Of a DNA stretch of 64,000 nt, positions 1-64,000 are shown one piece after another. Location of the stretch: sequence record OR352954; one strand, 5' to 3'. Each line of letters opens with the position of its first letter. Within the stretch, counting starts at the first letter, position 1. Position numbers and translations under genes: made by a program. This DNA is from Escherichia phage AV124. The notes beneath the pieces were generated by a model. That model had not been told where the DNA came from. It ran no database searches and saw nothing but the letters and a program-made list of their open reading frames with translations.

Positions 1-76
1 TAGACGAGCGAGTGCCGTCGAAATGGGGAGCATCCTGAAAAGGATGGTGATATGGTCCGATCCTACGTGAAAACGT

Positions 77-475
77 ATGGCAACACGTAATGGTGTGGGC
101 GAGATTAACGACCTCGCTAAACTTTTGGATGAATACCAGCTCCAGGTTCCTAAGAAATACCTGAAGAAGTGGGAGTTCGACACCCTGGAAGAGGCAACAG
201 CTTTCGTCAAAGAATGGGAAGCAAAAGGCCGGGTATTTGACGGACATGAATGGAGAAAGGCCGTCAAAGATGACAACGGTGATAAAGTCAAGGATGCGGA
301 AGGCAATACAGTCTACGAAGGTATTTTCGGGGACGATGGTAAAATCCACATCCAGTATTGCCCTGTTGGTGAAATGGTCGTAAGATGTGTAGAGAAGGCC
401 GCTCGTATCATGGGCAGTCCTGTACATATCACAGGGGCATATCTTACGGGCGCCAATTGGGCGCAATGTCATTGA
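77..475 (+). CDS. hypothetical protein (132 aa)
   Basis: Intact ORF in the track; weak RBS; no recognisable motif. Confidence 0.5.
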   Translation: MATRNGVGEINDLAKLLDEYQLQVPKKYLKKWEFDTLEEATAFVKEWEAKGRVFDGHEWRKAVKDDNGDKVKDAEGNTVYEGIFGDDGKIHIQYCPVGEMVVRCVEKAARIMGSPVHITGAYLTGANWAQCH

Positions 476-493
476 TATATAAGGATATTTTAT

Positions 494-1129
494 ATGGAAT
501 TATGGAAAGACATCCCCTCTACGGAGGGGAGATACCAAGTAAGTAATTATGGAAGAATAAAAAGGCAACGGTATTCTCGCATAAACAGCAATCAAGCAGC
601 AAGTTGGGAGCAAGTATATGAAACAAAGATATTAAAGCCTTCAAAGGACACACACGGTTACCTACAAGCTTGTTACCTTGTGGAAGGAGAGAGGACTATA
701 GCCCTGGTCCATAGGCTTGTTGCAGAAGCCTTCCTTGCACCGCCAAGTCAAGAGTTGATAGATGAATGTATGAAGGCTGGTCACAAAGTGGTTCTTGTCA
801 ACCACAAGGATGGAAACCCACTTAACAACCATGTTGACAACCTTGAGTGGTGTACTCCTTCTTACAACAATGAGTATAGTCCCCAAGATTATTCAAATAG
901 GTCTGGGGATAACTGTAAACATGCGGTTCTTAAAGAATCTGATGTTGACAAAATACTGGAACTACGTGGTAAAATGAGTCAGCAGGCCATCGCGGATATG
1001 TTCGATGTGAAACAGATCACTATCAGCAACATTTTCACCGGAAGGTCTTGGTCTTCTTATACCGGAATACCTCGCAAAGAGCGTAACAAAGGAAAACGTG
1101 CAGCTAAGACCAAACTGTTATCACAATAG
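494..1129 (+). CDS. HNH homing endonuclease (NUMOD4-like N-terminal motif)
   Basis: N-terminus WKDIPSTEGRYQVSNYGRIKRQ matches the NUMOD4 pattern of phage HNH homing endonucleases; C-terminal helix-turn-helix-like segment; RBS AAGGA upstream. Confidence 0.75.
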   Translation: MELWKDIPSTEGRYQVSNYGRIKRQRYSRINSNQAASWEQVYETKILKPSKDTHGYLQACYLVEGERTIALVHRLVAEAFLAPPSQELIDECMKAGHKVVLVNHKDGNPLNNHVDNLEWCTPSYNNEYSPQDYSNRSGDNCKHAVLKESDVDKILELRGKMSQQAIADMFDVKQITISNIFTGRSWSSYTGIPRKERNKGKRAAKTKLLSQ

Positions 1130-1137
1130 GAGATACC

Positions 1138-1365
1138 ATGTTTCCGAACAAACCTAAAGAAGCCACCCATTATTTTATGTATCCAGGGCATCCTACTCCG
1201 GGTGGTAATTGGGCATACTATGTCAGCTTTTTCAGGAAAGTTGCAGGTGAGTGGATGGTGTACACTACCGATACCGACAATGAGTACCCAGGCTGGACAT
1301 TAGCTTCTCGACGCTATAAGAATAAAAGCTTAGAGACTATGATTGAATATTTGCAAGAAATTTAA
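1138..1365 (+). CDS. hypothetical protein (75 aa)
   Basis: ORF with RBS GGAGAT 6 nt upstream of ATG. Confidence 0.55.
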   Translation: MFPNKPKEATHYFMYPGHPTPGGNWAYYVSFFRKVAGEWMVYTTDTDNEYPGWTLASRRYKNKSLETMIEYLQEI

Positions 1366-1374
1366 AAAATAGTG

Positions 1375-1403
1375 TTGACACCCGTTTCGAATAGCATTAA
1401 AGT
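1375..1403 (+). promoter_or_regulatory. sigma70-like promoter candidate (TTGACA-N17-TAAAGT)
   Basis: Consensus -35 TTGACA at 1375..1380, 17-nt spacer, -10 TAAAGT at 1398..1403, about 60 nt upstream of the 1462 start. Confidence 0.4.
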
Positions 1404-1461
1404 GTATCACATGAAGACGAGAGATCTCGCTTCAAAACAACCTCACAAACAGGAGAACGAA

Positions 1462-3492
1462 ATGACCGCAAAATATGAAACCGTACCTTATGCTGACTTC
1501 GTAAAAGCTCTGAAAGCTCAGTTCGCTGTCATGCAAGCGCTGGGTGCGCTTTACACGGTCGATGTACCGAAAGATGAACTGTACGACCTGTACCTTGATT
1601 CTTTCCCGGAAGGCACCAACCTGATGTATAAAGAGCGCCGTGAATACGACTGCAACTGCTGCAAGAGCTACATCCGTACTCTGGGCCGCGTAGTTGCTAT
1701 TCACAACGGCAAGCTGGTATCTATTTGGGACGTTAAAGTTGGTGGTTATTACCAAGTAGTTGCCGATGCGATGAAAGCGCGTGTTGAAAGCTCCGAGATC
1801 CGCGATCGCTTCTTCCACTTCGAAGGCCGCGTTGGTACTGAGAGCAACGTAGTTCTCCTGGAAAATGGGAAAACCAAAACCTGGACCCACTTCCATCAGG
1901 CCCTGCCTCGCGAACTGGTTAAACGTGGTGAAGATATCCCTTCTGCCCTGGGTGAGTACCGTGACAACGCAACTGTGCTGGCACGTTCTCTGAAAGATAT
2001 CGATATGGACTCTGCCGAAACGGTAATGGACCTGATCAACCAAGGCTCTCTGTACCGTGGTGATGAGAAAAAGCACATTGTTGCTGCCTTTATTAAGGCG
2101 AAACGTGCATACGACAAAACGCCGGAAGACCAGCGAATGAACTTCTGCTGGAAACAAAGTGAAACGCTGGGTAGACTGGGTCGCTTCCGTAATGATGTCA
2201 TCGGAACACTGATGAGCGATCTGGCAGAAGGTGTTGATCTTGAAGCCGCAGTGAAGTCCTTTGAAGACAAAGTCTCAGGGACCAACTACAAACGTACTAC
2301 TGCTCTGGTAACTCCGGGCATGATCAAGGCAGCACAAGAGAAAGTTGAAGCCCTCGGCTTGACTGAATCTCTGGCACGTCGCTTTGCGGTGACCTCTGAC
2401 CTGACGATCAACAACGTGTTGTTTGCTGACCGTTCTGCAAAGGCCCAAATGAACGTATTCGAGCAACTGGCAGCGTCAACCAAAAACGCGCCTAAGTCAC
2501 TGTCGAAAGTGGAAGAGATCAGCATTGAGGATTTCATCAACAACGTTCTACCGAAAGCGGACACTATCGAAGCGCTGGTTGAAGGTCGTCTGACACCGAA
2601 CCTGATGAGCTTGGTTGCCCCGGCAAACGCAGGTGCTCCTAACCTGTTCAAATGGGATAACGGCTTCTCCTGGTCGTATAATGGCGAAGTAACTGACTCC
2701 ATCAAGGAGCGTGTGAAAGCCGCTGGCGGCAGCGTGACTGGTGACCTGCGTGTTTCGTTGTCTTGGTACAACAGTGATGACCTCGACCTGCACGTATTCG
2801 AGCCTGGTGGCGGTCAAATTTACTTCGGTAACAAACGTGGTCGCTCAACGGGTACGCTGGATGTGGATATGAATGCCTATGGCAAGTCAGACGCACACCA
2901 TCCGGTTGAGAACGTTACGTGGGAAAATGAGCGTAATATCACGGAAGGTGTTTACAAGGTTGTTGTTAACAACTATAATAAGCGCATGACTGATCGCGTT
3001 GGCTTCGAAGTCCAGATGGAATACAAAGGCCAAGTGTTCAACTTCGCATACCCGCAAGCTTTGGGTAATAGCAAGAGCCAGACCGTTGTAACATTTAAGT
3101 ATTCTCGTGCGAAAGGTGTTGAAATTGTAGACAGCATCGGGCATACTAAGCAATCTAAAGAAGTGTGGGGCGTCTCTACCGAGACCTTCCAGAAAGTTTC
3201 TCTGGTGCTAAATTCTCCTAACTTCTGGGATGGTCAGACCAAAGGTAACAAACACTACTTCTTTATGCTGGAAGGTTGCATTAACCCTGACGATACTCGT
3301 GGCTTCTACAATGAGTATCTGCGTGACGAGCTGCATGAGCATCGTAAAGTGTTCGAAGTGTTGGGTTCCAAGCTCAAAGCTGAACACTCCGCTGATCAAC
3401 TGAGCGGCCTGGGCTTCTCGTCTACCCAGCGTAATGAGTTGGTTGTGAAGGTGACTGGTTCTTTCAACCGCACCCTGAAGATTAAGTTCTAA
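1462..3492 (+). CDS. large hypothetical early protein (676 aa)
   Basis: Long ORF; start taken at internal ATG 1462 (MTAKYET) with RBS AGGAGAA; no motif recognised; hairpin immediately downstream. Confidence 0.7.
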   Translation: MTAKYETVPYADFVKALKAQFAVMQALGALYTVDVPKDELYDLYLDSFPEGTNLMYKERREYDCNCCKSYIRTLGRVVAIHNGKLVSIWDVKVGGYYQVVADAMKARVESSEIRDRFFHFEGRVGTESNVVLLENGKTKTWTHFHQALPRELVKRGEDIPSALGEYRDNATVLARSLKDIDMDSAETVMDLINQGSLYRGDEKKHIVAAFIKAKRAYDKTPEDQRMNFCWKQSETLGRLGRFRNDVIGTLMSDLAEGVDLEAAVKSFEDKVSGTNYKRTTALVTPGMIKAAQEKVEALGLTESLARRFAVTSDLTINNVLFADRSAKAQMNVFEQLAASTKNAPKSLSKVEEISIEDFINNVLPKADTIEALVEGRLTPNLMSLVAPANAGAPNLFKWDNGFSWSYNGEVTDSIKERVKAAGGSVTGDLRVSLSWYNSDDLDLHVFEPGGGQIYFGNKRGRSTGTLDVDMNAYGKSDAHHPVENVTWENERNITEGVYKVVVNNYNKRMTDRVGFEVQMEYKGQVFNFAYPQALGNSKSQTVVTFKYSRAKGVEIVDSIGHTKQSKEVWGVSTETFQKVSLVLNSPNFWDGQTKGNKHYFFMLEGCINPDDTRGFYNEYLRDELHEHRKVFEVLGSKLKAEHSADQLSGLGFSSTQRNELVVKVTGSFNRTLKIKF

Positions 3493-3542
3493 TTAAACAG
3501 CCCCTTCGGGGGCTAATATTGAAATCATAGAGGAGATAAAAG

Positions 3543-3938
3543 ATGACCACTACTAACCTGTTCGAAGTTGCCACCCGTAAAAAACTGCGTTTTGCAAGTC
3601 CGAAAGGTCTACTGACCACAGAAGATCTGTGGGATCTGCCGATGACTGGTAATACCAGCCTAGATACGGTTTCCAAACTGGCTAACCGTGATGTGAAAGC
3701 ATCTGCTGAAGAAAGTTTCGTTGTCGAGGCCAGTGCTGTAAATGGCGAAGCAAACCTGAAGCTGGATATCCTGAAGTACATCATCTCGGTGCGTAAAGCG
3801 GAGATCGCGGATCGCCAGGCAGCGAAAGAGAAGGTTGAGCGTAAGCGTAAACTTCTGGACCTGCTGGCAGAGAAGGATAACGAGAAAGATGCAGCGATGA
3901 CTCGTGAAGAAATCCTGAAAGAGCTGGAATCTCTGTAA
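3543..3938 (+). CDS. hypothetical protein (131 aa)
   Basis: ORF with RBS GAGGAGA upstream. Confidence 0.6.
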   Translation: MTTTNLFEVATRKKLRFASPKGLLTTEDLWDLPMTGNTSLDTVSKLANRDVKASAEESFVVEASAVNGEANLKLDILKYIISVRKAEIADRQAAKEKVERKRKLLDLLAEKDNEKDAAMTREEILKELESL

Positions 3939-3948
3939 TCTGCCCGCC

Positions 3949-3970
3949 AAGGCCCTTCGGGGCCTTTTTG
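3949..3970 (+). terminator. rho-independent terminator candidate
   Basis: GC hairpin AAGGCCC-TTCG-GGGCCTT followed by TTTTTG. Confidence 0.55.
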
Positions 3971-3983
3971 CATTGGAGAAAAA

Positions 3984-4343
3984 ATGAAAGTAACTGGCAA
4001 ACAAACTGTTGTACAGAACGTGGAAGTAGATATCTCTGATGAAGAGATCATGAATATTGTCAAGGCACAAACACCAGACTACCTCGCAGATGTCCTCACC
4101 AAAGAACTGCTGAGGAACTTCATCTATAGCTTGCCAGCAGATTTTACTGGTGAGCGGGCCGTGTGGGAAACACGTAAAAGAGGATATGAACCGTTTCTTG
4201 TACTTGTCCATGTAGACGCTTGGTGGGACTACCACAACAATGTTGGTGTGGATGAAGAAGTCAGACCGCTCACCGAAGAAGAAACGGCAAAATATAATAT
4301 GATTTGCGGTTTGCGGGACTACATTAAGCATCTGCAAAAATAA
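3984..4343 (+). CDS. hypothetical protein (119 aa)
   Basis: ORF with RBS GGAGAA upstream. Confidence 0.6.
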   Translation: MKVTGKQTVVQNVEVDISDEEIMNIVKAQTPDYLADVLTKELLRNFIYSLPADFTGERAVWETRKRGYEPFLVLVHVDAWWDYHNNVGVDEEVRPLTEEETAKYNMICGLRDYIKHLQK

Positions 4344-4349
4344 TTCAAA

Positions 4350-4384
4350 AGCCTCTTGACTTCATGGTTGAGGGGCTTTATTGT
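4350..4384 (+). terminator. terminator-like hairpin with T-rich tail
   Basis: Imperfect stem GCCTCTTGAC/GTTGAGGGGC followed by TTTATTGTT. Confidence 0.4.
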
Positions 4385-4412
4385 TATGGAAGCTAAATAA
4401 CCTGGGGGGTGT

Positions 4413-4580
4413 ATGTTAGAGGCAATCAATTATTTCTTTTTAGTTCTGGCAGCAGTGGCCTGTGTTTCTTGTGCCTTCGGTGCTGTCTTTTCAAAAGATG
4501 AAACACACCGTACGGTGTACGTGCTTTGTGCAGTCATCAACGCCGCTTTTACGGTGCATCTCTGGAGTATCGCCCTATGA
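4413..4580 (+). CDS. small hydrophobic protein (55 aa)
   Basis: Short ORF below the track cutoff, translated by eye (MLEAINYFFLVLAAVACVSCAFGAVF...); predicted TM helix; stop overlaps next start. Confidence 0.4.
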   Translation: MLEAINYFFLVLAAVACVSCAFGAVFSKDETHRTVYVLCAVINAAFTVHLWSIAL

Positions 4581-4771
4581 AGCTTTCACATTTTATTTAT
4601 GCTGTGTTAGGCCTTATGGCCCTGACCATGCTGACAACGTTGGGGCTTTCATTTACAGCAGGTCATGAGCAACAAACAAAAGAAATTTTGGGCGCAGGTT
4701 TCGGTATGTTCATGCTTGAATTCTTCCTGCTTCTTTTGGGAGGCGTGATTGTGGATACTTCCGGCTGGTAA
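4577..4771 (+). CDS. small membrane protein (64 aa)
   Basis: Start at internal ATG (MKLSHFIYAVLGLMALTMLTTLG...) overlapping the upstream stop; two hydrophobic segments. Confidence 0.5.
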   Translation: MKLSHFIYAVLGLMALTMLTTLGLSFTAGHEQQTKEILGAGFGMFMLEFFLLLLGGVIVDTSGW

Positions 4772-4781
4772 GGAGAAATAA

Positions 4782-4988
4782 ATGCGTGGATTTATGCCTT
4801 TGGTGAAACCTTTAGTAATCGTTGGAATAATTGTGGTAGTGGCGCTTTTTATTGTTGACACAGCAGATACCGTCACTCATAATTGTAAGCCTAACGGTGA
4901 GCAACGCCTTGCAAACAGTGCGGATGGCATTGTCGTTGAGAACAAACTGATCTGCGACGGTGGTCGCGTGAAGTGGTCTCGCTACTAA
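4782..4988 (+). CDS. small membrane protein (68 aa)
   Basis: RBS AAGGAGA; N-terminal hydrophobic helix. Confidence 0.55.
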   Translation: MRGFMPLVKPLVIVGIIVVVALFIVDTADTVTHNCKPNGEQRLANSADGIVVENKLICDGGRVKWSRY

Positions 4989-5023
4989 ATCCTGACTAAA
5001 TAATCTCAAGAGGAGAAAAACAA

Positions 5024-6112
5024 ATGACGATTACTCGCGGCCTTATCTTCGGGAAGTTTGCACCCCTGACCAACGGGCATATTGAATTCATTCGCCAGGC
5101 GGCTTCGCAGGTTAGTGCTCTGTACCTGTTCCTGTCATATGATCAGAAATTCGTTGATGCACAACCAGAATGGATTCGTCCAAAGCTGGGGCTTGCTGAT
5201 CGTTATCGTGACCTGCTGGATGTTATTGCCGATGAGGGACTTGACAACGTGAAGGTAGACTACGTTGATGAGTCGAATATCCCAGGATACCCTGAAGGCA
5301 GTGCTGCCTATGCAAAACTGATCCGTGAAAAGCAACCGTTCGTTAAGTACGATTTTGCTTTCTCTTCTGAGCCGGAGTATGAGTCTTACTTCAGTGAGTT
5401 CTTCCCTGAAGCGAAGCATGTAGTTATCGACGCAGAACGTAAAGCTGTTCCTATCTCAGCCACGATGATCCGTAATGATCCGTACAACAACTTCTACAAC
5501 CTAGCGTGGCCTGCACGTAAGCGCTTCATGAAGAAGGTTGCCATCATTGGTGTTGAGAGTACGGGCAAGACAACCCTGACAAAACATCTGGCGCATACCT
5601 TCGGTGCTGGTTGGATTCCTGAGATCGGACGGCTTATCTGTGAGCGTGAATATCACTCCAGTGAGTTCGCAATGTCTCGTGAAGACTACCTGCGTATCGC
5701 TATGGAGCACCGCCTGAAGGAGATGGAGTTGGCTGGTTGGGGTGATCGTGGGGTTATGTTCTCTGACACCACAAACCTGATCACACACTTCTCTGGTGTT
5801 TGTGCTGATAAGATCGACTACGCAGACCTGTTGTTCCGGACACTAAGCCGTGAAGAGAGCTACAACTTCTATGACCTGTTCCTGCTCCTCACACCAGAGG
5901 TTCCGTGGGTTGCTGATCCTCTTCGCTTGCAGGATACACCAGAGAAACGTAAAGAAACCCATTCTTTGCTTGACACAATGATCAGAGCATCTTACGATAC
6001 AAGCAAGGTGGTGGTTATCTCCGGCAGTGATTACGAAGAGCGTACTCAGAGAGCTGAAGAAGCTGTCCGTAAATTGCTGAATATCAAAGGAGAACAAGAT
6101 GGATCAAACTAA
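5024..6112 (+). CDS. bifunctional NMN adenylyltransferase / ribosylnicotinamide kinase (NadR-like, no DNA-binding domain)
   Basis: N-terminal nucleotidyltransferase motif GKFAPLTNGH (HxGH type); second half has P-loop IGVESTGKTT as in the NadR kinase domain; RBS AGAGGAG. Confidence 0.8.
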   Translation: MTITRGLIFGKFAPLTNGHIEFIRQAASQVSALYLFLSYDQKFVDAQPEWIRPKLGLADRYRDLLDVIADEGLDNVKVDYVDESNIPGYPEGSAAYAKLIREKQPFVKYDFAFSSEPEYESYFSEFFPEAKHVVIDAERKAVPISATMIRNDPYNNFYNLAWPARKRFMKKVAIIGVESTGKTTLTKHLAHTFGAGWIPEIGRLICEREYHSSEFAMSREDYLRIAMEHRLKEMELAGWGDRGVMFSDTTNLITHFSGVCADKIDYADLLFRTLSREESYNFYDLFLLLTPEVPWVADPLRLQDTPEKRKETHSLLDTMIRASYDTSKVVVISGSDYEERTQRAEEAVRKLLNIKGEQDGSN

Positions 6113-6524
6113 TCTGGCAATTCTTCAGTTCTTGAAAGAGGATTTGGAGAGAACCGAGGCATGGACTTTCCACTATGTTATTGAGGAGGCCTTAGACCTC
6201 AGTCCGATGGTGGTGGACATCTCCCTCACGCAACTGGAGCAGGGTAAGATGATCACTCGCTGCCTGTGTGGTTGCAATGGCATTATGATTGCCCCTGGTG
6301 GGTATGAGGTGCTTCCAAAGCCTGAAAAGAAAGAGCAGATTCTGGTCTGGAAAACAGCACAAGGAGATGTTGTCAGGTTGACTCATATGGCAGATGATCA
6401 TCTCCGTAACGCGATGGTATGGCTTCTGGAGCAGCCCTATTTGAGCGAAGAATACGAAGGTGTTGGTATAACGACATGGCTCAAGGAGATGTCAATTGAA
6501 CTGCACAGGAGATTTTCACTATAA
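6099..6524 (+). CDS. hypothetical protein (141 aa)
   Basis: ORF overlapping the upstream stop. Confidence 0.55.
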   Translation: MDQTNLAILQFLKEDLERTEAWTFHYVIEEALDLSPMVVDISLTQLEQGKMITRCLCGCNGIMIAPGGYEVLPKPEKKEQILVWKTAQGDVVRLTHMADDHLRNAMVWLLEQPYLSEEYEGVGITTWLKEMSIELHRRFSL

Positions 6525-6718
6525 TGGCGATCAAAGTAATCTCCGAAGGTACTCCGTTTACGGCAACGTGTAAGAGTTGCAGGTCTGTGGTTGAATACAA
6601 TTACACGGATACCTATGTATATTCCTACACTGTTGCTCGTGGAATGCGGGTAGGTCATGGTGCGTACCGCTGCATCACCTGTCCTGTGTGCTCATCAAGG
6701 ATCAGGCATAATGGCTAA
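6524..6718 (+). CDS. small Cys-rich protein, zinc-ribbon-like (64 aa)
   Basis: CxxC ... CxxC arrangement (CKSC ... CPVC). Confidence 0.5.
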   Translation: MAIKVISEGTPFTATCKSCRSVVEYNYTDTYVYSYTVARGMRVGHGAYRCITCPVCSSRIRHNG

Positions 6719-7064
6719 GGTGCTCAACTTCTACCACATTGGTAAAGTGATCCCTGAAAATGCCGAATACATGGGGCGAGCAATGCCCCATCTAGGCCTG
6801 AAGCAATCTAAATTCGCTAACCCATATAAGTTGTCGAAGGATGAGCCTCGTGGAGCCACCATTGAGCGCTATCGCGTGTGGTTGTGGCAACAGATCCGTT
6901 CTGGGAAAATTACTATTCAAGATCTTCTTGACTTGGATGGTAAAGACCTTGTATGCTTCTGTAAACAGCCGAACAAAGAGGTGGCATGTCATTGTGATGT
7001 GATACTTGCGGCAATCGAATGGGCAAAACAGAGGAAGACAAATGGCAATTCATGCAAAAAGTAA
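6711..7064 (+). CDS. hypothetical protein (117 aa)
   Basis: Start at ATG 6711 (MAKVLNF) overlapping the upstream stop; conserved Cys/His cluster. Confidence 0.5.
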   Translation: MAKVLNFYHIGKVIPENAEYMGRAMPHLGLKQSKFANPYKLSKDEPRGATIERYRVWLWQQIRSGKITIQDLLDLDGKDLVCFCKQPNKEVACHCDVILAAIEWAKQRKTNGNSCKK

Positions 7065-7278
7065 TGGTCTGCTGATCGGCGGTAAGATCATCGAGGAGAC
7101 ACTGACAGGCTGGGTTTTCCAGGCAATGGATAACAAAGGTACTAATTTTGTGTTCAAGTCAGATGAGAAGAACCAAGTTTTTGACGGACCGAATGCTGTT
7201 GACGAAGCAATGGCTTGGCAAACTAAAGTCCGGGCAGAAATGAAAAATAAAAAGAGAAAGGGGCGCAAAAATGGCTAA
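7042..7278 (+). CDS. hypothetical protein (78 aa)
   Basis: ATG 7042 preceded by AGAGGAAGA. Confidence 0.5.
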   Translation: MAIHAKSNGLLIGGKIIEETLTGWVFQAMDNKGTNFVFKSDEKNQVFDGPNAVDEAMAWQTKVRAEMKNKKRKGRKNG

Positions 7279-7531
7279 AGATACATGGGAAGTATTTCAG
7301 GATGACGACGAAATAAAGGTCATTGTCTCAGGCTCTCTTGAGGTAGGTGCCGGGTGGCGATCTTACAGCGACGTGTGTTCAGAGATTAATAACCTTGATG
7401 ATGCAAAACTCATTGCCGCAGCACCTGAATTGCTTGACGCGGTTCTGGATCTGAAGTATAAGTTATACGGTAACGGCGCAGCAAGTCCTAAAATCGAGGC
7501 ACTGTTGAAACGCTTGGAGAGAATTACATGA
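7271..7531 (+). CDS. hypothetical protein (86 aa)
   Basis: ORF in track, overlapping neighbours. Confidence 0.5.
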   Translation: MAKDTWEVFQDDDEIKVIVSGSLEVGAGWRSYSDVCSEINNLDDAKLIAAAPELLDAVLDLKYKLYGNGAASPKIEALLKRLERIT

Positions 7532-7758
7532 ACAAATACTACTTCGCCTTCGGAATGAACCAAGAAACGAAGGATGGTATGTCTCTCGGTAATTACTACG
7601 TCTGCATCGAAGCCAAACACCATTACGATGCCAGATTTGAGATGTTCGATGCTCGTGGCAGTTCTTGGTCTTTTTGCTACACAGAAGAAGAATTTGCTGG
7701 ACAACCAGAAAAATATGGATTAAAGTCTATTTCGTTAGACGAAGTTCGTATCCGATAA
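7528..7758 (+). CDS. hypothetical protein (76 aa)
   Basis: ORF in track. Confidence 0.5.
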   Translation: MNKYYFAFGMNQETKDGMSLGNYYVCIEAKHHYDARFEMFDARGSSWSFCYTEEEFAGQPEKYGLKSISLDEVRIR

Positions 7759-7778
7759 ACAATAGGAGAAAAGATTAC

Positions 7779-8480
7779 ATGATGAATCTATACGTAAAAA
7801 CAACCTGGACAGACTTCTATGGTTGGACAAAACTCGAATACCTTTGGCTTCTAATCTGTTCTGCATCCATTGCAACGGTCTCTATCGTTACAGGTGGTAC
7901 GGTGGTGGAGTTTATTTCCTCCGTCACAGGCATCGTCGGTGCGATTCTGGTTGCGAAAGGTAAACTTTCCAGCTACTATTGGGGCTTCATTGCCACGGTT
8001 CTGTATGCATATATCTCTTTCACGTACAAGTTGTACGGTGAGACGATTATGTACACCCTGTTGTTCACCCCCATGCAGGTCATTGGCGGGGTGATCTGGG
8101 CGCGTAAGTTAACCGTCTCTGCGGATGGTGAGCGTGCGGATGTCATAAAGAAATATCTGACCACAAAACAGCGCTGGATTGTTGGTATCGGGACATTGGT
8201 GACGATCGGATTATACGCCGAGTTCGTTAGCCTATTGAAAGGAAGTATGCCGGGTCTAGATTCTGCGACAGCAATCCTGTCAGTTCTAGCAACCTACCTG
8301 ATGATGGTTCGTTATGCAGAACAATGGCTGATTTGGCTACTGGTGAACACTGTTGCAATTGTTATGTGGGTACAAGCTACGATTCATCATCAAGGAGCTG
8401 GTTCTGCAATTTTGGCTATGTGGGTCACATTCTGGCTCAACTCTCTTTATGGTTGGTATAAGTGGAGAAAGAATGGCTAG
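7779..8480 (+). CDS. pnuC: PnuC-like nicotinamide riboside transporter
   Basis: Polytopic membrane protein (233 aa) with RYAEQWLIWLLVNTVAIV and C-terminal LYGWYKW, resembling conserved PnuC motifs; RBS AGGAGAA. Confidence 0.7.
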   Translation: MMNLYVKTTWTDFYGWTKLEYLWLLICSASIATVSIVTGGTVVEFISSVTGIVGAILVAKGKLSSYYWGFIATVLYAYISFTYKLYGETIMYTLLFTPMQVIGGVIWARKLTVSADGERADVIKKYLTTKQRWIVGIGTLVTIGLYAEFVSLLKGSMPGLDSATAILSVLATYLMMVRYAEQWLIWLLVNTVAIVMWVQATIHHQGAGSAILAMWVTFWLNSLYGWYKWRKNG

Positions 8481-8594
8481 AAAACTAGTGTACGGGGTGG
8501 GCGAGTGATTCAACGCTTTACGGAAGTTCTAGACGGTATACTGGAAGACATTTCAAATTTACGTGAAACAACCAATTTTGGAGGGGGGTAATAT

Positions 8595-8966
8595 ATGATT
8601 GGATTTTGGGAATGGTTGACCATGCACAACAACTGGGTTCCTGGCGTTATCATGTATGCAATGATGTTGCTATGGGCTTTGGTCATCGCTTTCCGTAGTA
8701 CGTGGAAAGGGTATGTTGTTGCAATCGTCTTGATGGCTGGTGTTGGTGGTACACTGTTTAACTTCCTCAGCACATACCTTGACGGTTATGGAATGTATCA
8801 GCGCCATTATACTACTTGCGCAAAGCCAGAGGCTGTGGTATCATTCTATGTGTTTGATGCAAAGAAAGAGCGCTGTTATAAACCTGTTGTTGGATTTGCA
8901 CCTGTTGATGATAATCAGGTAAAGACTCTGACACCGAAACAAATGGAGACTGGAGAATGGCTTTAA
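8595..8966 (+). CDS. membrane protein (123 aa)
   Basis: RBS GGAGGGGGG; two N-terminal hydrophobic helices. Confidence 0.55.
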   Translation: MIGFWEWLTMHNNWVPGVIMYAMMLLWALVIAFRSTWKGYVVAIVLMAGVGGTLFNFLSTYLDGYGMYQRHYTTCAKPEAVVSFYVFDAKKERCYKPVVGFAPVDDNQVKTLTPKQMETGEWL

Positions 8967-9241
8967 CTCGTGAAGAACGCACAGGTGCCAAGTTTGTCGA
9001 GATGTATGAAGCAAGCTTAGGGGACAATCCTAATCTGGAAGAACAGTTAGTTCTCTCATATTTCAAGAAAAATGTAGAGGACCTGCCCGTGGACTTGTCT
9101 GATCCAACAAGTTTCCACAAAGCATTCCGGCAGGTTGACATCTGCCGTAAAGGTTATCAAGACATGGTGATTTGGTCCCTGATGTCTGGTGGAGAATTAA
9201 ATACAATCTGGAAAGTTTTGGAGGAATTTTATGCTAATTGA
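8957..9241 (+). CDS. hypothetical protein (94 aa)
   Basis: ORF in track. Confidence 0.5.
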   Translation: MALTREERTGAKFVEMYEASLGDNPNLEEQLVLSYFKKNVEDLPVDLSDPTSFHKAFRQVDICRKGYQDMVIWSLMSGGELNTIWKVLEEFYAN

Positions 9242-9533
9242 TGAACTTGGTGTTAGTGGCCTTGTCCCAGATGCTTGGGCAGAGGCATATGGTAAGCCAC
9301 AAGCTGATCCTCATTCTGTTTTCGCAGAGCTGCTTGGTGTAACACGACAACAAGCGAAGGTAATCAATTATGAGTATATGTACTCTGAAGAGGCCAAGCA
9401 TGTTCGGGCGATCAAACTGTGGCATCTGGCGGGAAAAGAAACTCGGTATGTTTACCGGAAGCTTGCTAACCTCTTGTTGGAGAATGGGGTTATTGTTCCT
9501 CCACTGAGAGAAATTCTTGAAGAGATGGATTGA
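9231..9533 (+). CDS. hypothetical protein (100 aa)
   Basis: ORF in track. Confidence 0.5.
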   Translation: MLIDELGVSGLVPDAWAEAYGKPQADPHSVFAELLGVTRQQAKVINYEYMYSEEAKHVRAIKLWHLAGKETRYVYRKLANLLLENGVIVPPLREILEEMD

Positions 9534-9939
9534 AATGACTAAAATCCGAAAATTTTTCAAATGGTTATTGGGGTTATTCAGTACAACAACGGTCGTATCT
9601 ATAGGGAAAGGAAACAGCACTTTTGTTAGCCAAACAACCAAGGTGACCACAATATCTTCTGAAGAGCTTAATGAGATGCTCAACAAAGCCTTTCGTCAAG
9701 CAAGACAAAATAGTGAGCGTAGATTGAAAATGTCACCCCCAACGCCACCTTCACCGCCTAAAAGACGTGTGGTCGTGGAGGATGGCGGTTATCGCCGGAG
9801 AAATGATGATGCGGCGATCATCAATACAACCACGATTAGTGATACGTATACCCATCATACGCCAAGTCACTCGTCAAGTAGTCATGACTCGTATTCCTCC
9901 TGTGATTCGAGTTCATCATTTTCAGGTAGTTGTGATTAA
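9517..9939 (+). CDS. hypothetical protein with Ser/His-rich low-complexity C-terminus
   Basis: ORF; start uncertain (9517 or 9535). Confidence 0.45.
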   Translation: MKRWIEMTKIRKFFKWLLGLFSTTTVVSIGKGNSTFVSQTTKVTTISSEELNEMLNKAFRQARQNSERRLKMSPPTPPSPPKRRVVVEDGGYRRRNDDAAIINTTTISDTYTHHTPSHSSSSHDSYSSCDSSSSFSGSCD

Positions 9940-9948
9940 GGAGATAAA

Positions 9949-10170
9949 ATGAAAATTGGTTTCTTAGGTCTTTTGGCGTTGGTATTTATCACGCTTAAAC
10001 TGTGCGGCGTGATCGCCTGGTCTTGGTGGCTTGTTCTACTGCCGCTCTACTTCGGGTTGGCACTTGTTGTTAGTTTCGGGGTGGTTTTTGTTCTCGGAGC
10101 TTTCGGTGTATTCGCTGCTTCTGCGCTTATTGAAAAACTCAAATTCTGGAATAAAAAATCTGGAAAATAA
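9949..10170 (+). CDS. small membrane protein (73 aa)
   Basis: RBS AAGGAGA; almost entirely hydrophobic. Confidence 0.55.
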   Translation: MKIGFLGLLALVFITLKLCGVIAWSWWLVLLPLYFGLALVVSFGVVFVLGAFGVFAASALIEKLKFWNKKSGK

Positions 10171-10173
10171 TTA

Positions 10174-10202
10174 TTGACATAACGAGTGTAAAGGGGTAAG
10201 AT
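10174..10202 (+). promoter_or_regulatory. sigma70-like promoter candidate (TTGACA-N17-TAAGAT)
   Basis: TTGACA at 10174..10179, 17-nt spacer, TAAGAT at 10197..10202; overlaps a GGGG/CCCC hairpin. Confidence 0.4.
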
Positions 10203-10226
10203 ACCCCTTCACTCATAAATGGAGGA

Positions 10227-10568
10227 TTGATGACTGAAGAAGTAACCCCTACCAACGAAGCACGATTCCTTGGACTAGACCCCAATCAGTTCGGAACTGT
10301 GGTCTTCCTCTCAAGTGCCAGCGTTCAGATGGCTGACCATATCAATTCTGAACCCGTCAGAAAAGAAATGGAACGTTTAATCAGTGAAGGCAAACACGAA
10401 ACTATCGAAACGGCGTTGGCCTGGGTTCGTGGTCAGCGTAATGCTGTGATGCAACTGAGCGGAGCTTCAACCTTCGCGCAAAACCTTTTGGCGCAAGTTG
10501 AAGATATGTTGGTTGATCAACTTCTTGCTGTACCAGTTACACAAGCCGTTGAAGAAAAATCTGAGTAA
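10227..10568 (+). CDS. hypothetical protein (113 aa)
   Basis: RBS GGAGGA upstream. Confidence 0.55.
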   Translation: MMTEEVTPTNEARFLGLDPNQFGTVVFLSSASVQMADHINSEPVRKEMERLISEGKHETIETALAWVRGQRNAVMQLSGASTFAQNLLAQVEDMLVDQLLAVPVTQAVEEKSE

Positions 10569-10581
10569 TAAAGGAGAGAAG

Positions 10582-11769
10582 ATGAGCGTAGTAAACGAAT
10601 ACAAAGACCCAATGTCCGGCAAAGTAAACCACTTCGCAAAAGGCAGCATCAAATTCATCAGCATCAAACCCGTGAAGAATGCTGATCAAGATGGTATTAA
10701 GCGTACCCACATCCCTGCACGTAACGGTCAACCTGCTAAGGTGATTGAAGCCACCCACACTATCAGCTTTTTAATGCAGGAAGTTGATGCGGATAATAAC
10801 GTGGTAGACCCACAGAGCCAAGGCGATTGGATTGGTATGGGTGAGAAGAAACTTCACGCCAGCCACACGGATAAGGTTCAGGTCAAGTTTGATTCCGGTT
10901 ATAAAGATATTCTAGCTGGCATGGTTGTATCTTTCCCGCTGAAAGTCTCTAAGAATGGGGATAAAACCTATATCAACGGCACTTTAAGCGGTAAGACATT
11001 CAACATTCTGGATGAAAGCAAAGCGGGCCAAGCTGCCCCTCGTCAACAGCAGTCTTCTGCCCAGGCAGCACAGTCGGGCGGTGGTGTTAAGATCTATGGT
11101 GAGATTACCGAAATCGTAGGTAATCTGGCGACTGTTAATGACGAGAAGAACGGCCCCGGCGGTGTAGTTCTTTCCGATGAACAACTGGCACAGGTATCTG
11201 TTGGTGGACGAATGACTGCCTTTGTGGATATGTCTAACGGTAACATCCTGAATGGATTCAAAGCTTACGGCCCCGCAGGTCAGAACAACGGCGGTTCTGG
11301 TGGTAAAAAGAGTGGTGGGTACGACCAATTTGGTGTTGAAACAGGGCACGCCATTAACGGTCTGAAAGAGTTGATGGGTGCTGGTTATAAAGTGAAGGAT
11401 GAGCTGGAGACAGCTAAAGCCATTCACCGTGCCACATTGGATATGAAAGCGTTCGTTGCGGAGCGTACTGGTAAGCCAGTCGATTCTAACCCGGTTGGTG
11501 CAAGTGCAGGCAACGCAATTCTGGTTGCATGTAGCCGTTTCAATGCTAAGTCAGATGTTTCTGAAGCAACGATTCTGAACGCAGCCAAAGATGTGTATAC
11601 AAAGCTCTCTGAGCCGCTTTATACGTTCATTAGTGAAAGTGCCAAGGGTGCCGATCAAACTCCGTCACAGCCCGTCCAGGAGCGTTTAACGACACCTCCT
11701 GCCCAAGAGGCGCCCGCTATGGATTTTGATGAGCCACCGATGGACTGGGACGAAGAAATACCGTTTTGA
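10582..11769 (+). CDS. putative single-stranded DNA-binding protein
   Basis: Start at ATG 10582 with RBS AAGGAGAGA; Gly-rich linker; C-terminal acidic tip MDWDEEIPF resembling the bacterial SSB DDDIPF tail; OB fold not verifiable by eye. Confidence 0.45.
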   Translation: MSVVNEYKDPMSGKVNHFAKGSIKFISIKPVKNADQDGIKRTHIPARNGQPAKVIEATHTISFLMQEVDADNNVVDPQSQGDWIGMGEKKLHASHTDKVQVKFDSGYKDILAGMVVSFPLKVSKNGDKTYINGTLSGKTFNILDESKAGQAAPRQQQSSAQAAQSGGGVKIYGEITEIVGNLATVNDEKNGPGGVVLSDEQLAQVSVGGRMTAFVDMSNGNILNGFKAYGPAGQNNGGSGGKKSGGYDQFGVETGHAINGLKELMGAGYKVKDELETAKAIHRATLDMKAFVAERTGKPVDSNPVGASAGNAILVACSRFNAKSDVSEATILNAAKDVYTKLSEPLYTFISESAKGADQTPSQPVQERLTTPPAQEAPAMDFDEPPMDWDEEIPF

Positions 11770-12197
11770 TAATGAAAAGATGTTCTAATTGTGGGGCTGA
11801 AAAGCCCCTTGAACAATTTCAGATCAGGAGGGCTTCTAAGGATGGATATACCGCATCGTGCAAGATTTGTCTTAAGGAACGCGACCGAATCAGGGACCAA
11901 GATCCTGAACGTAAAGCAATGAAAGAACGATACGTTAAAGGTATCGGAAGAGAAGCGGCAGCACGAGCAAAGCGGAAGTATATCGAGAAGAATCCGAAGA
12001 AGAGATCTGTGCATATAAAAACAGGTAATGCGATCCGTGACGGCAAGATATTTAAACAGCCTTGTGAAGTTTGCGGAAGTGAAAATGTACAAGCTCATCA
12101 TTGTGATTACGATAAACCTTTAGAGGTTATGTGGCTATGTCCTATTCATCATGAAGAGTGGCACAGGCAATACGGCGAGGCAAAGAACGCTATATAA
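11766..12197 (+). CDS. HNH endonuclease
   Basis: Zn-finger Cys pairs plus HNH core HHCDYDKPLEVMWLCPIHHEEWH. Confidence 0.7.
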   Translation: MIMKRCSNCGAEKPLEQFQIRRASKDGYTASCKICLKERDRIRDQDPERKAMKERYVKGIGREAAARAKRKYIEKNPKKRSVHIKTGNAIRDGKIFKQPCEVCGSENVQAHHCDYDKPLEVMWLCPIHHEEWHRQYGEAKNAI

Positions 12198-12202
12198 AAG
12201 AA

Positions 12203-12230
12203 AAGGCTCCCAAATGGGAGCCTTTTTTAT
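12203..12230. terminator. bidirectional rho-independent terminator at the convergence point
   Basis: Perfect hairpin GGCTCCCA-AAT-GGGAGCC flanked by A-run upstream and T-run downstream, between convergent genes. Confidence 0.6.
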
Positions 12231-13990
12231 TACGGTCTTTGATAGACAGCTACATCATAGACAGTCCCTCTTCCACAATAGGTTACTTGTAGAATTGTAA
12301 CTGAATTTGCAGTAGTGCTGATCGTACCACCATTTATGATTTTATAAGATGCATCAAGGGTGACGGCATGTCCGCCAGTTGCATCCTGGAACAGATAGAT
12401 CGTGGCAGTAAAAGCACTACCAAGATTTGCCCAAGGCCCGATAGTTAAAGTATTTGTCACATCTACGTTGTAGATGTTATTCATCTTCGTCAGATCAGAG
12501 CCTGTCCCTCCTGGTGTCCAAGTTGTTCCTGCGGAAGGTGTGGTAACAGAACCAGGGGTTGTTCCTACAAAATTCGCAGTGACCTTAGGAGCCGTTGCTT
12601 CACCCGTAATAACGAGGGATGCACCTTTTAGAGACCCGTATGCCTCTATTGTGGTGGTTGCCAGAACGGAGTTAGGGTTAATGTCCTTCCCGTTGACATC
12701 AACAGAAACGCCCGTTAGAGTACCAAGTACGTTAAGATTGTTTACAGTTGTTGTGCCTGTCCCACCATTATTAAGGTTGGCGTTTCCAGTAACTGTAAGG
12801 TTGGTGCTTACCGTAGCTGCCCCAGTAACTGCAAGCAGGCCCGTGATGGAGAGGTTTCCTGCAACAGAGCTAGCACTACCGGCTGTAAATCCCCCAGTTA
12901 ATGTGCTGTTTCCATCGACTGTTAATGAACTTACTACGCCTAAATTCTGAATAGAGGCACTTCCGAGAGTTGTTACACCGTTTACAGTTAGATCAGACCC
13001 TATCTCGGCTGTTGTCGTTGTGGCAATAGAGTTGGGGAGAATGTCTAAGCCATCAACACCGACATTGACACCGGACAACGAACCCGTTACTCTTACGTTT
13101 TCAAGTTCTGTCGTTCCGGTTACCTTAAGTCTTGGTTCCGTAGAGGCCTTGGAAGAGTTCCCTCGGATATACACATAGTCGAAGGTGTTATTACCGACAC
13201 CAGTTAATGACATTGTGGTGTTATCTGCACTAGCTGTCCCATTCACAATAACTGCGGAAGTCAGATTATTGGTTTGAACAGAGTTCGGAGATATGATAGT
13301 CTTCAGATAGTTAGAGGCAGCGGTGTAGTCAAAAGAAAGAGTGGCAGTTTGTCCAGATAACGAAATTTTCTGGAATTTACCAAGCACACCAGAGGCATCA
13401 AGCGTCCCACCAAATTGGGATGTCCCAGAAACAACCAATGTGTTAAGGGTTGAAGCACCAACCACCGTAAGAGCAGCATAACTTGGAGAAGACCCAGCAA
13501 GAGAATTGATCGCTGCTGCGACAGCCAAGTTGACAAATGCAGTTGTCGCTATTGCACCACTATTACTTCCCTGAGCAGGGGTAGGCGCTGTCGGAGAACC
13601 GACAAATGCAGGGGTATTAAGAGGTGCAAATTTTTCAGAAACTACAACGGAGTCATTATAAACTTTCCAAGCGGTGCTTGTGGACGGATCGGCAGGTAAA
13701 GTGATAGGTGTAGATGGTGACGCTCCTGGGGCATACCACCAGAAAGTCCCTGCTGAATTGGTGAAGGAATACAGTTGATTAAAAACTGTCGCCTGTGTAC
13801 CAGCCACCCAAGGTTGTGGTGGTGTTTTAAAATACACATTGTCAAGAAGCGCTTTACGTAATGTTGGAATCGTGCTACCATCTTCTACAATAACAGTGTC
13901 GATCGCCGATCCGTTGACCACCTTATGGAGACGCTCAGAATCCTCGATAACCTGATCCACAGCCTGTTCAAATTGTGTTGTATCAGCCAT
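12230..13990 (-). CDS. tail fibre protein (586 aa)
   Basis: Large Ser/Thr/Gly/Asn-rich repetitive beta-type sequence; RBS AAGGAGA; position at end of tail module. Confidence 0.6.
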   Translation of the reverse strand: MADTTQFEQAVDQVIEDSERLHKVVNGSAIDTVIVEDGSTIPTLRKALLDNVYFKTPPQPWVAGTQATVFNQLYSFTNSAGTFWWYAPGASPSTPITLPADPSTSTAWKVYNDSVVVSEKFAPLNTPAFVGSPTAPTPAQGSNSGAIATTAFVNLAVAAAINSLAGSSPSYAALTVVGASTLNTLVVSGTSQFGGTLDASGVLGKFQKISLSGQTATLSFDYTAASNYLKTIISPNSVQTNNLTSAVIVNGTASADNTTMSLTGVGNNTFDYVYIRGNSSKASTEPRLKVTGTTELENVRVTGSLSGVNVGVDGLDILPNSIATTTTAEIGSDLTVNGVTTLGSASIQNLGVVSSLTVDGNSTLTGGFTAGSASSVAGNLSITGLLAVTGAATVSTNLTVTGNANLNNGGTGTTTVNNLNVLGTLTGVSVDVNGKDINPNSVLATTTIEAYGSLKGASLVITGEATAPKVTANFVGTTPGSVTTPSAGTTWTPGGTGSDLTKMNNIYNVDVTNTLTIGPWANLGSAFTATIYLFQDATGGHAVTLDASYKIINGGTISTTANSVTILQVTYCGRGTVYDVAVYQRP

Positions 13991-14001
13991 TTAAGGTCTC
14001 C

Positions 14002-14277
14002 TTATTTAATTTCTTGTTTATCTTCATCTTCCGCTGCCTTTATAGCTAAACCCCAGCGAAGTGAGATTAGCTTGCTTATAAGTTGTGGAGCTGCTACAGT
14101 AGGTGCATATACCCACATGTACCATTCTGTAAGGGTTCCTTTAAATCCCCAGTACAGGAAAACAGCCGTCATGGATGCCAGACCTATATTGCTCCAAAAC
14201 TTGGTATGTGAGGCCTTATCAGGGTCTATAGGGGACCTGACTAAGTCCTTTAGGAACTTCATTATTCGAGTTGGCAT
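14002..14277 (-). CDS. small membrane protein, holin-like candidate (91 aa)
   Basis: Start moved to ATG 14277 (MPTRIMKF...); central hydrophobic helix and charged C-terminus. Confidence 0.4.
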   Translation of the reverse strand: MPTRIMKFLKDLVRSPIDPDKASHTKFWSNIGLASMTAVFLYWGFKGTLTEWYMWVYAPTVAAPQLISKLISLRWGLAIKAAEDEDKQEIK

Positions 14278-14290
14278 TTTACCTCGGGGA

Positions 14291-14764
14291 TCAATGAGTG
14301 AAGAATGGTAATGCCCTGGCAATCACCAACAGGCTTATGACAGTTGCAGTTTTTATCCATTCCTTTATCGTCGTGTCTTTAAAATTTGCACAAAGTATGA
14401 TAATTTCCATCCAAGTTTGGTAGGAAGAATTTATTACAAAATCAAAGAGTCCGGGGATTATTAACGGAAACTGCATGGATATTATCTGGCAGAAGAGAAT
14501 TGGCACTGCTACAGAGAGTGTTAGCTTTTTCTTCCATCCCGATAATATACACGCAGCACCAAAGATAAAAGAGATATCTAGGAACCAACATAGATTAAGG
14601 TAAAGAGATAGATCGAAAAACTGGGTGTTTGAAGAAAACCACCATAGGAGGGTATTCTCAAGAAAGATATGGACCATGCCAAAAACAGACATGATCCTTA
14701 TACCTTTGTCAGAATGAAACAACAAAATAATAAAGCACAGAAAATAGAATACTGAGCTTATCAT
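14291..14764 (-). CDS. polytopic membrane protein (157 aa), AT-rich gene
   Basis: Strongly hydrophobic Phe/Ile/Leu-rich ORF; local base composition visibly AT-richer than flanking genes. Confidence 0.5.
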   Translation of the reverse strand: MISSVFYFLCFIILLFHSDKGIRIMSVFGMVHIFLENTLLWWFSSNTQFFDLSLYLNLCWFLDISFIFGAACILSGWKKKLTLSVAVPILFCQIISMQFPLIIPGLFDFVINSSYQTWMEIIILCANFKDTTIKEWIKTATVISLLVIARALPFFTH

Positions 14765-15075
14765 TTTGCGGATCTTTCCATTAACATCTGGAATTGCTTG
14801 GTGAGGTCTGTTCTTAAATCACCAACATCTCCCTTGATGTCCCTTCTAAGATCGGAAACATCATCCCTAATCGCTTTTAGCTTTTTATCTAAGATATCAT
14901 CCAGCTTTTCTTTAGTGACCATTTCGGCCCTTATACGGATGATATCTTTGTCAAGCTCATCAAGGCGCTCTTGAGTCTTTTTGTAATCCGAGTACGTTAT
15001 TCTTAGGACTCCGATCAGGACAAAGGTAATAACCCCCCAGACCGCCTTCAGGATAGCAAACAGGTCAATAGACAT
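14761..15075 (-). CDS. membrane-anchored coiled-coil protein (104 aa)
   Basis: N-terminal TM helix followed by charged heptad-like region; ATGA overlap with downstream gene. Confidence 0.5.
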   Translation of the reverse strand: MSIDLFAILKAVWGVITFVLIGVLRITYSDYKKTQERLDELDKDIIRIRAEMVTKEKLDDILDKKLKAIRDDVSDLRRDIKGDVGDLRTDLTKQFQMLMERSAK

Positions 15076-15084
15076 AGTGCCCCC

Positions 15085-15564
15085 TTAGGCTGTCTGCGGA
15101 AGCTCTGGTTGAGGGTCTCCCTTGGTCCATCCTCTGAGATCGATGATATATTTCTTCATTGTCTCAACCTTATCTTCTTCACCCAGTGCAGCGTAAGTTG
15201 ATAGCAGTATCGCGGCCCTTTGGAAAAGTCCTTGTTTCTTATTTTCAAAGATTCTGTCTTCCATCCACTCCACTTTTTCGAACTCTTCACCGTTAAAGAT
15301 ATGAGTTCTATTAGAGAAATCACTTGGGAGAGAATCTACAAGACGAAAGTAACAATCTTCCGGGAAGAATTTGGTCGGGTCCGTATCTGCCATATAGACC
15401 TGACCGTTAGAATCGTATTGAATATATAGGCCTTTTTGTTTTTCTTTTAATTGAGATACAAAATCGTACCAATCTTGACCGTTCTCATCTTTTAGATATA
15501 AGGCGCCAGGAACCGCAACCTTTTCTGGAGAATATCTAACCCATTTCATATCAGTTATTTTCAT
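15085..15564 (-). CDS. tail fibre assembly protein-like (159 aa)
   Basis: Start at ATG 15564 overlapping the upstream stop (TAATG); immediately downstream of a tail-fibre gene. Confidence 0.4.
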   Translation of the reverse strand: MKITDMKWVRYSPEKVAVPGALYLKDENGQDWYDFVSQLKEKQKGLYIQYDSNGQVYMADTDPTKFFPEDCYFRLVDSLPSDFSNRTHIFNGEEFEKVEWMEDRIFENKKQGLFQRAAILLSTYAALGEEDKVETMKKYIIDLRGWTKGDPQPELPQTA

Positions 15565-16610
15565 TAAAGCCCCACTGTATACCAAATGCCATCAAGAGCT
15601 TTCTGTAAAAATCTGAACCTTATCTCATCAATGTCGTGAAGATAAACATCTCCGCTGGCGTTCGCATCAATCAGGCCAGTCAATACAGAGCCGTCAGGTC
15701 CACGCGCGAAACGTCCACCTGGACCATAATTCTCAAAATCAACGTTGACTTTGTTTTGTTCTCCACTCCAACGAATGTCAGAAACCCCAATACTGATATG
15801 AAGATCACCATTGGCATTTGCAGCGGTACTATTTACTGCACGAACAATGGATCTTCCACCAACGGTTGCGTTGTTGGAGTTTACTACGAGGTTTTGTAAC
15901 GTAGCTGTACCACTAACACCAAGACTGGTTGTCTGAATATTACCACCATTATTAATGGTTGTCGATGCTAAGGTTCCTGTAGTCATCGTACCTGTGGCTG
16001 TAATATTACCCTGGACCCTTAACAGCGCAGTGTTTGTACCAGTTGCATTAAGCTCCATCATGTTGAATGGTGAAACTGTAGCAGAGTTGTTTACAGGAAC
16101 AAAGCGGAACCTCATGATATCAACATTAGATTGTCCAGCTACACCCGGATTATCACCAATTACAAAATCCAAATAGGTTTGGTCAGTACCTAAGGTGGTT
16201 GTGATGTGTGCAGTATCGCTTGCATCAGATGGGAAGGTAATACGCGGAACAGTCAAAGGACCTGTCATCGTGTCACCTTCAACATTCACATAACGATTAT
16301 CCCCTTCAGCTTTACTATAGACCTCTAGATTAGTACGAGCTGTGGCCTTATTCTCCACATCACTTAAGTTCTGGTCTTTTCTTAAATAATCGGCTGCCAT
16401 ACCAGGAATTTGCTCAGTGGAAATGTAAGACATCCACCAAGTCATCATGTTAAGAACATAGTTAAGTTCTTCACAAGCGGGTTTCTCACCCAAATCCCAA
16501 CCCTTATCCCAAAGATCAGCGATAGGGGAGATTTTATTTGCAGTATGAGCATTAGGTAACACGACGTCACTTTCAGCCCATATCTGAAGAGGAATAGTAG
16601 GAATTGCCAT
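15564..16610 (-). CDS. tail fibre protein (348 aa)
   Basis: Thr/Asn/Gly-rich beta-rich sequence; RBS GGGAGA. Confidence 0.5.
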   Translation of the reverse strand: MAIPTIPLQIWAESDVVLPNAHTANKISPIADLWDKGWDLGEKPACEELNYVLNMMTWWMSYISTEQIPGMAADYLRKDQNLSDVENKATARTNLEVYSKAEGDNRYVNVEGDTMTGPLTVPRITFPSDASDTAHITTTLGTDQTYLDFVIGDNPGVAGQSNVDIMRFRFVPVNNSATVSPFNMMELNATGTNTALLRVQGNITATGTMTTGTLASTTINNGGNIQTTSLGVSGTATLQNLVVNSNNATVGGRSIVRAVNSTAANANGDLHISIGVSDIRWSGEQNKVNVDFENYGPGGRFARGPDGSVLTGLIDANASGDVYLHDIDEIRFRFLQKALDGIWYTVGL

Positions 16611-16619
16611 GATTCTCCC

Positions 16620-17249
16620 TTATAATAGTGTGTTCTCTTCTTCGGAGGTATAGATAAGACTGGATAGGCCACCAGGCCCTGTTCGCGATGTGCTTACAGA
16701 CCCAAAACCAATTGCATAGGAATCGTTTTTAAACCCAAAAGGTAGCCCTTCTGATTTTACCAGTCGAAGGTACGTAGGCATAGGGAGCATATCTTTTATT
16801 TCTTGTATAGCTGTTTCTATCTCGAAACAGCTATTAAAGATATTGATATCAAAACGATAATTATCACCTTTGTAAGTGGTAAAATTCTCGGCTCCGAAGA
16901 GTTGCTTCAGCGTCCCAATTACCTCAGGCCTGGTCCCGTGTTTAGCTGTGCTTGAGAGCAGGATTGTGATAATGGCACGATAATTCATATCACTCAAGCC
17001 ATTTCTGTCAATTCCCACTTGAGCACCAATCTCATCCAAGTTGACTCCTCCGGCATTCTGGAGGAGACGCCCTTCTGCAAGATTGACCATCATCTCATCT
17101 ACAGCCTTCATTCGTTCCAGATACACGGATAAAAATTTTACAAGGTTTTCTTTTTCCCGTAAAAAGTCCCCCGGCAGGTAGTCAATACCGTCCGAAACGA
17201 AATCATCCAATGGATGGATGTGGTTGACATCTTTTATCGTATCTGCCAT
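16620..17249 (-). CDS. baseplate component (209 aa)
   Basis: Position between baseplate and fibre genes; RBS AGAGGGA. Confidence 0.4.
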   Translation of the reverse strand: MADTIKDVNHIHPLDDFVSDGIDYLPGDFLREKENLVKFLSVYLERMKAVDEMMVNLAEGRLLQNAGGVNLDEIGAQVGIDRNGLSDMNYRAIITILLSSTAKHGTRPEVIGTLKQLFGAENFTTYKGDNYRFDINIFNSCFEIETAIQEIKDMLPMPTYLRLVKSEGLPFGFKNDSYAIGFGSVSTSRTGPGGLSSLIYTSEEENTLL

Positions 17250-17257
17250 AATCCCTC

Positions 17258-18751
17258 TTAGATTATCTGTAGGAATGTAATATTATCAGTGTCGATAGAG
17301 AATACCTCATCCATCCCTGCAACAACATCAGAGGTTGTATAGGAAGTATCAGGATCTCCGACGTTCTTGACATCCACATAAAGTTGTGTAAATCTACCAG
17401 CAGAGATAGAAGAACCTACAGCAGATACAAGCTGGATGTTGTATAAAGTGTCAGCAATGTTAAGCGGGTCAATAACACCTTTGAGGGCGGACTTTATAGT
17501 ATCCTGTTCAGTGGTTGAGAGGACCTTTCCTTTATAACGGACACGGATAGCCAAATCCCGTGCCTGTGCTTTACTGTGATAAATTCGTTCTGTCTGATTA
17601 TCCTCAGTAGGGACATCATAAAAAACATTACCATAGGTAGCGTTAGACAAAGCAATTGAATTATAAAGTGCCTTGCTAATATCTTCAGTAGACCCACCAT
17701 ACACCACGGTCTCAAACTTGTACGGTGGTATTCCATTCTGGTCTGTAGTCCCTGTGTTATTTGAGAAGATTTTAACCTTACTTACACCACTCACCCCAAG
17801 GACAGCACTCACCACCGCAGGTCTGGTCGCAGCCGCACTCGATGCTGTTGTGTTAGAAGCCCTGACCTTGTATTCGGTGTCGGTCTCAACATCTGTACCC
17901 TCTGTGAAGGCATTCATGTTGTTAAGGCTGATGAACCCACCCGGTGTTGGGGAAATCGAGGTTACGGTGTTTTTCTCTCTCGACAGTTCACCTGCCTCAA
18001 CAGCAACAACATCCATTGTGATTGTACGTTCACCAACAATTGGTGATGTCCTGAAATCAACACGGCTATTAAGGCCGATCATTTCAAGATTAGTATCATA
18101 CCCAATGTACAATGCCCCGTTTTGAGAGTCAATGATGATCCTATCATTATTAAGCTCGGAGGTATTGTTGACAATAAAGCTCTTGACAGAGGCCATGAAA
18201 GTGTTAAGCTGAGAGCTATTAGGTGTTTTATTGGTCAACTGAAGAGTTGTTTGACTTGTGGTTCCGGTGTTTTGATTATTGATCTGGAAACTATAAGTAC
18301 CTACAACCCAGTCCTTATTGAGAATTTTTTGTGCCAGTATGTTACCTGCAAGGGTGGTGTCGTCATTTAATACAAATGTACCACTATCAAGTGTGTATGT
18401 GTTTTGGGCATATACCATGTTGTAAGGGACAGTATTATTAACTGTCATCTCAACAGATCCTGAACTTTTTGTCTTCCCTCGACGATAAACACCTCTTCGG
18501 GAAAGCAGCTCATCAAGATAAATCCCCTCAGCCCCTGCAAGGGTCTGAGCCGAATAAACTGACGCTGCCAGAAGGATAATCTGATATTCCCTTTCGTTGA
18601 AAATTGTTGTCAACTTGTCAGCAATTGTGTTAGTTTGCGTGTTGAAATTTTCACCAAAAGTTCTAATGAGGGTCTGTTTTGTGTCTGCGATAAGGTCATC
18701 AAGAGAGGGGATAGTGAAACCGTAATCGCTCAATCCATATTGAGTTGCCAA
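17258..18751 (-). CDS. baseplate protein (497 aa), TTG start
   Basis: Long ORF; TTG start preceded by strong RBS AAGGAGG at 5-nt spacing. Confidence 0.45.
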   Translation of the reverse strand: MATQYGLSDYGFTIPSLDDLIADTKQTLIRTFGENFNTQTNTIADKLTTIFNEREYQIILLAASVYSAQTLAGAEGIYLDELLSRRGVYRRGKTKSSGSVEMTVNNTVPYNMVYAQNTYTLDSGTFVLNDDTTLAGNILAQKILNKDWVVGTYSFQINNQNTGTTSQTTLQLTNKTPNSSQLNTFMASVKSFIVNNTSELNNDRIIIDSQNGALYIGYDTNLEMIGLNSRVDFRTSPIVGERTITMDVVAVEAGELSREKNTVTSISPTPGGFISLNNMNAFTEGTDVETDTEYKVRASNTTASSAAATRPAVVSAVLGVSGVSKVKIFSNNTGTTDQNGIPPYKFETVVYGGSTEDISKALYNSIALSNATYGNVFYDVPTEDNQTERIYHSKAQARDLAIRVRYKGKVLSTTEQDTIKSALKGVIDPLNIADTLYNIQLVSAVGSSISAGRFTQLYVDVKNVGDPDTSYTTSDVVAGMDEVFSIDTDNITFLQII

Positions 18752-18861
18752 TTCGTCCTCCTTTCAGGACCATGATTCTTTTGTATATTTTACCATACGC
18801 GGCAGTGTTTTGCAAATAAAGGGGAAGAAGCTACAAATGAAAAAACCACCCCGAAGGGTGG

Positions 18862-19695
18862 TTAGTTGCCGGACAAAGAGTCTTCCAAGGCTGAAAGGCG
18901 CTTGTCAAGATCCTCCTGCACCGCTATTGTTGCTCTAAGTATCCAGAATAAAAGCTCTTCTTTTCTGAAAGCGTACTCCTCGCCTGCTGGGTTATCACCA
19001 TTAGCTTCCCACTTATCATAGCAAAATGCTGAGTATTTCGTCCAATCAAGACCATACTTAAGCATAATCTTGATAGCATCTTGTACAGTAGGTCCCGAAT
19101 GGAGTCTAGCTAAACCTTTTTCAGAAGAGTATTTTGCCAACCATTGCCAGACAGAGTCTAGTTTTCCAATCTCATAGAACGCTTTTACTTCTGCGGTTGA
19201 AATTTGGCGAAGGTTGGTTTTCTTTTTCTTATTGGAAGTAGAAATCACACTATTCACAGCATAAACTTGATTCCAACGAAGAGCTGTAGTACCGTTTGAA
19301 ATAAAGTTATCCCGCTTAGGGTAAAATGCTGCTAATGATGTAGATATCTGGACACCATAAGATCTTTGCACTGGGCTTATAGATATTGTATCTGCATATG
19401 TCCCAACTTCGTTTCCAGAGGTGGCAAAATAATACCCATTAGATAGATTTTGCCACTTGTTTGAAAGACTGTCCAGAACTTGCTGGACAGTTGATCCTGA
19501 ATGTGTCCCGACCAAAGAGGCCCCTGAGACATCCATGATATCACCTTTCTTTAAGATTCCAATATCAGAAATGAACTTACTAATAGTGGTTTTTTCTGTA
19601 TCAACAGATGACTGGATGATTAGCTCATCAGTATCTGATACCAACACCTTATCAGAAAGATTTCTTATCTTAATGACTGGCAAATCAATTGACAT
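18862..19695 (-). CDS. tail fibre with C-terminal intramolecular-chaperone-like domain
   Basis: Start at ATG 19695 (MSIDLPVIKIRNLSD); C-terminal region resembles the self-cleaving chaperone domain of phage fibres. Confidence 0.45.
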   Translation of the reverse strand: MSIDLPVIKIRNLSDKVLVSDTDELIIQSSVDTEKTTISKFISDIGILKKGDIMDVSGASLVGTHSGSTVQQVLDSLSNKWQNLSNGYYFATSGNEVGTYADTISISPVQRSYGVQISTSLAAFYPKRDNFISNGTTALRWNQVYAVNSVISTSNKKKKTNLRQISTAEVKAFYEIGKLDSVWQWLAKYSSEKGLARLHSGPTVQDAIKIMLKYGLDWTKYSAFCYDKWEANGDNPAGEEYAFRKEELLFWILRATIAVQEDLDKRLSALEDSLSGN

Positions 19696-19756
19696 ATTAA
19701 CCTCGTTTTTAAGTCCCTCGTGACACGAAACGGATTTCTTTAAAGCCCCGTAACCG

Positions 19757-20557
19757 TTAGGCTGCAATCTTGCCAATCCGCTCCATCAGATATGCAAAAA
19801 TCACATCCTGGGCACTAGTCCCGTAGGAATACAGACCAGGTATCACTATTGCATCTGACAGTACAGACGTCAGAGGTGAAACAGACCCATCTCCTGCTCC
19901 GCCCAAATTCATTTTTTGAGACGTGGTGTATTCAGGTATCGTATAGCCAGTCACCTGTCTGGTTGTTACCGCAGACTGGTCAGACCTTTGGTATGCAATA
20001 GCGTAAGCCCCTGTATTTTTGTTAGAACACATAACCACGGCGCAAAACAGACCAGCCCCCATATTTGATGGAGTGAAAGGGACATCTGGCTGTGTGCCAC
20101 CATTAAAAAACACAGGGAAACTACCAGATGAAGTTGTGCGAATACCAACCCCATGAGGTGTTGTTTCTTGGGTTGCGATGGCTATCCTATCTGTCGGGGC
20201 TGATGATAATGCACCTGAAGGCAACTGGTAGATGAAGGCGAACGTATTGATGTTTGCGTCCATAACCACTTCGGTATCACCAGCCATACCGGATGCACCG
20301 GAGAAATTAATCCCCTGCAAAACAGGCCCATTCAGCTTTGTGGATGGCTCGAGGCCTGACTGGGAATTGAATTTTCCACCATCTACCCGGTTTGCGAGTG
20401 CGGAAACTTTTTGCCCGATCCCTAGTTTGATAAAATCAACCGTTGCAGGCGACCATATAGTGGGGTTTAAATTTGCCAGTGCTATTTCCGCAGCTGTCAA
20501 AGAATAAACGGGAAGCAATGGGTTATTTAACCCTGTGTCAGTGTAAAGAAGGCGCAT
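19757..20557 (-). CDS. structural protein (266 aa)
   Basis: ORF with RBS; Gly/Ser/Thr-rich. Confidence 0.45.
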   Translation of the reverse strand: MRLLYTDTGLNNPLLPVYSLTAAEIALANLNPTIWSPATVDFIKLGIGQKVSALANRVDGGKFNSQSGLEPSTKLNGPVLQGINFSGASGMAGDTEVVMDANINTFAFIYQLPSGALSSAPTDRIAIATQETTPHGVGIRTTSSGSFPVFFNGGTQPDVPFTPSNMGAGLFCAVVMCSNKNTGAYAIAYQRSDQSAVTTRQVTGYTIPEYTTSQKMNLGGAGDGSVSPLTSVLSDAIVIPGLYSYGTSAQDVIFAYLMERIGKIAA

Positions 20558-20569
20558 TTTTTTTTATCC

Positions 20570-23092
20570 TCAGAAAACGTTGATTCGAAAAGCCGGTAAC
20601 CAGTCGTAGAGGGTTACAGATGTATCGTATACCCACGCGATTCCGGCAGAAGATCTTACACACCCTCGTGCGCCCAAGGTCTTACCAGAAGGTTTGACAG
20701 TCGCACCGCTTTGAAGAGGATTTTCTACTGTCGCATAGGAAACCCGTCCAAAACGGCCAGTAGGAGCAGATGCTAGGTTAATCAGCACGCCCTTTCCGTC
20801 CGAGCTGATCGCTATGCTAGAAATGGCAGGGGGTGACGCCGATTCATCTGTGTAGTTAAAACCGTAATTTGCCAGGCCATCAATACTAATATTGGTCGTG
20901 TCTATCACCAGGTTGGTATACGAAGGGATGTTTATTTGTATTTGCGTGGGGGAGTTCCATACAAAACCATTCGGAACCATACCATACCAGCCGCTCGTAA
21001 ACCACTCCTGGATAATTGCTCTTGCCACAGCCGCTCCACGTTTATTTTGTGCAGCACAGGTGAGGTGCAAACCGTCCGTAATAAAATCGTACTGATACAA
21101 GGTATTTACGCAACGGAACTGCTCACGGCCATGTAGGTTGTTTACTGACATCCTTACACGCTGGCCTGTAAACGCACCATGCCCGTCATTGACATACCCC
21201 AGCTGGGTGATGGCGATGATCGGCGGTTCGTTTTGACCAGTCCTTGCCATGATGTCACTGATGACTTGCCTCTGGTACTGCTTCATCCTAGACTCATACA
21301 TCCCTTCCCGCAACCCAGACCAGTCCTCGTCTGACTCTCCTTGCATCCAGTCAACGCAGAGAACAATCGGCAGCCAGCCACGCGCTTTACAGGCCGTCAC
21401 GCAGTCTTCGATTGAATCCAGCATGTATTGGTACACGGCATTACCGCGTTTTTGGTACTCGTATGCCTGCCCGGATTGGGCACACACGATTGATAGTGTG
21501 CGCGGCATGATTCCGGTAGCTGCAGCCATATCGCGAATGAAGGTGTTTGCCAAGCCAGATGCTGCAGTCTCCTTATCAGTGCCGCTTACTGCCTCAACCA
21601 GTGGCACCAGAGTAGTGCTGCGTGCCCCCGTTCTCCTGACCCCGCCAGATAGCATAAACGCGTTATCAGGATAAACTGGCGTCGACGCGATAATGGTTTG
21701 ATCCGCATCTGGGCAATAGCCGCGTGCATTAGACTGCCCGGCAGTTACAAAAATGAAGCATACCGGAACATCTTCTGAATACGGGTAAGCCGTAGACCCT
21801 GACAAATGGAGTCCATACTCAGGGAGGATAGTCATATCATCGCCGCCACCCCCTCCACTCTCCTGGTTAACAAGAACCAAGCCGCTATCGGAGTAGATCC
21901 AGTGATGGCCGCCAACCGTGTAAGCCTCAACGATCTGGTTTGTCGTGGCGTCAACGATCATGCGCCACACCTTTTCACCGCCGATAAATTGCGGCACTGC
22001 CCCCTCAGTTCCGAGCGCATATAACTCAGCCTCTTGCGGCGTGAGCACTTCATAATATTTTCCGTCAGGACCAATTTGTATTAACCGCCCAGCGGCGTTT
22101 AAAAAAGGAGCCACTCTTTTTGTCTCCGGGTCATAACCCGCCAGGGCCACACTGTTTGATGATATCTGGTATGCGTAGTCGTCACGAGCTATCAACCTAT
22201 CTGTCGGATTAAGAACCCCTGAATTATTCACATACTCATTTGCTAGGGTTGAGTCTGAAGAATTTCTAACCCAACAATGTGCCCCATTTGGGATATTACC
22301 TGCCGCAACCTCATTCTGGGCTACCGCCAGCGATTCATATCCCCGGATGGTATTTATAATGGCCCCTGTTCCTGGAACAGCCGCGACTTCTTGAGCAACC
22401 CCTGCATTATTCTTGTACACTTTGAACGCTACAGAGCTACCACTTCCCTGAGGCACTTGGAAATATTGTCCATCCGTAGTTGCAGCAAGACCTTCACTAA
22501 CAGATGCGTATAAGTTTCCCAGCTCAGAGGCCTGCAATGCATATGCTTGTGCCTCATCTCTCGCATCTTCTGCTTGGTCTTTTGCCTCAACTGCTTCGTT
22601 TTTGATTTCTGTTACTTCATCGAGCAGACTCAAACCACCAACAGTTACCCATGCAGATGCTGAAACACCACCTGTTGTAGACGGGGTGGATTTTTCGGGT
22701 ACTGTCTTGGGGAATGTCCCTCCCCATGTGTAACATTGCGCTCCTGCAATATGCCAAATAGCATCGTTGGCATAGGTTAATGTTGCACCATCTTCGAAAG
22801 AACCTTCTACCAAAGTTAGCCCAAGATCATGAAGTGCTCTTCTCCATAATTCTCTCTCATTTGCACGGGCAGTGTCAAGACTTTGTTGGACATGTGTCCC
22901 ATCAGAGGTCCCTATAAGGGAGGCACCGCCATCCGCCGCCAAATCCCCTTTGTTAGCCAAGTCTAAGTCGGAGATAACCTGGGAGACAGTGGCCTTTTTG
23001 GTCTTATCTGGTTGTTCTACAACAAGGTAGTCGTCTCCGACCACTTGGGTTGCGGAGGGTAACTCCGCAATTTTAATTGTATCAAAGGCCAT
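20570..23092 (-). CDS. tailspike with SASA-type carbohydrate esterase domain
   Basis: Start at ATG 23092 (MAFDTIKIAELPSAT...) with RBS GGAGGG; shared N-terminal anchor motif; esterase signatures FVTAGQSNARG and WMQGESD. Confidence 0.65.
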   Translation of the reverse strand: MAFDTIKIAELPSATQVVGDDYLVVEQPDKTKKATVSQVISDLDLANKGDLAADGGASLIGTSDGTHVQQSLDTARANERELWRRALHDLGLTLVEGSFEDGATLTYANDAIWHIAGAQCYTWGGTFPKTVPEKSTPSTTGGVSASAWVTVGGLSLLDEVTEIKNEAVEAKDQAEDARDEAQAYALQASELGNLYASVSEGLAATTDGQYFQVPQGSGSSVAFKVYKNNAGVAQEVAAVPGTGAIINTIRGYESLAVAQNEVAAGNIPNGAHCWVRNSSDSTLANEYVNNSGVLNPTDRLIARDDYAYQISSNSVALAGYDPETKRVAPFLNAAGRLIQIGPDGKYYEVLTPQEAELYALGTEGAVPQFIGGEKVWRMIVDATTNQIVEAYTVGGHHWIYSDSGLVLVNQESGGGGGDDMTILPEYGLHLSGSTAYPYSEDVPVCFIFVTAGQSNARGYCPDADQTIIASTPVYPDNAFMLSGGVRRTGARSTTLVPLVEAVSGTDKETAASGLANTFIRDMAAATGIMPRTLSIVCAQSGQAYEYQKRGNAVYQYMLDSIEDCVTACKARGWLPIVLCVDWMQGESDEDWSGLREGMYESRMKQYQRQVISDIMARTGQNEPPIIAITQLGYVNDGHGAFTGQRVRMSVNNLHGREQFRCVNTLYQYDFITDGLHLTCAAQNKRGAAVARAIIQEWFTSGWYGMVPNGFVWNSPTQIQINIPSYTNLVIDTTNISIDGLANYGFNYTDESASPPAISSIAISSDGKGVLINLASAPTGRFGRVSYATVENPLQSGATVKPSGKTLGARGCVRSSAGIAWVYDTSVTLYDWLPAFRINVF

Positions 23093-23290
23093 TTTTTGCC
23101 CTCCAAGAAGTTTATTTAGAATAGTCAATGATGACTGTCATATAATTGTTAAAGCTTTACATGGCAGGGGTGGGCTATCATACCCGCAACGGTAGGCTGT
23201 TCTTCCCTAACCGTTGCAGGCCGTAGTTAGTGTGAATTGTTGCGTATGTCATTATTGTGGTCTATTTATACAAACAATAATATTCATAAA

Positions 23291-24970
23291 TTACATAGAT
23301 GGAAGTAGTGAAACGTTCACCGATCTAGCCAAACCATCTACGCTGGTAAGCAATACTGTAATTTCCCCATCTGTTGCTGATATAGACAAAGCAACCTTGA
23401 CCCCTGTGCCAGAAAGGCCAATCCTTCCAGAGTTTGCGACAATTCCGCTGGTGATGATATCAAGATAGAAGTTGTTTTCGTGCCTTACACCTATAGGTAT
23501 TTTTATATAATCACTCTGCGCAGTACTACCAATCCTACACTCAATCAATATGGCTCTGGTGATATACGTATCATATATGCCTTGCAAAATATTAGTTTTA
23601 GTGAATGATAATGTTGCGCCAGCAGATGCGGCAAGGATTCCTGAAGAAAGTGGCCCTATTATACGTCTACCATTGACTACCTGATTCATCCCCACGTTTA
23701 CATCGTCATTAATCCCAAGACATCCAGTAATAGACTTCCTTACCGTCGAGGCTTTTTGATTAATGGCAGATGTCACAAATCCAGTCATATCCGAGCCTGA
23801 AATAAGAAGTGTTCCACCTCCAGCCCCAAGTATTGACACGTTGAAAGATGGCGATGTTGTCCCGCCGTCTCCGCTATCGTTTGCACCCTTCCCGGTTCTT
23901 ACGTTTCCAATTTGTAACTTGCCATTATCAATGATGATGAAGTTAGCAGAGTAATCACTTCCCTCTGGCTGGCTTGCGCCGCATCGCCTTACGTCAGCGC
24001 CGGTTACAATCCATTGTGCATCTTTGCCAGCCACTACACCGCCACGCCCAGCGCGGTCGCACAATTCGCCAATAATTGTATTTTCTACGGACTCATAAGC
24101 ATAATAGTTGTCTGTGGCATTCCATTCGTTTCTGCATGAATCAAAGTTGTTGTTATTTGATCCACCAGTCAAGGCAACGCCGCGATTGTTTGCGTTAATC
24201 ACGCAAGCAACAAGGTTGGAATCAATCAGGTTTCTCACACCGTCACCGCACCCAGACACAGAACAACGGGTGGCAAACAACGTCCCGGTGTAACCAGACC
24301 AACCAAGACCAACCGTAAAGTTGTATATGCCGCAACCTTCAAATCGCGTGCCGTTAAATTGCTCTGAAGAATTGGTGGAATAGAGCAGATAAGTAGTTCT
24401 ATCTCTACCGTTAAAAACAATATCCCTGAAAACGTGCCTTTTGTTGGAGTAAAACGGGAACGTTTTTCCTGTAGCCACTTCAATCACAACGCCGCAATCG
24501 TCAAATGCACTGTCTGTCAATGGGTTGTATGGCCTAAAGCAACCCTCACCAATCATAAAGAAACCAGAAGGTAGTGTGGCAGGGGAGTTCCCAAAGATGT
24601 AGCGACCTTTTACCCTAGGCAGGCATAGTGTCATTACTCCGTCAGAAATAGCATCCTTTAACGCATAGTCACAATCAACCTTAGCCCCGGTTGTTGAAAG
24701 AAGGGTTGCACGGTCAGTATCGTTCAAATAGCTAAAAATTGACTTTTGCGTTATTTCATCAAGTGGCGCTTTGCCTTTGTATACTTTACCAGAACCATCC
24801 GGCTGCGCCAAAGCCGCCAGCGTTGACTGCCCAACAACATCTCCAAGATAATTTAAAACTTGAAATAAAGTTGCCTTCTTTGTATCGTCGGGTTGATCGA
24901 CCACGATCAGATCGTCTTCTGTTAGAGTGTCCGCGCTTGGCAACTCTGAAATTTTAACACTCTGTAGCAT
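23291..24970 (-). CDS. tailspike, beta-helix type (559 aa)
   Basis: Start at ATG 24970 (MLQSVKISELPSADT...) with RBS GAGGGG; same N-terminal anchor motif; Asn/Gly-rich repetitive body. Confidence 0.55.
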   Translation of the reverse strand: MLQSVKISELPSADTLTEDDLIVVDQPDDTKKATLFQVLNYLGDVVGQSTLAALAQPDGSGKVYKGKAPLDEITQKSIFSYLNDTDRATLLSTTGAKVDCDYALKDAISDGVMTLCLPRVKGRYIFGNSPATLPSGFFMIGEGCFRPYNPLTDSAFDDCGVVIEVATGKTFPFYSNKRHVFRDIVFNGRDRTTYLLYSTNSSEQFNGTRFEGCGIYNFTVGLGWSGYTGTLFATRCSVSGCGDGVRNLIDSNLVACVINANNRGVALTGGSNNNNFDSCRNEWNATDNYYAYESVENTIIGELCDRAGRGGVVAGKDAQWIVTGADVRRCGASQPEGSDYSANFIIIDNGKLQIGNVRTGKGANDSGDGGTTSPSFNVSILGAGGGTLLISGSDMTGFVTSAINQKASTVRKSITGCLGINDDVNVGMNQVVNGRRIIGPLSSGILAASAGATLSFTKTNILQGIYDTYITRAILIECRIGSTAQSDYIKIPIGVRHENNFYLDIITSGIVANSGRIGLSGTGVKVALSISATDGEITVLLTSVDGLARSVNVSLLPSM

Positions 24971-25057
24971 CTTATATTTACCCCTCTTCTTAACATTAGT
25001 ACATTTTACCACAAAGTTCAAAGATTTAAAAGAAGGGACCTTACGGTCCCTTGCTAA

Positions 25058-26701
25058 TCATGTTCCAAATCCAACAATTCTATATTTCAAGGATGAGTTG
25101 TTGGTTGTGATGGAGACAACAACACCACCATCGGTTGTCCCATCTACTGTGGACAAAGTAAAGAGTCTTGAACCACCTGTCGTAGAACCAGTTCCTGGTG
25201 TCTGGTCATGATTACCGATAACCGTATAAGTGACCACCCCTTCCCGGTTAGTAGCAATCAGTTCAACAGCCTGCGCCCAACTTGTTTGAGCAGAGGTCCA
25301 AACATCGATAAAAATTTTCTTGGTTGTCCGGTTCGGTATGGTGATAAGTTGAGTATCTCCGGCGGCATAAAGCCCTTTAGTCCTAGTGTGATATTCGATC
25401 CATTGTAGATTATAACCCGGACTGGAAGTTGTCGGTTCTTGAGAGGTGTAGGACCATCTTGTTACTTCCCCGACTTGGCTAACATGCTCAATTTTTCTTG
25501 AAAACTTATCTCTCAGCACGAAACTATAAGACCTCACACCATTGCTTTGGAGGTCTACGTCAGCCTCTTTAGGATTTGGGTAGCTCCCTGTACCACCTAC
25601 TTCGAACAGATCTTTTTTGCCAGCATCTGGCGCAATCCATCCATTTTTATCCATGTTGGCAAAGAATTCCTCAAATGCAAGCCAATACGATTCTTGATGC
25701 CCCAGAAGGTTGGGGTGAACAGTTTGCCCACTGTTAAACAATGAGCTAATGCCATACTTGGCAAGGGCATCGAACCAATATTTTTCGACATCGATAAGAA
25801 CACAACCCATTTCTACAGCAATCTGGCGAATAGCATCGTTTCCTCGCAAGAAACGATGGCCCACCGTAATGGTCACACCATTCCATACTAAATCTACATT
25901 TGACTCGGCAGCGGAAGGGATGATACTATCATCAGAAACGGGGGCCGGGGAAGGGGAAGGCCATACTTGGGCGACACCCGGAGGCATACTCCAAGAATAA
26001 ATGGGGATATTAGGATGTGGGGTGGTAGTAAGAATAACGTCACCACCTGCATCCCTAACATTTCTGATTGCAGCTCTTAATCTTTGCTTAAACCCATTCT
26101 CGTTGAAAGTCTGACCTGCGTTGTAGTTTGCTGTGGGAAAATCATTCATCCCATACACGAATAAGGCAATATCTGGATATGTCCCAGTAGCAACAACAGC
26201 AGGCCATTGGTCAACCAAAAAATTATTGATCGTTGACCCGTTTACAGACCTATTTACAAAGGATAGTGGATATATCCCACCTTTATTAATGGATTTGTTA
26301 AAGAATTCAAAGAATTTAGCCACAGGAGCTTGGGTGGCAGGATCTGGTAATGTTGCACCATTCCCCACAGAAGACCCAAATCCGTACAGTAGAAACTGCG
26401 TCTGCCCAGAGGCACCATGACGATAGGCGGTTAGTTTGTTAATAAGTTGGGGAAAGAGTGCCTGTGAATTCCCCGAAGCAGCCCTAATGGATTCCTCAAC
26501 TGTTTTACCTGTGGCTGTCCCTATAAGGCTCGCACCATCATCATCAGCAAACATAGTTTCTCTGGATATATCCATATCAGAAACTAGTTGACTTAAGGTT
26601 GTCTTTTTCGTAGCATCTACTTGCTCCACAACAAGCAGGTCAGTCCCTGCAAGTGTAGAGGATGGAGGAAGTTCCGAGATCCTTGTGGTTGGTATTGACA
26701 T
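25058..26701 (-). CDS. tailspike with SGNH/GDSL-type hydrolase-like domain
   Basis: N-terminal anchor MSIPTTRISELPPSSTLAGTDLLVVEQVDATKKTT; candidate SGNH blocks (YGFGSS, YGMND); RBS GGGAGAA. Confidence 0.55.
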   Translation of the reverse strand: MSIPTTRISELPPSSTLAGTDLLVVEQVDATKKTTLSQLVSDMDISRETMFADDDGASLIGTATGKTVEESIRAASGNSQALFPQLINKLTAYRHGASGQTQFLLYGFGSSVGNGATLPDPATQAPVAKFFEFFNKSINKGGIYPLSFVNRSVNGSTINNFLVDQWPAVVATGTYPDIALFVYGMNDFPTANYNAGQTFNENGFKQRLRAAIRNVRDAGGDVILTTTPHPNIPIYSWSMPPGVAQVWPSPSPAPVSDDSIIPSAAESNVDLVWNGVTITVGHRFLRGNDAIRQIAVEMGCVLIDVEKYWFDALAKYGISSLFNSGQTVHPNLLGHQESYWLAFEEFFANMDKNGWIAPDAGKKDLFEVGGTGSYPNPKEADVDLQSNGVRSYSFVLRDKFSRKIEHVSQVGEVTRWSYTSQEPTTSSPGYNLQWIEYHTRTKGLYAAGDTQLITIPNRTTKKIFIDVWTSAQTSWAQAVELIATNREGVVTYTVIGNHDQTPGTGSTTGGSRLFTLSTVDGTTDGGVVVSITTNNSSLKYRIVGFGT

Positions 26702-26713
26702 TTTTTCTCCCGA

Positions 26714-27328
26714 TTATTTAATAGTATTAATTGTGTTGTCTTCTGGCGTAACAATAGGCGTACTTTTACGAGTTAGTAATGATCCGGGGGTCACCGGATT
26801 TTCCATATCGCCTGCCCAAGTATTCCACCAAGTTGCATCACCAGTCTTAGGTAATCTAAAGTTGATAAGGTAGTATAACTTATTTCCCCAAGGTATCCAA
26901 CCCTCATCCCCGCAAAGAGTTGTTGTTTCAGGCACCGGCGTCGGGTAGTAGTAATCATCACCGCCTACGAAGGCTATTCTTACAATCTCCTGCTCTTTTG
27001 TTAAGACTTCAAAGAAGGCAGAATAGCTTCTTGTTGTATGGTCCATTACAGACTGGAAATCTGCAATTTCTAAAACATCTGGTTCAAGACGGGTTATTTC
27101 CTTTATCTTATTATCAAGGACCGTCTTCATAACCTTTTTGCTTATGTAGGTTCTATAGGGAAATCCAAAGGTCTCATCAAAATACCAATCCCCTGCCCAC
27201 ACATTAAACCTTAGCCATAAGCGCTGTCGTAGACTTACTTGATTGGAGTCTATCAACTGAAGACCTGTAGAAACATCAAGGTCTCCTGTTACCGGGTCCA
27301 TTAAGAAGTCAGAATAAAGTGTCGCCAT
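26714..27328 (-). CDS. structural protein (204 aa)
   Basis: RBS GGTGAGGAG; within the tailspike cluster. Confidence 0.45.
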   Translation of the reverse strand: MATLYSDFLMDPVTGDLDVSTGLQLIDSNQVSLRQRLWLRFNVWAGDWYFDETFGFPYRTYISKKVMKTVLDNKIKEITRLEPDVLEIADFQSVMDHTTRSYSAFFEVLTKEQEIVRIAFVGGDDYYYPTPVPETTTLCGDEGWIPWGNKLYYLINFRLPKTGDATWWNTWAGDMENPVTPGSLLTRKSTPIVTPEDNTINTIK

Positions 27329-27339
27329 TGCTCCTCACC

Positions 27340-28575
27340 TTAAAGTTGGTCTGGGAATGCGTTATTCTCAGAAATGATATTAGAAATTCCATCTACAATT
27401 GCGGTAGACGCCCTTTTAACGCCTATTCCAAGACCATTTTTTACAGTTACCGATCCTGTTACTGTTCCCTTGGCATTATCCAGCCAAGCACAACCCGCCT
27501 GATTGGCAATGGTCCCGGCGGTATTACCAAGACGCATATTCCCATCCATTACAACAGGTCCGTACTCAGTATCTCCATGAATATCACATGTTCCTGACTC
27601 TATAACAACCATACCGCCAGACACATTATGGTTAAAAGTCCCACCATTGAGTATCATTGTGGTTGTTTCATGATTAGATGCCCCTTGAGCAGATTGTCCT
27701 GGAGCATCTCCATTATAGCTACCATCACAACCATTGAGTATCATGAGGCCAGCGCCTCCAGTTGGGGCATGTTGTCCAAAACCATCGTTACTTATACGAT
27801 AAGCCTTTACATTGGTACATTCTATTCTTTCATTTCTTCCTGTACCACCAACGCCTCCATTAGCACAGTATTCAACCACAGAGTCATACACCGTTAGAAA
27901 ACCTGTACCAGCAGGTTGAGTTGATAAGCCGCAGGATATCCCATTAATCATACAATATCTTGAGACTACATCCCTTACCGTAAGTAACCCGAAACCAACC
28001 GTACCGACACCGAAGTTTCTTCTTGAAACCTCTATTTGATGGGTATTCGGGTCTGAATCATCAGGAAGCCTGACGTATATTGTCGAACCACTATAGCCGT
28101 ATTGTCCTAAACCTGGAGTTGTTGGGGTGGTAGTATTCTGGACAAGCTTAAGATAAAAATCATCTTTGTCGGCTATTGTCTCTGTCATCGTGGTAACAAC
28201 CACTTGCATTACAGATGTGTAATTTATAACCTTAGAATAAATGTTTCCAGAGAGTACCCATCCTGAAGTATGCATTTCAGAACCATATATGTGCCAAGGT
28301 TCATTGTCAATACCCTCCAAGAAAACATTCATGGAAGTATCAAAAATAACTTCCTGGCGTAAAGGGTTTGTTTCTGGTGCAGCAATTTTTATGACATAGT
28401 CAGGAAGCCCAGCGCAGAGACCTAGTGCGAGGGACAAGGAGTTGACAGGATTGTTTAATGATCCTGTTCCTGCTGCGGAACCTCTCACAGTATCAACATA
28501 AAGAGGGTTTGGTGGGTATGTCCTAAGGACCCCCGGCGTGGGAACTCCTGTTCTCCAAGTTTGGGTAACACTCAT
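27340..28575 (-). CDS. tailspike-like beta-helix protein (411 aa)
   Basis: Gly/Asn/Thr-rich repetitive sequence; lacks the N-terminal anchor motif; RBS AAGGTGG. Confidence 0.45.
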   Translation of the reverse strand: MSVTQTWRTGVPTPGVLRTYPPNPLYVDTVRGSAAGTGSLNNPVNSLSLALGLCAGLPDYVIKIAAPETNPLRQEVIFDTSMNVFLEGIDNEPWHIYGSEMHTSGWVLSGNIYSKVINYTSVMQVVVTTMTETIADKDDFYLKLVQNTTTPTTPGLGQYGYSGSTIYVRLPDDSDPNTHQIEVSRRNFGVGTVGFGLLTVRDVVSRYCMINGISCGLSTQPAGTGFLTVYDSVVEYCANGGVGGTGRNERIECTNVKAYRISNDGFGQHAPTGGAGLMILNGCDGSYNGDAPGQSAQGASNHETTTMILNGGTFNHNVSGGMVVIESGTCDIHGDTEYGPVVMDGNMRLGNTAGTIANQAGCAWLDNAKGTVTGSVTVKNGLGIGVKRASTAIVDGISNIISENNAFPDQL

Positions 28576-28576
28576 C

Positions 28577-29329
28577 TTATGCCACCTTTGTCAATCTTAC
28601 TGCCAGAAGAACAATAGCTGTTGCAACGGTATCGTTAGCTGATGTACCATTTCTACCGACACGGACAGTGGTATGTCTTGTTGGGTCAACAGTTAGATCT
28701 TGCAATATCTGTGATTCAACCGCAATATACGGTGTTGCATTTGCCACGGGAATTACTGCTCCGCCTGCTGGCGCTTGGTTGAATGATTCCCCTGCTGACC
28801 AACTGTTGATCAAACCTGAAAAGCTTACTGAACCAGAATTAGATACCATATTTGACCAGATCAAGGAGATTCTCATCTTTGTCCAATGGGACGGGAGGTC
28901 TATCATCTTTGATACGGAAGCATCTACACCGTGATTAAACTGCCAGCCCCCAAGACGTTGTGCGACAGCTCCGTAAGTTGCTGTTCCAATAACGAGATCG
29001 AAATCTTTCGCAGGAATGACTATGGAAGTTACAGCATTTTCAGGATCTGCGGTAATTGCGTCAACGGATGTTTGAAGTTCTGTAAATTGTTGTTTTGTTG
29101 GTAGCTGGCTAGCTGTCTGTTCTGCGCTATCTGCTGCTTGGACGGCTTCATCTTTGGCAGCAACCGCCTCATCCTTGATGTCAGTAATGTCTTGAATAAT
29201 TCCAATATCATTCATTGCCTTATCAAATGTAGCTTTCTTAGTTCCACCTGCCTGCTCAAATATGATAAGGTCGTTACCAGAAACGCTATCTGCATCAGGA
29301 AGCTCTGGAATACGGATTGTAAGACTCAT
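28577..29329 (-). CDS. receptor-binding protein with N-terminal anchor (250 aa)
   Basis: MSLTIRIPELPDADSVSGNDLIIFEQAGGTKKATF matches the anchor shared by three other spikes; RBS AAGGAAA. Confidence 0.5.
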   Translation of the reverse strand: MSLTIRIPELPDADSVSGNDLIIFEQAGGTKKATFDKAMNDIGIIQDITDIKDEAVAAKDEAVQAADSAEQTASQLPTKQQFTELQTSVDAITADPENAVTSIVIPAKDFDLVIGTATYGAVAQRLGGWQFNHGVDASVSKMIDLPSHWTKMRISLIWSNMVSNSGSVSFSGLINSWSAGESFNQAPAGGAVIPVANATPYIAVESQILQDLTVDPTRHTTVRVGRNGTSANDTVATAIVLLAVRLTKVA

Positions 29330-29341
29330 TATGTTTTCCTT

Positions 29342-30043
29342 TTATTGGTTTGGGGCATCAGTATTGTTCTGACCACCATCATCTGTCCAAGTATAGTGAT
29401 GTGTATGGCGAATAAAATAATCATAAAAATCATTCATGTTGACACCACGCGCAGTAATAATATTGCCATCAGGGGTAACTTGAGCGCCATTCATCTTAAT
29501 CGTACCACCAGATTCTGCTGTCAGGTTTGCCGCTCCATTATCGAATTTGAAATTCCCAGATTGGTCAACCACTAATTTACCTACTGGCGTCTCCAGTGTG
29601 AAATCACCAGCAGGCGTCATTGAGAAATGCACCTTGTCGTTCCAAAGTTCAACATTGTCTGGATCTATGGTCATGGCATTCCCATCGCTGTGAACACCAA
29701 TTATTGCCCACCCTGGGAACATATTATGAGTTGTCTGGTCATTATTATCATTCTCATTTCTTTCTGAGAAGCTTAGACCCACAATATCACCAGGCTTCAC
29801 AGGAAGCGTTAGGCGGGCTTTTCCTCCATTACCTGAAGGCATTGATAGAGGAACATCAAAAACAGAACCATAGGCATCCACGGTGCCATCTGGGAAGTTT
29901 GTACTTGCAAGGGGTTGAACTGTTGCAGATGGGATGCTATAGTCTACATCAACTACCTTTGCCCTTAGCCCTGTGTGAATATCTCTGGCCTGTTTCGCAA
30001 ACCATTGATTAAGGGCTGCATCCATACGAGTTATTGCTGCCAT
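29342..30043 (-). CDS. baseplate central spike-like protein
   Basis: Start at ATG 30043 with RBS GGAGGG; C-terminal His cluster RHTHHY reminiscent of spike-tip metal sites. Confidence 0.4.
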   Translation of the reverse strand: MAAITRMDAALNQWFAKQARDIHTGLRAKVVDVDYSIPSATVQPLASTNFPDGTVDAYGSVFDVPLSMPSGNGGKARLTLPVKPGDIVGLSFSERNENDNNDQTTHNMFPGWAIIGVHSDGNAMTIDPDNVELWNDKVHFSMTPAGDFTLETPVGKLVVDQSGNFKFDNGAANLTAESGGTIKMNGAQVTPDGNIITARGVNMNDFYDYFIRHTHHYTWTDDGGQNNTDAPNQ

Positions 30044-31032
30044 TAGCCCTCCACAATTCCACCACGGGTTTCTGCAAGTCCTAACTCTGTGATCCAATCC
30101 CCACCTTCGAGCTGGCCTTTGTGAGTTAAGTATACAACCTTGTAAAAACCTGTATATTTCTGGCTCTTTAAAAATACCGTTGATTCTGGTATGATAGCGC
30201 CATTCATTTCTGTTACCACCACCAACCCAGCGTCTTCTTTTATCTCTGCGGAAGTAGGTTCATGAGGCTTAGAGGATTTTCTCTTAGACTTCGCCTTTTT
30301 TTCCTGTCTCCTCTTTGCAGGCTCGGGGTTCTGTGGCGTTGGAGAATCATGCATACCAGATTCAGCGCTGATCTCAAAAACTGCCCTTTGAAATCTTTTC
30401 CCTTGCGTTGTCCAGTATACAGCCCCATCTTGAACACTGAAAGTAGACCCTGTATTCTTGGCTAATCTCTCCAGGTTATTTGCGGCGAGACCCGTAAAGG
30501 ACATAGAGTGCTGAAGCGTCTGGTCTCCAAACTTGACGATTTTACCAACAGGGAGCTTCATATCAGAAGCGAGATCACTAATTACCGTATCTATTGGCGT
30601 ACCTTTCTTATAAGAGCGGGAGGTCTTTGCCGTTTTAATGTTTACTGTCGCATCACCGAGGATCATCTTTGTCTGACGGGTATTGCCGTCCCACTTATCC
30701 TGAACAAACTCTACGGTCCCAGAAAAGATAGTCTGATTCTCACCATCAAACCCGGCCTCAAGAACGATAGCAATGGACTCTCGTTGGTTAGCATCGAGGT
30801 AGCTCACCGTCTCATCGGAGAGGTTGTAGATGGTAACATACCCTTTATTAGGCTCCTTCGAGTTGTCTTTTTTGACCTCGAACTCGATGTTTGCGGCACC
30901 AGTTTCATTACTGATATAATACGCATCTTTGGCGTTCTGATTAGTGTAATCTGAGATATTGGTAGGCTTTTCACCAACATACACTGGTTTGCCTATCGTT
31001 AGCTTATAGGTTCTTGTTCTGTAAGCAGGCAT
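30043..31032 (-). CDS. baseplate / tail structural protein (329 aa)
   Basis: RBS GAGGAG; position in tail module. Confidence 0.45.
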   Translation of the reverse strand: MPAYRTRTYKLTIGKPVYVGEKPTNISDYTNQNAKDAYYISNETGAANIEFEVKKDNSKEPNKGYVTIYNLSDETVSYLDANQRESIAIVLEAGFDGENQTIFSGTVEFVQDKWDGNTRQTKMILGDATVNIKTAKTSRSYKKGTPIDTVISDLASDMKLPVGKIVKFGDQTLQHSMSFTGLAANNLERLAKNTGSTFSVQDGAVYWTTQGKRFQRAVFEISAESGMHDSPTPQNPEPAKRRQEKKAKSKRKSSKPHEPTSAEIKEDAGLVVVTEMNGAIIPESTVFLKSQKYTGFYKVVYLTHKGQLEGGDWITELGLAETRGGIVEG

Positions 31033-31035
31033 TGT

Positions 31036-31389
31036 TTACTCCTCAGCGGTCGTTACCTCATCATCAGGAGACGAGTAAAGTAGTTGCAAGTCTGACAAAA
31101 ATCCAATATTGTATCTCCCTACACGTTTAGTTGATTGAGTAAAAGAAAATACTCTCAACTGACCATCGGGAATATTGTCAAGATATTTGAAAGGCGCGAA
31201 TATATCGAAAATTGTAGTTAATTTGAAAGATATTGTAGGTTCAGAACCAACATCCCCGAAATAGACAAGCCAAGACTCATCTCTTTCGTTCCATTGAAAA
31301 CGCATTTCATAAGTTTGGCTATCTAGAACCACACGCATTGTCTGATCAGCAAAGCCGTCTATGTCCCAAGAAAATGTGATCGCCGCCAT
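31036..31389 (-). CDS. tail structural protein (117 aa)
   Basis: ORF in track; position. Confidence 0.45.
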   Translation of the reverse strand: MAAITFSWDIDGFADQTMRVVLDSQTYEMRFQWNERDESWLVYFGDVGSEPTISFKLTTIFDIFAPFKYLDNIPDGQLRVFSFTQSTKRVGRYNIGFLSDLQLLYSSPDDEVTTAEE

Positions 31390-32261
31390 TAGTTACCTAC
31401 CGCTTTATTATAGTCGATGATATTACCATTTTGGTCCTTGAGCTTGCCATCCGGCGTCAACGTACCAACCACCTGGTCTTGCTTGGTATAATCGCCGATA
31501 CCCATCTCATCTGCAACCTTTTGCCAACCATCTTGATTAGGACCAGCAAACTTAGTTCTCCTTGCAGTGACTTCTACTTCGTCATCTGTAGCCGAAGACT
31601 GAACAGAACCTTTCTGCTTTGTTTTCCCACCAGATTTTTTAGGGTCGGTATATACCGTGGCTAAGGCTGTCTTCCCAAGGGTAAAAGTACGGAACTCTGT
31701 AAACTCAAGTTGGAACACCAAAGCCGCCCCATCAGAATTGCTACGACTTGCTTCCAAGGAAGTCAAGATATAGTTTTCAATGATACGATCTTCCGTTACA
31801 AGCGTAACGATTTGGCGATCAGTGATGAGCCTTTCTAAAACCTCTAAGGCCTTTTCAGGACGTCGTGATTCGACAGGATTGTTAGGGTCGGTATCTTTGT
31901 CGATATAGTTGTTTTCGATCATATATAGTGGTGAGCTGTTTATTCTCGCACTAAAAGAGAATTTACCATCCTCTATTACGCCGTGATCACTGTATTTGAC
32001 CTTATTCTCTACTGCGTAGGAGGTTTTGTCAACAGTTCTTGTATACGTATGGTCTTCAACAACATCAAATAAGATCGCAATATTATCCGTATAGTTTTTA
32101 TTTTTTAATTCTACATTCCTTCCGCCATTATTAAGGCCGCTAGCAAACAACGTATATTGAACTTCACTACTGGCATTCTGAGCCGTAGAGATCTTTTGCT
32201 CAACGTTTGCTGTAGCCTTACCTTGTTGCGGTTTGGACTGGTTGCTTGCTACAACTGCCAT
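31389..32261 (-). CDS. tail structural protein (290 aa)
   Basis: ORF in track; position downstream of tape measure. Confidence 0.45.
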   Translation of the reverse strand: MAVVASNQSKPQQGKATANVEQKISTAQNASSEVQYTLFASGLNNGGRNVELKNKNYTDNIAILFDVVEDHTYTRTVDKTSYAVENKVKYSDHGVIEDGKFSFSARINSSPLYMIENNYIDKDTDPNNPVESRRPEKALEVLERLITDRQIVTLVTEDRIIENYILTSLEASRSNSDGAALVFQLEFTEFRTFTLGKTALATVYTDPKKSGGKTKQKGSVQSSATDDEVEVTARRTKFAGPNQDGWQKVADEMGIGDYTKQDQVVGTLTPDGKLKDQNGNIIDYNKAVGN

Positions 32262-32342
32262 AAAACCTCCTCAATAAGCTTGTTATGATTTTATCATAAA
32301 TCTTCAAATAAAACAACGAAAAAGGGGCCGAAGCCCCTTGTG

Positions 32343-34754
32343 TTAATCTGGGACACCAAGGATTAAATTGATGTTGCCCATATTCGATGCTTCGATCTGT
32401 TGGTCAATCATATCCTTCAGCTCTCCGGCATCCAGTTTGATAGTTATCTCACCAGAGACAGGCTCTGTCGGAATAACCATAGGCGGGGCAGCAGAAGACT
32501 TACCATTCGCCCCAGGCATCTGATTGTTCAGATAATCTAGGGTTGCCTTATCAGGCCCCCAGAGGTTAGAGAACCAGCTTCCTGTTTTTCCACTGACAAT
32601 GCTATCATGCACATTGGAGAACACTTTACCACGCTCTTCGTTGAAGTCGCTGTACGGATTATATCTGTCGTTAAGTTCAGATCCTAAAGTGAACAGGGAC
32701 AGCAGTCCACCTAAGGAACCTGCCCCTTTAAAGAACTTACCTACACGAGAGAATCTACCACCCTTAGCAGGGCCAGCTCCGCCACCACCTTCGCCACCTT
32801 TAGGCGTAGCTCCATCACCTTTACCAAAAACAGCACCAATACTCTTGATCGCCCCAGCAAGGCCTGCGATCTTAGCGAGGATGTTGAACACCCTGACCAG
32901 AGATGTTGCAAAGAATATAGCACCTATTCCCCAGCCTACCCAGTTCCATGTCTTAGAAATATCTTCCCCATTCTTTCTGAATATGGGAATATATCTTTCT
33001 AAGATCGCATTAACCATCGTAAAGGCATTATACAGAGCATAAGGTATCTTCATAAACCCGTCTATGAATCCTGCGACAAACTGCCCCACAGCTGCGGCGA
33101 GTGGACCATTAGAGTCCAAGATCTTGGCAAGGTTATTAAATGTCTCTGTCATCTTATCACCAAAACCAGATTCGAAGATCTTGTTCTGGAAGTTCATCCA
33201 AGTCTGGGTAAGGCGTTGCATAGCAACCCGGTTACCTTGTAAAGCTTTCTGTAGTGCTCCACCCTTGTTAGCAGCTTCAGCATAGTATTTAGCAACGAAC
33301 GGAAGCACTTTAGCAGCCTTCAGCTCACCCTTCTGCATCATATCCATCAATTTAGTAACGTCGATGGTGGAGTCGTTAAAAGCTTCTTGCGATGCCTTTA
33401 TGAACACCTGTAATGATCCGGGGATACCTTCAGCAAGCTGTTGCTTAAGTTCTTCAGCCATGATCTGGCCTTTACCCATCATCTGTTGAATAGCTGTAAT
33501 ACCGCGTTGGTATTTTACAGGGTCAACCTGAAGGGCAGTTGCATACTCAGAGAATGACTTGAAGAGTTGGTCGTTTTGTGATTTAGTAAGCACACCGTTT
33601 GCTGCGATAGACATTTGTGTGTAACCCTGGGCCGCTACCTTAAGGTCGAGACCTAAACGATACGCCTGGTTTCTCACAAATTCAATACGCTTACCAGCCT
33701 CTGCGGAGTCATCGGATACCATCAGCATTGTTGCTTCCATACCCTGGAAGAACTGACCCGTTTTCAGAACACTTGCAGCGGCATTAAACGCCCCGTATGC
33801 TGCTGTAACGCTGATCAATGTGCTACGTAAAGTTCTCAGACCATCATTCAGGGAAAGAGTATTAGCGCTGGCCTTACGAAGTCCAGTTTCCATAGAGGCA
33901 AGTTCTGCACGGAAATTTGATGCCTTCATGTTCCCGCTCTTCATATAGCGGTTGACTAAAGAATCATACCCCGGCATCTTTCTTGCATATTTGTCACCAT
34001 ACTTGGCACGAAGACGAACGTTGGCGTTAGAGATTGTGCTGATCTTCGCTTCACGCGCTCTTGCTCTTCTCCCTGCCTCGCGCTCTTCATCGCGAATCAT
34101 TTTCTCTCTGGCTTTATTGTCAGCCTTGTCCTGTTTTACTTGTTCTCGGCGTATTCTCGCATGGCCACGTTCCATTGCCTTGCGTTGCTGTTCAGCAACT
34201 TTCGGGTCATAAGCCGTAGCATTTGCATTGAGAATCGGAGATCCCCAGCCCTGAGAACCTTTATTTTTTAGACTCTCTTCATATGCTGCCATGCGAGCGG
34301 CAGCGATAGAAGGATTCGTACCATACGTACCATTCTTAGCCGCAAGCTTTTCTTGTTGACGCAGTTGAGCCTTTAAAGCATTATAGTTTGCCTGAGATTC
34401 TGGAGACCGTCCAGCCGTTAATCTCGATACGGCTGCTTTTCTCCTGGCTTTTTCTATCTTATCAATGGCCTCTCTTGCACGAGCTTCCTTTTTAGCCATC
34501 GCGATGTTATGTGCGGTAGTTTTTGCTGCTTCAGCTCGTTCTACTTGATTGAGACGCTTGTTTACCATCCTTGCTTGCATGGCAGAACGTTTAAGAGCAG
34601 CAGCGGGATCGGCTTTAGCAGAAGAAAAAGCTTTCCCGGTCTTTTCCCATTCGGAGCGAATTTGCTTTACAGCCTTCAAGGCGCGTCCAAAGGACGTTTT
34701 GTCAACGTCCCATGTGACCTTGTTGACTGTAGAAGTCACTATAATATTTGCCAT
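32343..34754 (-). CDS. tail tape measure protein (803 aa)
   Basis: Ala/Lys/Arg-rich coiled-coil N-terminal half, Gly-rich C-terminal segment; RBS GAGGAAA; downstream of the chaperone. Confidence 0.75.
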   Translation of the reverse strand: MANIIVTSTVNKVTWDVDKTSFGRALKAVKQIRSEWEKTGKAFSSAKADPAAALKRSAMQARMVNKRLNQVERAEAAKTTAHNIAMAKKEARAREAIDKIEKARRKAAVSRLTAGRSPESQANYNALKAQLRQQEKLAAKNGTYGTNPSIAAARMAAYEESLKNKGSQGWGSPILNANATAYDPKVAEQQRKAMERGHARIRREQVKQDKADNKAREKMIRDEEREAGRRARAREAKISTISNANVRLRAKYGDKYARKMPGYDSLVNRYMKSGNMKASNFRAELASMETGLRKASANTLSLNDGLRTLRSTLISVTAAYGAFNAAASVLKTGQFFQGMEATMLMVSDDSAEAGKRIEFVRNQAYRLGLDLKVAAQGYTQMSIAANGVLTKSQNDQLFKSFSEYATALQVDPVKYQRGITAIQQMMGKGQIMAEELKQQLAEGIPGSLQVFIKASQEAFNDSTIDVTKLMDMMQKGELKAAKVLPFVAKYYAEAANKGGALQKALQGNRVAMQRLTQTWMNFQNKIFESGFGDKMTETFNNLAKILDSNGPLAAAVGQFVAGFIDGFMKIPYALYNAFTMVNAILERYIPIFRKNGEDISKTWNWVGWGIGAIFFATSLVRVFNILAKIAGLAGAIKSIGAVFGKGDGATPKGGEGGGGAGPAKGGRFSRVGKFFKGAGSLGGLLSLFTLGSELNDRYNPYSDFNEERGKVFSNVHDSIVSGKTGSWFSNLWGPDKATLDYLNNQMPGANGKSSAAPPMVIPTEPVSGEITIKLDAGELKDMIDQQIEASNMGNINLILGVPD

Positions 34755-34804
34755 AATTTCCTCAATAAAAAAGCCAGGCTCCTGAAAAGGAACCTGGCTT
34801 GAGA

Positions 34805-35082
34805 TTAACCTCTTCTGCCTTTGCTTCGGGGTTTAGCTGCTTCGGCGTCTGCTCTCGATTTCTCTTCTTTCTCATTAACATCGTTGATGAAATCTTCGAC
34901 ATCGAGATATTCGTTTAGCTTAAGCAAATATTCCATATCGGCAGACTCAAGGGAGATATAAGATTCTCCCTTAAAGTTCTTCAGAGCACGGCACCAGAGA
35001 TAGTCGAACCACGTCAGGGAACTATTTTTTCTTGCATAATCAATAGCTCTTTGGACGACTTTAGAAATTTTGGACGGTGTTA
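34805..35082 (-). other. -1 frame extension of tail assembly chaperone (putative programmed frameshift product)
   Basis: The -1 frame stays open from inside the chaperone gene for about 90 further codons with no start codon of its own, filling the gap to the tape measure gene. Confidence 0.35.
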
Positions 35083-35559
35083 TTCCGCTGCCACTTCCGT
35101 CGGTTCCTGATCCACCGTCGCTACTTGGTGAACCATCCCGAAGTTGCCCAGAAGTCCCTGAAGGTCTGCGAAACCGTCTTTCGTGAAAAAACAGCCGTAG
35201 TTAATCTTCAGAACCTCCGCTACCAATTTGATCAGATCCAACATCTTGTCCTGGAAGATTGTATCAATATCAATCTTGCCAGCCATTCCGTTCACAGACA
35301 CATCTTCAAGGATGAGGTCGAATAATTTTTCGATATCATCTTGCTCCATCTGCTCAAACAGGTATAGAATTGCGGTAGGTAGTGCTTCAGAGAGGTTAGA
35401 CCCTCCGGTAAACAATGCACCACTAATAGTAGCCATTGGAACTGCGATATAACGACCAATCTTAGGAAGGTTTTTCATAACCTTGGACGGAGACCAGTGT
35501 GTGATTACAAAGTTCTTACCAGCCAGATCGATTTCTGTGGTAGGTCTAAAATTCATCAT
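35080..35559 (-). CDS. tail assembly chaperone (159 aa)
   Basis: Start at ATG 35559 with RBS AGGAG; lies between tube and tape measure as in contractile-tail modules. Confidence 0.5.
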   Translation of the reverse strand: MMNFRPTTEIDLAGKNFVITHWSPSKVMKNLPKIGRYIAVPMATISGALFTGGSNLSEALPTAILYLFEQMEQDDIEKLFDLILEDVSVNGMAGKIDIDTIFQDKMLDLIKLVAEVLKINYGCFFTKDGFADLQGLLGNFGMVHQVATVDQEPTEVAAE

Positions 35560-35640
35560 GTGTACGCTCCTGCGTCTTTTAAAGTGTGGATATCCATGCG
35601 TGTTTGAAAAGGCCACATCCTTGTGGCACACGAAACGCTA

Positions 35641-36114
35641 TTAGATGATACCTGCAAGGCCAGCCAGACCGAAGCCTGTAGCGTACAGAGTATCTGGGCT
35701 TAACCATGCGTCCAGGATTCCGATTTCCCAGTCCATTTGGCCTACTTCAGTACCGTAGGTCAGGTCAGGCTGTTTCTGAATCCAACCAACTGTGCTCAGA
35801 CCCATACCCTGGGAGCCTTCAAGAAGGACAGGGAAGAAAATCAGACCAGTGATGGAAGCTTGTTTCTGCCAGTTAGCCAAGTACCCGTTCCATACCGAAG
35901 TGTTCTGTAGAGAGACAGTCAGGACACCAGATTGGTTACGAGACAGCGCTGCTGACAGTTCACCATCAACCCCCATGTGGGGGATGATGTTATCTTCGTT
36001 GCGAGCAACGACGATCTTGGTATCCGCTGCGAACCCAGTGACGCGCTGAGTCATCATATAGAGACGCGCTTTCTGTGGGTCGTAGGCATACGGGGTTAAA
36101 ATTCTTGTATCCAT
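35641..36114 (-). CDS. tail tube protein (157 aa)
   Basis: Size and position directly downstream of sheath gene; RBS AGGAGTG. Confidence 0.55.
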   Translation of the reverse strand: MDTRILTPYAYDPQKARLYMMTQRVTGFAADTKIVVARNEDNIIPHMGVDGELSAALSRNQSGVLTVSLQNTSVWNGYLANWQKQASITGLIFFPVLLEGSQGMGLSTVGWIQKQPDLTYGTEVGQMDWEIGILDAWLSPDTLYATGFGLAGLAGII

Positions 36115-36117
36115 TTA

Positions 36118-37614
36118 TTACACTCCTGCTGTTACTTGTCCGCTGGAAGAAGTAGACCCGGTTTTGTCTAGCAGAACAGAGATGCGAATCTTGACGAAAT
36201 GCAAGGAACTGTTGTAGACTAACTCTACCTTAACATTGTTAAGGGTACGAGATGCAAGGTCGTTAGATGGGATGCTTGCACGAAGCGGAATTGTTACAAC
36301 CGGATCGTAGAACACCTTGTTGACGGAATCATATCCGGTCAAAATAGACCCATTAGTGATACCGACGTTCAGAGGACTGTTCATCAGGACTGCTTTTAGG
36401 TTCGGCATATCATCATCGCTCATCTTCATGGAAAGGCCAAGATTAGAACGGCGAGACATATATGCGAAGATACTCTCTTCACTTCTGAATTTCAGCCAGT
36501 GTCCGAAACGAACTACGTCAACATACTGACCGGAAGCACACTTACCTTCCCAGAATGCACCAACACCATTAATCATACGATAGAAGTTCAGGTTCTGTCC
36601 CCAAATTGTTGGGCGATCGGAAGAACTGAGTGTTGGAGCAACTACGCCAGGCATTGTCTTCAGGTGAATAGAATCACCATATGAAGGATCATTAGAAGCC
36701 ATAGCCCCTATGATTCCTCCTTCGGAGAATGCACTATCCGCAAGAGGGTCGTACATACCAATACTGGTATCATATTGGAGAGCTTTTAGCTGATTAGCGA
36801 TAGAATTGCCATCAACAACCAAGGATAGTTGGTCAGCTGTTGAATATACATGCAGCTTATAATTAGCAGATGCATAAGCGGCTGCACCAAGAATCGCAGA
36901 TGCAATATGTTGCTCTGTACTCAGGAAATACCAGTTGTTATTTGCGGTTTCAATCTCCGGGAGAATTCCGCTAACTGTTTCCGTAGAGGTATTTGTAAGT
37001 GTACAATTACCATAATCGATACCGATGCTGAATGGCTCGCCGATAACATCAGAAGATGTTGCCATAATGCCCTGGTCAGATTCGGTTGTAACCACCTCGT
37101 CATTGTTAGTCGCCAGCAGAGAGCCGTCGCCTTTCGGGGTGATTGTTACAACACCAGCGGTAGCTACTGCACCGACAATTACGTTAAGCGTGGTATCAGA
37201 GTTGATTGCAGATGCTAGGGCTGTTGCAATACTGTCTGGCGTAGATGCGGCAGTAACAGGAATAACGATGCTTTTAGTATATGCGCCTGCTGCAACGTTG
37301 AAACTTACCGGGTTATTAGGATCTACGTTTGTCTGCCCTGTGAAATTGATAACTGTTGATTCCCATGCTTGTCTTCCGATCATAAGCGCTTGGGGGCGGA
37401 AAGTCCCAGCAAAGGCTTTTGTCGCAAAAGTATACGCAGGGGAACCTACAGCGAAACCATCCGCAGCGAGTTCATCCAGATCTGTATATGTACGTACTCG
37501 TTCTGGGAAAACGTTGTGAATTGCGATAAATAGAGGGGTTTCAAACCCTACGGTGTCGATTGGTTGTGTCCCGAGAACAACCGTTACGTCAACAACCTTA
37601 TCATTATAAGCCAT
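36118..37614 (-). CDS. tail sheath protein (498 aa)
   Basis: Size, composition and position upstream of tube; RBS GAGGAAA. Confidence 0.6.
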   Translation of the reverse strand: MAYNDKVVDVTVVLGTQPIDTVGFETPLFIAIHNVFPERVRTYTDLDELAADGFAVGSPAYTFATKAFAGTFRPQALMIGRQAWESTVINFTGQTNVDPNNPVSFNVAAGAYTKSIVIPVTAASTPDSIATALASAINSDTTLNVIVGAVATAGVVTITPKGDGSLLATNNDEVVTTESDQGIMATSSDVIGEPFSIGIDYGNCTLTNTSTETVSGILPEIETANNNWYFLSTEQHIASAILGAAAYASANYKLHVYSTADQLSLVVDGNSIANQLKALQYDTSIGMYDPLADSAFSEGGIIGAMASNDPSYGDSIHLKTMPGVVAPTLSSSDRPTIWGQNLNFYRMINGVGAFWEGKCASGQYVDVVRFGHWLKFRSEESIFAYMSRRSNLGLSMKMSDDDMPNLKAVLMNSPLNVGITNGSILTGYDSVNKVFYDPVVTIPLRASIPSNDLASRTLNNVKVELVYNSSLHFVKIRISVLLDKTGSTSSSGQVTAGV

Positions 37615-37646
37615 TGATTTCCTCTTCTTCTATTTCTTTCATAAAG

Positions 37647-38192
37647 TTATTGTTGATCATCTGGAGCCGGATAGTAATAAACCATCTCTGCATTCACCCT
37701 TTCGATATCCTCGAAGGCCCCTGTATCTGTCACGCCAACGCAGACGTTAAACGTGATAAGTACAGTTGCACGGTTTTCGAAGGTTTGCATGTTCAACGGA
37801 ACTCTCTGGCGCGATACCGTTGAGGAAGAAGAATATGCAAATGGGGAATTGGTTGGAAAATACTTGTCGCAGATGTAGGGGAGGCTCAAGGCCTGTAGAA
37901 TCCGAGTTAATGCATTTGATGCTTTTCCTCGAAATGCTGTCAGGTTGTAAACCACCTCGTAGTTGTGAGTTATTACAGCGTTACCGCTCTCATCTACCCA
38001 CTCGTTCGCAGCCCAGTCCATCTGGTCAGCGGTAACTTGGTTGAGCATGATGAACTCACCCTCTACCTTGGATATGACGTCTCCGTCCCCGTCAATTATT
38101 TTTCTCCCCGTGACTTCTTTGCAAAATCTGGCGAGCGTAACTGCGAGGGCGTCAAAAATATCATCGGAGTTTGTTACGAAGTCTGCCATCAT
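37647..38192 (-). CDS. head-tail joining / tail completion protein (181 aa)
   Basis: Position between capsid and tail modules. Confidence 0.4.
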   Translation of the reverse strand: MMADFVTNSDDIFDALAVTLARFCKEVTGRKIIDGDGDVISKVEGEFIMLNQVTADQMDWAANEWVDESGNAVITHNYEVVYNLTAFRGKASNALTRILQALSLPYICDKYFPTNSPFAYSSSSTVSRQRVPLNMQTFENRATVLITFNVCVGVTDTGAFEDIERVNAEMVYYYPAPDDQQ

Positions 38193-38626
38193 AGGCCTCC
38201 TTCTGTCCCCGCAGGCGTAGAGATCACATACGCTCTGTAACGGCTCACCCCTGTCGTCTGATACGGATCAGACTTGATAACAGTAAACCATTCCATTTCC
38301 CCACGGGAATTCATGAGCTGGATTTGATCTGCTAGCAGGAAAGAACCTTCGACAGGACCTTTAAGAAGAGTTGACGAATATACAGTGAATGAATCATACT
38401 GTCTGCCGCCAGCCTCGGTCAACTGAGAAGTGTAGTCTCTTGCTGCCTTGCCTGTCAGAGGCTGAACAACGCATTCCAAGACATCAAACTCTTCATACTG
38501 AATAGCGATCTCTTGGTTTTCGAATGGATTGTCTGGGTCTGGCTGGGAAAAAGTACGATGTCTTCCGATGAAGGTCTTTCTCGGAATCAGCTTATTCCTG
38601 CCTATTAGTCTGTAGCCTGGTGTCAT
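38189..38626 (-). CDS. head-tail joining protein (145 aa)
   Basis: Position; overlapping stop/start. Confidence 0.4.
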   Translation of the reverse strand: MTPGYRLIGRNKLIPRKTFIGRHRTFSQPDPDNPFENQEIAIQYEEFDVLECVVQPLTGKAARDYTSQLTEAGGRQYDSFTVYSSTLLKGPVEGSFLLADQIQLMNSRGEMEWFTVIKSDPYQTTGVSRYRAYVISTPAGTEGGL

Positions 38627-39096
38627 TTAGTCCCCTTCCCAGTGGAAATCTTATAGGTTGCAGATGACTTCAGGTCGCCGTAGTGGAACATGGCCTCTTT
38701 AAATCCTTTGACATCAGCCCACGCATCAGATACGATGTTATTAGGGAACAGACCACCTTCGATGACATATCTAATCTTGTCTGCACCTGCTTGACCGATT
38801 TGTTTCAGGACTGGAGTCGGGTCTTGTGCTCCCGCAGCCAATTGACCAAAGAGGTCGATCTGAAATTTTTTAAGTTCTTTCTGGAAAAGAACACCCGCGC
38901 TGGTCATGAAAGTACGAGCCGGGAGGTTATTCCAACCCTCTTGATGAATCGCTGCAAGAGTTGCAGTATTCAGGCCGGAATAGTGAGGATCGTCGAAAAA
39001 GCCGTAGCTTACCTGACGATAATCCAGCTTCTTAACCACATTAAAGAAGTTCATCAGCTGGCTAAGATCTTGCGTACTTGTGAAATTTGGTCTCAT
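38623..39096 (-). CDS. head-tail joining protein (157 aa)
   Basis: Position; overlapping stop/start. Confidence 0.4.
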   Translation of the reverse strand: MRPNFTSTQDLSQLMNFFNVVKKLDYRQVSYGFFDDPHYSGLNTATLAAIHQEGWNNLPARTFMTSAGVLFQKELKKFQIDLFGQLAAGAQDPTPVLKQIGQAGADKIRYVIEGGLFPNNIVSDAWADVKGFKEAMFHYGDLKSSATYKISTGKGTK

Positions 39097-39161
39097 GACT
39101 GCATCCGTTTAGGTATTTTACCACATTATCTTAGCAAAATCAATGATAAAGGTTTGGATAA

Positions 39162-39680
39162 TTAGTAAGGCCAACGGCGAGGGTATCGACGAGGAATTCC
39201 GGGTACTCCAGTCTGTGGAATTATGCCACCCACATCGAAAGGTCCACGGGAGTTTCTGTCGTATTTAACACGGTTGAACTCGTCTTCACGAACGCCCCCA
39301 ACGATAACAAGGCCTCTGACCGCACTTAAGCAATCATTGACATAGTCAGGGTTTTCAAGCAGCCAGTCGAGGAAGTCTTTCCAATTCTGGTAAGGAGAAC
39401 CACCTTTAATCTGGATAGTTTCATCACCAATCTTTTCAAGGCGATCCGTGATTGATGCCTCTCCTGTGTTCACTTCCTGAAGAATCAACCAACGTACCAC
39501 GTCAACAAGGGTATTGTAAATAACGTAGTAAACGGTGCATGGCGTGTTATCATCACTGGGGTAATTAGCCTTTGATTTCTCTATTGCCAAAAAGGCAAGG
39601 ATAATCTCGTCGGGTAAGACTTCCGGGGAAATGGACCCAAGGAGCAGGCGGATATAAGCAACAATTTCTTGGTCTGTCAT
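39162..39680 (-). CDS. head completion protein (172 aa)
   Basis: Position. Confidence 0.4.
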   Translation of the reverse strand: MTDQEIVAYIRLLLGSISPEVLPDEIILAFLAIEKSKANYPSDDNTPCTVYYVIYNTLVDVVRWLILQEVNTGEASITDRLEKIGDETIQIKGGSPYQNWKDFLDWLLENPDYVNDCLSAVRGLVIVGGVREDEFNRVKYDRNSRGPFDVGGIIPQTGVPGIPRRYPRRWPY

Positions 39681-39804
39681 TTTCGCTCCTTCAAGCTCTT
39701 CTATTTATCAATATCTTATCATAGAACGTCGATTTTGTCATCAAAAACACTTGACATCGTGGAACAGGGTGCTATTCTCAAAGAAAATTATTGAGGAGAA
39801 TCCC

Positions 39805-40203
39805 ATGAAAGCAGTAATAGCCGGTGTTATCACAGCCATCGTTGTCTCGGGTGGACTTATCTACTTTATGAAAACCAACCCCAATATGAACAAATTCGAC
39901 GATGTTTCTTCAAGCTGGTTGTCGGCTGAAGAAAAAACAGAGGCCATTCATCGGATTGCTGGGATGAAATGCGATACAGAATTCAGAAAGGCATTCATTC
40001 CCGGCACTCTGACGACGCAGACAGGTATGTTAGATGAGATGGAAGAACAAGAAGATAGTTTCCAAGTAATGAGAAATATGGGGATAGTGAACGGTACTGT
40101 TCTTGCAACAGGAACTTACATCTGTAAATATTATAAGGATGGCCGACAACCTTATCTTCAGGTATCTTTGAAACCGGAGGCGAGACCGCTACTAAAAAAA
40201 TAA
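39805..40203 (+). CDS. membrane-anchored protein on the opposite strand (132 aa), moron candidate
   Basis: Start ATG 39805 with RBS GAGGAGAA; N-terminal hydrophobic anchor; the only plus-strand gene inside the minus-strand structural block; TTGACA about 50 nt upstream; hairpin at its 3-prime end. Confidence 0.5.
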   Translation: MKAVIAGVITAIVVSGGLIYFMKTNPNMNKFDDVSSSWLSAEEKTEAIHRIAGMKCDTEFRKAFIPGTLTTQTGMLDEMEEQEDSFQVMRNMGIVNGTVLATGTYICKYYKDGRQPYLQVSLKPEARPLLKK

Positions 40204-40222
40204 GGCCCCGGAGGGCCTTTAT
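40203..40222. terminator. hairpin between convergent genes
   Basis: GGCCCCGGAGGGCC hairpin followed by TTT. Confidence 0.4.
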
Positions 40223-40223
40223 A

Positions 40224-40520
40224 TTACGCCATAATGCCAGCAGCCTTCAGCTTGGAAAGAAGGGCATTAAAGTCGGTAACCAGTCCAGCTACGTCAGTCG
40301 CCACCGTGTTGGCCTGTGTTTCTGCCATTTTAACACCGCCAACCACAGAAGTGGTTGCAGCCACGGGAGCAAAAGTGGTAGGCTTGCCAGTAATGTCGGC
40401 CCATGCCACAGCTCCACCGCCTGCGACAGCGATTACATCAGCGAAGGAAATAACTCCGCCAGTTGCAAGGTCAATCAGTTTTGTACCGTAGACCAGTCCA
40501 GCTACACCAGATGTTGCCAT
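40224..40520 (-). CDS. small Gly/Ala-rich protein, N-terminal paralog of the collagen-like protein
   Basis: N-terminus MATSGVAGLVYGTKLIDLATGG resembles [23 protein letters not shown] of the upstream gene; RBS AAGGAG. Confidence 0.5.
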   Translation of the reverse strand: MATSGVAGLVYGTKLIDLATGGVISFADVIAVAGGGAVAWADITGKPTTFAPVAATTSVVGGVKMAETQANTVATDVAGLVTDFNALLSKLKAAGIMA

Positions 40521-40532
40521 TTTTCAATCTCC

Positions 40533-41672
40533 TTAGATTGCGGGTAATTGTGTTGCAGATTCAGGTACAACCTGTTCTGCGATTAACAAAATAGTTGAAG
40601 GGATGAATGTTGATCCAACAGCGGAAATCAAACACTGAGTCCCGTTTGTCGCCATATTGCCATTAACATCCACGCTGAACATATTGAGTAAGTTAATTGT
40701 ATCCTGTTGAGATGTACCTTGTACACGAGCTGCCGTTAGTCTGTTACCGACTGAAGGTGGGAAATTTAATTCTATCGCACGGTTACTTGAACTACTCGAC
40801 CAAGTTCCAATCAAATTCAGCTTAAAGTAAACGCTAAAGTTTGAGTTGTATACAATCATCTTATCGACGGTGGTATTGAAGAGCGGAGATAAACTACCGG
40901 AATGGGGTATATTCTTCAGAAGAGTGATAAGATTTGTTTCTGGACCTATCGTTACATCTGTAAGATTTGTCCAAGTAACTTCCACCTTTCTTCTTATACG
41001 AGATTCCGCAGGGGTTCCTGGCTCACCATCATCACCTTTTGGTCCCTCTGGACCCTGAGGTCCAGATGGGCCTTGTGGACCAGCAGGCCCTGTAGGCCCG
41101 ACCGGGCCTGTAGCACCTTGTGCTGCCATTAATGCCCAGTGTGTGGCAGAAGCCGGGTCTCCAGTAGGAGGCACTCCAGTTGACGTCAGTGTGTTGAAAT
41201 ACAATGCCCCGTTGTAAACAGCAGCATCGTTCTCAACATATGTTGTCGTTGAGGAATAGTTACCTTTAAACTCTAGACCCGTAGCCCCAGAAGGTCCCGT
41301 AGGTCCCTGTGGCCCCGTTGGGCCTTGAGGCCCTTGAGGGCCAGTTGGTCCTGCTGGTCCTTCTTCACCTTGAGGCCCTTCCGGGCCTTGAACTCCACGA
41401 GGTCCCTGCGGGCCTTGGGTTCCAGGTATTCCTTGGATTCCCTGAGGACCTGTAGCCCCATCCTGCACATTTATAATCGTTTTTACAGCATCTTGGTCAG
41501 CTGCTTTTAATATCTCTTTACCAATATCAGACGCATCGGTGATAGATTCAACAGTAATCTCACCTGACCCGCCATTCATGATATCATCAAAATCGATCTT
41601 ATTACCAGTCTTCTGACTAACAAGTGTTCTTCCATAAACAACACCAGCTACGCCAGCCGAAGCTATTGACAT
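40533..41672 (-). CDS. collagen-like repeat protein (379 aa)
   Basis: Uninterrupted Gly-X-Y tract ([58 protein letters not shown]) plus a second shorter tract. Confidence 0.7.
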
Positions 41673-41688
41673 ACTCTACCTCTCAGGC

Positions 41689-42222
41689 TTAAGCTGTCAG
41701 CGCTGCCTCAAGATCAGCCAACATGTTTTCGAAGGTCTTGGTCTTCGACAGAGTAACACCTTTGTTTGCTGCGAATTCAGCAAGTTTATCTTTGCTGCCT
41801 TTTTTATCCGCATCATCTCGTAAAGCAGAGGCTTCCGCAATAATTGCTTTCACATCGGGGTTTACTTGCTCATTGGCTTTTGCATTATCTTCTATAACCT
41901 GTGCAACCACGGTTTCTTCAACCTTTTGTTTAGCCACTGACGACTTAACATCAGAAGGTGGTGTAATCTCACCATTAAAGAATACGATAAAGTTGCCCAT
42001 TCTCAGGGTGGAGGCCTTAGTATCTACAGGAAGACCTGACAGGTCTGCAAGTTCCTGGAAGAACTCCATGAAAGAACGAAAAGCCTTCATTTGCTTACCA
42101 AGGGCGAATCCATTTAGGGGTAAGCGGCTTGAAGCACTAATGTTCAATTCGGGAATGTATGCACCAAAGAACTTGAAAAGCTCTACCTTGTTCGGGAAAA
42201 TGCGATAATTTTGATTTGCCAT
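41689..42222 (-). CDS. head-associated protein (177 aa)
   Basis: Start at ATG 42222 (MANQNY) with RBS AAGGAG. Confidence 0.45.
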   Translation of the reverse strand: MANQNYRIFPNKVELFKFFGAYIPELNISASSRLPLNGFALGKQMKAFRSFMEFFQELADLSGLPVDTKASTLRMGNFIVFFNGEITPPSDVKSSVAKQKVEETVVAQVIEDNAKANEQVNPDVKAIIAEASALRDDADKKGSKDKLAEFAANKGVTLSKTKTFENMLADLEAALTA

Positions 42223-42280
42223 AGAATCTCCTTTGATCCTCATAAACCTCTTGACATATAAGATCACTATGCTAATCTTA

Positions 42281-42320
42281 AAATGAAAAAAGGGAGAGGT
42301 GATTAACACCTCCCCCTCTT
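42281..42320 (-). terminator. rho-independent terminator downstream of capsid gene
   Basis: On the minus strand: hairpin GAGGGGGAGGTG-TTAATC-ACCTCTCCC followed by TTTTTTCATTTT. Confidence 0.55.
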
Positions 42321-42340
42321 AGAGGTAGCTTTAAGCTATA

Positions 42341-43354
42341 TTACGCGAAAGTACCAGTCAGTTTAACAACCAGCTCTGGGCGGCAGTTAACTGTCAGGAA
42401 GGAAGTTTCAGACTCTACCTTCTCTTCACGCAGGTAAGCAGAAGATTTGTACCACAGGTACAGTTCTTGTGCCGGAGTATTCGCTTCACGAACATCATCT
42501 GCTGGCGCATAGTGGATCTGGAACATGTTGTCGATACCGCGCGGCAGCATGTAAGCTTCACCGTCCGGGATGTAACCGGAGATATCTTCGATGTACAGAA
42601 CGTTTTTGTGAACGAAGGAACGGTTGTTAGCGTTTTCCTGACCTTCACCAAGACGACGACGCAGCGGCTCTTGAGTAGAGCTGTAGTATTGGTATGCGTT
42701 CATGATCAGCGGGTGAGCGATGAAAGCAGAGAACCATTTACGAGAAGCCAGGACTACGATGTCGTAGTTGTTTCCGTTGTCACCAGCGTTGTCGATGATG
42801 AATGCACGACCATCGTTTTCGAGCAGGTCAGACGGGTCAACTGCAACGTCAGTGAAATCTACGTTAACAACTTCCTGGGTAACACCCCATTCGGTGAAGT
42901 AGTTATACTGAGCGGTCGGGTCCTGCGGTGCCCAAGATTTACCCATGATTGCCTGAAGCATTGCTTTTTCTTTAAGCTGTTCATGAGAAATACGGATACG
43001 ACGAACAACACGTTCAACTACGTCCTGTACAGATTTAGGAGCATCCGCAGTGAAATATTTACGGAAGTTCTGTACGTCTGCCGGAGTGATCTGACGATCC
43101 AGCGGGAAGAACGGGATGTTGAAGTTTTTCAGTTGGGCCTTTTCAGTACCAACGTAGTTACGTTCACCCTGACGACGACGAGCTGGGAAGTCGGTTACAA
43201 CTTCGTCAACACGCTCGATCTGGGCGATAGTAGAGACACCGTGATAAGCCTCGAAAAGGTTCATGTTGGTGATCATACGGTACTGACGAGGTACGATTTC
43301 CAGAGTTGCGCCTAGATCGACGATCTGGAAATCATTAGTGCGTACTACTGCCAT
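42341..43354 (-). CDS. major capsid protein (337 aa)
   Basis: Size, strong RBS AAGGAGA, position after scaffold/protease and before a strong terminator; fold not verifiable by eye. Confidence 0.55.
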   Translation of the reverse strand: MAVVRTNDFQIVDLGATLEIVPRQYRMITNMNLFEAYHGVSTIAQIERVDEVVTDFPARRRQGERNYVGTEKAQLKNFNIPFFPLDRQITPADVQNFRKYFTADAPKSVQDVVERVVRRIRISHEQLKEKAMLQAIMGKSWAPQDPTAQYNYFTEWGVTQEVVNVDFTDVAVDPSDLLENDGRAFIIDNAGDNGNNYDIVVLASRKWFSAFIAHPLIMNAYQYYSSTQEPLRRRLGEGQENANNRSFVHKNVLYIEDISGYIPDGEAYMLPRGIDNMFQIHYAPADDVREANTPAQELYLWYKSSAYLREEKVESETSFLTVNCRPELVVKLTGTFA

Positions 43355-43374
43355 TATTTTCTCCTTGGTGTAGA

Positions 43375-43794
43375 TTAGATAGACGTTACTGGGATCTCAA
43401 CGGAGCCGTCGTAATATTTATCAGTGATCTTCAGACCTTTGGCCTCAAGAGCAGCGATAGCAGCAGCGTTGATAGCAGTAGTACCGTCAGCAAAGAACAG
43501 TTTGGATTTGTTCAGGGTCAGACCACGAACAGCCACAACGAAGTTGTATTTAGTACCAACAACAAACTCACGAGGAGCATCGTATGCAGGAACCAAATCG
43601 CGGTCGGTGATTACACCAAATGCGCTTGCAGCGTCGGAAGTTGCAGCCAGAGTACCATCAGACTTGACGATCATCCCAGCCTTCAGCCCTGCGGAATAAG
43701 TGATTTCCATTTCCAGGAAGCTGTAGCCCTGATCAGAAGAATCAACTTTACCCAGGACGATGTCAGAGTAGTACCCTTGAATCGGATTAGCCAT
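43375..43794 (-). CDS. head decoration / capsid accessory protein (139 aa)
   Basis: Position between scaffold and capsid genes; RBS GAGGAGA. Confidence 0.4.
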   Translation of the reverse strand: MANPIQGYYSDIVLGKVDSSDQGYSFLEMEITYSAGLKAGMIVKSDGTLAATSDAASAFGVITDRDLVPAYDAPREFVVGTKYNFVVAVRGLTLNKSKLFFADGTTAINAAAIAALEAKGLKITDKYYDGSVEIPVTSI

Positions 43795-43813
43795 TTATAT
43801 TATCTCCTCGATA

Positions 43814-44809
43814 TTAGGCAGTTTTGCGAGCGCGAGCAGCTTCTAGAGCTTTCTGCACGTTTGCTTTAAGAACGTCTTCGGCAGATTTAGCCAGGTCATC
43901 AGTCACAACCTCTTGGTTGATGCCATTTTCCTGAGTGCCGAACTCTTTCTTCACAGTTTCAACTTCTGTTTCCAGTTCGCTAATACGAGCTTGGGCTTTT
44001 TCCAGAAGAGCCACCACTGGGGCGTTAGCTTTTTCAATGATGAAGTCAGCAAGAGATTCATGATCTTCTTCAGCGGCAAAAGTAAAACCTTTGGCTTTTG
44101 TAAGAGCATTTTTCTTTTCTGCTTCAACAGCAGCCTTGATAATCAGTTCTGCTTGGGCATTTTTTGCATTAGCTTCTTCAAGCTTTTTAACCAGGTCCAG
44201 GTACTCCTGGGATTTGGTTACATCAACAGTATCGGACACAGAGGTCTCCTTGTTTTCAATTGTATTTTGAACAGGTACGTCTGGTTTAGCAGCGTCCTTG
44301 ATGACCTCAGTCTCCTGAGTGTCTTTGGCATCAAAAATGACACCGTGCTCTGCAACACCCTTCTCAAACATCTGTTGGAGTTTGATTAGTTCATATTGCT
44401 TCACAAGGTCCAGCTCTTCACCTGCATTTGCAGCTTTGGCGATAGAGATGGACTCCATCTTCGATTCTAACCATTCTTGGTTATCATCATTCCAACGTTG
44501 CAGCCACTCATCATCAGGATTTTCAGCAGCAGCGTTTTCCAGTTCTGTTTCGAAGCCCAAAAGTTTGGCAAGGAGTTCAGCATCACTACTCCACATATCG
44601 AAGAAGCGACGAAGGAATTCTTCAAAGCTCATATCGACAGTAACTTGGCGAAGTGCCTTAACCACGTCTTTGGTAATCTGTTCAGGTGCAAGGTCAGACT
44701 TCATCAGAAGACTAACCGGACGCATATTTGCAGAATAACCTTGACTCTTGTGGCAGAGTGCGATACCCTTATCCTTAATAGTTTTGGCCTTGACTACGAG
44801 TGCGCTCAT
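43814..44809 (-). CDS. scaffolding protein (331 aa)
   Basis: Highly acidic, Ala/Glu/Lys-rich coiled-coil sequence; RBS GAGGAAA. Confidence 0.5.
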   Translation of the reverse strand: MSALVVKAKTIKDKGIALCHKSQGYSANMRPVSLLMKSDLAPEQITKDVVKALRQVTVDMSFEEFLRRFFDMWSSDAELLAKLLGFETELENAAAENPDDEWLQRWNDDNQEWLESKMESISIAKAANAGEELDLVKQYELIKLQQMFEKGVAEHGVIFDAKDTQETEVIKDAAKPDVPVQNTIENKETSVSDTVDVTKSQEYLDLVKKLEEANAKNAQAELIIKAAVEAEKKNALTKAKGFTFAAEEDHESLADFIIEKANAPVVALLEKAQARISELETEVETVKKEFGTQENGINQEVVTDDLAKSAEDVLKANVQKALEAARARKTA

Positions 44810-45435
44810 TCGTTTTCCTCGGCAATCTCAATCCCGAAATCGAGTCCGGTGATTTCACCAGTCTCCTTGTCTGTGTAGCCAGAGCATTGAATGCTCAGTC
44901 CACCGACAGCGTTGGCCTTTTTCAAGAGCCACAGTTCAGGATCATTGTATTTAACCTTAGCTACCCAGGTGCCAGCTTTAATGATTTGCTCGCTACCGAT
45001 AACCACGACATCGAACTCTTCTTGAATCCAAGTCTTCTCGATGGTAAAGGCATCAGTCTCGACAATGTGGAACAGGTTCTCTTTAACAAGACCAGCCGCT
45101 CGCGCAGCATCGAAACTTTCCTTACCTTTGACGATTGTCTCTGGAGACATCCATTCACCGTGGGCATCCCTAGTGTTTGGTTCATAAATGACTTCGTAAG
45201 AAATCATTTGTTCTCCAGCATCTTTGACAACAGATACAGGCTTGGCATTCTTTTGAATTGCTGTCTTCTTCAGCCCTACATGGAGTACATCTTTAGATGC
45301 TTTCTCAATAGCGGCTTCAGGAGATAGGCCTGAATCAATCAGGCCATTTGCGAGAACCAGTACCTTGCTCTTCTGAATGAGAGACAGATTCGATACTGAT
45401 GCAGGAAGGTCAGCAATACTTGAGTATTTCATCAT
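44806..45435 (-). CDS. prohead protease candidate (209 aa)
   Basis: Position between portal and scaffold; overlapping stop/start; catalytic residues not confirmed. Confidence 0.4.
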   Translation of the reverse strand: MMKYSSIADLPASVSNLSLIQKSKVLVLANGLIDSGLSPEAAIEKASKDVLHVGLKKTAIQKNAKPVSVVKDAGEQMISYEVIYEPNTRDAHGEWMSPETIVKGKESFDAARAAGLVKENLFHIVETDAFTIEKTWIQEEFDVVVIGSEQIIKAGTWVAKVKYNDPELWLLKKANAVGGLSIQCSGYTDKETGEITGLDFGIEIAEENE

Positions 45436-45499
45436 TTTCCCCGTTGATAGTTATTTTAACACCGTTTATTTTCTTTTGCAAGTTATTTCAGTGAGTTGC

Positions 45500-47047
45500 T
45501 TAGTTATCCAAGTTAGAGACAGAATTATCTCTTACTTTAGACGTCCCATTACCAGAAGTACCTTGCTTCATTCCATCACCGGAGCGACTGGTATCTTCCC
45601 CAAGGATCTTGAGTAGTTCCTCTTGAGATGTGTTTTCAGGAATCTCTTCATCAAACCCACCAACCTCAAGGATCTTATTGATAACTGTAGGTGTCTTCGG
45701 CAGATAACCAACAGCACCAATTCTCTGAACAAATTTGGAGAAGCTTTCCATATCAACTTCCTGGATAGCTCCAGGCTTAAGTCTCGGCATGTCTTCATCA
45801 GACAAACGGATATTATTAAGAGCGAGTAGTTGAGGAATCAAGTTCTTGTTGAATGATTCACAAATAATATCGATATCTCGTTGAACAAAATGCCCGTGGA
45901 TTGTTTGTTTTGATTCCGACAGGTTGTAAGACCCTTGACCATCATTCCCTAAGTTGATGAACCCCGCACCAAATCTGTCCAAGATCGCCTTCTTACGCTC
46001 TTGTATTAGATCCTTGGTACTATACTGTTTACCAACCCCATCGATTCCCTTAAGGGTCATCTTATACTGCTCACCGCCCTTATCATTCATATCTGAAGGT
46101 AAGATGAAGTAAGATTGTTCACCTGAGTGTGCGTTTGCAGCGTCAGCCATCAGACCACGAACCATATCTGCTTCAGGTGATCTCGGGTCCATAGACGCCT
46201 TATTCAGAATTGAAGAAGGGATCTTTAATTCAATGATACCACCGAGGTCCTTAGATGCCCCTATAACTTCAAGGTTTTCGATCAGGATTTTTTCACGGAA
46301 TGCACGGTAACAACCAACAAGAGGTGATACACCTGTAGGGTTTGATTCTGTCCCACCAAGAGACATTATCATCAACTTATTCACAGGGATGAATTTCTCA
46401 TCCGCACTTCCTGACAGATTTGTGACGAGACTCATAGCCCCAGCAATCTGGTTCATCCCGTTCTGAAAATTAGCAAAAGCCAGTGCGCTTTGATAAACAC
46501 CCGTAATTGTCCTTCCATCATCGCTGAAGACAAAAGGTTTTGTACGAGAGAGGCTTGACTGAGGACGGAAAGCAATTTTGTCGATCGTCATATAGCCTGC
46601 GTACTTAGATGGCGCGGATTCTGTTCTGTAGACCTTTTCGAATACAGAGAAACCATACTCGTTAAATGTCGCAGCACTTCTCGCCACATCGCGAAGCGTC
46701 TGTTGGTTAGCAAGATTCTTCAGAGCATACTCGACGAAATCTGCCGCTTTTTTAGACTCTTCACTATCTCGGTTGAAAAGAATTTTAAAATCATTGAAAG
46801 CCTTGGTGACAAAAACATATTTCGTATCCAGCGCTGTGGCAACAGTATGGTCTTGCTTCATGGAATCCACTGTTGCGAGGAACATAGGCCAGCGGAGTTC
46901 TTCAACCTTCATAATCTCAGATTCAGCACGAATCTGAGACAATGCTCCACTACCAAGTTCTCCAGTACGGACACGACTCACAGCAAGGTTTTCATTCCCT
47001 GCTTTTGCCACCGCATTCTTTCTTTTTCTGTTTCTGCGATTTGACAC
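45500..47047 (-). CDS. portal protein (515 aa), GTG start
   Basis: Size and position directly downstream of large terminase; GTG start preceded by RBS GAGGGGA. Confidence 0.55.
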   Translation of the reverse strand: MSNRRNRKRKNAVAKAGNENLAVSRVRTGELGSGALSQIRAESEIMKVEELRWPMFLATVDSMKQDHTVATALDTKYVFVTKAFNDFKILFNRDSEESKKAADFVEYALKNLANQQTLRDVARSAATFNEYGFSVFEKVYRTESAPSKYAGYMTIDKIAFRPQSSLSRTKPFVFSDDGRTITGVYQSALAFANFQNGMNQIAGAMSLVTNLSGSADEKFIPVNKLMIMSLGGTESNPTGVSPLVGCYRAFREKILIENLEVIGASKDLGGIIELKIPSSILNKASMDPRSPEADMVRGLMADAANAHSGEQSYFILPSDMNDKGGEQYKMTLKGIDGVGKQYSTKDLIQERKKAILDRFGAGFINLGNDGQGSYNLSESKQTIHGHFVQRDIDIICESFNKNLIPQLLALNNIRLSDEDMPRLKPGAIQEVDMESFSKFVQRIGAVGYLPKTPTVINKILEVGGFDEEIPENTSQEELLKILGEDTSRSGDGMKQGTSGNGTSKVRDNSVSNLDN

Positions 47048-47062
47048 GAGTCATCCCCTCTA

Positions 47063-48562
47063 TTATAATCGTGTATACATAGTCGGAGCAACAATCCTTG
47101 GGATTACGACAGGTCTGATGATCTCCGTTTTCTCCAGGAAGTTAATACCTGAAGAGATGGCGTCAACCCAATCGTCCTTACGGGACACGGTGCTTCGCTC
47201 GCCATTAAATTTCTCAAGCTCATTCATGAGGGCTTCATATGTCTTTGCATCAAAACTACTACGTACAATACGGACAAAGCCTTGCTGTGCAAGCTGGGCA
47301 AATGGTGCAAAACGAGTAAGTTTCGACTTGTTGCCTGGCGTAGGGTCTTTCTCAACCACATAACCATCCGCGAGCAATGCTCTTGAGCTGGTGAGGAATT
47401 CGCTTATACCAGCTTGGCCTGGGTCAACTGAGAAAATAATCGTTACATCATCGCCATCATGTTCTGCTTGTTTTTTGATAATTGCATCACGTTCGCCAGC
47501 CTTCTTACAGAAGCGGCCCTGCGTCCCGGTAGAATAAGGACCATCATCAACAAAATCTGGGTGATAGTCACCAGAAAGATAATAGAATCCCTCGGTATCT
47601 TTACTTACCTTGACCGATGCAGTAAAGTCAGGGAACTTGTTGCCTGTTGAGCGTTCAGTTCCCGCCTTGTCGTATGGTCTTACAGAAGTGCAGCCTAAAG
47701 GTAGCGTCGCGACTTCTTTCAAGAAAGACCTTTGGAAATAGTTTGCACCTTCTGGGCGAACCTTCCAGTTACCATACAACAGCTGTGCTTTTTCAACTTC
47801 AGGAAGACCTTCAAGAAATGCAAGATAATCTGGGTTGTTTTCCAGCATTGGCGGATTATCGAAAATTGTTGCGCTAATAAACGAGAAGGAGAGCGGCTTA
47901 GGCTTCTTGTGGATATCTTCACCATCCCAGTATCGTTCAATCAATTCTTCTGCGCTATCACCCCAAATGAAATCACCATCACGACGGATGAACCAACGGA
48001 TAACACCATCACGTTCTGGGATAGGATAACCATCCTCGTCGAGATACCAATCTATCAACTCTTTAATCTTATGATCAGGATCAGGGTTACAAGAGATGAC
48101 CATACGGCTTGGGTATTTAGATTCGGAACGTAAACGAGACATCAGATATTCGATCTGCGTCCATTCAAACTGTGTTCCTTCGTCAAACCCTACAAAAGTA
48201 TACTGAAGGCCCTGATGAGAAAGCTTGTCTTTCTCATATTCCATGTGCGACCATTTAACTTTTGCACCCGAAGGGAAGATAGCCTTCAGGTCTTTTTCTC
48301 GGAAGCGCGGCTTCCACTCAGGCGACAATTCACTATAGATACCACGAGCTGTTTCATACAAACCACCCGCACCGACAATCTGCGGTGTAAGTCTTCGGAA
48401 CATGATACAGTTTGAGCGAGGATCATCTATTAAGGCTAAGGGCATAAGTTGCAACAGGTAAGATTTACCTGATCCCGCAGCGCCCCCAATGATCAGGATT
48501 TGCGCCTTGTTTTCCAGGATCATTTTCTGCTTGGGGCTGGCGGGTCCAAAAGTGGTACTCAA
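47063..48562 (-). CDS. terminase large subunit, TTG start
   Basis: Walker A P-loop IIGGAAGSGKS near the N-terminus; TTG start with RBS GGAGGT. Confidence 0.8.
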   Translation of the reverse strand: MSTTFGPASPKQKMILENKAQILIIGGAAGSGKSYLLQLMPLALIDDPRSNCIMFRRLTPQIVGAGGLYETARGIYSELSPEWKPRFREKDLKAIFPSGAKVKWSHMEYEKDKLSHQGLQYTFVGFDEGTQFEWTQIEYLMSRLRSESKYPSRMVISCNPDPDHKIKELIDWYLDEDGYPIPERDGVIRWFIRRDGDFIWGDSAEELIERYWDGEDIHKKPKPLSFSFISATIFDNPPMLENNPDYLAFLEGLPEVEKAQLLYGNWKVRPEGANYFQRSFLKEVATLPLGCTSVRPYDKAGTERSTGNKFPDFTASVKVSKDTEGFYYLSGDYHPDFVDDGPYSTGTQGRFCKKAGERDAIIKKQAEHDGDDVTIIFSVDPGQAGISEFLTSSRALLADGYVVEKDPTPGNKSKLTRFAPFAQLAQQGFVRIVRSSFDAKTYEALMNELEKFNGERSTVSRKDDWVDAISSGINFLEKTEIIRPVVIPRIVAPTMYTRL

Positions 48563-48651
48563 AGGACCTCCATTATTATATGCTATAGGAGGATTTTACC
48601 ACGAAAGATCATAAAAATAAAGCCCTTATCACGAAATAAGGGCCTTGTCAA

Positions 48652-48942
48652 TCACTTTTGAGGTGTAAATATGTTACGAATGTATGCCTGAAGGATAAGC
48701 AACTTGCTACGTGTATCTGCTGCTTCAAGATTATTTTTCTTAACAATAGCACTGTTTTTAGCGTTATCAGCACCATAGGGAAGTGGTGTTGGGTCAGAAG
48801 GGGGAATCATCGCGTGAGCAGGCGGCTTAGAAAGCACCTCAGAGGGATTAAACTTCTCAACCACTGGAACTACCTTCTGTGGAGACTCGCATCCAACAAG
48901 CATGATTACAGAGAGGAATATGGCAAGCAAACTCTTTCTCAT
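48652..48942 (-). CDS. o-spanin (outer-membrane lipoprotein, Rz1-like)
   Basis: Signal peptide with lipobox LVGC; Pro-rich mature part; overlaps the i-spanin stop by 4 nt. Confidence 0.65.
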   Translation of the reverse strand: MRKSLLAIFLSVIMLVGCESPQKVVPVVEKFNPSEVLSKPPAHAMIPPSDPTPLPYGADNAKNSAIVKKNNLEAADTRSKLLILQAYIRNIFTPQK

Positions 48943-49343
48943 TTAACCCCCAAGCTTTCATTATAGATATCAACAAAGTCGTTATCCAGCCCAAACTTTT
49001 TACCCGCTTCAGATTTGTTATATGCCTGTTGTTTTTCATCGAGTCGGGATCTAAGTAAATCATTCTTAGCCTTCTCTTCTGCAAGCTGGCGACTCAGTTC
49101 ATCAGAGAAGTCTTGCTGCCCATTTTTGAAATCTTGATTTGCATATTTGTTGTTTCTCATTTGCAGAACCCATTTGTTATCCGTATCATTAACCCCACGG
49201 CTATAGGCCTGCTGTATTTGGTCATCATACCACCACTTAACTTCAAAAGCGCCCCACAGGAGCGCCAGAGAAAGGACAGCAATGATAACCAGTTTGGTGT
49301 GTCCCTTTATAAAGGTCCAAACCACACTGATAAAATTTATCAT
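48939..49343 (-). CDS. i-spanin (Rz-like)
   Basis: N-terminal TM helix followed by charged coiled-coil periplasmic domain; ATGA overlap with upstream gene. Confidence 0.6.
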   Translation of the reverse strand: MINFISVVWTFIKGHTKLVIIAVLSLALLWGAFEVKWWYDDQIQQAYSRGVNDTDNKWVLQMRNNKYANQDFKNGQQDFSDELSRQLAEEKAKNDLLRSRLDEKQQAYNKSEAGKKFGLDNDFVDIYNESLGVK

Positions 49344-50797
49344 GAGATATCCCCATCACAATCTAATAATTCAACAATAGTCACCTTATTCCGAGGAGCC
49401 TTATCTTCTCGGTTTACAGACACTCGCCCATCTCCCTCGTACTCAAGGATAAGCGGGTCTTCCACGATAACCTTAAACAGACAAGCACCAGGTTCTATAC
49501 CCCCAACGTGCCAACTCCCCTGCACCCCATTCTTGCATAGCAGCTTATACCTCTCTTGTGCAGCATCAAGATCAAAATAAATACTGATCTTATCTAGCAT
49601 CTCTGGATTGTCGATGCTATTGCTATTAAGGCCGAATACGTGTTTTTCGGTATGCGCTTGCATCATGTAAAAATGCACAGCACTAGATACAGCCCAGAAC
49701 TCCTTAAAGTACAGGCGATCGGTGTTTTTACGCAGGCGTTGGAAAACATTGAAGATATCTTTAGCTTCAAGATTGAAACGCCGTTGCCCTTTACGCTTGT
49801 CGGTGATAGTGGCAATCGTACTGATAGTAATATCCCCTGCGTTATCCAGTTTATCAAATAATCGTTCAAATGAAAACGGTTCTTTTGTATCGAAGAGTTC
49901 TTCAACGTTTGTCCCGTACATACCACTAAGATGCTTTTTGGCATCCTCCCAGCTTTCCATTTTGAGACCTGCAACGGCAACACCCAACTTCATTGTTTCT
50001 CGACGGGAGATTGTATACCCACGGGCCTCGTACTTTGACGCTCGGAGCATACTGATGATCGGGTAGTCTGTCGCTGGATTAAGAACCAACACCTTCTGTG
50101 CAGCATGTTTAAGAAAACGACTGTCAAACACCCATGTTTCATCACCAAATGAGAAGGCACCCATATTGATGGTATAGTCAAACTTATCAAAGATCTGCCC
50201 AGCGTTCTCAAATACCGAGAATGCAATGCATTGCATCACCGGATTAGAACCCTCTGAAAACATAATGCTTTTGTCTGTCATGCCGATATTACGAACATAT
50301 GAGACTTTCTCCTTTCTACTTTCGAGCAGTTTTTCAATACCATCCCAAGTCGATTCAGAGATATCAGACAGATCAAAAGGGCAGTCACTGGCAAACTTAT
50401 CTTCCATCTCCACGATCTCTTGCTTAGACACTTTCTGAGAAAGAACCTTGAATCTTGGCGCACGGGATTCCCATACCTCTTTCCCATTGTCTAAAATGAA
50501 GAAATCACGATAAACACGTTTCTCTTCATTGTATCCCTTCGTTTTAGGCGACAGGTCATGTTCACCTTTTCGTAGGTCTATGTCGATCATATAAGTAATA
50601 AAGATCTCTAGGTCATCCCATGAACGGAAGTACAGGTCGAGATCATTAACTTCCCGGTTGGTAAAGAGAGCCGTGATAGCGCCTCCTGCGATTATAACAT
50701 CGAGGCTGCGAAGGATATGGTAAATATCCTCAGAGAAAAAACTTTTTAGTAAACGGTATTCTCGAAGATGTTCACTCTTCTCGTAAGTGTGGATCAT
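49340..50797 (-). CDS. Pol-beta-superfamily nucleotidyltransferase, CCA-adding-enzyme-like head motif (485 aa)
   Basis: Start at ATG 50797 (MIHTYEK) with RBS AAAGGAGACC; motif VIIAGGAITALFTNREVNDLDLYF (GGA, 11 residues, DxD) has the same spacing as the tRNA nucleotidyltransferase / poly(A) polymerase head domain but lacks the RD of GGxVRD. Confidence 0.55.
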   Translation of the reverse strand: MIHTYEKSEHLREYRLLKSFFSEDIYHILRSLDVIIAGGAITALFTNREVNDLDLYFRSWDDLEIFITYMIDIDLRKGEHDLSPKTKGYNEEKRVYRDFFILDNGKEVWESRAPRFKVLSQKVSKQEIVEMEDKFASDCPFDLSDISESTWDGIEKLLESRKEKVSYVRNIGMTDKSIMFSEGSNPVMQCIAFSVFENAGQIFDKFDYTINMGAFSFGDETWVFDSRFLKHAAQKVLVLNPATDYPIISMLRASKYEARGYTISRRETMKLGVAVAGLKMESWEDAKKHLSGMYGTNVEELFDTKEPFSFERLFDKLDNAGDITISTIATITDKRKGQRRFNLEAKDIFNVFQRLRKNTDRLYFKEFWAVSSAVHFYMMQAHTEKHVFGLNSNSIDNPEMLDKISIYFDLDAAQERYKLLCKNGVQGSWHVGGIEPGACLFKVIVEDPLILEYEGDGRVSVNREDKAPRNKVTIVELLDCDGDIS

Positions 50798-50829
50798 TCT
50801 GGTCTCCTTTAGTAAGTTACTTTTAGAGT

Positions 50830-50864
50830 GTACCAGAAAAAGAAAAGCCCCGCAAGAGCGGGGC
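50830..50864 (-). terminator. rho-independent terminator between tRNA array and nucleotidyltransferase gene
   Basis: On the minus strand: hairpin GCCCCGC-TCTT-GCGGGGC followed by TTTTCTTTTTCT. Confidence 0.55.
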
Positions 50865-50908
50865 GAGGCAAAGGAGAGGAGATATAATAATTTATTGTTA
50901 TTAGAATT

Positions 50909-50984
50909 TGGTTGCGAGCAGCGGAATCGAACCCCTCTGAACAAGCTTATGAGACTCGTGAATTCACCAGAATTCTAGCTCGCA
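50909..50984 (-). tRNA. tRNA-Met/Ile2 (anticodon CAT)
   Basis: Cloverleaf read by eye: acceptor TGCGAGC/GCTCGCA, D-arm GAAT-TCTGGTGA-ATTC, anticodon stem CGAGT/GCTTG with wobble pairs, loop CTCATAA, T-loop TTCGATT; CCA encoded. Confidence 0.7.
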
Positions 50985-50990
50985 ATTGTT

Positions 50991-51067
50991 TGGCGGGACG
51001 GGGTGGATTCGAACCACCGACACCATGATCTTCAATCAAGTGCTCTACCAAACTGAGCTACCGACCC
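50991..51067 (-). tRNA. tRNA-Phe (GAA)
   Basis: D-arm GCTC-AGTTTGGTA-GAGC, anticodon loop TTGAAGA, T-arm GGTGG-TTCGAAT-CCACC; CCA encoded. Confidence 0.75.
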
Positions 51068-51073
51068 GATGTG

Positions 51074-51158
51074 TGGTGGGCAAGGAGAGACTCGAACTCT
51101 CACGTCATAGGACGCCAGAACCTAAATCTGGTGCGTCTACCAATTTCGCCACTTGCCC
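51074..51158 (-). tRNA. tRNA-Leu (TAG)
   Basis: Anticodon arm CCAGA-TTTAGGT-TCTGG, long variable arm, T-loop TTCGAGT; CCA encoded. Confidence 0.75.
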
Positions 51159-51403
51159 TAATCGATCCTTCGGGAGAATGCCACCCTCGGACAAATACCA
51201 TGATAAGCACTTATAGGCAATATACTCATCAATCCTCGCTCCGTTTTGATATCGTTACCGCCACAAGGACGCATTGCGAACCATCAATATCCGAAGACTC
51301 GCCTTATCGTTGTACACCGAGTCGGGCTTCCTCTTTATTAGTTTGCTCTGTTACGCCACACGTAAATCCTGCAAGCCAGAAGGTCTCTACAGGAGAGCAA
51401 ATA

Positions 51404-51476
51404 TGGTGTGGATGGAAGGACTCGAACCTACATCAAACGGCTTCGTAGACCGTTGCCTGTCCGTCAGGACACCCAC
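51404..51476 (-). tRNA. tRNA-Arg (ACG)
   Basis: Anticodon arm ACGGT-CTACGAA-GCCGT, T-loop TTCGAGT, acceptor GTGGGTG/CATCCAC; CCA encoded. Confidence 0.75.
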
Positions 51477-51482
51477 ATAATT

Positions 51483-51559
51483 TGGTCTCCATAGAGTGAC
51501 TCGAACACTCAACCTCCTGGTCCCAAACCAGGCGCTCTACACTATTGAGCTACACGGAG
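51483..51559 (-). tRNA. tRNA-Pro (TGG)
   Basis: D-arm GCTC-AATAGTGTA-GAGC, anticodon arm CCTGG-TTTGGGA-CCAGG, T-arm GAGTG-TTCGAGT-CACTC; CCA encoded. Confidence 0.8.
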
Positions 51560-51657
51560 AGAAGTGCAGAATTTTAATTATCCCAGACACTGCAACTGGT
51601 ATTGCTGGCTAGCTAATAAGTTCTCCAAGCAAAGTTTTAATTTGCAAGGAGGATGTT

Positions 51658-51734
51658 TGGCGGGACCGAAGGGAATCGAACCCTCATTTTCCGCATCGAC
51701 AGTGCGGCACCATTACCTTGTCAGCCACGGCCCC
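51658..51734 (-). tRNA. tRNA-Asp (GTC)
   Basis: Anticodon arm CCGCA-CTGTCGA-TGCGG, T-loop TTCGATT, acceptor GGGGCCG/CGGTCCC; CCA encoded. Confidence 0.8.
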
Positions 51735-51741
51735 ATAAATT

Positions 51742-51826
51742 TGGCGACGAGCGTAGGAATTGAACCTACATAGAGCTAATGCTCGCGGATTAACAGTCCG
51801 CCGTTCTACCAATGAACCAGCTCGTC
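51742..51826 (-). tRNA. tRNA-Asn (GTT) with enlarged variable region
   Basis: D-arm GTTC-ATTGGTA-GAAC and anticodon arm GCGGA-CTGTTAA-TCCGC; variable region is 15 nt with a GAGC-ATTA-GCTC mini-hairpin; CCA encoded. Confidence 0.65.
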
Positions 51827-51886
51827 ATTTAAATACTTTATCAGTGAAAACAACCTTTTGCAAGAATTATTTTAACTGATTTAATT

Positions 51887-51962
51887 TGGCGGGAAGGGAA
51901 GGATTTTAACCCATCGTCTCTTCGCTTAAAAAGCGAATGCCTGACCGCTCGGCTACCTACCC
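51887..51962 (-). tRNA. tRNA-Lys (TTT)
   Basis: Anticodon arm TTCGC-TTTTTAA-GCGAA, T-loop TTAAAAT; acceptor has one mismatch; CCA encoded. Confidence 0.65.
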
Positions 51963-51970
51963 ATATTGTT

Positions 51971-52059
51971 TGGAGGAGAGCAACAGAATCGAACTGTCAC
52001 CGTATCTCTACGGTGGGACCGGGTTCAAACCGGAGCCTGCACCATGCAGCCTGCTCTCC
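51971..52059 (-). tRNA. tRNA-Ser (TGA)
   Basis: Anticodon arm CCGG-TTTGAAC-CCGG, long variable arm, T-loop TTCGATT; CCA encoded. Confidence 0.7.
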
Positions 52060-52064
52060 AAAAT

Positions 52065-52150
52065 TGGCGGAAGATGCAAGGGTTGAACTTGCACACCCTT
52101 TCGGATGGCGGTTTAGCAAACCGCTGTGGCTACCATTTCACCAATCTTCC
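52065..52150 (-). tRNA. tRNA-Ser (GCT)
   Basis: Anticodon arm GCGGT-TTGCTAA-ACCGC, long variable arm, T-arm GCAAG-TTCAACC-CTTGC; CCA encoded. Confidence 0.75.
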
Positions 52151-52296
52151 AATTGTTCTTTAATTTCTTTACGAAGATCTGCTTTTTCTTTCGCACGAGT
52201 AATAGGGACTGATTGAATCTCTTCTGCAACACCACAGTTACTACCGTGAAGTCTACAGCGTCCAAACACTTTCTTGCAACGCAAAAGTTTCTGCAT
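52138..52296 (-). CDS. small Cys-containing protein inside the tRNA array (52 aa)
   Basis: Start at internal ATG 52296 (MQKLLRCKKVFGRCRLHGSNCGV...) with RBS GGAGG at 4-nt spacing; three Cys in 13 residues; the 3-prime end of the frame runs into the adjacent tRNA-Ser. Confidence 0.35.
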   Translation of the reverse strand: MQKLLRCKKVFGRCRLHGSNCGVAEEIQSVPITRAKEKADLRKEIKEQLEDW

Positions 52297-52311
52297 AAAT
52301 CCTCCATAAAG

Positions 52312-52401
52312 TGGCGGAGAAGGAGAGAATTGAACTCTCAAGCCGTTTTACCAGTCAGCACCTTTCCAAGGTGTTTTCGTCACCTATCGATTTGCTTCTC
52401 C
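52312..52401 (-). tRNA. atypical type-II tRNA, possibly tRNA-Ser (GGA)
   Basis: Acceptor GGAGAAG/CTTCTCC and T-arm GAGAG-TTCAATT-CTCTC are clear; candidate anticodon arm ACACC-TTGGAAA-GGTGC; D-arm irregular; 90 nt; CCA encoded. Confidence 0.45.
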
Positions 52402-52405
52402 ATAT

Positions 52406-52482
52406 TGGGGTGGCTAGTGGGACTCGAACCCACATAGGACTGCCTCACAAGCAGTGTCATTATCCAGTTATGATATAGCCAC
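52406..52482 (-). tRNA. tRNA-His (GTG)
   Basis: Anticodon arm ACTGC-TTGTGAG-GCAGT, T-arm GTGGG-TTCGAGT-CCCAC; CCA encoded. Confidence 0.7.
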
Positions 52483-52554
52483 ATCAAAAGGCACTCCCAG
52501 CTTTCGGGTGAATTTCAAGAGCGGCTGCGCAACCACTTGAAGTACCTTTTGATA

Positions 52555-52630
52555 TGGCAGGAAGATCAGGACTTGAACCTGAACTACGGATTTCAAAGAC
52601 CCGTGTGCTAACCAATTACACCATCTTCCT
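52555..52630 (-). tRNA. tRNA-Gln (TTG)
   Basis: Anticodon arm CGGGT-CTTTGAA-ATCCG, T-loop TTCAAGT, D-arm GTGT-AATTGGTTAG-CACA; CCA encoded. Confidence 0.75.
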
Positions 52631-52785
52631 ATAATCGGTGAGGGCGCCTGAAACCGAGCCAGGCTAAGTATTGGACTGCAATCCTCAACTTATTTTGTTG
52701 CCGCCATGCTTACTTATGACCGACAAGAGTTCCCGTTGCAGCGGTAGATCATAGTCATTTTCAACATCCGGTCGCCCCCATTATT

Positions 52786-52859
52786 TGGAGCGTCTAGAGG
52801 GAATCGAACCCTACTCTGCGAGGCTTGGAAGGCCTGCGACACACCTCGTGCTTAGACGC
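52786..52859 (-). tRNA. tRNA-Trp (CCA)
   Basis: Anticodon arm AGGCC-TTCCAAG-GGCCT, T-loop TTCGATT; CCA encoded. Confidence 0.7.
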
Positions 52860-52866
52860 TTTAAAT

Positions 52867-52941
52867 TGGTGGGAGTATCTGGGATCGAACCAGAGACCTC
52901 TCGATTATCGGTCGAGCGTTCTACCGCTGAACTATACTCCC
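52867..52941 (-). tRNA. tRNA-Ile (GAT)
   Basis: D-arm GTTC-AGCGGTA-GAAC, anticodon arm CTCGA-CCGATAA-TCGAG, T-arm TCTGG-TTCGATC-CCAGA; CCA encoded. Confidence 0.8.
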
Positions 52942-53074
52942 ATTAATTGGTGCGCCCCTTTATAAAAATGTCTTCAAGCGGAGTCTTTATTGAAACAATA
53001 AATTTACTCACTCACCTAATCTTATTTTTACTCAGATGGACGTCTTTAGCGGAGCGTCCTCCACCTTCTTCGTT

Positions 53075-53161
53075 TGGTACGCCGTGATAGAGTCGAACTA
53101 CCCGAGCCTTTTGAGCAACAGATTTACAGTCTGTCCCGCTACCCCTACGGTCTAACGGCGC
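53075..53161 (-). tRNA. tRNA-Tyr (GTA)
   Basis: Anticodon arm ACAGA-CTGTAAA-TCTGT, long variable arm, T-loop TTCGACT; CCA encoded. Confidence 0.7.
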
Positions 53162-53163
53162 AT

Positions 53164-53514
53164 TTAGCCTTGTTTGAACTGAACAATATCTGTTGTGAAT
53201 GGCTTACTCATAGGAGTAGATTTCTTATCATCAACATTAGTTGTTTCAGCTTCTTCATTCTCTTCATCGAAGTAATCAGAAAGCATTTGTTCACCTTTCT
53301 CAATTACAAATCGAGCAATATTTTCCCTGATGTTGTCCTTTGTTGTGGCGCTTGTCATAAGGTCTTTTAGCACTTTATGAGCATCAGGAATCATAGCAAT
53401 CATATTGGTCTTAAGGTCAAGGATATTCTTCTCAAGCTGAATAGCATTAGACTCTTCTTTAAGGGGTCTACCTTTTCCTCTACGACGCTTTGTAAGTTGT
53501 TGTTTTACTGCCAT
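53164..53514 (-). CDS. hypothetical acidic protein inside the tRNA array (116 aa)
   Basis: ORF with ATG start; Lys/Glu-rich. Confidence 0.5.
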   Translation of the reverse strand: MAVKQQLTKRRRGKGRPLKEESNAIQLEKNILDLKTNMIAMIPDAHKVLKDLMTSATTKDNIRENIARFVIEKGEQMLSDYFDEENEEAETTNVDDKKSTPMSKPFTTDIVQFKQG

Positions 53515-53599
53515 AATAACCCCACTTATTAATATTATCAGATTTAAATTTATCTGTCAAGGGTCATTTTATCATTTTTTATAAAAATATTCAACAACT

Positions 53600-53674
53600 T
53601 GGAGCACGGTAGGTGAATCGAACACCTGACATTTCTTTTGCAGAGAAAGCTGTTGCCACTCCAGCAACCGTGCT
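53600..53674 (-). tRNA. tRNA-Cys (GCA)
   Basis: Anticodon arm TTTCT-CTGCAAA-AGAAA, T-arm AGGTG-TTCGATT-CACCT; CCA encoded. Confidence 0.75.
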
Positions 53675-53789
53675 TTCGGGGGACCCGATTATTTCAATTC
53701 GCTTCCACACATTCGGGTCAAGACGTGTCCTATAGTCTTTCGACGCTTCCACAGCTCGGAGTAAACCCGTCCCGGCTGTCCTGTGAATT

Positions 53790-53871
53790 TGGCGAAGGCG
53801 GCAGGATTCGAACCCGCATACTCCAATTACTCGATTAACGACGGGTTAGAAGCCCGTTGAGATACGCCCTC
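53790..53871 (-). tRNA. atypical tRNA-like gene (anticodon-like loop TCT, no recognisable D-arm)
   Basis: Acceptor GAGGGCG/CGCCTTC and T-arm GCGGG-TTCGAAT-CCTGC are clear; only one further hairpin ACGGG-CTTCTAA-CCCGT, followed by a 23-nt unpaired region; CCA encoded. Confidence 0.4.
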
Positions 53872-53877
53872 TTAAAC

Positions 53878-53966
53878 TGGTGCGGGATGAGGGATTCGAA
53901 CCCTCAAGGCCTAGAGGCCTACGAAGTCTTAAGCCTCGTGTGTACTGCCAATACCACCAATCCCGC
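53878..53966 (-). tRNA. tRNA-Leu (TAA)
   Basis: Anticodon arm CGAGG-CTTAAGA-CTTCG, long variable arm, T-arm GAGGG-TTCGAAT-CCCTC; CCA encoded. Confidence 0.75.
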
Positions 53967-54148
53967 AGAAATCTATTTTGTGAAGTCCCGATGTCCTGAC
54001 AACCGCCGTTGTCTCTCCGAAGCGCCTCTACTTGCGAAGAAGAGCCTACGCCATCCCTTTCATCAACTTGATATCAAAGCCGACACAGAGATCACACCCC
54101 ACTAGATGCAGGAGATTTTAAGTGTTTCAGAACCTCGCAGAATAGATT

Positions 54149-54257
54149 TGGAGCAGGGTGGTGGAATCTAACCACCTATGTATTTAGCCATGCTGTTAGT
54201 TCTGGCATATTTTTCAGGTCTGGATGGACCTCGCGGTTGACAAACCGCCTACCCTGC
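54149..54257 (-). tRNA. oversized tRNA-like gene (109 nt) with internal insertion
   Basis: Acceptor GCAGGGT/ACCCTGC, D-arm GCGG-TTTGTCAA-CCGC, T-arm GGTGG-TTAGATT-CCACC; stem AGGTC/GACCT closes a 6-nt loop; about 37 extra nt before the T-arm; CCA encoded. Confidence 0.35.
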
Positions 54258-54259
54258 AT

Positions 54260-54334
54260 TGGCTTCTCGAACAGGAATCGAACCTGTACCGTCCCTATCG
54301 TGGGACCGCTCTAACCAAAGTAAGCTATCGAGAA
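54260..54334 (-). tRNA. tRNA-like gene with 6-nt anticodon-position loop
   Basis: Acceptor TTCTCGA/TCGAGAA, D-arm GCTT-ACTTTGGTTA-GAGC, T-arm ACAGG-TTCGATT-CCTGT; stem GTCCC/GGGAC closes loop ACGATA; CCA encoded. Confidence 0.5.
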
Positions 54335-54340
54335 ATTGTT

Positions 54341-54416
54341 TGGTGCTCGCAGTAGGACTTGAACCCACGACCTTCTCCTTACAAGGGAGTTGCTCTACCA
54401 ACTGAGCTATACGAGC
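54341..54416 (-). tRNA. tRNA-Thr (TGT)
   Basis: D-arm GCTC-AGTTGGTA-GAGC, anticodon loop CTTGTAA, T-arm GTGGG-TTCAAGT-CCTAC; CCA encoded. Confidence 0.75.
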
Positions 54417-54817
54417 AAGAAATGCTGTTTCCGATTAACAGCCTGGAGGAGTCAGTTAGCCATATCTTGTGAGCTAAGATCCTATATCCAGGATTTAAGT
54501 AATCAAAGAAATTTTAGCTTTATGGTTTAGAAGTTTCAAGTTTAAACATTAAGCTTTGAACGATAATCTTTGAATGCTGAATGTTGAAGTCTTTCGAATT
54601 CGCGATTCGACAATTTCGATCAAGCCGCATCATTGTGCGGTCTGACGGAAAGATATGTTTAAGTATCATCCTATACGATTATGTTCGGAGCAGTTTAACC
54701 TCCGGCCCCGGTAGAGGCAAGATGTTTCTGACTTCGCTAACCAAAAACAGCATTTAAAAACTTTACCAGCTATCCACAGGAATTACAAGATGTTAATCAA
54801 GAATTCCTGCAAATATT

Positions 54818-55465
54818 TTAGATTGATCCTTCAATCTCTACTTCAGTCCGTGCATTTGACTCGGAAAGAACAAAGTCAACGTTAGACTTAAAGTCTTCAA
54901 TCTCTGCTTCCAGAGAACGAATGCGATCTGCCAGGCCCAGTGGATCGACAATGGAAGGAGTTCCCATGCTACGAACTGGCGCTTCTACTACAGCCAACTG
55001 TGCAGCGTCTGGCGCTTTATCACGTTGGACATATGGAGCACGAGCTGCTTCAAGCTTCGCTTCGAATTCCTGTGTATCACGGTTCAGGCGAACCTGAGCA
55101 TGATTATACTGAGACTTCAGTTTGCCAAGCAGAAGCTCTTTGAAAACGATGGTGCGTTTACGCTCAATCGCCTGAGCTACGGTCATAGACTCGCCAGCGA
55201 TCTCAACTTTTGTTACAGCGTTTGACTGAACAACTTTCGCCTTCAGGTCGTCGCGAACAGCCAGAAGATCCTGAACACCCTGGAAGTCTGCCTGAGCAGA
55301 TTTCTCGAAGTCCTCAACGCTCTGGATAGAGCCTGGGATCTGACGGTTTGCGTCAGTGCCTTTCGCGATGTGAATCGTGTTCAGCGCTTCGATACGCTTC
55401 TGAATCTTTTCCTCAACCTTGGTCAGGGTAGCCAGAGCGCGGGTTACAGACATCTTAGTAGACAT
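54818..55465 (-). CDS. coiled-coil protein (215 aa)
   Basis: Ala/Glu/Lys/Arg-rich heptad-like sequence. Confidence 0.5.
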   Translation of the reverse strand: MSTKMSVTRALATLTKVEEKIQKRIEALNTIHIAKGTDANRQIPGSIQSVEDFEKSAQADFQGVQDLLAVRDDLKAKVVQSNAVTKVEIAGESMTVAQAIERKRTIVFKELLLGKLKSQYNHAQVRLNRDTQEFEAKLEAARAPYVQRDKAPDAAQLAVVEAPVRSMGTPSIVDPLGLADRIRSLEAEIEDFKSNVDFVLSESNARTEVEIEGSI

Positions 55466-55539
55466 AGAATTCTCCTCTCATGAAATTTAAAATTTAAGTT
55501 ACTTCAAATATTTGCCGACATCCGTGTCGGCACTACGCA

Positions 55540-56151
55540 TTAGTTTTTGCCAGTATTAACAACTACGCCCTGGCGGTTAGCATCAGCTTTTGCGATTTCC
55601 AGACGGGTTTCGCGTTCAGCCTTCAGATCACCACGCGCTGCTTCAAGCTGTTCGGTCAGCATTGCAATGCGGTCATCCTTAGCCTTGCTATTAGCAGTAA
55701 GTTCTGCAATTGCAACCTTGTGAGCAGATTCCAGATTTGCCTTAACCGCATTCAGTTCGATTGCAGCGCTACGTTTAACGTCGGCAACTGCGCTTTCTAC
55801 AGCTTCAGCATTGTTCTGCTGAGAGATCGCCAGCTCTGCACGAAGGTCTTCAACAACACCCGGTTCTACAGCTACAAGGCCGCGAGATTTCAGGATAGAG
55901 TTCAGAACGGAATCTTCGTTTTCCAGAACTTTGATCTTCAGCTTGGATTTTTCTTCAGCCAGTTTTTCGTTGAACTGAACTTCAATTTGTCCCAGTTCCT
56001 GCTGCTTAAACTGAATTTCCTGACTGATCTTTTCAGACCCTTCTGCCAGAGATTGCAGTTCAGCGACTACTTTAGTCAGACCAGTAGCGGCAGTGGTTAC
56101 TGCTTTAGTGGCACGTTCAGTTACGGAAATTACAGTTTTAGAATCAGTCAT
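55540..56151 (-). CDS. coiled-coil protein (203 aa)
   Basis: Ala/Glu/Lys-rich heptad-like sequence. Confidence 0.5.
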   Translation of the reverse strand: MTDSKTVISVTERATKAVTTAATGLTKVVAELQSLAEGSEKISQEIQFKQQELGQIEVQFNEKLAEEKSKLKIKVLENEDSVLNSILKSRGLVAVEPGVVEDLRAELAISQQNNAEAVESAVADVKRSAAIELNAVKANLESAHKVAIAELTANSKAKDDRIAMLTEQLEAARGDLKAERETRLEIAKADANRQGVVVNTGKN

Positions 56152-56189
56152 TAAGTTATCCTTTGCGTTAAATTAGGTTTTAAATACTA

Positions 56190-56330
56190 CACTTACAGAT
56201 TGTGTTTGTCAAGCGAATCTTTGATTATTTCTTCGGTGGTAGGGTTGTTTTCAAACCATGACCAATAATACCAAAGAACAAGCAGGAAAGAGATCACTGA
56301 CATGATGATGAAGATAACACCGACACTCAT
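56190..56330 (-). CDS. small membrane peptide (46 aa)
   Basis: Below the track cutoff; translated by eye (MSVGVIFIIMSVISFLLVLWYYWSWF...); ATGA overlap with upstream gene. Confidence 0.4.
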
Positions 56331-56515
56331 CGTACAACGTCCTTAATGGAGTCACAAACTTCACCAACGACGTCTGCGGTAGGTGATACGACAATCTCAT
56401 CAGCGGCGTCAAAAACTTCTGCGGCTACATCTACAAAAGGTTCTGCAACAGTTGCAGTGACAACAACAGCAGTACCAACAATATCGCCAGCCATACGTAA
56501 TAATGTCCCTAACAT
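56327..56515 (-). CDS. small acidic protein (62 aa)
   Basis: Start at internal ATG (MLGTLLR) with RBS AAGGAGAA. Confidence 0.45.
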   Translation of the reverse strand: MLGTLLRMAGDIVGTAVVVTATVAEPFVDVAAEVFDAADEIVVSPTADVVGEVCDSIKDVVR

Positions 56516-56642
56516 TTTGTTCTCCTTTTGGTTCCGATTTGAAACGAGAGCACTTTCGTCCATTTAAGCTATCGCCCTGTGCCACTACGCGAGCCGGTCC
56601 AGCAAGAACGGGAGTCGAACCCGTATCTCTCTCATTTCAAAT

Positions 56643-56717
56643 TTGGTGGGGCATGAAGGATTCGAACCTTAGACAAACCGATTAAGAGTCTGCTACTCTA
56701 CCACTGAGTTAATACCC
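56643..56717 (-). tRNA. tRNA-Lys (CTT), anticodon stem imperfect
   Basis: Acceptor GGGGTAT/ATGCCCC, D-arm ACTC-AGTGGTA-GAGT, T-loop TTCGAAT, anticodon loop CTCTTAA with one stem mismatch; CCA encoded. Confidence 0.6.
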
Positions 56718-56782
56718 CGAAATAAGATCCGTGTTTTTAAAGACGTTTCACGGAATCGTCATTGTTCCCCATGCCGGAGGAA

Positions 56783-57094
56783 TTATTTTTTCTTCTTACC
56801 ATTTGGAGCTACGGTTTCAATAACCTTAGCTTCCTTCACTTTACCAGCACGTTCACGTTTTGTCTTACCTGTGCGAACACGGTAAGATGCAGAGATAATC
56901 TGACCACCCTCAATGCGGGTTTCTGACTTGTATTCACCCTTACGGCGATCAAATACCGAAACAGTCTTCTCTACACCACCAAGACGTACATCATGCGGAG
57001 CAGAATGCGTCTGAGTAGACTTTGACTCAAACTGGAAAGGCTGTTTGATAGCGTCAATAGCAGATACTTTCTTAGTAGAATTTTTCTTAGTCAT
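56783..57094 (-). CDS. basic hypothetical protein (103 aa)
   Basis: ORF with Lys/Arg-rich termini. Confidence 0.5.
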   Translation of the reverse strand: MTKKNSTKKVSAIDAIKQPFQFESKSTQTHSAPHDVRLGGVEKTVSVFDRRKGEYKSETRIEGGQIISASYRVRTGKTKRERAGKVKEAKVIETVAPNGKKKK

Positions 57095-57186
57095 AATTTT
57101 CTCCTTTGCATTTTATTTGGGAATTTCTCCCGTTTATGTTCATGAGGATATTAACTCAATCAATTATCCTCGTCAACATTTTTTAA

Positions 57187-57264
57187 TTGGTGACCCCCGG
57201 AGGATTCGAACCTACCTACCTCTCGATTATGAGTCGATTGCTCATACCTTATGAGCTTGAGGGC
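57187..57264 (-). tRNA. tRNA-Met/Ile2 (CAT)
   Basis: Anticodon loop CTCATAA, T-loop TTCGAAT, acceptor GGCCCTC/GGGGGTC with wobble pairs; CCA encoded. Confidence 0.65.
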
Positions 57265-57267
57265 CTT

Positions 57268-57340
57268 ATCGTTCAGAGTGGACTTGAACCACTGACCTTA
57301 TCCGTATGAAGAACATGCTCTACCAACTAAGCTACTGAAC
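57268..57340 (-). tRNA. tRNA-Met/Ile2 (CAT), no encoded CCA
   Basis: Acceptor CGTTCAG/CTGAACG, D-arm GCTT-AGTTGGTA-GAGC, anticodon arm TGTTC-TTCATAC-GGATA, T-arm AGTGG-TTCAAGT-CCACT; 3-prime end lacks CCA. Confidence 0.65.
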
Positions 57341-57365
57341 GGTTGTACTGTTGATGTGGTAGATA

Positions 57366-57566
57366 TTATAGATTGCCTGTTTCATTGTCAACGTCTTTTT
57401 TACTATTCTCGCAAATAAAACAGAAAATTTCTCTTTTAGGACCTATGTACTCCTTCCCGCAGTTAGTACAGGCTGAATGATAATACATACCCCGCAGACT
57501 TTCACCAGGCCAGTCTCTTTCAGAGAATGCGATGCAGTGATTGGAATTAGAAGTCTGGGTGCTCAT
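57366..57566 (-). CDS. small zinc-ribbon protein (66 aa)
   Basis: Start at internal ATG (MSTQTSN...); two CxxC pairs (CTNC ... CFIC). Confidence 0.45.
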   Translation of the reverse strand: MSTQTSNSNHCIAFSERDWPGESLRGMYYHSACTNCGKEYIGPKREIFCFICENSKKDVDNETGNL

Positions 57567-57666
57567 CAGAAGAAATCCCCTCTCCGAAACCAACGAAAAC
57601 ATCTACGTCTTCAGCCTGACGAATTCCTTCGCCGTAAACAATAAAGCCGTCAAATTCATCTTTCAT
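57547..57666 (-). CDS. small acidic protein (39 aa), overlapping the downstream gene start
   Basis: Below the track cutoff; translated by eye (MKDEFDGFIVYGEGIRQAEDVDVF...) with RBS AAAAGGAG. Confidence 0.35.
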   Translation of the reverse strand: MKDEFDGFIVYGEGIRQAEDVDVFVGFGEGISSDEHPDF

Positions 57667-57729
57667 CGTTTTGCTCCTTTTCGTTTTGAACGACTGATCG
57701 CCGCTTCAGCACGGCGTTGTTTGCGATTC

Positions 57730-57975
57730 TTAAATTGTTCGGAAGATTCGGAGAGCGTATTTGATTGTGAGATCTTCGTCATTGGGGTAGAAATAGTATA
57801 ATCCACCTTCTTCGCCGAAGGAGGCAACGTATTTCCAGGCTTCAATTCCAAAACCAGTTGTAGAAAAAGCGATCTCATCCGCTTCATCAGTGGCTTCATC
57901 CAGTTCCCTATGATTCGATTCGTGTTCAATATACTCTCCGTTATCAGATTTATAAACGAGTTTTAGTTTAAACAT
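57730..57975 (-). CDS. hypothetical acidic protein (81 aa)
   Basis: ORF in track. Confidence 0.45.
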   Translation of the reverse strand: MFKLKLVYKSDNGEYIEHESNHRELDEATDEADEIAFSTTGFGIEAWKYVASFGEEGGLYYFYPNDEDLTIKYALRIFRTI

Positions 57976-58049
57976 AGTGTCCTACCGTGTAAGTTGTTAA
58001 GAGTCAAGTTATTTCGATAACTCAATCTTACCAGCGGACACCTTTTTTG

Positions 58050-58298
58050 TCAATCCATGATACCTGAGTCGTTGACACCACGACGGTATTCTGCTATGGA
58101 AAGTGCTCTGATACGTTCTATGAACTCATCATCAGTTTCCCATTCACAGTCATCATCGTAATATTCATCAAGACCATCTTCAATCTCAGGAACCCAAGAC
58201 TTCTTCTGATCTTCATGAACAGATGCCCTATTGAAATCGTGTTTAGCGACTAAATTACGCACTGAAATCAGACCCCTTAATCTGTTTTGCGGTTTCAA
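58050..58298 (-). CDS. hypothetical protein (82 aa)
   Basis: ORF in track; 3-prime overlap with neighbour. Confidence 0.4.
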   Translation of the reverse strand: MKPQNRLRGLISVRNLVAKHDFNRASVHEDQKKSWVPEIEDGLDEYYDDDCEWETDDEFIERIRALSIAEYRRGVNDSGIMD

Positions 58299-58566
58299 CG
58301 AGATCTACATTTCCCGTTTTCGTGTTTACCCAGCGGGTTTCGGTCTTTGTTGCGTGCATTGTATGTCCACAACCAAAGGAAATGATGCAAACACCTGGTC
58401 CATGAGCCTCAAGATCGGCTTCAAACTCCTGTTTACAGACTTTACATTCCATCATTACGGGTCCAAACATTTTAGGCTCCTTAATATAATACGGGTTTGT
58501 CGGTGTATTATTACATGTTAGGCAATCATGTACCGGGACTTCATGCCACTTGCATGGATTTTCCAT
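58255..58566 (-). CDS. Cys-rich protein, zinc-finger-like (103 aa)
   Basis: Multiple CxxC pairs (CLTC, CKVC, CIISFGC). Confidence 0.45.
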   Translation of the reverse strand: MENPCKWHEVPVHDCLTCNNTPTNPYYIKEPKMFGPVMMECKVCKQEFEADLEAHGPGVCIISFGCGHTMHATKTETRWVNTKTGNVDLVETAKQIKGSDFSA

Positions 58567-58574
58567 AGTGTACC

Positions 58575-58600
58575 TATCAGAAAAGCCCCCGAAGGGGCTT
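58575..58600 (-). terminator. rho-independent terminator downstream of nadV
   Basis: On the minus strand: hairpin AGCCCC-TTCG-GGGGCT followed by TTTTCTGAT. Confidence 0.55.
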
Positions 58601-58605
58601 ATTGA

Positions 58606-60282
58606 TTACAGTTGAGCGGCTGCGCGTTCACGAATCGTTGTCAGGTCTTCATCGACAATCAATTTACCGTTGTAGAACACACGACGCAGTTCATTATCTT
58701 CAGACTGTACTTCTTCCAGTTGGCAATTGTCAATCAGTTCTAACTGACCGAACATGTTGCGAACAACTTTGAGGAAGCCTTTCGCAGATTTCTTACTGAG
58801 GTCGGTCTTAGGCTCTTTGACAACCATGATCTGCTGACCATCAATCACAGCACCAGTTGCCTTCACAGCCATGCCCAGTGAATCGCGGGTTGTATACTGA
58901 GTGGTGAAAGAACCGACGCCGTAAACAATGTTGCTGGATGCGAAGCCTTTTTCTTTCAGACGTTCAAAGATGTCTTTTGCACGAGCAACAGTGATTGAGT
59001 CACCGTAGATCAGACCAACGTGGGTGTCGAGGACCTTGTAACCTTTGGAGTTAACTTCACCACCAAAGATCTCCCACAGGCACTGAATTGCACCAATTGC
59101 CTCATGACGAGTAATCTCTTTATCGTCATCATCTGTCTGTGACAGAAGAACATAACGGTCGGTGTCTTTGAAGTATGCAACTTCTGTCTTCAGTGCGAAG
59201 GAACCTTTGTTATAGAAACCGTCTTCTGTTTCGAATTCTTCAATTCGATAACCAGCAATGATATGTTCAGGAATGCCGGAGTCAGGACGGAAAACAACAC
59301 GACCATCACGTGCCATGATTTCCTGTTTCAGGATCGCTGCTGCTTTGGTGATAATAGCCCAGAAATCATAGCTGTCTGCTACGTAGGAAACAAAACCTTT
59401 CGGGAAAATTTCCGTGATATAGCGTTTCAGGAACTCAACTTCAGCCAGAAAACGTTTCTGGTCGAGGCTCATAAACTCTTGTGTTACAGTATTCTCTTCG
59501 ATTTCTTTTACAATAAATCCGATGTTCGTGGTTGCAACAGAGTGTTCAGATGCAGGAATAGAACCAGCAACGAACTTGCCTTTCATGTTGTAATAACGAC
59601 GAGCATACAGAATCGCTGGGATAGTGTCTGTACCCATAGAGTTGATCAGTTGACCGAATTCGCTCTGTGCTGCGTCGTGAGTACCAGCTTCACCGCGATA
59701 TGCGAAGCAGTGGTTCTGGAATGCAACATGGTCGTTGTTATCACAGGTCGCAGCAGCCCATTTTTCGGACAGCTTGCGATACTGCCAGAACGTCGTTGCA
59801 GTTGTGATAGTTTTCCAAGTTTCTGCGGAGATCACACTTTCCAAGAAGTTAGGCAACCAGTAAAAATCCGGGTGCGTATTCTGGATTGTAAACATTGGGA
59901 TCTGAACCGGAGAAAGCGTTCCTTCTGGAAGAGCACGGATTTCCAGAGGAAGATAACCGAGATCATGAAGAGCCTCAAAGCCCCAGGTTTCTACCATGCC
60001 AATGCCGATGCTGGAGTCGCAAACCTCACGATAATCAGCAACCGCTACTTCTTTCGGGAGGTTGAAGAAGTTATTGTTGAACATGTCGATAAGGAACCAC
60101 TTAATAAATCCCTGAAGGCCAGCAAACATGACACGCTGGTCGTTATCAGCGAAGTGAATGAAGTGCTTCGCGTTACGAGGGGTCATGTTATCCTGAACAA
60201 TTTCAGAACGTTTATCATACATGGAGATGTGTGAAGGTTTGTAAAAGTCAGCGAACAGGATAGGACTTTCTTGATTAAGCAT
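58606..60282 (-). CDS. nadV: nicotinamide phosphoribosyltransferase (Nampt)
   Basis: Start at ATG 60282 with RBS AAGGAGAAA; N-terminal LFADFYKPSH resembles the Nampt signature (LLATDSYKVTH in the human enzyme); size about 558 aa; adjacent to prs. Confidence 0.75.
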   Translation of the reverse strand: MLNQESPILFADFYKPSHISMYDKRSEIVQDNMTPRNAKHFIHFADNDQRVMFAGLQGFIKWFLIDMFNNNFFNLPKEVAVADYREVCDSSIGIGMVETWGFEALHDLGYLPLEIRALPEGTLSPVQIPMFTIQNTHPDFYWLPNFLESVISAETWKTITTATTFWQYRKLSEKWAAATCDNNDHVAFQNHCFAYRGEAGTHDAAQSEFGQLINSMGTDTIPAILYARRYYNMKGKFVAGSIPASEHSVATTNIGFIVKEIEENTVTQEFMSLDQKRFLAEVEFLKRYITEIFPKGFVSYVADSYDFWAIITKAAAILKQEIMARDGRVVFRPDSGIPEHIIAGYRIEEFETEDGFYNKGSFALKTEVAYFKDTDRYVLLSQTDDDDKEITRHEAIGAIQCLWEIFGGEVNSKGYKVLDTHVGLIYGDSITVARAKDIFERLKEKGFASSNIVYGVGSFTTQYTTRDSLGMAVKATGAVIDGQQIMVVKEPKTDLSKKSAKGFLKVVRNMFGQLELIDNCQLEEVQSEDNELRRVFYNGKLIVDEDLTTIRERAAAQL

Positions 60283-60343
60283 GTTTTGTTTCTCCTTTGT
60301 TTGTTTAATAGGGCGATTGTACGCCCACTTATTCATTTGTCAA

Positions 60344-61144
60344 TTAAAAGTTTTCGGTCCAGTCGTGGTACGCATAGATTTCATCAACGCCGCCTTCGTA
60401 GATAACTTCTTTGCCGAAGGAAAAGATACCGTGTGTTACGTAAAGAATAACACGTTTTGCACCTTTTGCCTTCAATGCTTGTGCCAGGGCAATGAATGTG
60501 CGACCACCATCGCAGATATCATCGACAATAACACACTCGCGACCTTCAACATCACCGAAAACAGCAGTCCCGGTAATTTCATTTGTCTTCAGATCGCGCA
60601 CTTTTCCAGCTTCCACCAGAGGGAGGCGGAGACGATCGGAAACTTTCTGAGCTTTTTTACGTGCTCCGGCGTCAGGTGCCACGATAACAACATCTTTTCC
60701 AACCAGGCCTTCATGGAATTTCGCAATAAGAGCATCCTGACCACGAATTTTAACGTTGTTAAGTAGTGCTGCGGAGACATCGCTGTGCGGATCATCGACA
60801 ATTATCTTATCAAACCCAAGAGAGTTGACGATATTTGCGAAAACTTTGATGGATAACGCTTCACCAGGTTGCATTACGCGGTCCTGACGTGCATATGGAA
60901 TATATGGCAAGTGCAAAGTAAATTGTGCAGTATGATGGAGACCTTCAAGGCGAGAACATGCATCCACCAACATGGCAAGTGCCATAACATCAGTAGAATT
61001 TTTAATTTTCGCAGTGATGTCTACGAAACCAATACCACCTTTTGGGGTATGCGTCATGTCAATTTTAACCTGTTCTTCACCACCTTTGAACGTAAAGTGA
61101 TCAACAGGAACTACCAGTTTGTTCAGACGAAGTTCTAAACTCAT
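60344..61144 (-). CDS. prs: ribose-phosphate pyrophosphokinase (PRPP synthetase)
   Basis: Type I phosphoribosyltransferase PRPP-binding motif VIVDDICDGGRT plus upstream VIVAPDAGA. Confidence 0.8.
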   Translation of the reverse strand: MSLELRLNKLVVPVDHFTFKGGEEQVKIDMTHTPKGGIGFVDITAKIKNSTDVMALAMLVDACSRLEGLHHTAQFTLHLPYIPYARQDRVMQPGEALSIKVFANIVNSLGFDKIIVDDPHSDVSAALLNNVKIRGQDALIAKFHEGLVGKDVVIVAPDAGARKKAQKVSDRLRLPLVEAGKVRDLKTNEITGTAVFGDVEGRECVIVDDICDGGRTFIALAQALKAKGAKRVILYVTHGIFSFGKEVIYEGGVDEIYAYHDWTENF

Positions 61145-61515
61145 TTCATGTATCCTCTATTAACAATTATGTAATGTCTGGGTTTTGCATTCCCATTTGA
61201 ATCCTGAAAACCAGAACGTATCCTTCGAATGTATCCAAGAGACTCCATCTTTGTCAAGAACTCTGATACTTTCGGTTGTGACTTCTCGCTCAACCCAAAC
61301 AGATGACACAAAGATTTTTGAGATGGGTAAAAAACTTCATCGCCACCATCTGGGTTTAGACTCTTGAAGTAATCATACCTCCACCAAAGCTTGATTAATC
61401 TTTGCAAATCTTGGGGTGAGAGACGATCATCAAAAAGCCACTGCGTCGGAATGGTGACATATGCCCCATCTCTGATATTCACAGTGTTGTCACCAATCTT
61501 TATCTCCACCACCAT
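61141..61515 (-). CDS. hypothetical protein, possible DNA-binding regulator (124 aa)
   Basis: First gene of the minus-strand early unit, next to palindromic operators; the RBS AGGAG directly abuts the ATG, so the true start may be the GTG one or two codons downstream. Confidence 0.45.
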   Translation of the reverse strand: MVVEIKIGDNTVNIRDGAYVTIPTQWLFDDRLSPQDLQRLIKLWWRYDYFKSLNPDGGDEVFYPSQKSLCHLFGLSEKSQPKVSEFLTKMESLGYIRRIRSGFQDSNGNAKPRHYIIVNRGYMK

Positions 61516-61582
61516 CTCCTATTTATTCCGCCATAGGTATAATTAGAGACTACACCACTAACCCAATACTGTCAACTCTAAT

Positions 61583-61624
61583 TATTCCCGATTAGGAATA
61601 TCTAATTATTCCCGAACAGGAATA
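61583..61624. promoter_or_regulatory. tandem palindromic operator candidates (2 x TATTCC-N6-GGAATA)
   Basis: TATTCCCGATTAGGAATA at 61583..61600 and TATTCCCGAACAGGAATA at 61607..61624, each within a CTAATTATTCCCGA direct repeat, 24 bp centre to centre. Confidence 0.45.
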
Positions 61625-61784
61625 CAATACTAACTTATCATTTAAACTAACTTATGATCTTTAAAAACAATAAAACATAAGATCTAAAACAAGATCTTTT
61701 ACTACAGAGTATAAATATTCTATATCATAGAGTCGATGACTCGATGAGTTTGATTATCGTATGAAGAAAAGATGATGTCAAGTG

Positions 61785-61812
61785 TTGACATGAACTTTTT
61801 AACGTGTAAAAT
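61785..61812 (+). promoter_or_regulatory. sigma70-like promoter candidate (TTGACA-N16-TAAAAT)
   Basis: TTGACA at 61785..61790, 16-nt spacer, TAAAAT at 61807..61812, about 25 nt upstream of the ATG at 61838 (RBS AAGGAG between them). Confidence 0.5.
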
Positions 61813-61837
61813 CTAGGTAATGTTAAAGGAGATTGCT

Positions 61838-62161
61838 ATGTTTTCAAGTAAAGAAACAAAAGTTATTGGTGAAATAGTCTGTGGTAAGCCACGACGGAAA
61901 ACGGAGCAGACCGATGAAGAGAAGACCAAGCTGATGATGATACGTGAAGTGTATCATGAATGTGGTGAAGACCACAATGTGTGCGTGGTATTACCAGATG
62001 GTATACCAGTTGACAAGGTCTTCGATAACTTCTATGCTTCGATAAAGTCGAGACTAGCTCGACGTAATGTGTGTGTAACATATGCAAAGGACTTGACTGT
62101 GGAACACATCGAGAACAACAATGTTGTAGTGGATCTAAGCGAAATCCGTATAACGCTCTAG
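61838..62161 (+). CDS. hypothetical early protein (107 aa)
   Basis: Start at ATG 61838 (MFSSKETK) with RBS AAGGAGA. Confidence 0.55.
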   Translation: MFSSKETKVIGEIVCGKPRRKTEQTDEEKTKLMMIREVYHECGEDHNVCVVLPDGIPVDKVFDNFYASIKSRLARRNVCVTYAKDLTVEHIENNNVVVDLSEIRITL

Positions 62162-62278
62162 GACGCATCCTAAGGCGTTATAAGTGTGTGGTGGTACACT
62201 TGGGTTACCAACCCGTATTAAATTAAATACAGGGCCTCCCAGAGGCTCTGAGAGGTATTGTGGAGGATTATTTTGGAT

Positions 62279-62548
62279 ATGAAGAGCATTACCCGTGATG
62301 ACTCCATCTATAAAGGTGCTTATCTAGCTCTGAGAGACATCATGAAGTCTATGGAGAAAAAGTATGGTGTGAAACTGTACTTAGATAGCCGGGTAGACTG
62401 GGGAAAGACATGGATGGATGCTTCAGTTTACATTCATGGTGATAGGCATATCGTTAACTTGGTGTGCATGAAACTTATTGTGTGGCAGCACTACCAGAAA
62501 ATAAGGGATGGAATTCTGTTCGCCTACCCCGCTGAGGATATGAAATGA
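62279..62548 (+). CDS. hypothetical protein (89 aa)
   Basis: Start at ATG 62279 (MKSITRD); RBS GGAGG upstream; track start 62258 is TTG. Confidence 0.5.
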   Translation: MKSITRDDSIYKGAYLALRDIMKSMEKKYGVKLYLDSRVDWGKTWMDASVYIHGDRHIVNLVCMKLIVWQHYQKIRDGILFAYPAEDMK

Positions 62549-62829
62549 AGAAAGATATCAAGAAACCTGTCAAGGAAAAGTTTGATACCTCTGCATTTGT
62601 GTTCACAACCGATGTGGGTGTGATTAAAGATGCTCTACAGCTACTGAATGAACAGGAGGCAGATCCTGAAGCGGAACCACTGACAAAGGATCAGATCTAT
62701 TGGATGGGTTGGTGGGAGCTTAACATGCCGGAGGTTGATCGTCGCGGATTAACACGTGTATTGACATGTGCTCAGGAAAATGCTGCACTGGGTCTGTATA
62801 AGAAAACTACGAAGAGGAAGAAAAAATGA
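62545..62829 (+). CDS. hypothetical protein (94 aa)
   Basis: ATGA overlap with upstream gene. Confidence 0.5.
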   Translation: MKKDIKKPVKEKFDTSAFVFTTDVGVIKDALQLLNEQEADPEAEPLTKDQIYWMGWWELNMPEVDRRGLTRVLTCAQENAALGLYKKTTKRKKK

Positions 62830-63065
62830 GCAGACTTGCAAAACTAAACAGAAGAAAGAAAATGTTGAAAGAAAAGCAGAAAAACATCACGGCTACTTTC
62901 CAAGTATGCCGAGAGGCTATGAAGGCAAATCTGATAACACCTTCGCAGAGACAGTTGATCCGTGATATTCTTCGTCCTGTGCTCCACGACCTTGAAGGTG
63001 AAGTTCGTGATGTTACACTTCATATTCAAGAGGAACTTGTAAAAAGATATCAGGAGGATACATGA
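62826..63065 (+). CDS. hypothetical protein (79 aa)
   Basis: ATGA overlap with upstream gene. Confidence 0.5.
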   Translation: MSRLAKLNRRKKMLKEKQKNITATFQVCREAMKANLITPSQRQLIRDILRPVLHDLEGEVRDVTLHIQEELVKRYQEDT

Positions 63066-63655
63066 TCGACCACGTCACGTCAGACACGCATTGGTGGCAT
63101 ACCAACATCCTTGGTTTCCCATCGTGTGATAAATTCCGTAAGAACCTGTACGGTCCAAAAGAAGACCGTGAAAGTCTGTATGCAATGAATGAAGGTATGA
63201 TTGAAATCTGGAATAAGCACGTTAAACCAGATGATGTCGTAGCGCACCTTGGTGACTTCGTGATTGCTTACGGACGTTACATGGAGCCTCGCGTTCGTGA
63301 CATCCTTGAAAAGATCAACGGAAAGATCATTCTGGTTGGTGGTAACCATGACAACCGAGATACGAAACGTATCTTCCGTGAATTCGGTCATGAAGTTGTT
63401 GATTATAAAGAGATTAACTTCAGCACTGGAAAAGAGAAGGTGCATGTGTGTATGTCTCACTATCCGTTCGCATCGTGGAACAAAGCACACCACGGGTCAG
63501 TTATGTTGCACGGGCATAGCCACGGCTCCTATACAGCCCCCGGTGGACGTATTCTCGATGTAGGTTGGGATGTTCATGGTCGTCCTCTGACGATGCGTGA
63601 GGCCGTCCTGATGTGCCTCAAAAAACCAATCTACACTGCTGACCACGGAGAATAA
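63062..63655 (+). CDS. calcineurin-like metallophosphoesterase
   Basis: Metal-ligand motifs in canonical order: SDTHWWH (DxH), LGDFV (GD), GGNHD (GNHD), then His cluster HGHSHG. Confidence 0.65.
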   Translation: MIDHVTSDTHWWHTNILGFPSCDKFRKNLYGPKEDRESLYAMNEGMIEIWNKHVKPDDVVAHLGDFVIAYGRYMEPRVRDILEKINGKIILVGGNHDNRDTKRIFREFGHEVVDYKEINFSTGKEKVHVCMSHYPFASWNKAHHGSVMLHGHSHGSYTAPGGRILDVGWDVHGRPLTMREAVLMCLKKPIYTADHGE

Positions 63656-63656
63656 G

Positions 63657-64000
63657 ATGCATAACAAAGAACGAAATTTCATAGCACGTAACACGGCGAA
63701 GTCTTTCTTCGCTACTATTCACATTGCCGGGGATTATGCTCAGGCCGAGAATTTGTGTCGCCAGTGGGTTATGCAAGGTGCTTGTGTGCAGATTGCTCCA
63801 TGCACCTATGTTTACACAGGTGGTGTCGAAGATGGTATGACTGTGCGGTTGATGCAGTATCCACGTTTCCAGCGTCAGGAGCATGAGATATTATCAATGG
63901 CTGTCGAACTTGGAAAATATCTTGCTCAGGAGATGTGCCAGATAAGCTTCAGTATAGAAACTCCTTATAATACAACATATTATCAGGCGGAAGGTTATGA
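63657..64000 (+). CDS. hypothetical protein, 3-prime partial
   Basis: ATG at 63657 (MHNKERNF...) immediately after the upstream stop; frame open to window end. Confidence 0.4.
   Translation, partial: MHNKERNFIARNTAKSFFATIHIAGDYAQAENLCRQWVMQGACVQIAPCTYVYTGGVEDGMTVRLMQYPRFQRQEHEILSMAVELGKYLAQEMCQISFSIETPYNTTYYQAEGY

Follow-up and report, generated by a model that had tools for sequence, protein, structure and literature searches.

The locus studied here raises a simple question: what does a large phage protein do in which a preliminary description had recognised no motif, and for which it had proposed an early role in host takeover or anti-defence? We have explored this question in a window of 64,000 nucleotides (the whole stretch of DNA analysed, sequence record OR352954), whose phage is a Klebsiella/Raoultella Mydovirus (rV5-like). 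Two statements are well supported by our results, namely that the 676-aa protein belongs, as a long form, to the uncharacterised family DUF8224, and that its gene is the first of a self-contained two-gene operon. The cassette of which the protein is the large subunit comprises two genes, is very widespread and is not phage-specific, as it is carried by some bacterial chromosomes in addition to large phages and prophages. A role as an early host-takeover factor is unlikely.

The gene, its family and its operon

On the + strand, the frame of 676 codons starts with the ATG at 1462 and ends with the stop at 3490-3492. The mechanical ORF is longer and opens at GTG 1372; the start at 1462 is supported by homologs of 99% identity, whose length is 676 aa as well. 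Given the number of homologs in the family (see below), the gene is certainly real, as had been proposed for 1462-3492. The features of the locus are:

1375..1403, + strand: sigma70-like promoter candidate TTGACA-N17-TAAAGT, matching 10 of 12 consensus positions
1451..1455, + strand: Shine-Dalgarno sequence AGGAG, 6 nt before the ATG, by direct reading
1462..3492, + strand: coding sequence of 676 aa, long-form DUF8224 (Pfam PF26675; PHROG 1735), from the ORF and family matches
3498..3515, + strand: intercistronic GC hairpin with a UUCG loop (CAGCCCC-TTCG-GGGGCTA)
3530..3535, + strand: Shine-Dalgarno sequence GAGGAG of the partner gene, by direct reading
3543..3938, + strand: coding sequence of 131 aa, obligate partner of long-form DUF8224 (PHROG 2018)
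3949..3974, + strand: terminator-like hairpin AAGGCCC-TTCG-GGGCCTT with the T-rich tail TTTGCATT, after the partner gene

The assignment to the family comes from the match to PHROG 1735 (E 6.8e-298, residues 9-676) and from the precomputed PF26675 (DUF8224) annotation, which is present on a 99%-identical protein and on every homolog listed. More than 5,000 homologs were found at 90% clustering, and 9,602 representatives matched full-length when clustered at 50% identity. A member is carried by 552 phage records. The family is represented in Ackermannviridae and Mydovirus, in phiCbK-like and phiRSL1 phages, and in phages of Bacillus, cyanobacterial and marine origin, and DUF8224 is also found in prophages. 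The protein of this Klebsiella phage is 40-50% identical over ~670 aa to proteins from Actinomycetota, Myxococcota, Cyanobacteriota, CPR and other lineages. DUF8224 ranks among the larger blocks of phage "dark matter" and among the better conserved, and its labels in the databases contradict each other.

That the protein has no recognisable motif can no longer be maintained, as it belongs to DUF8224 and both acidic motifs pointed out earlier sit in a DUF2135 domain (see below). Its description as a protein of unknown function holds: Pfam (a model set without PF26675) and NCBIfam gave no match, PADLOC was equally blank, and the PHROG family has no assigned function. Sequence and profile searches of the PDB with the whole protein returned chance matches only (cohesin SA-1, E 0.18; a RING finger, E 0.2). 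PF26675, DUF8224 and PHROG 1735 and 2018 appear in no paper of the library searched, where nothing useful was found on DUF2135/YfaP either.

The large gene is followed, after a gap of 51 nt, by a frame at 3543-3938 that matches the partner profile with an E value of 1.1e-61. The constant presence of this partner beside the long form is a new observation of our analysis: it lies downstream on the same strand at 88 of 88 and 105 of 109 long-form loci, the four misses of the 109 being contig ends or non-ATG starts, and it comes after the long form in every informative locus (about 200 examined). It is 42-44% identical to the gene that follows DUF8224 in an Actinoplanes chromosome and in a Rhodoferax prophage, and it also corresponds to Ma-LMM01 gp013 and CBA120 orf151. 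The N-terminal ~60 residues of the partner are conserved (F-E-x-A-x-R-x-K-x-R-F ... L-W-D-L-P-L ... S-F-V) and its C-terminal half is charged and helical; no relative was found in Pfam or the PDB. Fusions of the two proteins were absent among ~500 family members, and no third gene is conserved, each neighbour family occurring in at most 8 of the 109 loci. Rfam models detected only distant tRNAs over the window and no conserved RNA.

The operon is laid out as a promoter-like site (1375-1403), the DUF8224 gene, the partner gene and a terminator-like site (3949-3966). The consensus promoter of the preliminary description is present, with 10 of 12 positions matched, but the match is not statistically exceptional: the first 8 kb hold 16 sites of like quality, against 9.9 +/- 3.5 in shuffled sequence, and because such sites are not clearly enriched, the match alone could be due to chance. 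Lying in the gap of 96 nt that precedes the gene, it is nevertheless sensibly placed, and in Erwinia phage Hena1 (73% identical) the homolog is likewise preceded by a sigma70-like site. Likewise, the stable hairpin described behind the gene exists (-12 kcal/mol), but it is ordinary when compared to shuffles (z -0.88; 34 of 200 fold equally well). Its tail on the + strand reads AATATTGAAAT and has no T-run, and a terminator scanner flagged the hairpin on the minus strand only. It is therefore not a convincing terminator, and it sits between two genes that are always inherited together. It does not close a monocistronic unit, a fact that was overlooked earlier, as was the operon itself. The two-gene unit probably ends at 3949-3974; in Hena1, an equivalent terminator-like site lies directly after the partner gene and none lies before it.

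Architecture of the large protein

The protein consists of a conserved core (residues 1-407 and 564-676), for which a fold search found no solved structural relative, and of a beta-sandwich inserted in it:

1651..1662, + strand: Cys64-x-x-Cys67 (CNCC), putative Zn-binding pair, together with His143 (nt 1888-1890), from conservation
1927..2274, + strand: six-helix domain, residues 156-271
2275..2397, + strand: basic segment, residues 272-312, with the N-Y276-K-R278 loop, a helix-hairpin-helix and R306-R307
2683..3150, + strand: inserted DUF2135 (YfaP-type), TerD-like beta-sandwich, residues 408-563, bearing DDLDLHVF and LDVDMNAYG
3151..3489, + strand: C-terminal alpha/beta module of the core, residues 564-676, with conserved E618, R628, E632 and G649

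Of 268 long forms, 266 have C64 and as many have C67, H143 occurs in at least 95%, and all three are kept in the short forms described below. Based on this conservation, the three residues may bind a metal. As the cysteines follow an aspartate at the N-terminus of a helix (D-C-N-C) and H143 is at hand, we also considered an OTU/papain-like cysteine peptidase, and rejected it, since C66 is variable across the family and the pattern is that of a CxxC pair. The segment 272-312 is the sole consistently basic one (median net charge +3), with Y276, R278, R306 and R307 kept in both subfamilies, and taken over its whole length the protein is mildly acidic. E618, R628 and E632 belong to the two small alpha/beta modules of the core, of which the C-terminal one is conserved in long and short forms alike. 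The core residues common to both clades are C64, C67, H143, R199, D253, Y276, R278, R306, R307, N400, E618, R628 and E632. One GenBank record names the protein "SAP DNA-binding domain-containing"; our analysis would correct this "SAP domain" label, which is spreading through Klebsiella phage genomes used for therapy.

The acidic motifs reported in the C-terminal half were both located, DDLDLHVF at residues 439-446 (nt 2776-2799) and LDVDMNAYG at residues 466-474 (nt 2857-2883), and they belong to the DUF2135 domain. Comparison of the family profile with E. coli YfaP by hhalign gave a probability of 97.1% (E 6.8e-11, 35% identity, residues 423-510), and the name "YfaP family protein" is given to family members in some NCBI records. 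The Pfam model PF09906 (DUF2135) does not match the window protein at E <= 1, and it matches 2 of 70 relatives (best E 0.0011). When the long-form model was used in a fold search, the sandwich alone was matched, and the fold recovered was the TerD beta-sandwich. At the sequence level TerD was not recovered: Pfam gave no match, and profile searches of PDB sequences returned no TerD chain at E <= 10. Within the sandwich D440, D442, D467, D469, E483 and N484 are conserved, and the acidic motifs are putatively of the cation-binding type (Ca2+ in the TerD comparison).

Long and short forms are separate, reciprocally monophyletic clades. The partner occurs at none of the 83 short-form loci, where no shared downstream gene was found. 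We had considered that insert and partner were gained together repeatedly, but the reciprocal monophyly points to a single event. For this reason, what supports a link between the partner and the insert is one evolutionary event together with universal retention.

Genomic setting

In the window, the gene lies in the replication block, with DNA polymerase and primase/helicase genes adjoining it upstream; the window also contains 16 tRNA genes. In CBA120 the homolog adjoins clamp-loader genes; Elanor has RNR upstream and RusA, PNK and DNA ligase downstream; RtcB adjoins the homolog of Rhizobium phage B1VFA; and RecA and RNR are near that of Ma-LMM01. The RtcB, PNK/ligase, RNR and clamp-loader neighbours are single-locus cases, none of which recurs statistically among 109 loci. 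In Ma-LMM01, the homolog and its partner were assigned to the "middle (replication)" expression class and not to the early one, a class that takes in 162 of 182 genes and so is weak evidence of timing (PMC5780444 supplement). Throughout the actinobacterial family Micromonosporaceae (Micromonospora, Plantactinospora, Actinoplanes) the two-gene unit is found in ordinary, non-prophage chromosomal contexts, with no synteny beyond the two genes. The bacterial neighbours seen are housekeeping genes and not defence islands.

Possible functions

Taking these data as a whole, the explanation that we favour, if tentatively, is that the DUF8224 operon encodes a metal-dependent complex for nucleic-acid or nucleotide metabolism. 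The core would be a metal-dependent enzyme or binding factor. Its target would be a universal intracellular substrate, because 40-50% identity is maintained across phyla, and most likely a nucleic acid or nucleotide. It would be active in the replication and nucleotide-metabolism phase of infection, a setting proposed because polymerase, primase, clamp loader, RNR, RecA, RusA, PNK, ligase and RtcB are its neighbours. That the chromosomal contexts are ordinary in Micromonospora, Plantactinospora and Actinoplanes argues for a cellular role, and bacteria that keep the cassette may use it for the same job as phages do. The DUF2135 insert is the probable site at which the small partner would bind the long form, and the helical C-terminal half of the partner could oligomerise or regulate the complex, possibly in answer to a divalent cation such as Ca2+. 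Pfam searches of the protein and its relatives and a fold search found neither a catalytic motif nor a fold of any known nucleic-acid or nucleotide enzyme. An extensive nucleic-acid-binding surface is not indicated either, because the protein is mildly acidic and only residues 272-312 are consistently basic.

Other explanations invoke the conflict between phages and their hosts. The pair could be a small mobile system of phages and bacteria for defence, superinfection exclusion or a Ter-like stress response, in which the TerD/YfaP-type sandwich senses a cation or ligand and the core is the effector. TerD-domain proteins do form part of the Ter system of stress and phage resistance (PMC7824862), and mobility is suggested by the self-contained unit without conserved neighbours, by the prophage copies and by the Micromonosporaceae copies, which are ~85% identical to each other and yet have variable, non-syntenic flanks (in one case adjoining a transposase). 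We nevertheless regard such a system as unlikely: no PADLOC-DB v2 family matches at E <= 1, the sequence is conserved across phyla far more strongly than is usual for defence proteins, the bacterial copies lie among housekeeping genes, the short form works without the sandwich, and the replication block of virulent lineages (Ackermannviridae, Mydovirus) has retained the cassette in an apparently vertical manner. We give even less credence to an early, phage-specific protein for host takeover or anti-defence under a strong host-type promoter. In favour of such a role are the sigma70-like site and the size, the conservation in virulent phages and the unassigned function of the protein, and also the NAD+-salvage genes (of a counter-defence type) at a distance of a few kb, both in this phage and in two further ones. 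Most anti-defence proteins are small and evolve rapidly, as opposed to the 40-50% identity across phyla seen here. Moreover, the promoter match is within chance, the gene sits in a replication module, the Ma-LMM01 homolog is placed in the middle class, and many bacteria have stable, non-prophage chromosomal copies, such as those of Micromonosporaceae; on these grounds the early role originally proposed is improbable.

A more specific version of our preferred explanation would make the protein an accessory of RNA or tRNA repair, in which the core would bind tRNA/RNA that is broken or modified and would cooperate with enzymes of the RtcB, PNK or ligase type. B1VFA has RtcB immediately upstream and an RNA ligase nearby, Elanor has PNK and ligase downstream, the partner in Hena1 is followed at ~0.3 kb by an ORF with a histidyl-tRNA synthetase annotation, and the host phages are often rich in tRNA genes (16 in the window). 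All of these hints are single loci or sub-threshold scores, however, none of the neighbours recurs and the Micromonosporaceae copies have no RNA-repair neighbours, so that we hold this version to be improbable. Far less probable is a PARP-like or NAD+-linked enzyme made of a zinc module, a helical regulatory domain and a catalytic domain, to which we were led by matches of Pfam PARP_reg to 2 of 70 long-form members (best E 5.9e-05), local look-alikes seen by eye (GRVGT, FYNEY), NAD+-salvage genes nearby in three phages and a faint Macro match beside one homolog. This reading is close to refuted computationally: with a human PARP1 HD+ART query (100% identical to PDB chains), hhalign gave the family profile a probability of 0.2%, phmmer found nothing, PARP_reg is absent from 50 short forms, and no H-Y-E or R-S-E triad is conserved at the right spacing. 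Finally, there is next to no chance that the protein is a DNA-directed RNA polymerase, as the GenBank records of Ro1, KNP2, BIS47, Seu621 and Gloob have it. The deposited product names are all that speaks for it, whereas most records say "hypothetical", the Seu621 paper gives no evidence for the label, and the Pfam RNA-polymerase families match neither the protein nor 120 relatives. The conserved acidic clusters are part of the DUF2135 sandwich, and neither a T7-like palm nor a double-psi beta-barrel with DxDGD was found. Our analysis corrects this label, which is also spreading through Klebsiella phage genomes used for therapy.

Returning to the metal-dependent complex, a bolder form of it, of which we are less confident still, is that DUF8224 and its partner make up an unrecognised metalloprotein complex with a new fold, which would carry out a DNA, RNA or nucleotide step in many large dsDNA phages and would have been domesticated by Micromonosporaceae and other bacteria. 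If true, the complex would fill a gap in phage replication modules, as an accessory function that is almost universal. The constant small partner, the removable DUF2135/TerD-like sandwich and the short list of core residues shared by the two clades offer handles for experiments.

Comparison with known systems

The protein can be set beside several known systems. TerD (Klebsiella 2KXT, Streptomyces SCO6318 2QZ7) has a similar fold at 14% identity; it is a single-domain component of the Ter operon of ~190 aa, whereas here the fold is inserted in a 676-aa protein with a different partner. The likeness to YfaP covers residues 423-510, with the motif W-x-N-x-D-L-D-L-H-V...P-x-G...Y...G-x-L-D-x-D, but YfaP is a protein of 258 aa from the unrelated yfaS alpha-2-macroglobulin-like operon, and the inserted sandwich is all that the two have in common. 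Human PARP1 (Zn3 / WGR / HD / ART) differs in having the ART fold and catalytic triad, which are absent here, in keeping with the negative profile comparison. Closer at hand are the short forms of DUF8224 (~540 aa), known from Xanthomonas phages Elanor and DoCa10, Rhizobium phage B1VFA and Burkholderia prophages. Their core is like that of the long forms (hhalign probability 99.8%), but the DUF2135 sandwich (residues 408-563 of our query) and the 131-aa partner are both missing, and the C-terminal module runs on directly from residues ~313-407. CBA120 orf153, Ma-LMM01 gp014 and AUE23454.1 of Raoultella phage Ro1 are 52-99% identical full-length and have the same order of domains. From these named DUF8224 phage proteins the window protein does not differ materially; it is a typical long form.

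Results

A catalogued family and its constant partner

The frame of 676 codons from the ATG at 1462 to 3492 was correctly read in the preliminary description; we regard it as near certain that the gene is real and is a typical member of a catalogued, uncharacterised family. The protein has no match in our local Pfam-A, NCBIfam or PADLOC; it matches PHROG 1735 (unknown function, E 6.8e-298), and the >5,000 homologs from a big-database search all carry a precomputed PF26675 tag, named DUF8224 in a context look-up. When 1.84 billion representatives were searched with a profile, 9,602 clusters matched, 2,283 of them at E <= 1e-30; almost all clusters are 660-690 aa long and align end to end. By tblastn, 552 phage records encode the protein, including Ackermannviridae (CBA120 orf153), Mydovirus, other Vequintavirinae, Caulobacter phiCbK-like phages, phiRSL1, Bacillus BCP78/Bc431, Microcystis Ma-LMM01, Cellulophaga phi4:1 and Vibrio phages. 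The literature searched does not mention PF26675, DUF8224 or the PHROG numbers, and the usual product name is "hypothetical", with sporadic "DNA-directed RNA polymerase", "SAP DNA-binding domain" and "coil containing". In the Klebsiella phage vB_Kpl_K54lambda1.1.1 (OY979426.1) the annotation table seems shifted against the sequence: the 97.6%-identical match overlies phosphoesterase, RNA ligase and other features that do not fit the DUF8224 gene, and almost all CDS carry a partial or pseudo flag.

Our main new result is that the DUF8224 gene forms an operon with the gene that follows it. The elements of this cassette are:

1375-1403, +, sigma70-like site TTGACA-17-TAAAGT (10/12 consensus positions)
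1451-1455, +, Shine-Dalgarno AGGAG, ahead of ATG 1462
1462-3492, +, DUF8224 gene
3543-3938, +, partner gene (131 aa, PHROG 2018)
3949-3966, +, terminator-like site 3' of the partner gene, better than the hairpin at 3498-3515

Profile searches placed a partner homolog downstream on the same strand at 88 of 88 loci and, in a diverse set of 109 loci, viral and bacterial, at 105. Of the four misses, two fall at contig ends and two are non-ATG starts that other searches had found. The gap is <=100 nt in 84 of these 105, with small insertions in the rest, and other neighbour families each appear at 8 of the 109 loci at most. The window's partner is 42-44% identical to the gene after DUF8224 in an Actinoplanes chromosome and a Rhodoferax prophage, and was confirmed as CBA120 orf151 (probability 99.9%) and Ma-LMM01 gp013 (probability 99.3%). 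Its N-terminal stretch of ~60 residues is conserved, and its C-terminal half is charged and helical; the partner has no relative in Pfam or PDB and was never found fused to the DUF8224 protein.

The partner is absent from all 83 loci of the short form, a ~540-aa sister clade lacking the sandwich insert (residues 408-563), though in 81 of these the sequence continues for 1.5 kb or more downstream; nor do the 83 loci have an alternative downstream gene in common. In the core alignment, long forms and short forms are reciprocally monophyletic. The association of insert and partner therefore reflects a single evolutionary event, universally retained afterwards; there are no repeated co-gains.

A removable insert and a conserved core

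The sandwich is removable: hhalign (99.8%) aligns the family from end to end with a 545-aa protein of Xanthomonas phage Elanor, in which exactly this part is missing. The short-form subfamily, which likewise carries the PF26675 tag, numbers 324 clusters or more, and query residues 408-563 are gapped in >80% of short forms in the joint alignment. The acidic motifs DDLDLHVF and LDVDMNAYG (residues 439-446 and 466-474) belong to this DUF2135/TerD-like insert. Foldseek matched the sandwich to 2qng (E 7e-4), some NCBI records title bacterial homologs "YfaP family protein", and the family profile aligned by hhalign with E. coli YfaP, which shares the DUF2135 region, at 97.1% probability (E 6.8e-11, 35% identity) over residues 423-510, spanning both motifs. 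In 268 long forms, conservation is 95% or higher at D440, D442, D467, D469, E483 and N484. As calcium binding is described in the PDB entry for Klebsiella TerD, the motifs may reasonably be supposed to bind a cation; homology supports the metal-binding hunch of the preliminary description.

The core itself is structurally orphan, with no relative among solved structures. Residues conserved at >=85% in both clades are C64, C67, F70, G75, W89, G125 and H143; R199 and D253; Y276, R278, R306 and R307; W398, N400 and W404; and P586, E618, R628, E632 and G649. C64-x-x-C67 with H143 looks like a putative metal site. An OTU/papain-like reading of the core was ruled out because C66 is variable. The protein is mildly acidic overall; its one consistently basic stretch is residues 272-312, which comprise an NYKR loop, a helix-hairpin-helix and RR.

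Genomic setting, hosts and timing

The region is 97-98% identical to Klebsiella/Raoultella Mydovirus phages (Vequintavirinae, rV5-like) such as P8734, Ro1 and KB57. In Ro1, genes for a primase/helicase, a DNA polymerase and two annotated hypothetical proteins precede the DUF8224 gene, and NadR-like NMN adenylyltransferase and PnuC genes follow it. The endonuclease, NadR-like, PnuC and structural-module entries below show that the window has the same layout, which places the DUF8224 gene within a replication and nucleotide-metabolism block; the other entries are further features of the window:

494-1129, +, NUMOD4 + HNH_3 (+ HTH) homing-endonuclease-like gene, just downstream of the DNA-polymerase region
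5024-6112, +, NadR-like NMN adenylyltransferase/AAA_28 gene
6657-7064, +, DUF4326 protein gene (E 4e-18), between the NadR-like and PnuC genes
7665-8480, +, PnuC transporter gene
from about 12 kb, strand opposite to the DUF8224 gene, structural module
20570-23128, -, tail-spike/fibre candidate, Tail_spike_N + SASA (sialate O-acetylesterase-like)
25058-26701, -, tail-spike/fibre candidate with GDSL lipase/acylhydrolase
50994-57341, -, array of 16 tRNA genes (Rfam, gathering threshold), packaging genes on one side and NAD+ genes on the other
58606-60336, -, NAPRTase/NAMPT-family gene, adjoining the next
60344-61144, -, PRPP-synthetase-like gene

Rfam found no RNA close to the cassette. The annotation of phage KP12 breaks the polymerase region into several pieces, a sign that mobile elements may have inserted around the polymerase gene. 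The phage has two NAD+-related gene sets, NadR-like with PnuC and NAPRTase/NAMPT with PRPP-synthetase-like; the latter pair (58606-61144) we take to resemble an NAD+ reconstitution (counter-defence) pathway. Both deacetylase-type tail-spike candidates may be capsule- or LPS-modifying depolymerases.

DUF8224 is not phage-specific. Full-length copies in the genome collection are 41-52% identical to the window protein, and carriers include dozens of Micromonosporaceae species, myxobacteria, Bradyrhizobium, Sericytochromatia, Saccharibacteria and others. In Micromonospora tulbaghiae the pair has an ABATE/zf-CGNR gene on one side and the urease operon on the other; in Plantactinospora and Actinoplanes, too, it lies among ordinary genes. 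The flanks show no synteny between genera, and other bacterial copies are in prophages. Neighbours at some loci are suggestive: at one (L090), a faint Macro-domain protein (7348-7890) lies directly upstream of the homolog and a DUF2828 + DUF7788 protein (11688-13097) downstream; Rhizobium phage B1VFA has RtcB directly upstream (5500-6933) and NMNAT-NUDIX and NAMPT downstream (8886-11377). None of these neighbours recurs across loci.

The cassette is probably not early. Transcriptome data from infection by Ma-LMM01 (PMC5780444) put gp014 and gp013 in subclass B5 of the "middle" class, along with genes for replication, repair and nucleotide metabolism; gp054-gp063 make up the early class. As "middle" covers 162 of 182 genes, this is weak timing evidence.

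The consensus promoter of the preliminary description exists as sequence. The first 8 kb contain 16 sites at >=9/12 consensus positions and shuffles of it 9.9 +/- 3.5, so the match at 1375-1403 alone is not beyond chance. The stable hairpin of that description likewise exists (3498-3515, -12 kcal/mol) but is unexceptional (z -0.88 against shuffles). After it the coding strand continues AATATTGAAAT, with no T-run and hence no U-tract, and the hairpin separates two genes that are always co-inherited.

Discussion

The core is very highly conserved, among phyla as well as from phages to cells, and on this ground we tentatively propose that it would be an enzyme or binding factor that depends on a metal and has a universal substrate. 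A nucleic acid or nucleotide would be the most likely substrate, to judge from the gene's setting among functions of replication and nucleotide metabolism and from the basic segment rich in Y and R. The partner would dock on the long form, probably at the insert, and oligomerise or regulate it.

That the pair is instead a mobile conflict or stress cassette seems rather unlikely to us. The early host-takeover or anti-defence role first guessed at is mostly unsupported and is improbable, with the gene in a replication block, chromosomal copies in bacteria and a "middle"-class homolog in Ma-LMM01; a specific role in RNA or tRNA repair we likewise consider improbable. PARP_reg matches in 2 of 70 relatives recall a PARP-like enzyme, but these were not replicated in short forms, and both a profile comparison with verified PARP1 and a phmmer test were negative; this reading is very doubtful. 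That the protein is an RNA polymerase is scarcely credible.

The present analysis contributes a cassette of two genes, an architecture with an insert, the core residues common to both clades and a correction of misleading database labels. A large conserved family whose core lacks a solved structural relative makes a good experimental target.

A parallel to the transcription unit is seen in Erwinia phage Hena1 (73% identity), with a sigma70-like site upstream of the cassette and its sole + strand T-tract hairpin directly 3' of the partner. Several viral loci have gaps of 200-1,500 nt between the two genes. Hena1 follows the logic of the window and differs by an extra small ORF (~70 aa) between DUF8224 and partner (gp178, 3234-3446 of its locus), as found also in KP12 (KP12_76, 5192-5404 of its locus), whereas the window has a spacer of only 50 nt, with the hairpin.

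Follow-up and report, generated by a model that had tools for sequence, protein, structure and literature searches.

Organization of the locus

The 64,000-nucleotide stretch of Escherichia phage AV124 DNA analysed here (sequence record OR352954; hereafter, the window) contains an intact pnuC open reading frame, predicted to encode a nicotinamide riboside (NR) transporter, and, upstream of it on the same strand, a nadR-like gene whose product combines an NMN adenylyltransferase (NMNAT) domain with a ribosylnicotinamide kinase (RNK) domain (Table 1). The two genes are near each other and not adjacent, as 1.67 kb and five small ORFs separate them. An earlier note, made from the letters of the window, had described the ORF at 7779-8480 as a polytopic membrane protein encoded next to a kinase. 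Its coordinates are exact and the product contains eight hydrophobic segments; a kinase-bearing NadR-like gene is likewise present on the same strand, whereas the immediate adjacency does not hold.

Table 1. Position of the features discussed in the text (numbering is that of the window; functions are predicted from sequence)
Feature	Position	Strand	Remarks
Sigma-70-like promoter match	4855..4883	+	TTGACA-17-CATAAT, 11/12; best match upstream of nadR, consensus scan only
nadR-like gene	5024..6112	+	362 residues; NMNAT and RNK domains, no N-terminal HTH
Small-ORF block between nadR and pnuC	6099..7758	+	6099-6524, 6524-6718, DUF4326 gene, 7271-7531 and 7528-7758; alternative ORF 7006-7278
DUF4326 gene	6711..7064	+	PF14216, 66.9 bits; ORF could begin at 6657; lies between nadR and pnuC
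Shine-Dalgarno-like AGGAGA	7764..7769	+	9 nt 5' of the pnuC ATG; read from sequence
pnuC	7779..8480	+	Intact ORF, 233 residues (coordinates include the stop codon); predicted PnuC-family NR transporter
Q100 codon	8076..8078	+	PMQ motif, TM3; equivalent by alignment to Q94 of Bas30_87 and Q99 of 4QTN (chain numbering)
WxxW(x)3D/N motif, TM6	8325..8348	+	Codons W183-L-I-W186-L-L-V-N190; alignment to 4QTN and phage homologues
tRNA genes	50909..57341	-	Block of 21 genes
NAMPT-like gene	58606..60336	-	PF04095; PHROG 448, 645 bits; 7 nt from the Prs-like gene
Prs-like gene	60344..61144	-	PF13793, PF00156 and PF14572

The pnuC frame opens with an ATG at 7779-7781, which is followed by a second ATG at 7782, and closes with a TAG at 8478-8480; the stop codon of the preceding ORF lies at 7756-7758. 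Orthologues of the protein begin with MMNLY or MxNxxLY, in agreement with this start. We also considered a TTG start at 7665, yielding a protein of 271 residues, and rejected it: this extension overlaps the preceding conserved ORF, lacks an RBS and is used by no orthologue.

From nadR to pnuC the genes are tightly packed on one strand. The small ORFs between nadR and pnuC match PHROGs without assigned function, and the content of this block differs among relatives, which carry between 1 and 7 ORFs at this place. The sigma-70-like site upstream of nadR is a candidate start for a plus-strand transcription unit running through pnuC. We found no strong terminator-like site between positions 5024 and 8480, and co-transcription of nadR and pnuC is therefore a plausible inference from the promoter-like site before nadR and the lack of a strong terminator-like hairpin between the two genes. 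A search of positions 4000-9000 for Rfam families, including the NAD+ riboswitches, returned no match at E<=1.

Family membership and topology of the PnuC protein

The pnuC product matches the Pfam NMN_transporter family (PF04973) along profile positions 2-175 of 175, with a score of 125.4 bits (gathering score 27.3, E=3e-36), so that the profile search proposed in the earlier note lands well above the cut-off. Assignment to the family is reinforced by PHROG 1880 (253 bits, E=5e-75), labelled 'PnuC-like nicotinamide mononucleotide transport', and refined by TIGR01528, the NCBIfam equivalog for the 'nicotinamide riboside transporter PnuC' (110.5 bits, cut-off 42.45). NF011926, which models the enterobacterial PnuC subfamily, yields 50.8 bits for a cut-off of 335.

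The sole relative in the PDB is 4QTN, the NR transporter PnuC of Neisseria mucosa, to which the protein aligns without a gap over residues 13-231 (E=6.8e-40). This structure was reportedly described by Jaehme and colleagues in 2014. Hydropathy analysis delineates eight hydrophobic segments, spanning approximately residues 19-38, 41-59, 64-82, 89-108, 133-153, 162-177, 183-200 and 208-227, and a manual count places 15 lysine or arginine residues in the predicted cytoplasmic loops and termini versus 2 on the other side of the membrane. The predicted topology thus fits the eight-helix layout of 4QTN, with both termini in the cytoplasm, and the topology check put forward in the earlier note also comes out in favor of a PnuC-type transporter. 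The core of Pnu transporters consists of seven transmembrane helices arranged as 3+1+3, and an additional N-terminal helix, as observed in 4QTN, has been linked to trimerisation (Jaehme et al. 2018, PMC5749112).

An AlphaFold2 model computed from the single PnuC sequence (mean pLDDT 44, pTM 0.23) is too poor to test the fold; its helices (residues 18-38, 41-59, 65-86, 93-114, 129-156, 162-178, 183-203 and 207-232) agree with the hydropathy segments. We consider the question of the fold to be settled by the gapless match to 4QTN.

Ligand-binding residues and predicted substrate

Both sequence strings singled out in the earlier note as PnuC-like signatures are present in the protein, EQWLIWLLVNT at residues 181-191 and YGWYKW at residues 224-229. 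The first contains the WxxW(x)3D/N ligand-binding motif found in TM6 of the Pnu family, which ends with an asparagine in PnuC and with an aspartate in the thiamine transporter PnuT (Jaehme et al. 2018, PMC5749112); the motif of the window's protein closes with an asparagine, as in PnuC, and not with the aspartate of PnuT. The gate tryptophans of TM3 and TM7, located at the cytoplasmic end of each helix, are also kept: W107 matches W106 of 4QTN, and W229 matches W228.

We compared the putative binding site with those of two NR-binding references, 4QTN and the phage protein Bas30_87, which binds NR with a Kd of ~0.66 µM and loses NR binding upon N45A, Q94A or N180A substitution (Yan et al., PMC13464706). 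The proteins of the T5-like Salmonella phage SE20 served as stand-ins for Bas30_86 and Bas30_87 in the identity values and, for the transporter, in the alignment. Q94 of Bas30_87 is conserved in the window's PnuC as Q100 and N180 as N190, and N45 corresponds to G51, a position also occupied by a glycine in the NR-bound 4QTN protein. Four residues of 4QTN have been described as contacting NR, Q99, Q171, N189 and Y217 in chain numbering (Yan et al., PMC13464706), and their counterparts in the window are Q100, T172, N190 and F218. The SE20 protein has a methionine and a phenylalanine at the positions of T172 and F218, so that T172 matches neither reference.

The features in favor of NR specificity are the TIGR01528 score, the asparagine of the TM6 motif, Q100 together with N190, and the neighboring NadR with its RNK domain, with T172 and F218 as the deviating positions. 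Given that PF04973 spans all Pnu subfamilies, and that T172, F218 and the glycine at the N45 position depart from Q171 and Y217 of 4QTN and from Bas30_87, respectively, the protein might instead transport thiamine (PnuT-like), riboflavin (PnuX/RibM-like), NMN or another nucleoside, in which case the NadR neighbourhood would be coincidental. We regard such a change of substrate as very unlikely, as the protein clearly exceeds the cut-off of a PnuC equivalog, carries the PnuC and not the PnuT version of the TM6 motif, and has an NR transporter as its best and only relative in the PDB. Moreover, its pairing with a NadR bearing a ribosylnicotinamide kinase has been kept in at least six distinct phage lineages, and a protein of the Bas30_87 type, with methionine and phenylalanine at the deviating positions, retains submicromolar NR binding. 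NR is the predicted substrate.

The NadR-like partner

The nadR-like product matches PHROG 3462 with 467 bits as well as the Pfam families CTP_transf_like and AAA_28. It harbors the GKFAPLTNGH and ISATMIR motifs of a cytidylyltransferase-like NMNAT domain, and the GVESTGKTT motif of a P-loop kinase domain. The alignment with the full-length NadR model NF005988 covers positions 65-408 of 411 and begins only at position 65, which indicates that the HTH part is missing.

The best PDB match of the protein is the chain of entries 9x6f and 9x6h (E=3.5e-59), ahead of bacterial NadRs. With an offset of six residues, this chain carries the residues named for Bas30_86 by Yan et al. at 17/17 positions, and we therefore take it to be the phage protein Bas30_86. 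Fourteen of these 17 published key residues are identical in the window's enzyme. Of the 17, the residues that have been mutated in Bas30_86 (K10, F11, S37, E80, P84, G89, F110, S112, D115, V139, I141, E230 and D275; PMC13464706) are all identical in the window, with the exception of D115, which is replaced by a glutamate. The nadR-like gene evolves under purifying selection, with dN/dS values of 0.05-0.18.

Conservation and distribution of the nadR/pnuC pair

The DNA of the region is ~92-93% identical to that of Klebsiella, Proteus and Raoultella phages belonging to the Vequintavirinae, such as Mydovirus. At the protein level, PnuC shares 95% identity with its counterpart in the Raoultella phage Ro1 (MG250486) and 86% with those of K54_rec2 and Seu621, and NadR reaches up to 97%. 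Annotated relatives comprise the Cronobacter phage GAP31 (JN882284), the Klebsiella phage KB57 (KT934943), Ro1, Seu621, K54_rec2 and the Proteus phage Mydo, and the GenBank labels given to the genes of these relatives include 'ribosyl nicotinamide transporter', 'PnuC-like nicotinamide mononucleotide transport' and 'nicotinamide-nucleotide adenylyltransferase'.

A comparison with four orthologues returned dN/dS values of 0.05-0.16 for pnuC, with dS up to saturation, a signature of purifying selection. The gene itself is a mosaic, with Ro1-like ends and a K54_rec2-like middle: the middle is ~97% identical to K54_rec2, over the last ~60 codons identity falls to ~60% with K54_rec2 and reaches 97-100% with Ro1, and the recombination break falls near codon 183. 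Many megablast matches stop at ~8327, at the EQW motif of pnuC.

This recombination break, together with the location of pnuC within a variable block of small accessory ORFs, might be taken to mean that the gene is a decaying or unexpressed passenger, a moron remnant without function in the phage. We find this reading hardly credible in view of the intact frame preceded by a good RBS, the low dN/dS values, the preservation of all family motifs, and the retention of pnuC across Vequintavirinae genera with many host genera, namely Klebsiella, Raoultella, Proteus, Cronobacter, Salmonella, Enterobacter and Erwinia.

In every lineage sampled, a nadR-like gene lies beside or near pnuC, and the pairing is conserved in the Vequintavirinae, the T5-like phages, XbC2, ICP1, PBC2 and a MAG contig. 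The two genes are adjacent in the T5-like Salmonella phage SE20, adjacent or overlapping in the Xanthomonas jumbo phage XbC2, adjacent in the Vibrio phage ICP1, where both are unannotated and were confirmed by BLAST, and adjacent in reversed order in the Bacillus phage PBC2; nadR lies directly 5' of pnuC in MAG contig L010. Within the Vequintavirinae, the spacing varies, with one ORF between nadR and pnuC in the Erwinia phage Hena1, four in Ro1, five in SEW_6S, as in the window, and seven in K54_rec2. Adjacency is not required for the pair to function, or at any rate to be maintained by purifying selection.

Homologues of PnuC and of NadR occur in 780 and 731 of 50,697 phage records, respectively, and their counts run parallel from genus to genus (PnuC/NadR: Salmonella 178/176, Klebsiella 47/48, Escherichia 38/37, Bacillus 24/24, Lactobacillus 18/18 and Erwinia 14/14). 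Among 185,579 species genomes of bacteria and archaea, screened by a scan that detects close relatives only, pnuC had no close cellular relative, and nothing enterobacterial matched. The best match, at 62%, is a MAG contig that also bears nadR. This value and the score far below the cut-off of NF011926 indicate that pnuC is not a recent capture from the host.

The earlier note knew of no such transporter as a regular component of the phage NAD+ salvage modules described so far, a view that these data and the literature contradict: relatives have been annotated for years, PHROG 1880 exists as a family, homologues number 780 records, and the association was published in 2024 and in 2026. NadR has been catalogued in phages (Iyer et al. 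2022), and phage NadR genes were reported to lie usually in an operon with PnuC and proposed to form possibly another reconstitution pathway (Osterman et al. 2024). The pair from a T5-like phage was subsequently characterized as NARP3, and a BLAST census returned 124 NARP3 operons, mostly from Salmonella and Escherichia T5-like phages (PMC13464706). The PnuC/NadR locus is thus already known, and the window adds at most a further member in a lineage largely missed by that 124-operon census. With the gene family, the NadR pairing, the mechanism and the anti-defence role all published, we attach little weight to the locus as a discovery. Its interest lies in the reach of the NARP3-type route, which extends far beyond 124 T5-like operons: ~780 records in the set of 50,697 are concerned, among them Klebsiella-infecting Vequintavirinae, which are therapy candidates.

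A DUF4326 gene near the pair

One of the small ORFs between nadR and pnuC encodes a DUF4326 protein. The gene occupies the same interval in K54_rec2, Ro1 and SEW_6S and lies ~700 nt upstream of nadR in Hena1, and is thus close to nadR and pnuC in each of the Vequintavirinae examined. We found no sequence relative of the protein in the PDB, and the label 'NrdA-like ribonucleotide reductase' that it bears in GenBank and in PHROG finds no support in Pfam.

DUF4326 proteins are predicted to act on the terminal phosphates of ADP-ribose derivatives (Iyer and Aravind; Iyer et al. 2022). The Vequintavirinae version of the locus might be an extended module, in which a predicted enzyme of the rhodanese-phosphatase type would feed or tune the NAD+ pathway, for example by turning a phosphorylated breakdown product into a substrate of NadR; we deem this unlikely. 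A role of DUF4326 as a specific third part of the module is unsupported: the family occurs in 572 phage records with a genus spread unlike that of the pair, and the Escherichia phage Antha carries a copy with neither nadR nor pnuC within 5 kb. Should the extended module nevertheless prove real, import by PnuC/NadR, recycling by a NARP1-like pair (see below) and this extra step would together constitute a hitherto undescribed, layered NAD+ strategy.

A putative NAD+ reconstitution pathway and its purpose

Taken as a whole, the locus is best explained as a NARP3-type NAD+ reconstitution pathway formed by PnuC and NadR, with a likely anti-defence pay-off, a reading to which we assign a probability of about 0.8. 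The profile scores, the topology, the WxxWxxxN motif and the conserved pairing uphold the central proposal of the earlier note, that of a PnuC-family NR transporter predicted to work with a kinase-bearing NadR. In our model, a PnuC-type uniporter made during infection by this Vequintavirinae (Mydovirus-like) phage would insert into the inner membrane and pass NR down its gradient; the kinase domain of the NadR-like enzyme would convert NR to NMN, trapping it in the cell, and the NMNAT domain would convert NMN to NAD+. Such a scheme follows the general behavior of Pnu transporters, which operate by facilitated diffusion coupled to metabolic trapping by phosphorylation (PMC5749112). In canonical bacterial NadR, the HTH domain confers transcriptional control that depends on NAD. 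Given the lack of this domain in the phage enzyme and of any NAD+ riboswitch match, the route would not be subject to such control.

The likeliest pay-off would be that NAD+ is kept available when host NADase defences, such as Sir2-HerA, DSR or Thoeris-type systems, deplete it. Bas30_86 and Bas30_87 together restore NAD+ and protect phages T7 and lambda against Sir2-HerA and DSR1; these effects depend on NR, with an EC50 of ~4-6 µM (PMC13464706). We infer for AV124 the substrate, the co-expression and expression timing of the two genes, and the anti-defence benefit; the last of these needs external NR. Since the hosts carry their own pnuC and nadR, the benefit of the phage copies would depend on dose and regulation.

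A putative second NAD+ module lies at 58606..61144, where a Prs-family gene is directly followed by a NAMPT-family gene, the gene content and order that define NARP1 (Osterman et al. 2024). AV124 is likely to have two NAD+ routes that complement each other, by importing NR on the one hand and by recycling ADPR and nicotinamide on the other, and a single phage can hold a PnuC/NadR pair together with a NARP1-like pair.

The presence of this second module lends some weight to the possibility that the same biochemistry serves another purpose, namely to raise NAD+ as a general metabolic booster for those functions of the phage that consume NAD+ or depend on it and for a large burst, and not primarily to counter defences. 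K54_rec2 is moreover annotated with a Sir2-family NAD-dependent deacetylase just past the region matching the window, which, together with the Prs/NAMPT pair, suggests a broad investment in NAD+ metabolism, and in medium and jumbo phages the NAD+ synthesis genes NadR, NadV and NadM have been described to co-occur (Iyer et al. 2022). We hold this possibility to be a tentative one, the only phenotype reported for the T5-like pair being rescue from defences that deplete NAD+, whereas in other respects the pair had little effect or cost (PMC13464706). The two purposes are compatible, and they differ in emphasis and not in mechanism. NAD+ reconstitution with a likely anti-defence benefit remains our preferred reading of the locus, which bears on predicting which therapeutic phages evade NAD+-depleting defences.

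Comparison with known systems

The closest functional precedent is NARP3, formed by the PnuC-like Bas30_87 and the NadR-like Bas30_86 of the T5-like phage Bas30 (TrudiRoth) and demonstrated both biochemically and genetically (Yan et al., Sci Adv 2026, PMC13464706). The window shares with NARP3 the same two protein families, a NadR that consists of NMNAT and RNK without an HTH, the same strand and the order nadR then pnuC, and the same predicted logic of NR import, phosphorylation and adenylation. A transporter and an HTH-less RNK/NMNAT enzyme encoded in one phage genome, the combination that characterizes NARP3, are both found here. Several differences set the two apart: the window's proteins are only 37.9% (PnuC) and 35.0% (NadR) identical to the SE20 stand-ins, the compact two-gene operon is absent and gives way to the interposed small ORFs, one mutagenised position of the transporter deviates (N45, a glycine in the window), and AV124 is a Vequintavirinae myovirus, whereas Bas30 belongs to the Demerecviridae.

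The Vequintavirinae relatives carry direct orthologues at the same genomic position, with intervening ORFs that vary in number and identity. Among solved structures, 4QTN is ~35% identical to the window's PnuC over 219 residues and resembles it in its eight transmembrane helices, the WxxWxxxN motif, the equivalents of Q99 and N189, and the gate tryptophans, and differs from it at Q171 and Y217, which are replaced by threonine and phenylalanine.

In bacteria such as Haemophilus and Salmonella, PnuC/NadR salvage likewise couples uptake to trapping by the NadR kinase; the window's copy differs in being encoded by a lytic phage and in having a NadR partner devoid of the regulatory HTH. NARP1 (Adps and Namat) and NARP2 (Nampt and Nmnat) (Osterman et al. 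2024) serve the same purpose, the rebuilding of NAD+ during infection. They start from ADPR and nicotinamide, breakdown products that are recycled inside the cell, whereas the PnuC/NadR pair would draw on extracellular NR through a membrane transporter.

The pnuC gene is mosaic and lies beside a variable region

The nicotinamide riboside transporter gene pnuC is mosaic in its nucleotide identity to Klebsiella phage K54_rec2 versus Raoultella phage Ro1. Codons 100-200 share ~97% nucleotide identity with K54_rec2, whereas across the last 60 codons this value drops to ~60% and identity to Ro1 reaches 97-100%. Many megablast matches stop at the EQW motif inside pnuC, at a position (~8327) that, judged from these alignments, looks like a recombination junction within the gene. 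Ro1 carries a 227-aa ORF directly after pnuC, overlapping its end; this ORF is missing in the window and is replaced by a non-coding gap, which is followed by a conserved membrane protein gene.

The interval between pnuC and nadR, which encodes a NadR-like protein, forms a variable cassette of small ORFs, numbering one in Erwinia phage Hena1, four in Ro1, five in the window and seven in K54_rec2. The related phage SEW_6S harbors an HNH endonuclease within this block. Besides a zinc-ribbon-like ORF, the cassette of the window includes members of PHROGs 22435, 1273 and 13997, each a family of unknown function. It also contains a DUF4326 gene, which lies near the nadR/pnuC pair in every Vequintavirinae relative examined. 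Its public label, 'NrdA-like ribonucleotide reductase', is unsupported by Pfam; Iyer and Aravind predicted a role for DUF4326 in ADP-ribose-phosphate processing. A specific link between DUF4326 and the pair is unproven, since some of the 572 phage records containing the domain have no such pair nearby.

Features of the AV124 window
Feature	Position	Strand	Details
Cassette between nadR and pnuC	6099..7758	+	small ORFs
Zinc-ribbon-like ORF	6524..6718	+	64 aa; four cysteines
DUF4326 gene	6711..7064 (ORF start possibly 6657)	+	PF14216, 66.9 bits
pnuC	7779..8480	+	mosaic
Non-coding gap	8481..8594		114 nt
Conserved membrane protein	8595..8966		123 aa; PHROG 7941
tRNA cluster	50909..57341	-	21 genes (ARAGORN), including tRNA-Met x2, tRNA-Ser x3
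tRNA in cluster	54260..54334		two-base 'anticodon' call, no definite identity (ARAGORN)
NAMPT-like gene	58606..60336	-	576 aa; PF04095; PHROG 448, 645 bits
Prs-like gene	60344..61144	-	266 aa; Pribosyltran_N, Pribosyltran, Pribosyl_synth

Comparison with known NAD+ pathways

The nearest relative of the nadR/pnuC pair outside the phage database resides on a 45-kb contig (CAZHPR010000006.1, 3790..5636), where the two genes adjoin and their products are 62% (PnuC) and 41% (NadR) identical to those of the window. The corresponding MAG is binned as Candidatus Saccharibacteria, and the contig may derive from a phage binned into a bacterial MAG. Vibrio phage ICP1 (MW794141) encodes clear homologues of NadR (40% identity, E=2e-70) and PnuC (36%, E=5e-44), with 4807..5847 and 5863..6567 both labelled 'hypothetical protein' in the record. 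These ICP1 genes likewise adjoin, in keeping with NARP3, the phage pathway of PnuC-like and NadR-like proteins.

A second NAD+ gene pair in the window consists of the Prs-like gene followed, after 7 nt, by the NAMPT-like gene. In K54_rec2, a Sir2-family gene lies just past the point matching the window's end. The Prs-like/NAMPT-like pair is the same in gene content and order as NARP1, the Adps-Namat NAD+ reconstitution pathway, and phage AV124 therefore probably possesses two NAD+ routes, recycling and import.

Follow-up and report, generated by a model that had tools for sequence, protein, structure and literature searches.

What do three small membrane-protein genes do in the middle of a tail-fibre locus? 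The genes occupy positions 14002–15075 of a 64,000-nucleotide stretch of sequence record OR352954 (hereafter the window), and the phage carrying them is a Klebsiella Mydovirus, an rV5-like myophage. An earlier, sequence-only reading had proposed a horizontally acquired cassette, acting either as a displaced holin/antiholin set or as a superinfection-exclusion or receptor-modification module. Our analysis points to lysis. At least one cassette gene, encoding a protein of 91 residues (gene C), is probably the so-far unrecognised holin of the rV5-like phages. With a probability of roughly 0.55, the three genes form a dispersed lysis module, or part of one, in which C would be the holin, A its partner and B an accessory protein.

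All three open reading frames are present as first described, on the minus strand, tightly packed between tail-fibre genes. Gene A (14761–15075) encodes a 104-residue protein composed of an N-terminal TMD and a charged helical tail, gene B (14291–14764) a polytopic membrane protein of 157 residues, and gene C (14002–14277) a protein of 91 residues counted from its ATG. The open reading frames, hydropathy and AF2 models bear out the sizes and membrane features given in the sequence-only reading, namely a TMD plus coiled coil for A, a polytopic protein for B and a membrane protein for C. Full-length HMM matches, used as the test of PHROG membership, assign A, B and C to phrog_5345 (E=2.5e-49), phrog_7451 (E=5.4e-79) and phrog_1322 (E=5.8e-32), respectively, three families without known function. 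In addition, B and every one of its homologues carry the precomputed Pfam assignment PF26221. Searches of A, B and C against Pfam, NCBIfam and PADLOC returned only sub-threshold coiled-coil noise.

The flanking genes lie on the same strand. A Tfa chaperone gene (15085–15585; phrog_136, E=8.9e-29; annotated as Tfa in relatives) is located immediately upstream of A, with a gene for a 348-residue short tail fibre (15564–16610; phrog_4465, E=3e-138) on the same side, and a gene for a 586-residue tail fibre (12230–13990; phrog_4549, E=6e-209) follows immediately downstream of C. The operon ends at a strong intrinsic terminator (12201–12226, minus strand; 11-bp stem with six GC pairs, T-run), at the place where the Mydo record annotates a bidirectional terminator. 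Its 5' boundary is formed by a terminator upstream of the baseplate-J gene (18844–18863, minus strand; 8-bp stem with five GC pairs, T-run). The start of B overlaps the stop of A in the motif ATGA. Shine-Dalgarno sequences are found upstream of A (AAGGGGG) and 4 nt before the ATG of C (GAGGT), and that of the 586-residue fibre gene (TAAGGAG) overlaps the stop of C. Together with gaps of 9–13 nt, these sites and the ATGA overlap indicate translational coupling around A-B-C. An alternative TTG start of C, 15 codons upstream of the ATG, would yield 106 residues. The tight packing within one terminator-bounded structural operon suggests that A, B and C are expressed late, together with the baseplate and tail-fibre genes.

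Horizontal acquisition had been suggested by the AT-richness of the middle gene, and a sliding-window calculation confirms that richness. B has a GC content of 0.365, the lowest in its neighbourhood, whereas the window averages 0.449; among 474-nt windows it ranks within the bottom 1%. The deficit, however, is located in codon positions 1 and 2, whereas GC3 is normal (0.418, compared with 0.425 ± 0.065 for long ORFs). From B's own amino acids and the phage's codon usage a GC content of 0.387 would be expected, which leaves a residual of −0.022. This equals 1 sd across 29 reference genes, and the Tfa and fibre genes on either side deviate more. Thus B is AT-rich because 57% of its residues are hydrophobic or Cys (F, I, L, M, V, W, Y, C), while its GC3 stays normal. 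Moreover, the cassette is translationally coupled and has neither flanking repeats nor flanking promoters. B keeps its synteny in three or more genera, and A and C in still more, with protein identities of 26–100%. A recently acquired 'moron' cassette is therefore hardly credible, and the tests of composition and synteny refute it: the A-B-C cassette is not foreign DNA and was not recently acquired.

All three genes are syntenic in Mydovirus, Seunavirus and Certrevirus. A and C also occur in Vequintavirus and, together, in Aeromonas Plateaulakevirus, and C extends further to phi92-like phages. The A family is kept in 222 phage records plus Aeromonas phiA009, and B is found in 106 phage records, being absent from rV5, phi92 and phiA009. 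In rV5 a second short-fibre gene takes the place of B, and the A and C homologues are separated by a fibre gene. The C homologues of rV5, PVP-SE1 and phi92 are gp29, gp42 and gp144, respectively. The C family (phrog_1322) comprised 91 clusters at 50% identity in our search, and its members appear as 'hypothetical membrane protein' in several hundred phage genomes. Ten distant representatives of this family all bear source names that are empty or 'hypothetical'.

The known lysis genes of these phages lie elsewhere. A spanin pair is located at 48652–49343 (minus strand), composed of an o-spanin (48652–48942) with the lipobox LVGC and an i-spanin (48939–49343); in sizes and position the pair corresponds to KB57_077/078, annotated 'Rz-like spanin' beside TerL. 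In line with the sequence-only reading, no holin or endolysin adjoins the spanins, and the whole 64-kb window contains no endolysin. The Mydovirus endolysin, KB57_141, is a 184-residue GH19-type enzyme (phrog_181, E=6e-71) without a TM or SAR segment; its gene lies near 95.6 kb in the genome of the related phage KB57 and has no membrane-protein neighbour. Published genome descriptions of rV5-like and phi92-like phages state that the holin could not be identified. C is a candidate for this role because a soluble endolysin needs a holin and the group has no known one. Against this assignment, C lies beside neither the endolysin (about 95.6 kb in KB57) nor the spanins (48.6 kb in the window) in Mydovirus. 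Two other candidates were rejected: rV5 gp129 as a common holin is present only in the Escherichia clade, and the 73-residue phrog_1374 protein (9949–10170) belongs to a widespread family that no record names holin.

Protein C has several features of a holin. At 91 residues it falls in a family range of 80–91 residues, and it is composed of a cationic, amphipathic N-terminal helix with net positive charge, two weakly hydrophobic helices and a charged C-terminal tail (AAEDEDKQEIK). The predicted topology is N-in/C-in. An AF2 model of low confidence (pLDDT 62) places helices at residues 2–13, 24–45 and 51–90, and the residues S23, K26, W28 and F40 are invariant in the family. C thus has the general holin architecture of a small protein that combines one or more TMDs with a charged cytoplasmic tail, although its hydrophobicity falls short of what is usual for a TMD: the Kyte-Doolittle mean stays under 1.5 in every 17-residue window. 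Annotators differ accordingly, those of PVP-SE1 calling one TMD in the C homologue and those of rV5 none. The weak hydrophobicity and the low model confidence count against C as a holin. A dual-start motif was also considered for C and rejected, as the second Met is not conserved in the alignment.

The strongest indication comes from homologues of C in Mu-like phages. In 13 Mu-like phages and prophages (Pseudomonas phage Bise, Ralstonia phage RS138 and 11 prophages of Burkholderiales and Neisseriales), a phrog_1322 gene is flanked directly by a soluble endolysin on one side and an Rz-like spanin on the other. Four unrelated families are represented among the endolysins (M15 peptidase, Amidase_2/phrog_822, phrog_873 and phrog_90). 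Across the loci scanned, the endolysin family changes around a constant pair, a C-like gene and a phrog_1403 Rz. These loci are interrelated and represent fewer than 13 independent observations, with the four endolysin types indicating at least four. Because the homologues hold the slot between endolysin and Rz/Rz1, where a holin classically lies, with four endolysin families, C is suggested to be a holin. Two of these homologues are named 'Holin' by their sources. Moreover, in the ORF lists of the Mu-like cassettes examined, from the late activator to TerS, the C-family protein is the sole multi-TMD protein, spanins aside.

Among known holins, C resembles class II proteins such as S21 of phage 21, which are likewise small, with two helices, N-in/C-in topology, a cationic N-terminus and a charged C-terminal tail. 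C lies in a presumably late operon, and its homologues stand beside endolysin and Rz/Rz1. It differs in having no Pfam or NCBIfam holin match, less hydrophobic helices and no conserved dual start, and in lying tens of kilobases from the endolysin in Mydovirus. Profile comparisons are negative as well: Pfam DUF2644, to which precomputed annotations had pointed, matched none of C, P0038 and P0058, the phi1_175008 homologue reached 13.8 bits (E=0.075) against a gathering score of 22 bits, and hhalign gave a probability of 0.3% for C against P2 Y.

Protein A contains a single N-terminal TMD (residues 5–21/24 by hydropathy) followed by a helical tail of 80 residues, 49% of which are charged (48.75% DEKRH). 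No K or R precedes the TMD, D4 does, and R25, K32 and K33 follow it. A is predicted to adopt an N-out/C-in topology and to be a membrane-tethered, highly charged cytoplasmic coiled-coil protein. In architecture it agrees with the definition of LysF1b (92–150 residues; a single N-terminal TMD followed by basic residues; N-out/C-in; a C-terminal domain that is 30–50% charged). The LysF1a/LysF1b system of cluster F1 mycobacteriophages comprises a two-TMD, N-in/C-in protein of about 88 residues and an N-out/C-in protein of 92–150 residues with a 30–50% charged tail (PMC13056207). C resembles LysF1a and A, with 104 residues and 49% charge, resembles LysF1b, whereas A and C have a Gram-negative host, show no detectable sequence homology to the mycobacteriophage pair and are not located in a lysis cassette.

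A is also similar in form to the Mu releasin gp25 (DUF2730), which has about 100 residues, an N-terminal TMD, N-out/C-in topology and a helical cytoplasmic domain (PMC9239132). Mu gp25 frees a SAR endolysin (PMC9239132), whereas the Mydovirus endolysin is soluble, so that the SAR-release mechanism does not apply as described. A follows the releasin topology and, in Mydovirus, lies apart from the endolysin gene. Proteins of A-like architecture occupy the gp25 'releasin' position in at least seven Mu-like loci carrying C; the profile match of A to these releasin-position proteins reaches a probability of only 43%. This low value counts against a place of A in a lysis module, as does the failure of its other sequence tests. 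The A family matched Mu gp25 with 10% probability in hhalign; DUF2730, another lead from precomputed annotations, gave no match to A at E≤1, and its homologue P0083 scored 13 bits (E=0.12) against a gathering score of 24.9 bits. Likewise, DUF2746 (PF10874) gave no match to A at E≤1 and none to its homologues at E≤10, and the NCBI name of P0083, 'DUF2746 domain-containing', is not reproducible with PF10874. In phi92, gp149 has an A-like architecture and lies directly after Tfa. It was considered as a lipoprotein or o-spanin and rejected, since it has no lipobox and consists of a TMD plus a coiled coil.

The mycobacteriophage pair also suggests that the roles might be swapped or partial: A may form the hole with C as helper or antiholin, or C may be a pinholin-like depolariser with the large-hole holin encoded elsewhere. 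The one-TMD, N-out/C-in protein of the F1 mycobacteriophages has holin activity, and the 88-residue two-TMD protein depends on it. The weakly hydrophobic helices of C resemble SAR or pinholin TMDs, and the window encodes other small two-TMD proteins (for example at 4413–4771, 8595–8966 and 9949–10170). However, every endolysin paired with the C family is soluble and needs a large-hole holin, and, spanins aside, C-family proteins stand as the only multi-TMD candidates in the ORF lists of the Mu-like cassettes examined. The protein at 9949–10170 belongs to phrog_1374, a widespread family; in 44-kb Klebsiella podophages its genes lie in the first half of the genome. We consider such an arrangement unlikely.

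Protein B has four to five hydrophobic segments by hydropathy and six to seven helices in the AF2 model (pLDDT 85), and its N-terminus is kept in 29 homologues. When this model was searched against known folds, PDB yielded no match (best E 0.74) and BFVD only uncharacterised phage proteins. B thus has neither an informative homologue nor a fold match, which counts against the lysis module as a whole. P2 LysA is a non-essential polytopic timing protein of about 140 residues. B resembles it in form, being polytopic, of similar size (about 140–157 residues) and dispensable in some lineages, whereas hhalign gives only 0.9% for B against LysA and 0.2% for B against Mu gp19. Our best guess is that B is an accessory, genus-variable polytopic protein that may modulate lysis timing. 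Among the earlier ideas, a displaced holin/antiholin set comes out best, at least for C, through its holin-slot homologues, and for A by analogy.

In the lysis proposal, A, B and C would be non-structural inner-membrane proteins, transcribed late together with the baseplate and fibre genes. During late expression C would build up in the inner membrane; once triggered, it would permeabilise that membrane and give the soluble GH19 endolysin, whose gene lies elsewhere in the genome, access to the murein. The Rz/Rz1-type spanins beside TerL would then break the outer membrane. A may assist C, either as a co-holin or by setting the timing, in the manner of the LysF1b or Mu releasin class. We infer each of these functional steps from gene context.

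The position of the cassette could instead indicate morphogenesis, with A, B and C as membrane-anchored fibre or baseplate assembly factors or minor virion components. A directly follows Tfa in Mydo-, Seuna-, Certre-, Vequinta- and Plateaulakevirus, a constancy that could mean a fibre-related role and speaks against the lysis module. Similarly, in these myophages C always has a gene for a fibre, a tailspike or the baseplate as its neighbour. A weakly matches phrog_404 'minor tail protein' (E=0.0018), and a few records name C homologues 'structural protein', a label that counts against lysis as well; these records state no evidence for it. Virion proteomics argues the other way. MS of rV5 virions detected gp30, gp32 and gp33, and no peptides of gp29 or gp31 among 19 detected proteins, with limited sensitivity. 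The CB7 record carries an 'MS/MS confirmed' note for CB7_30, CB7_31 and CB7_36 and none for CB7_33–35, again with limited sensitivity. The neighbours were thus found in virions and the homologues of A, B and C were not, and a virion structural role for the homologues, which would have spoken against the sequence-only reading, did not emerge. A, B and C appear not to be virion components. Moreover, the C family in Mu-like phages is unlinked to tail genes, lying between endolysin and spanin, and in the T4-like phages Moby and ACP17 a C-family gene, encoding a three-TMD variant, is located among replication genes. A morphogenetic role is quite improbable on this evidence.

The other suggestion was superinfection exclusion or receptor modification, in which membrane proteins encoded beside the receptor-binding fibres would block or modify the receptor or stop related phages from delivering their DNA. 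The infected cell would thereby be protected, and progeny would escape inactivation on cell debris. T5 Llp, T4 Imm and Sp and the epsilon15 conversion genes provide precedents for exclusion and conversion. The cassette lies inside the receptor-binding locus, B varies by genus and is replaced by the second short-fibre gene in rV5, and phrog_1322 carries the PHROG label 'moron/host takeover', which has no experimental basis. However, no match was found to Gtr, acyltransferase or other modification families, to PADLOC defence models or to Pfam and NCBIfam entries. C compared with T4 Imm gave an hhalign probability of 1.9%, and synteny is lacking too: T4 imm is located on the opposite side of gene 43 from the Moby and ACP17 ORFs and, in contrast to them, shares the strand of that gene. 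Neither of these two ORFs has the T4 late-promoter motif TATAAATA nearby, a result that is uninformative in GC-rich phages. Furthermore, the C homologues of Mu-like phages reside in lysis cassettes far from fibre genes, the cassette belongs to a presumably late structural operon while exclusion genes are usually early, and A and C show high conservation next to fibres that vary. This suggestion found no positive support, and we regard it as having a low probability, though B may still have such a role.

The lysis reading can be extended, tentatively, beyond the rV5-like phages. PHROG 1322 may represent a new holin family of Gram-negative phages, paired with an A-like coiled-coil partner, with the pair having moved into the tail-fibre operon of rV5-like, phi92-like and Plateaulake-like myophages. 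If so, it would be a two-component holin system parallel to LysF1a/LysF1b, and lysis timing would be tied to fibre production. A holin function of C would assign a role to the 'hypothetical membrane protein' of all those genomes. Involvement of A would extend the one-TMD, N-out/C-in lysis class from mycobacteriophages and Mu to large virulent enterobacterial phages. The rV5-like and phi92-like myophages (Vequintavirinae, Stephanstirmvirinae and Klebsiella Mydovirus) are often isolated and proposed for therapy and biocontrol, and a candidate conserved across the group would make their lysis timing testable and open to engineering.

Lysis genes within late tail or fibre operons, as proposed for A-B-C, have precedents in T4 and P2. 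The T4 holin gene t lies directly after tail-fibre gene 38, downstream of 37-38 and far from the endolysin; T4 T itself differs in its large periplasmic domain and shows no homology to A-B-C. In the P2 record, the lysis genes Y-K-lysA-lysB-lysC are embedded between tail genes.

Three adjacent minus-strand genes, A, B and C, encode small membrane proteins of 104, 157 and 91 residues (14761–15075, 14291–14764 and 14002–14277, respectively), as the sequence-only reading had described. They belong to a single operon running from baseplate J to a 586-aa fibre gene, which is bracketed by strong minus-strand terminators at 18863–18844 (5′ side) and 12226–12201 (3′ side). PHROG searches place baseplate J (17258–18751), another baseplate protein (16620–17249), a 348-aa short fibre (15564–16610) and a Tfa chaperone (15085–15585) upstream of A, and the 586-aa fibre (12230–13990) downstream of C. 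Gene A follows the Tfa stop by 9 nt, with the coding-strand Shine–Dalgarno sequence AAGGGGG, and its stop overlaps the B start in ATGA. B and C are separated by 13 nt, and a GAGGT motif 4 nt before the C ATG supports the 91-aa start. The 11-nt gap between C and the fibre ATG carries TAAGGAG. Adjoining the bidirectional terminator, an endonuclease VII/HNH-like gene (phrog_2340; 11766–12197, plus strand) is polymorphic among close relatives. Most of these (KB57, Mydo and KpS8) align only from query nucleotide 175–197 onward and the KNP2 version measures 279 nt, suggesting a mobile homing-endonuclease-type insertion.

Over 5.3 kb around A-B-C, Klebsiella phage vB_KpnM_NDO71 is 99.2% identical and KB57, Mydo, KpS8 and KNP2 are about 94–96% identical; these relatives are Mydovirus (Vequintavirinae), that is, rV5-like myophages. 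Relative to KB57, the coordinate offset is 13,346 at the fibre locus but 9,778 by the spanins (window about 12.2–48.6 kb), so AV124 lacks about 3.5 kb present somewhere in the KB57 structural region. A, B and C fall into phrog_5345, phrog_7451 and phrog_1322, none with known function, and received no assignment from Pfam, NCBIfam or PADLOC. The numbers of phage records with a tblastn match are 375 for C, 222 for A and 106 for B. PVP-SE1 has the same gene order as the window (gp46 fibre, gp45 Tfa, gp44 A, gp43 B, gp42 C, gp41 fibre), as do CB7_32 to CB7_36. In rV5 (fibre gp33, Tfa gp32, A gp31, short fibre gp30, C gp29, fibre gp28), the second short fibre gp30 takes the B slot. In phi92, C (gp144) comes behind the endosialidase tailspike, and gp149, of A-like architecture, comes behind the Tfa, while Aeromonas phage phiA009 carries baseplate, fibre, Tfa-like, A (E=1.3e-10 to phrog_5345), C, homing endonuclease and fibre genes. 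B is absent from rV5, phi92 and phiA009. This synteny indicates that A and C are old conserved residents of the fibre locus and B is a lineage-variable extra. Three records (OY978784.1, OY979426.1 and OY757067.1) appear to have shifted annotation tables, since their feature names do not line up with the sequence; 'ribonucleoside diphosphate reductase small subunit', for example, falls on the gene for the 91-aa membrane protein.

The middle gene is indeed AT-richer, with a GC content of 0.365 against a window mean of 0.449, placing it in the lowest 1% of equal-size windows. The deficit resides at codon positions 1 and 2 (0.342 and 0.335), whereas GC3 is 0.418, compared with 0.425 ± 0.065 in long ORFs. 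The residues F, I, L, M, V, W, Y and C make up 57% of B, and its amino acids predict a GC of 0.387 under the phage's own codon usage. B leaves a residual of −0.022, which amounts to 1 sd among 29 reference genes; the neighbouring Tfa (−0.027) and fibre (−0.035) genes fall further below their predictions. Together with the gene order shared with relatives, these residuals remove the argument for horizontal acquisition, which we reject for B and for the cassette: the low GC is predicted by the hydrophobic residues.

The three proteins appear not to be structural, as judged from virion mass spectrometry of rV5 and from marks in the CB7 record. Among 19 rV5 virion proteins, gp30, gp32 and gp33 were detected, and no peptides of gp29 (C) or gp31 (A) were found. 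In CB7, the MS/MS-confirmed mark is present on CB7_30, 31 and 36 and absent on CB7_33–35. Some C homologues are labelled 'structural protein', with no evidence attached in the records.

We infer the functions of A, B and C throughout from context and architecture. The endolysin of KB57 is KB57_141 (184 aa; phrog_181, E=6e-71; GH19/chitinase-like), surrounded by nucleotide-metabolism genes. No hydrophobic segment is found at its N-terminus, and the small proteins encoded upstream of it are soluble, so it needs a hole-forming holin. The AV124 spanins, one with an LVGC lipobox (48652–48942) and one with a TMD plus coiled coil (48939–49343), adjoin TerL, and the 64-kb window contains no endolysin, confirming that the spanins stand without one. 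In T4, holin gene t comes immediately behind fibre gene 38 and a long way from the endolysin gene e. The separation of the T4 holin from the lysin gene is also noted in the rV5 paper. The P2 late operon (genome record) carries Y, K, lysA, lysB and lysC between tail genes; P2 and T4 are precedents for lysis genes housed with tail or fibre genes, as proposed for C.

Other holins have been considered for this group. A search in Mydovirus KPP-1 gave none (KPP-1 literature), CB7_82 was put forward in CB7 (CB7 literature), and rV5 gp129 was put forward on TM prediction alone (rV5 literature). We find gp129 in 116 records, all of the Escherichia clade, and in none from Klebsiella, Salmonella or Cronobacter phages. 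About 20 'Campylobacter phage' records (MG0656xx; 135–143 kb, rV5-type genes, 88–100% protein identity to rV5 gp129) are probably mislabelled rV5-like coliphages. The other small membrane ORFs in the window all fall into PHROGs without known function, including a plus-strand cluster at 4413–4988 and 8595–8966 (55, 81, 68 and 123 aa; PHROGs 29375, 18454, 9531 and 7941). The most holin-like is 9949–10170 (plus strand; phrog_1374), whose 73-aa product has two to three very hydrophobic TMDs and a basic C-terminus. Its relatives occur in many unrelated phages, whose hosts include both Gram-negative and Gram-positive bacteria; in 44-kb Klebsiella podoviruses the gene sits in the first half of the genome. 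None of the records names it a holin, and one labels it 'transmembrane fragile-X-F protein'.

Relatives of C, detected by tblastn and PHROG searches, also occur in phages unrelated to this group. Pseudomonas phage Bise, which is Mu-like, carries the C-like gene (E=1.2e-19) behind Mor and an endolysin (Peptidase_M15_4); next come an Rz-like gene with embedded Rz1, genes for a TMD plus coiled-coil protein and for a gp26-like protein, and TerS. In Ralstonia phage RS138, also Mu-like, the genes run GemA, late activator, endolysin, C-like and Rz-like spanin. When one genome per bacterial species was scanned for this pattern, 11 further loci came up, in Burkholderiaceae, Cupriavidus, Pandoraea, Jeongeupia and Neisseriaceae. 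In all these loci, the gene abutting the C-like start bears sequence hallmarks of a soluble peptidoglycan hydrolase, assigned by HMM in representatives of each type to M15 peptidase, Amidase_2/phrog_822, phrog_873 or phrog_90, the last resembling the lambda R transglycosylase by eye. The following gene resembles an Rz spanin gene, with a lipoprotein gene nested inside it, and matches phrog_1403 in all four representatives scanned. Such mosaicism, with four unrelated endolysin types next to an invariable C-like gene and Rz, is what a lysis cassette would be expected to show. Spanins aside, the C-like protein appears from the ORF lists to be the only multi-helix membrane protein of the Mu-like cassettes, and two of the prophage proteins carry the label 'Holin' from their source. 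We therefore consider C probably a lysis protein or holin, with a probability of about 0.6. A displaced holin set, one of the roles first proposed, is the best-supported reading, at least for C, through these relatives between endolysin and Rz.

Gly, Ala, Ser, Thr, Trp and Tyr abound in the two helices of C, and all 17-residue windows stay below a Kyte–Doolittle mean of 1.5. This weak hydropathy explains why annotators call few or no TMDs in C homologues: one for PVP-SE1 gp42, and none for gp29 in the rV5 table, which lists gp31 (A) as '1 TMD'. An exhaustive phrog_1322 profile search gave 91 clusters at 50% identity, mostly of 70–100 aa. The family member in the T4-like phages Moby and ACP17 has three TMDs, one of them an additional N-terminal one, and is encoded among replication genes on the opposite strand. 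The Moby ORF (Stenotrophomonas phage, MN095772; 127 aa, 3 TMDs; 3851–4234 of comparison locus L012, plus strand, annotated terminator after it) is unannotated, the record carrying the overlapping opposite-strand CPT_Moby_033 instead; in Acidovorax phage ACP17, the homologous ORF is annotated hypothetical. A relationship of these members to T4 Imm was rejected (1.9% probability, synteny absent).

A has one strongly hydrophobic N-terminal TMD. Positively charged residues are lacking ahead of the TMD, whereas R25, K32 and K33 follow it, which predicts an N-out/C-in topology. Its 80-residue tail contains 20 K/R and 19 D/E (49% charged including His). This architecture defines the LysF1b-type mycobacteriophage proteins, whose partner LysF1a has 88 aa and two TMDs, N-in/C-in (PMC13056207), and the topology equals that of Mu releasin gp25 (PMC9239132). 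At least seven Mu-like loci carrying C have A-like architecture at the gp25 position. Neither A nor the homologues tested matched DUF2746, and DUF2730 reached only 13 bits for one homologue. In hhalign, the A-family alignment scored 10% probability against Mu gp25 and 43% (E=2.5e-4) against the releasin-position set plus phi92 gp149, where coiled-coil composition may account for the score. We propose that A acts in the manner of LysF1b and releasin proteins, claiming no membership of their families, and only tentatively that it is a partner of C. The 'lipoprotein' descriptions of phrog_462 and phrog_15210 look wrong for the L008 4701–4979 product and phi92 gp149 (L006 10523–10864), which have no lipobox cysteine but an N-terminal TMD plus coiled coil; in Mu-like phages, such proteins sit at the gp25 position. 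Lysis regions of Mu-like prophages further contain a protein of ~75–87 aa with an N-terminal coiled coil and C-terminal TMD, the reverse of A, in which the coiled coil follows the TMD (phrog_1103, without known function; L016 5007–5270, equivalents in L017–L019, L021, L022 and L025).

Lying between A and C and being dispensable in rV5, phi92 and phiA009, B may be an accessory timing factor or, just as readily, an exclusion protein. B is unrelated in sequence to P2 LysA and Mu gp19. Its AF2 model (pLDDT 85, pTM 0.78) is a bundle of six to seven helices; a fold search with it found no similar solved structure, and the only viral matches were proteins of comparable length that are themselves uncharacterised. 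Conservation of the first 24 residues in 29 homologues favours the 157-aa reading over shorter annotations. In Mydo (L001 5096–5497), B is annotated from Met25, and in NDO71 (L003 3292–3757) it is split into a 372-nt ORF and an 87-nt opposite-strand ORF.
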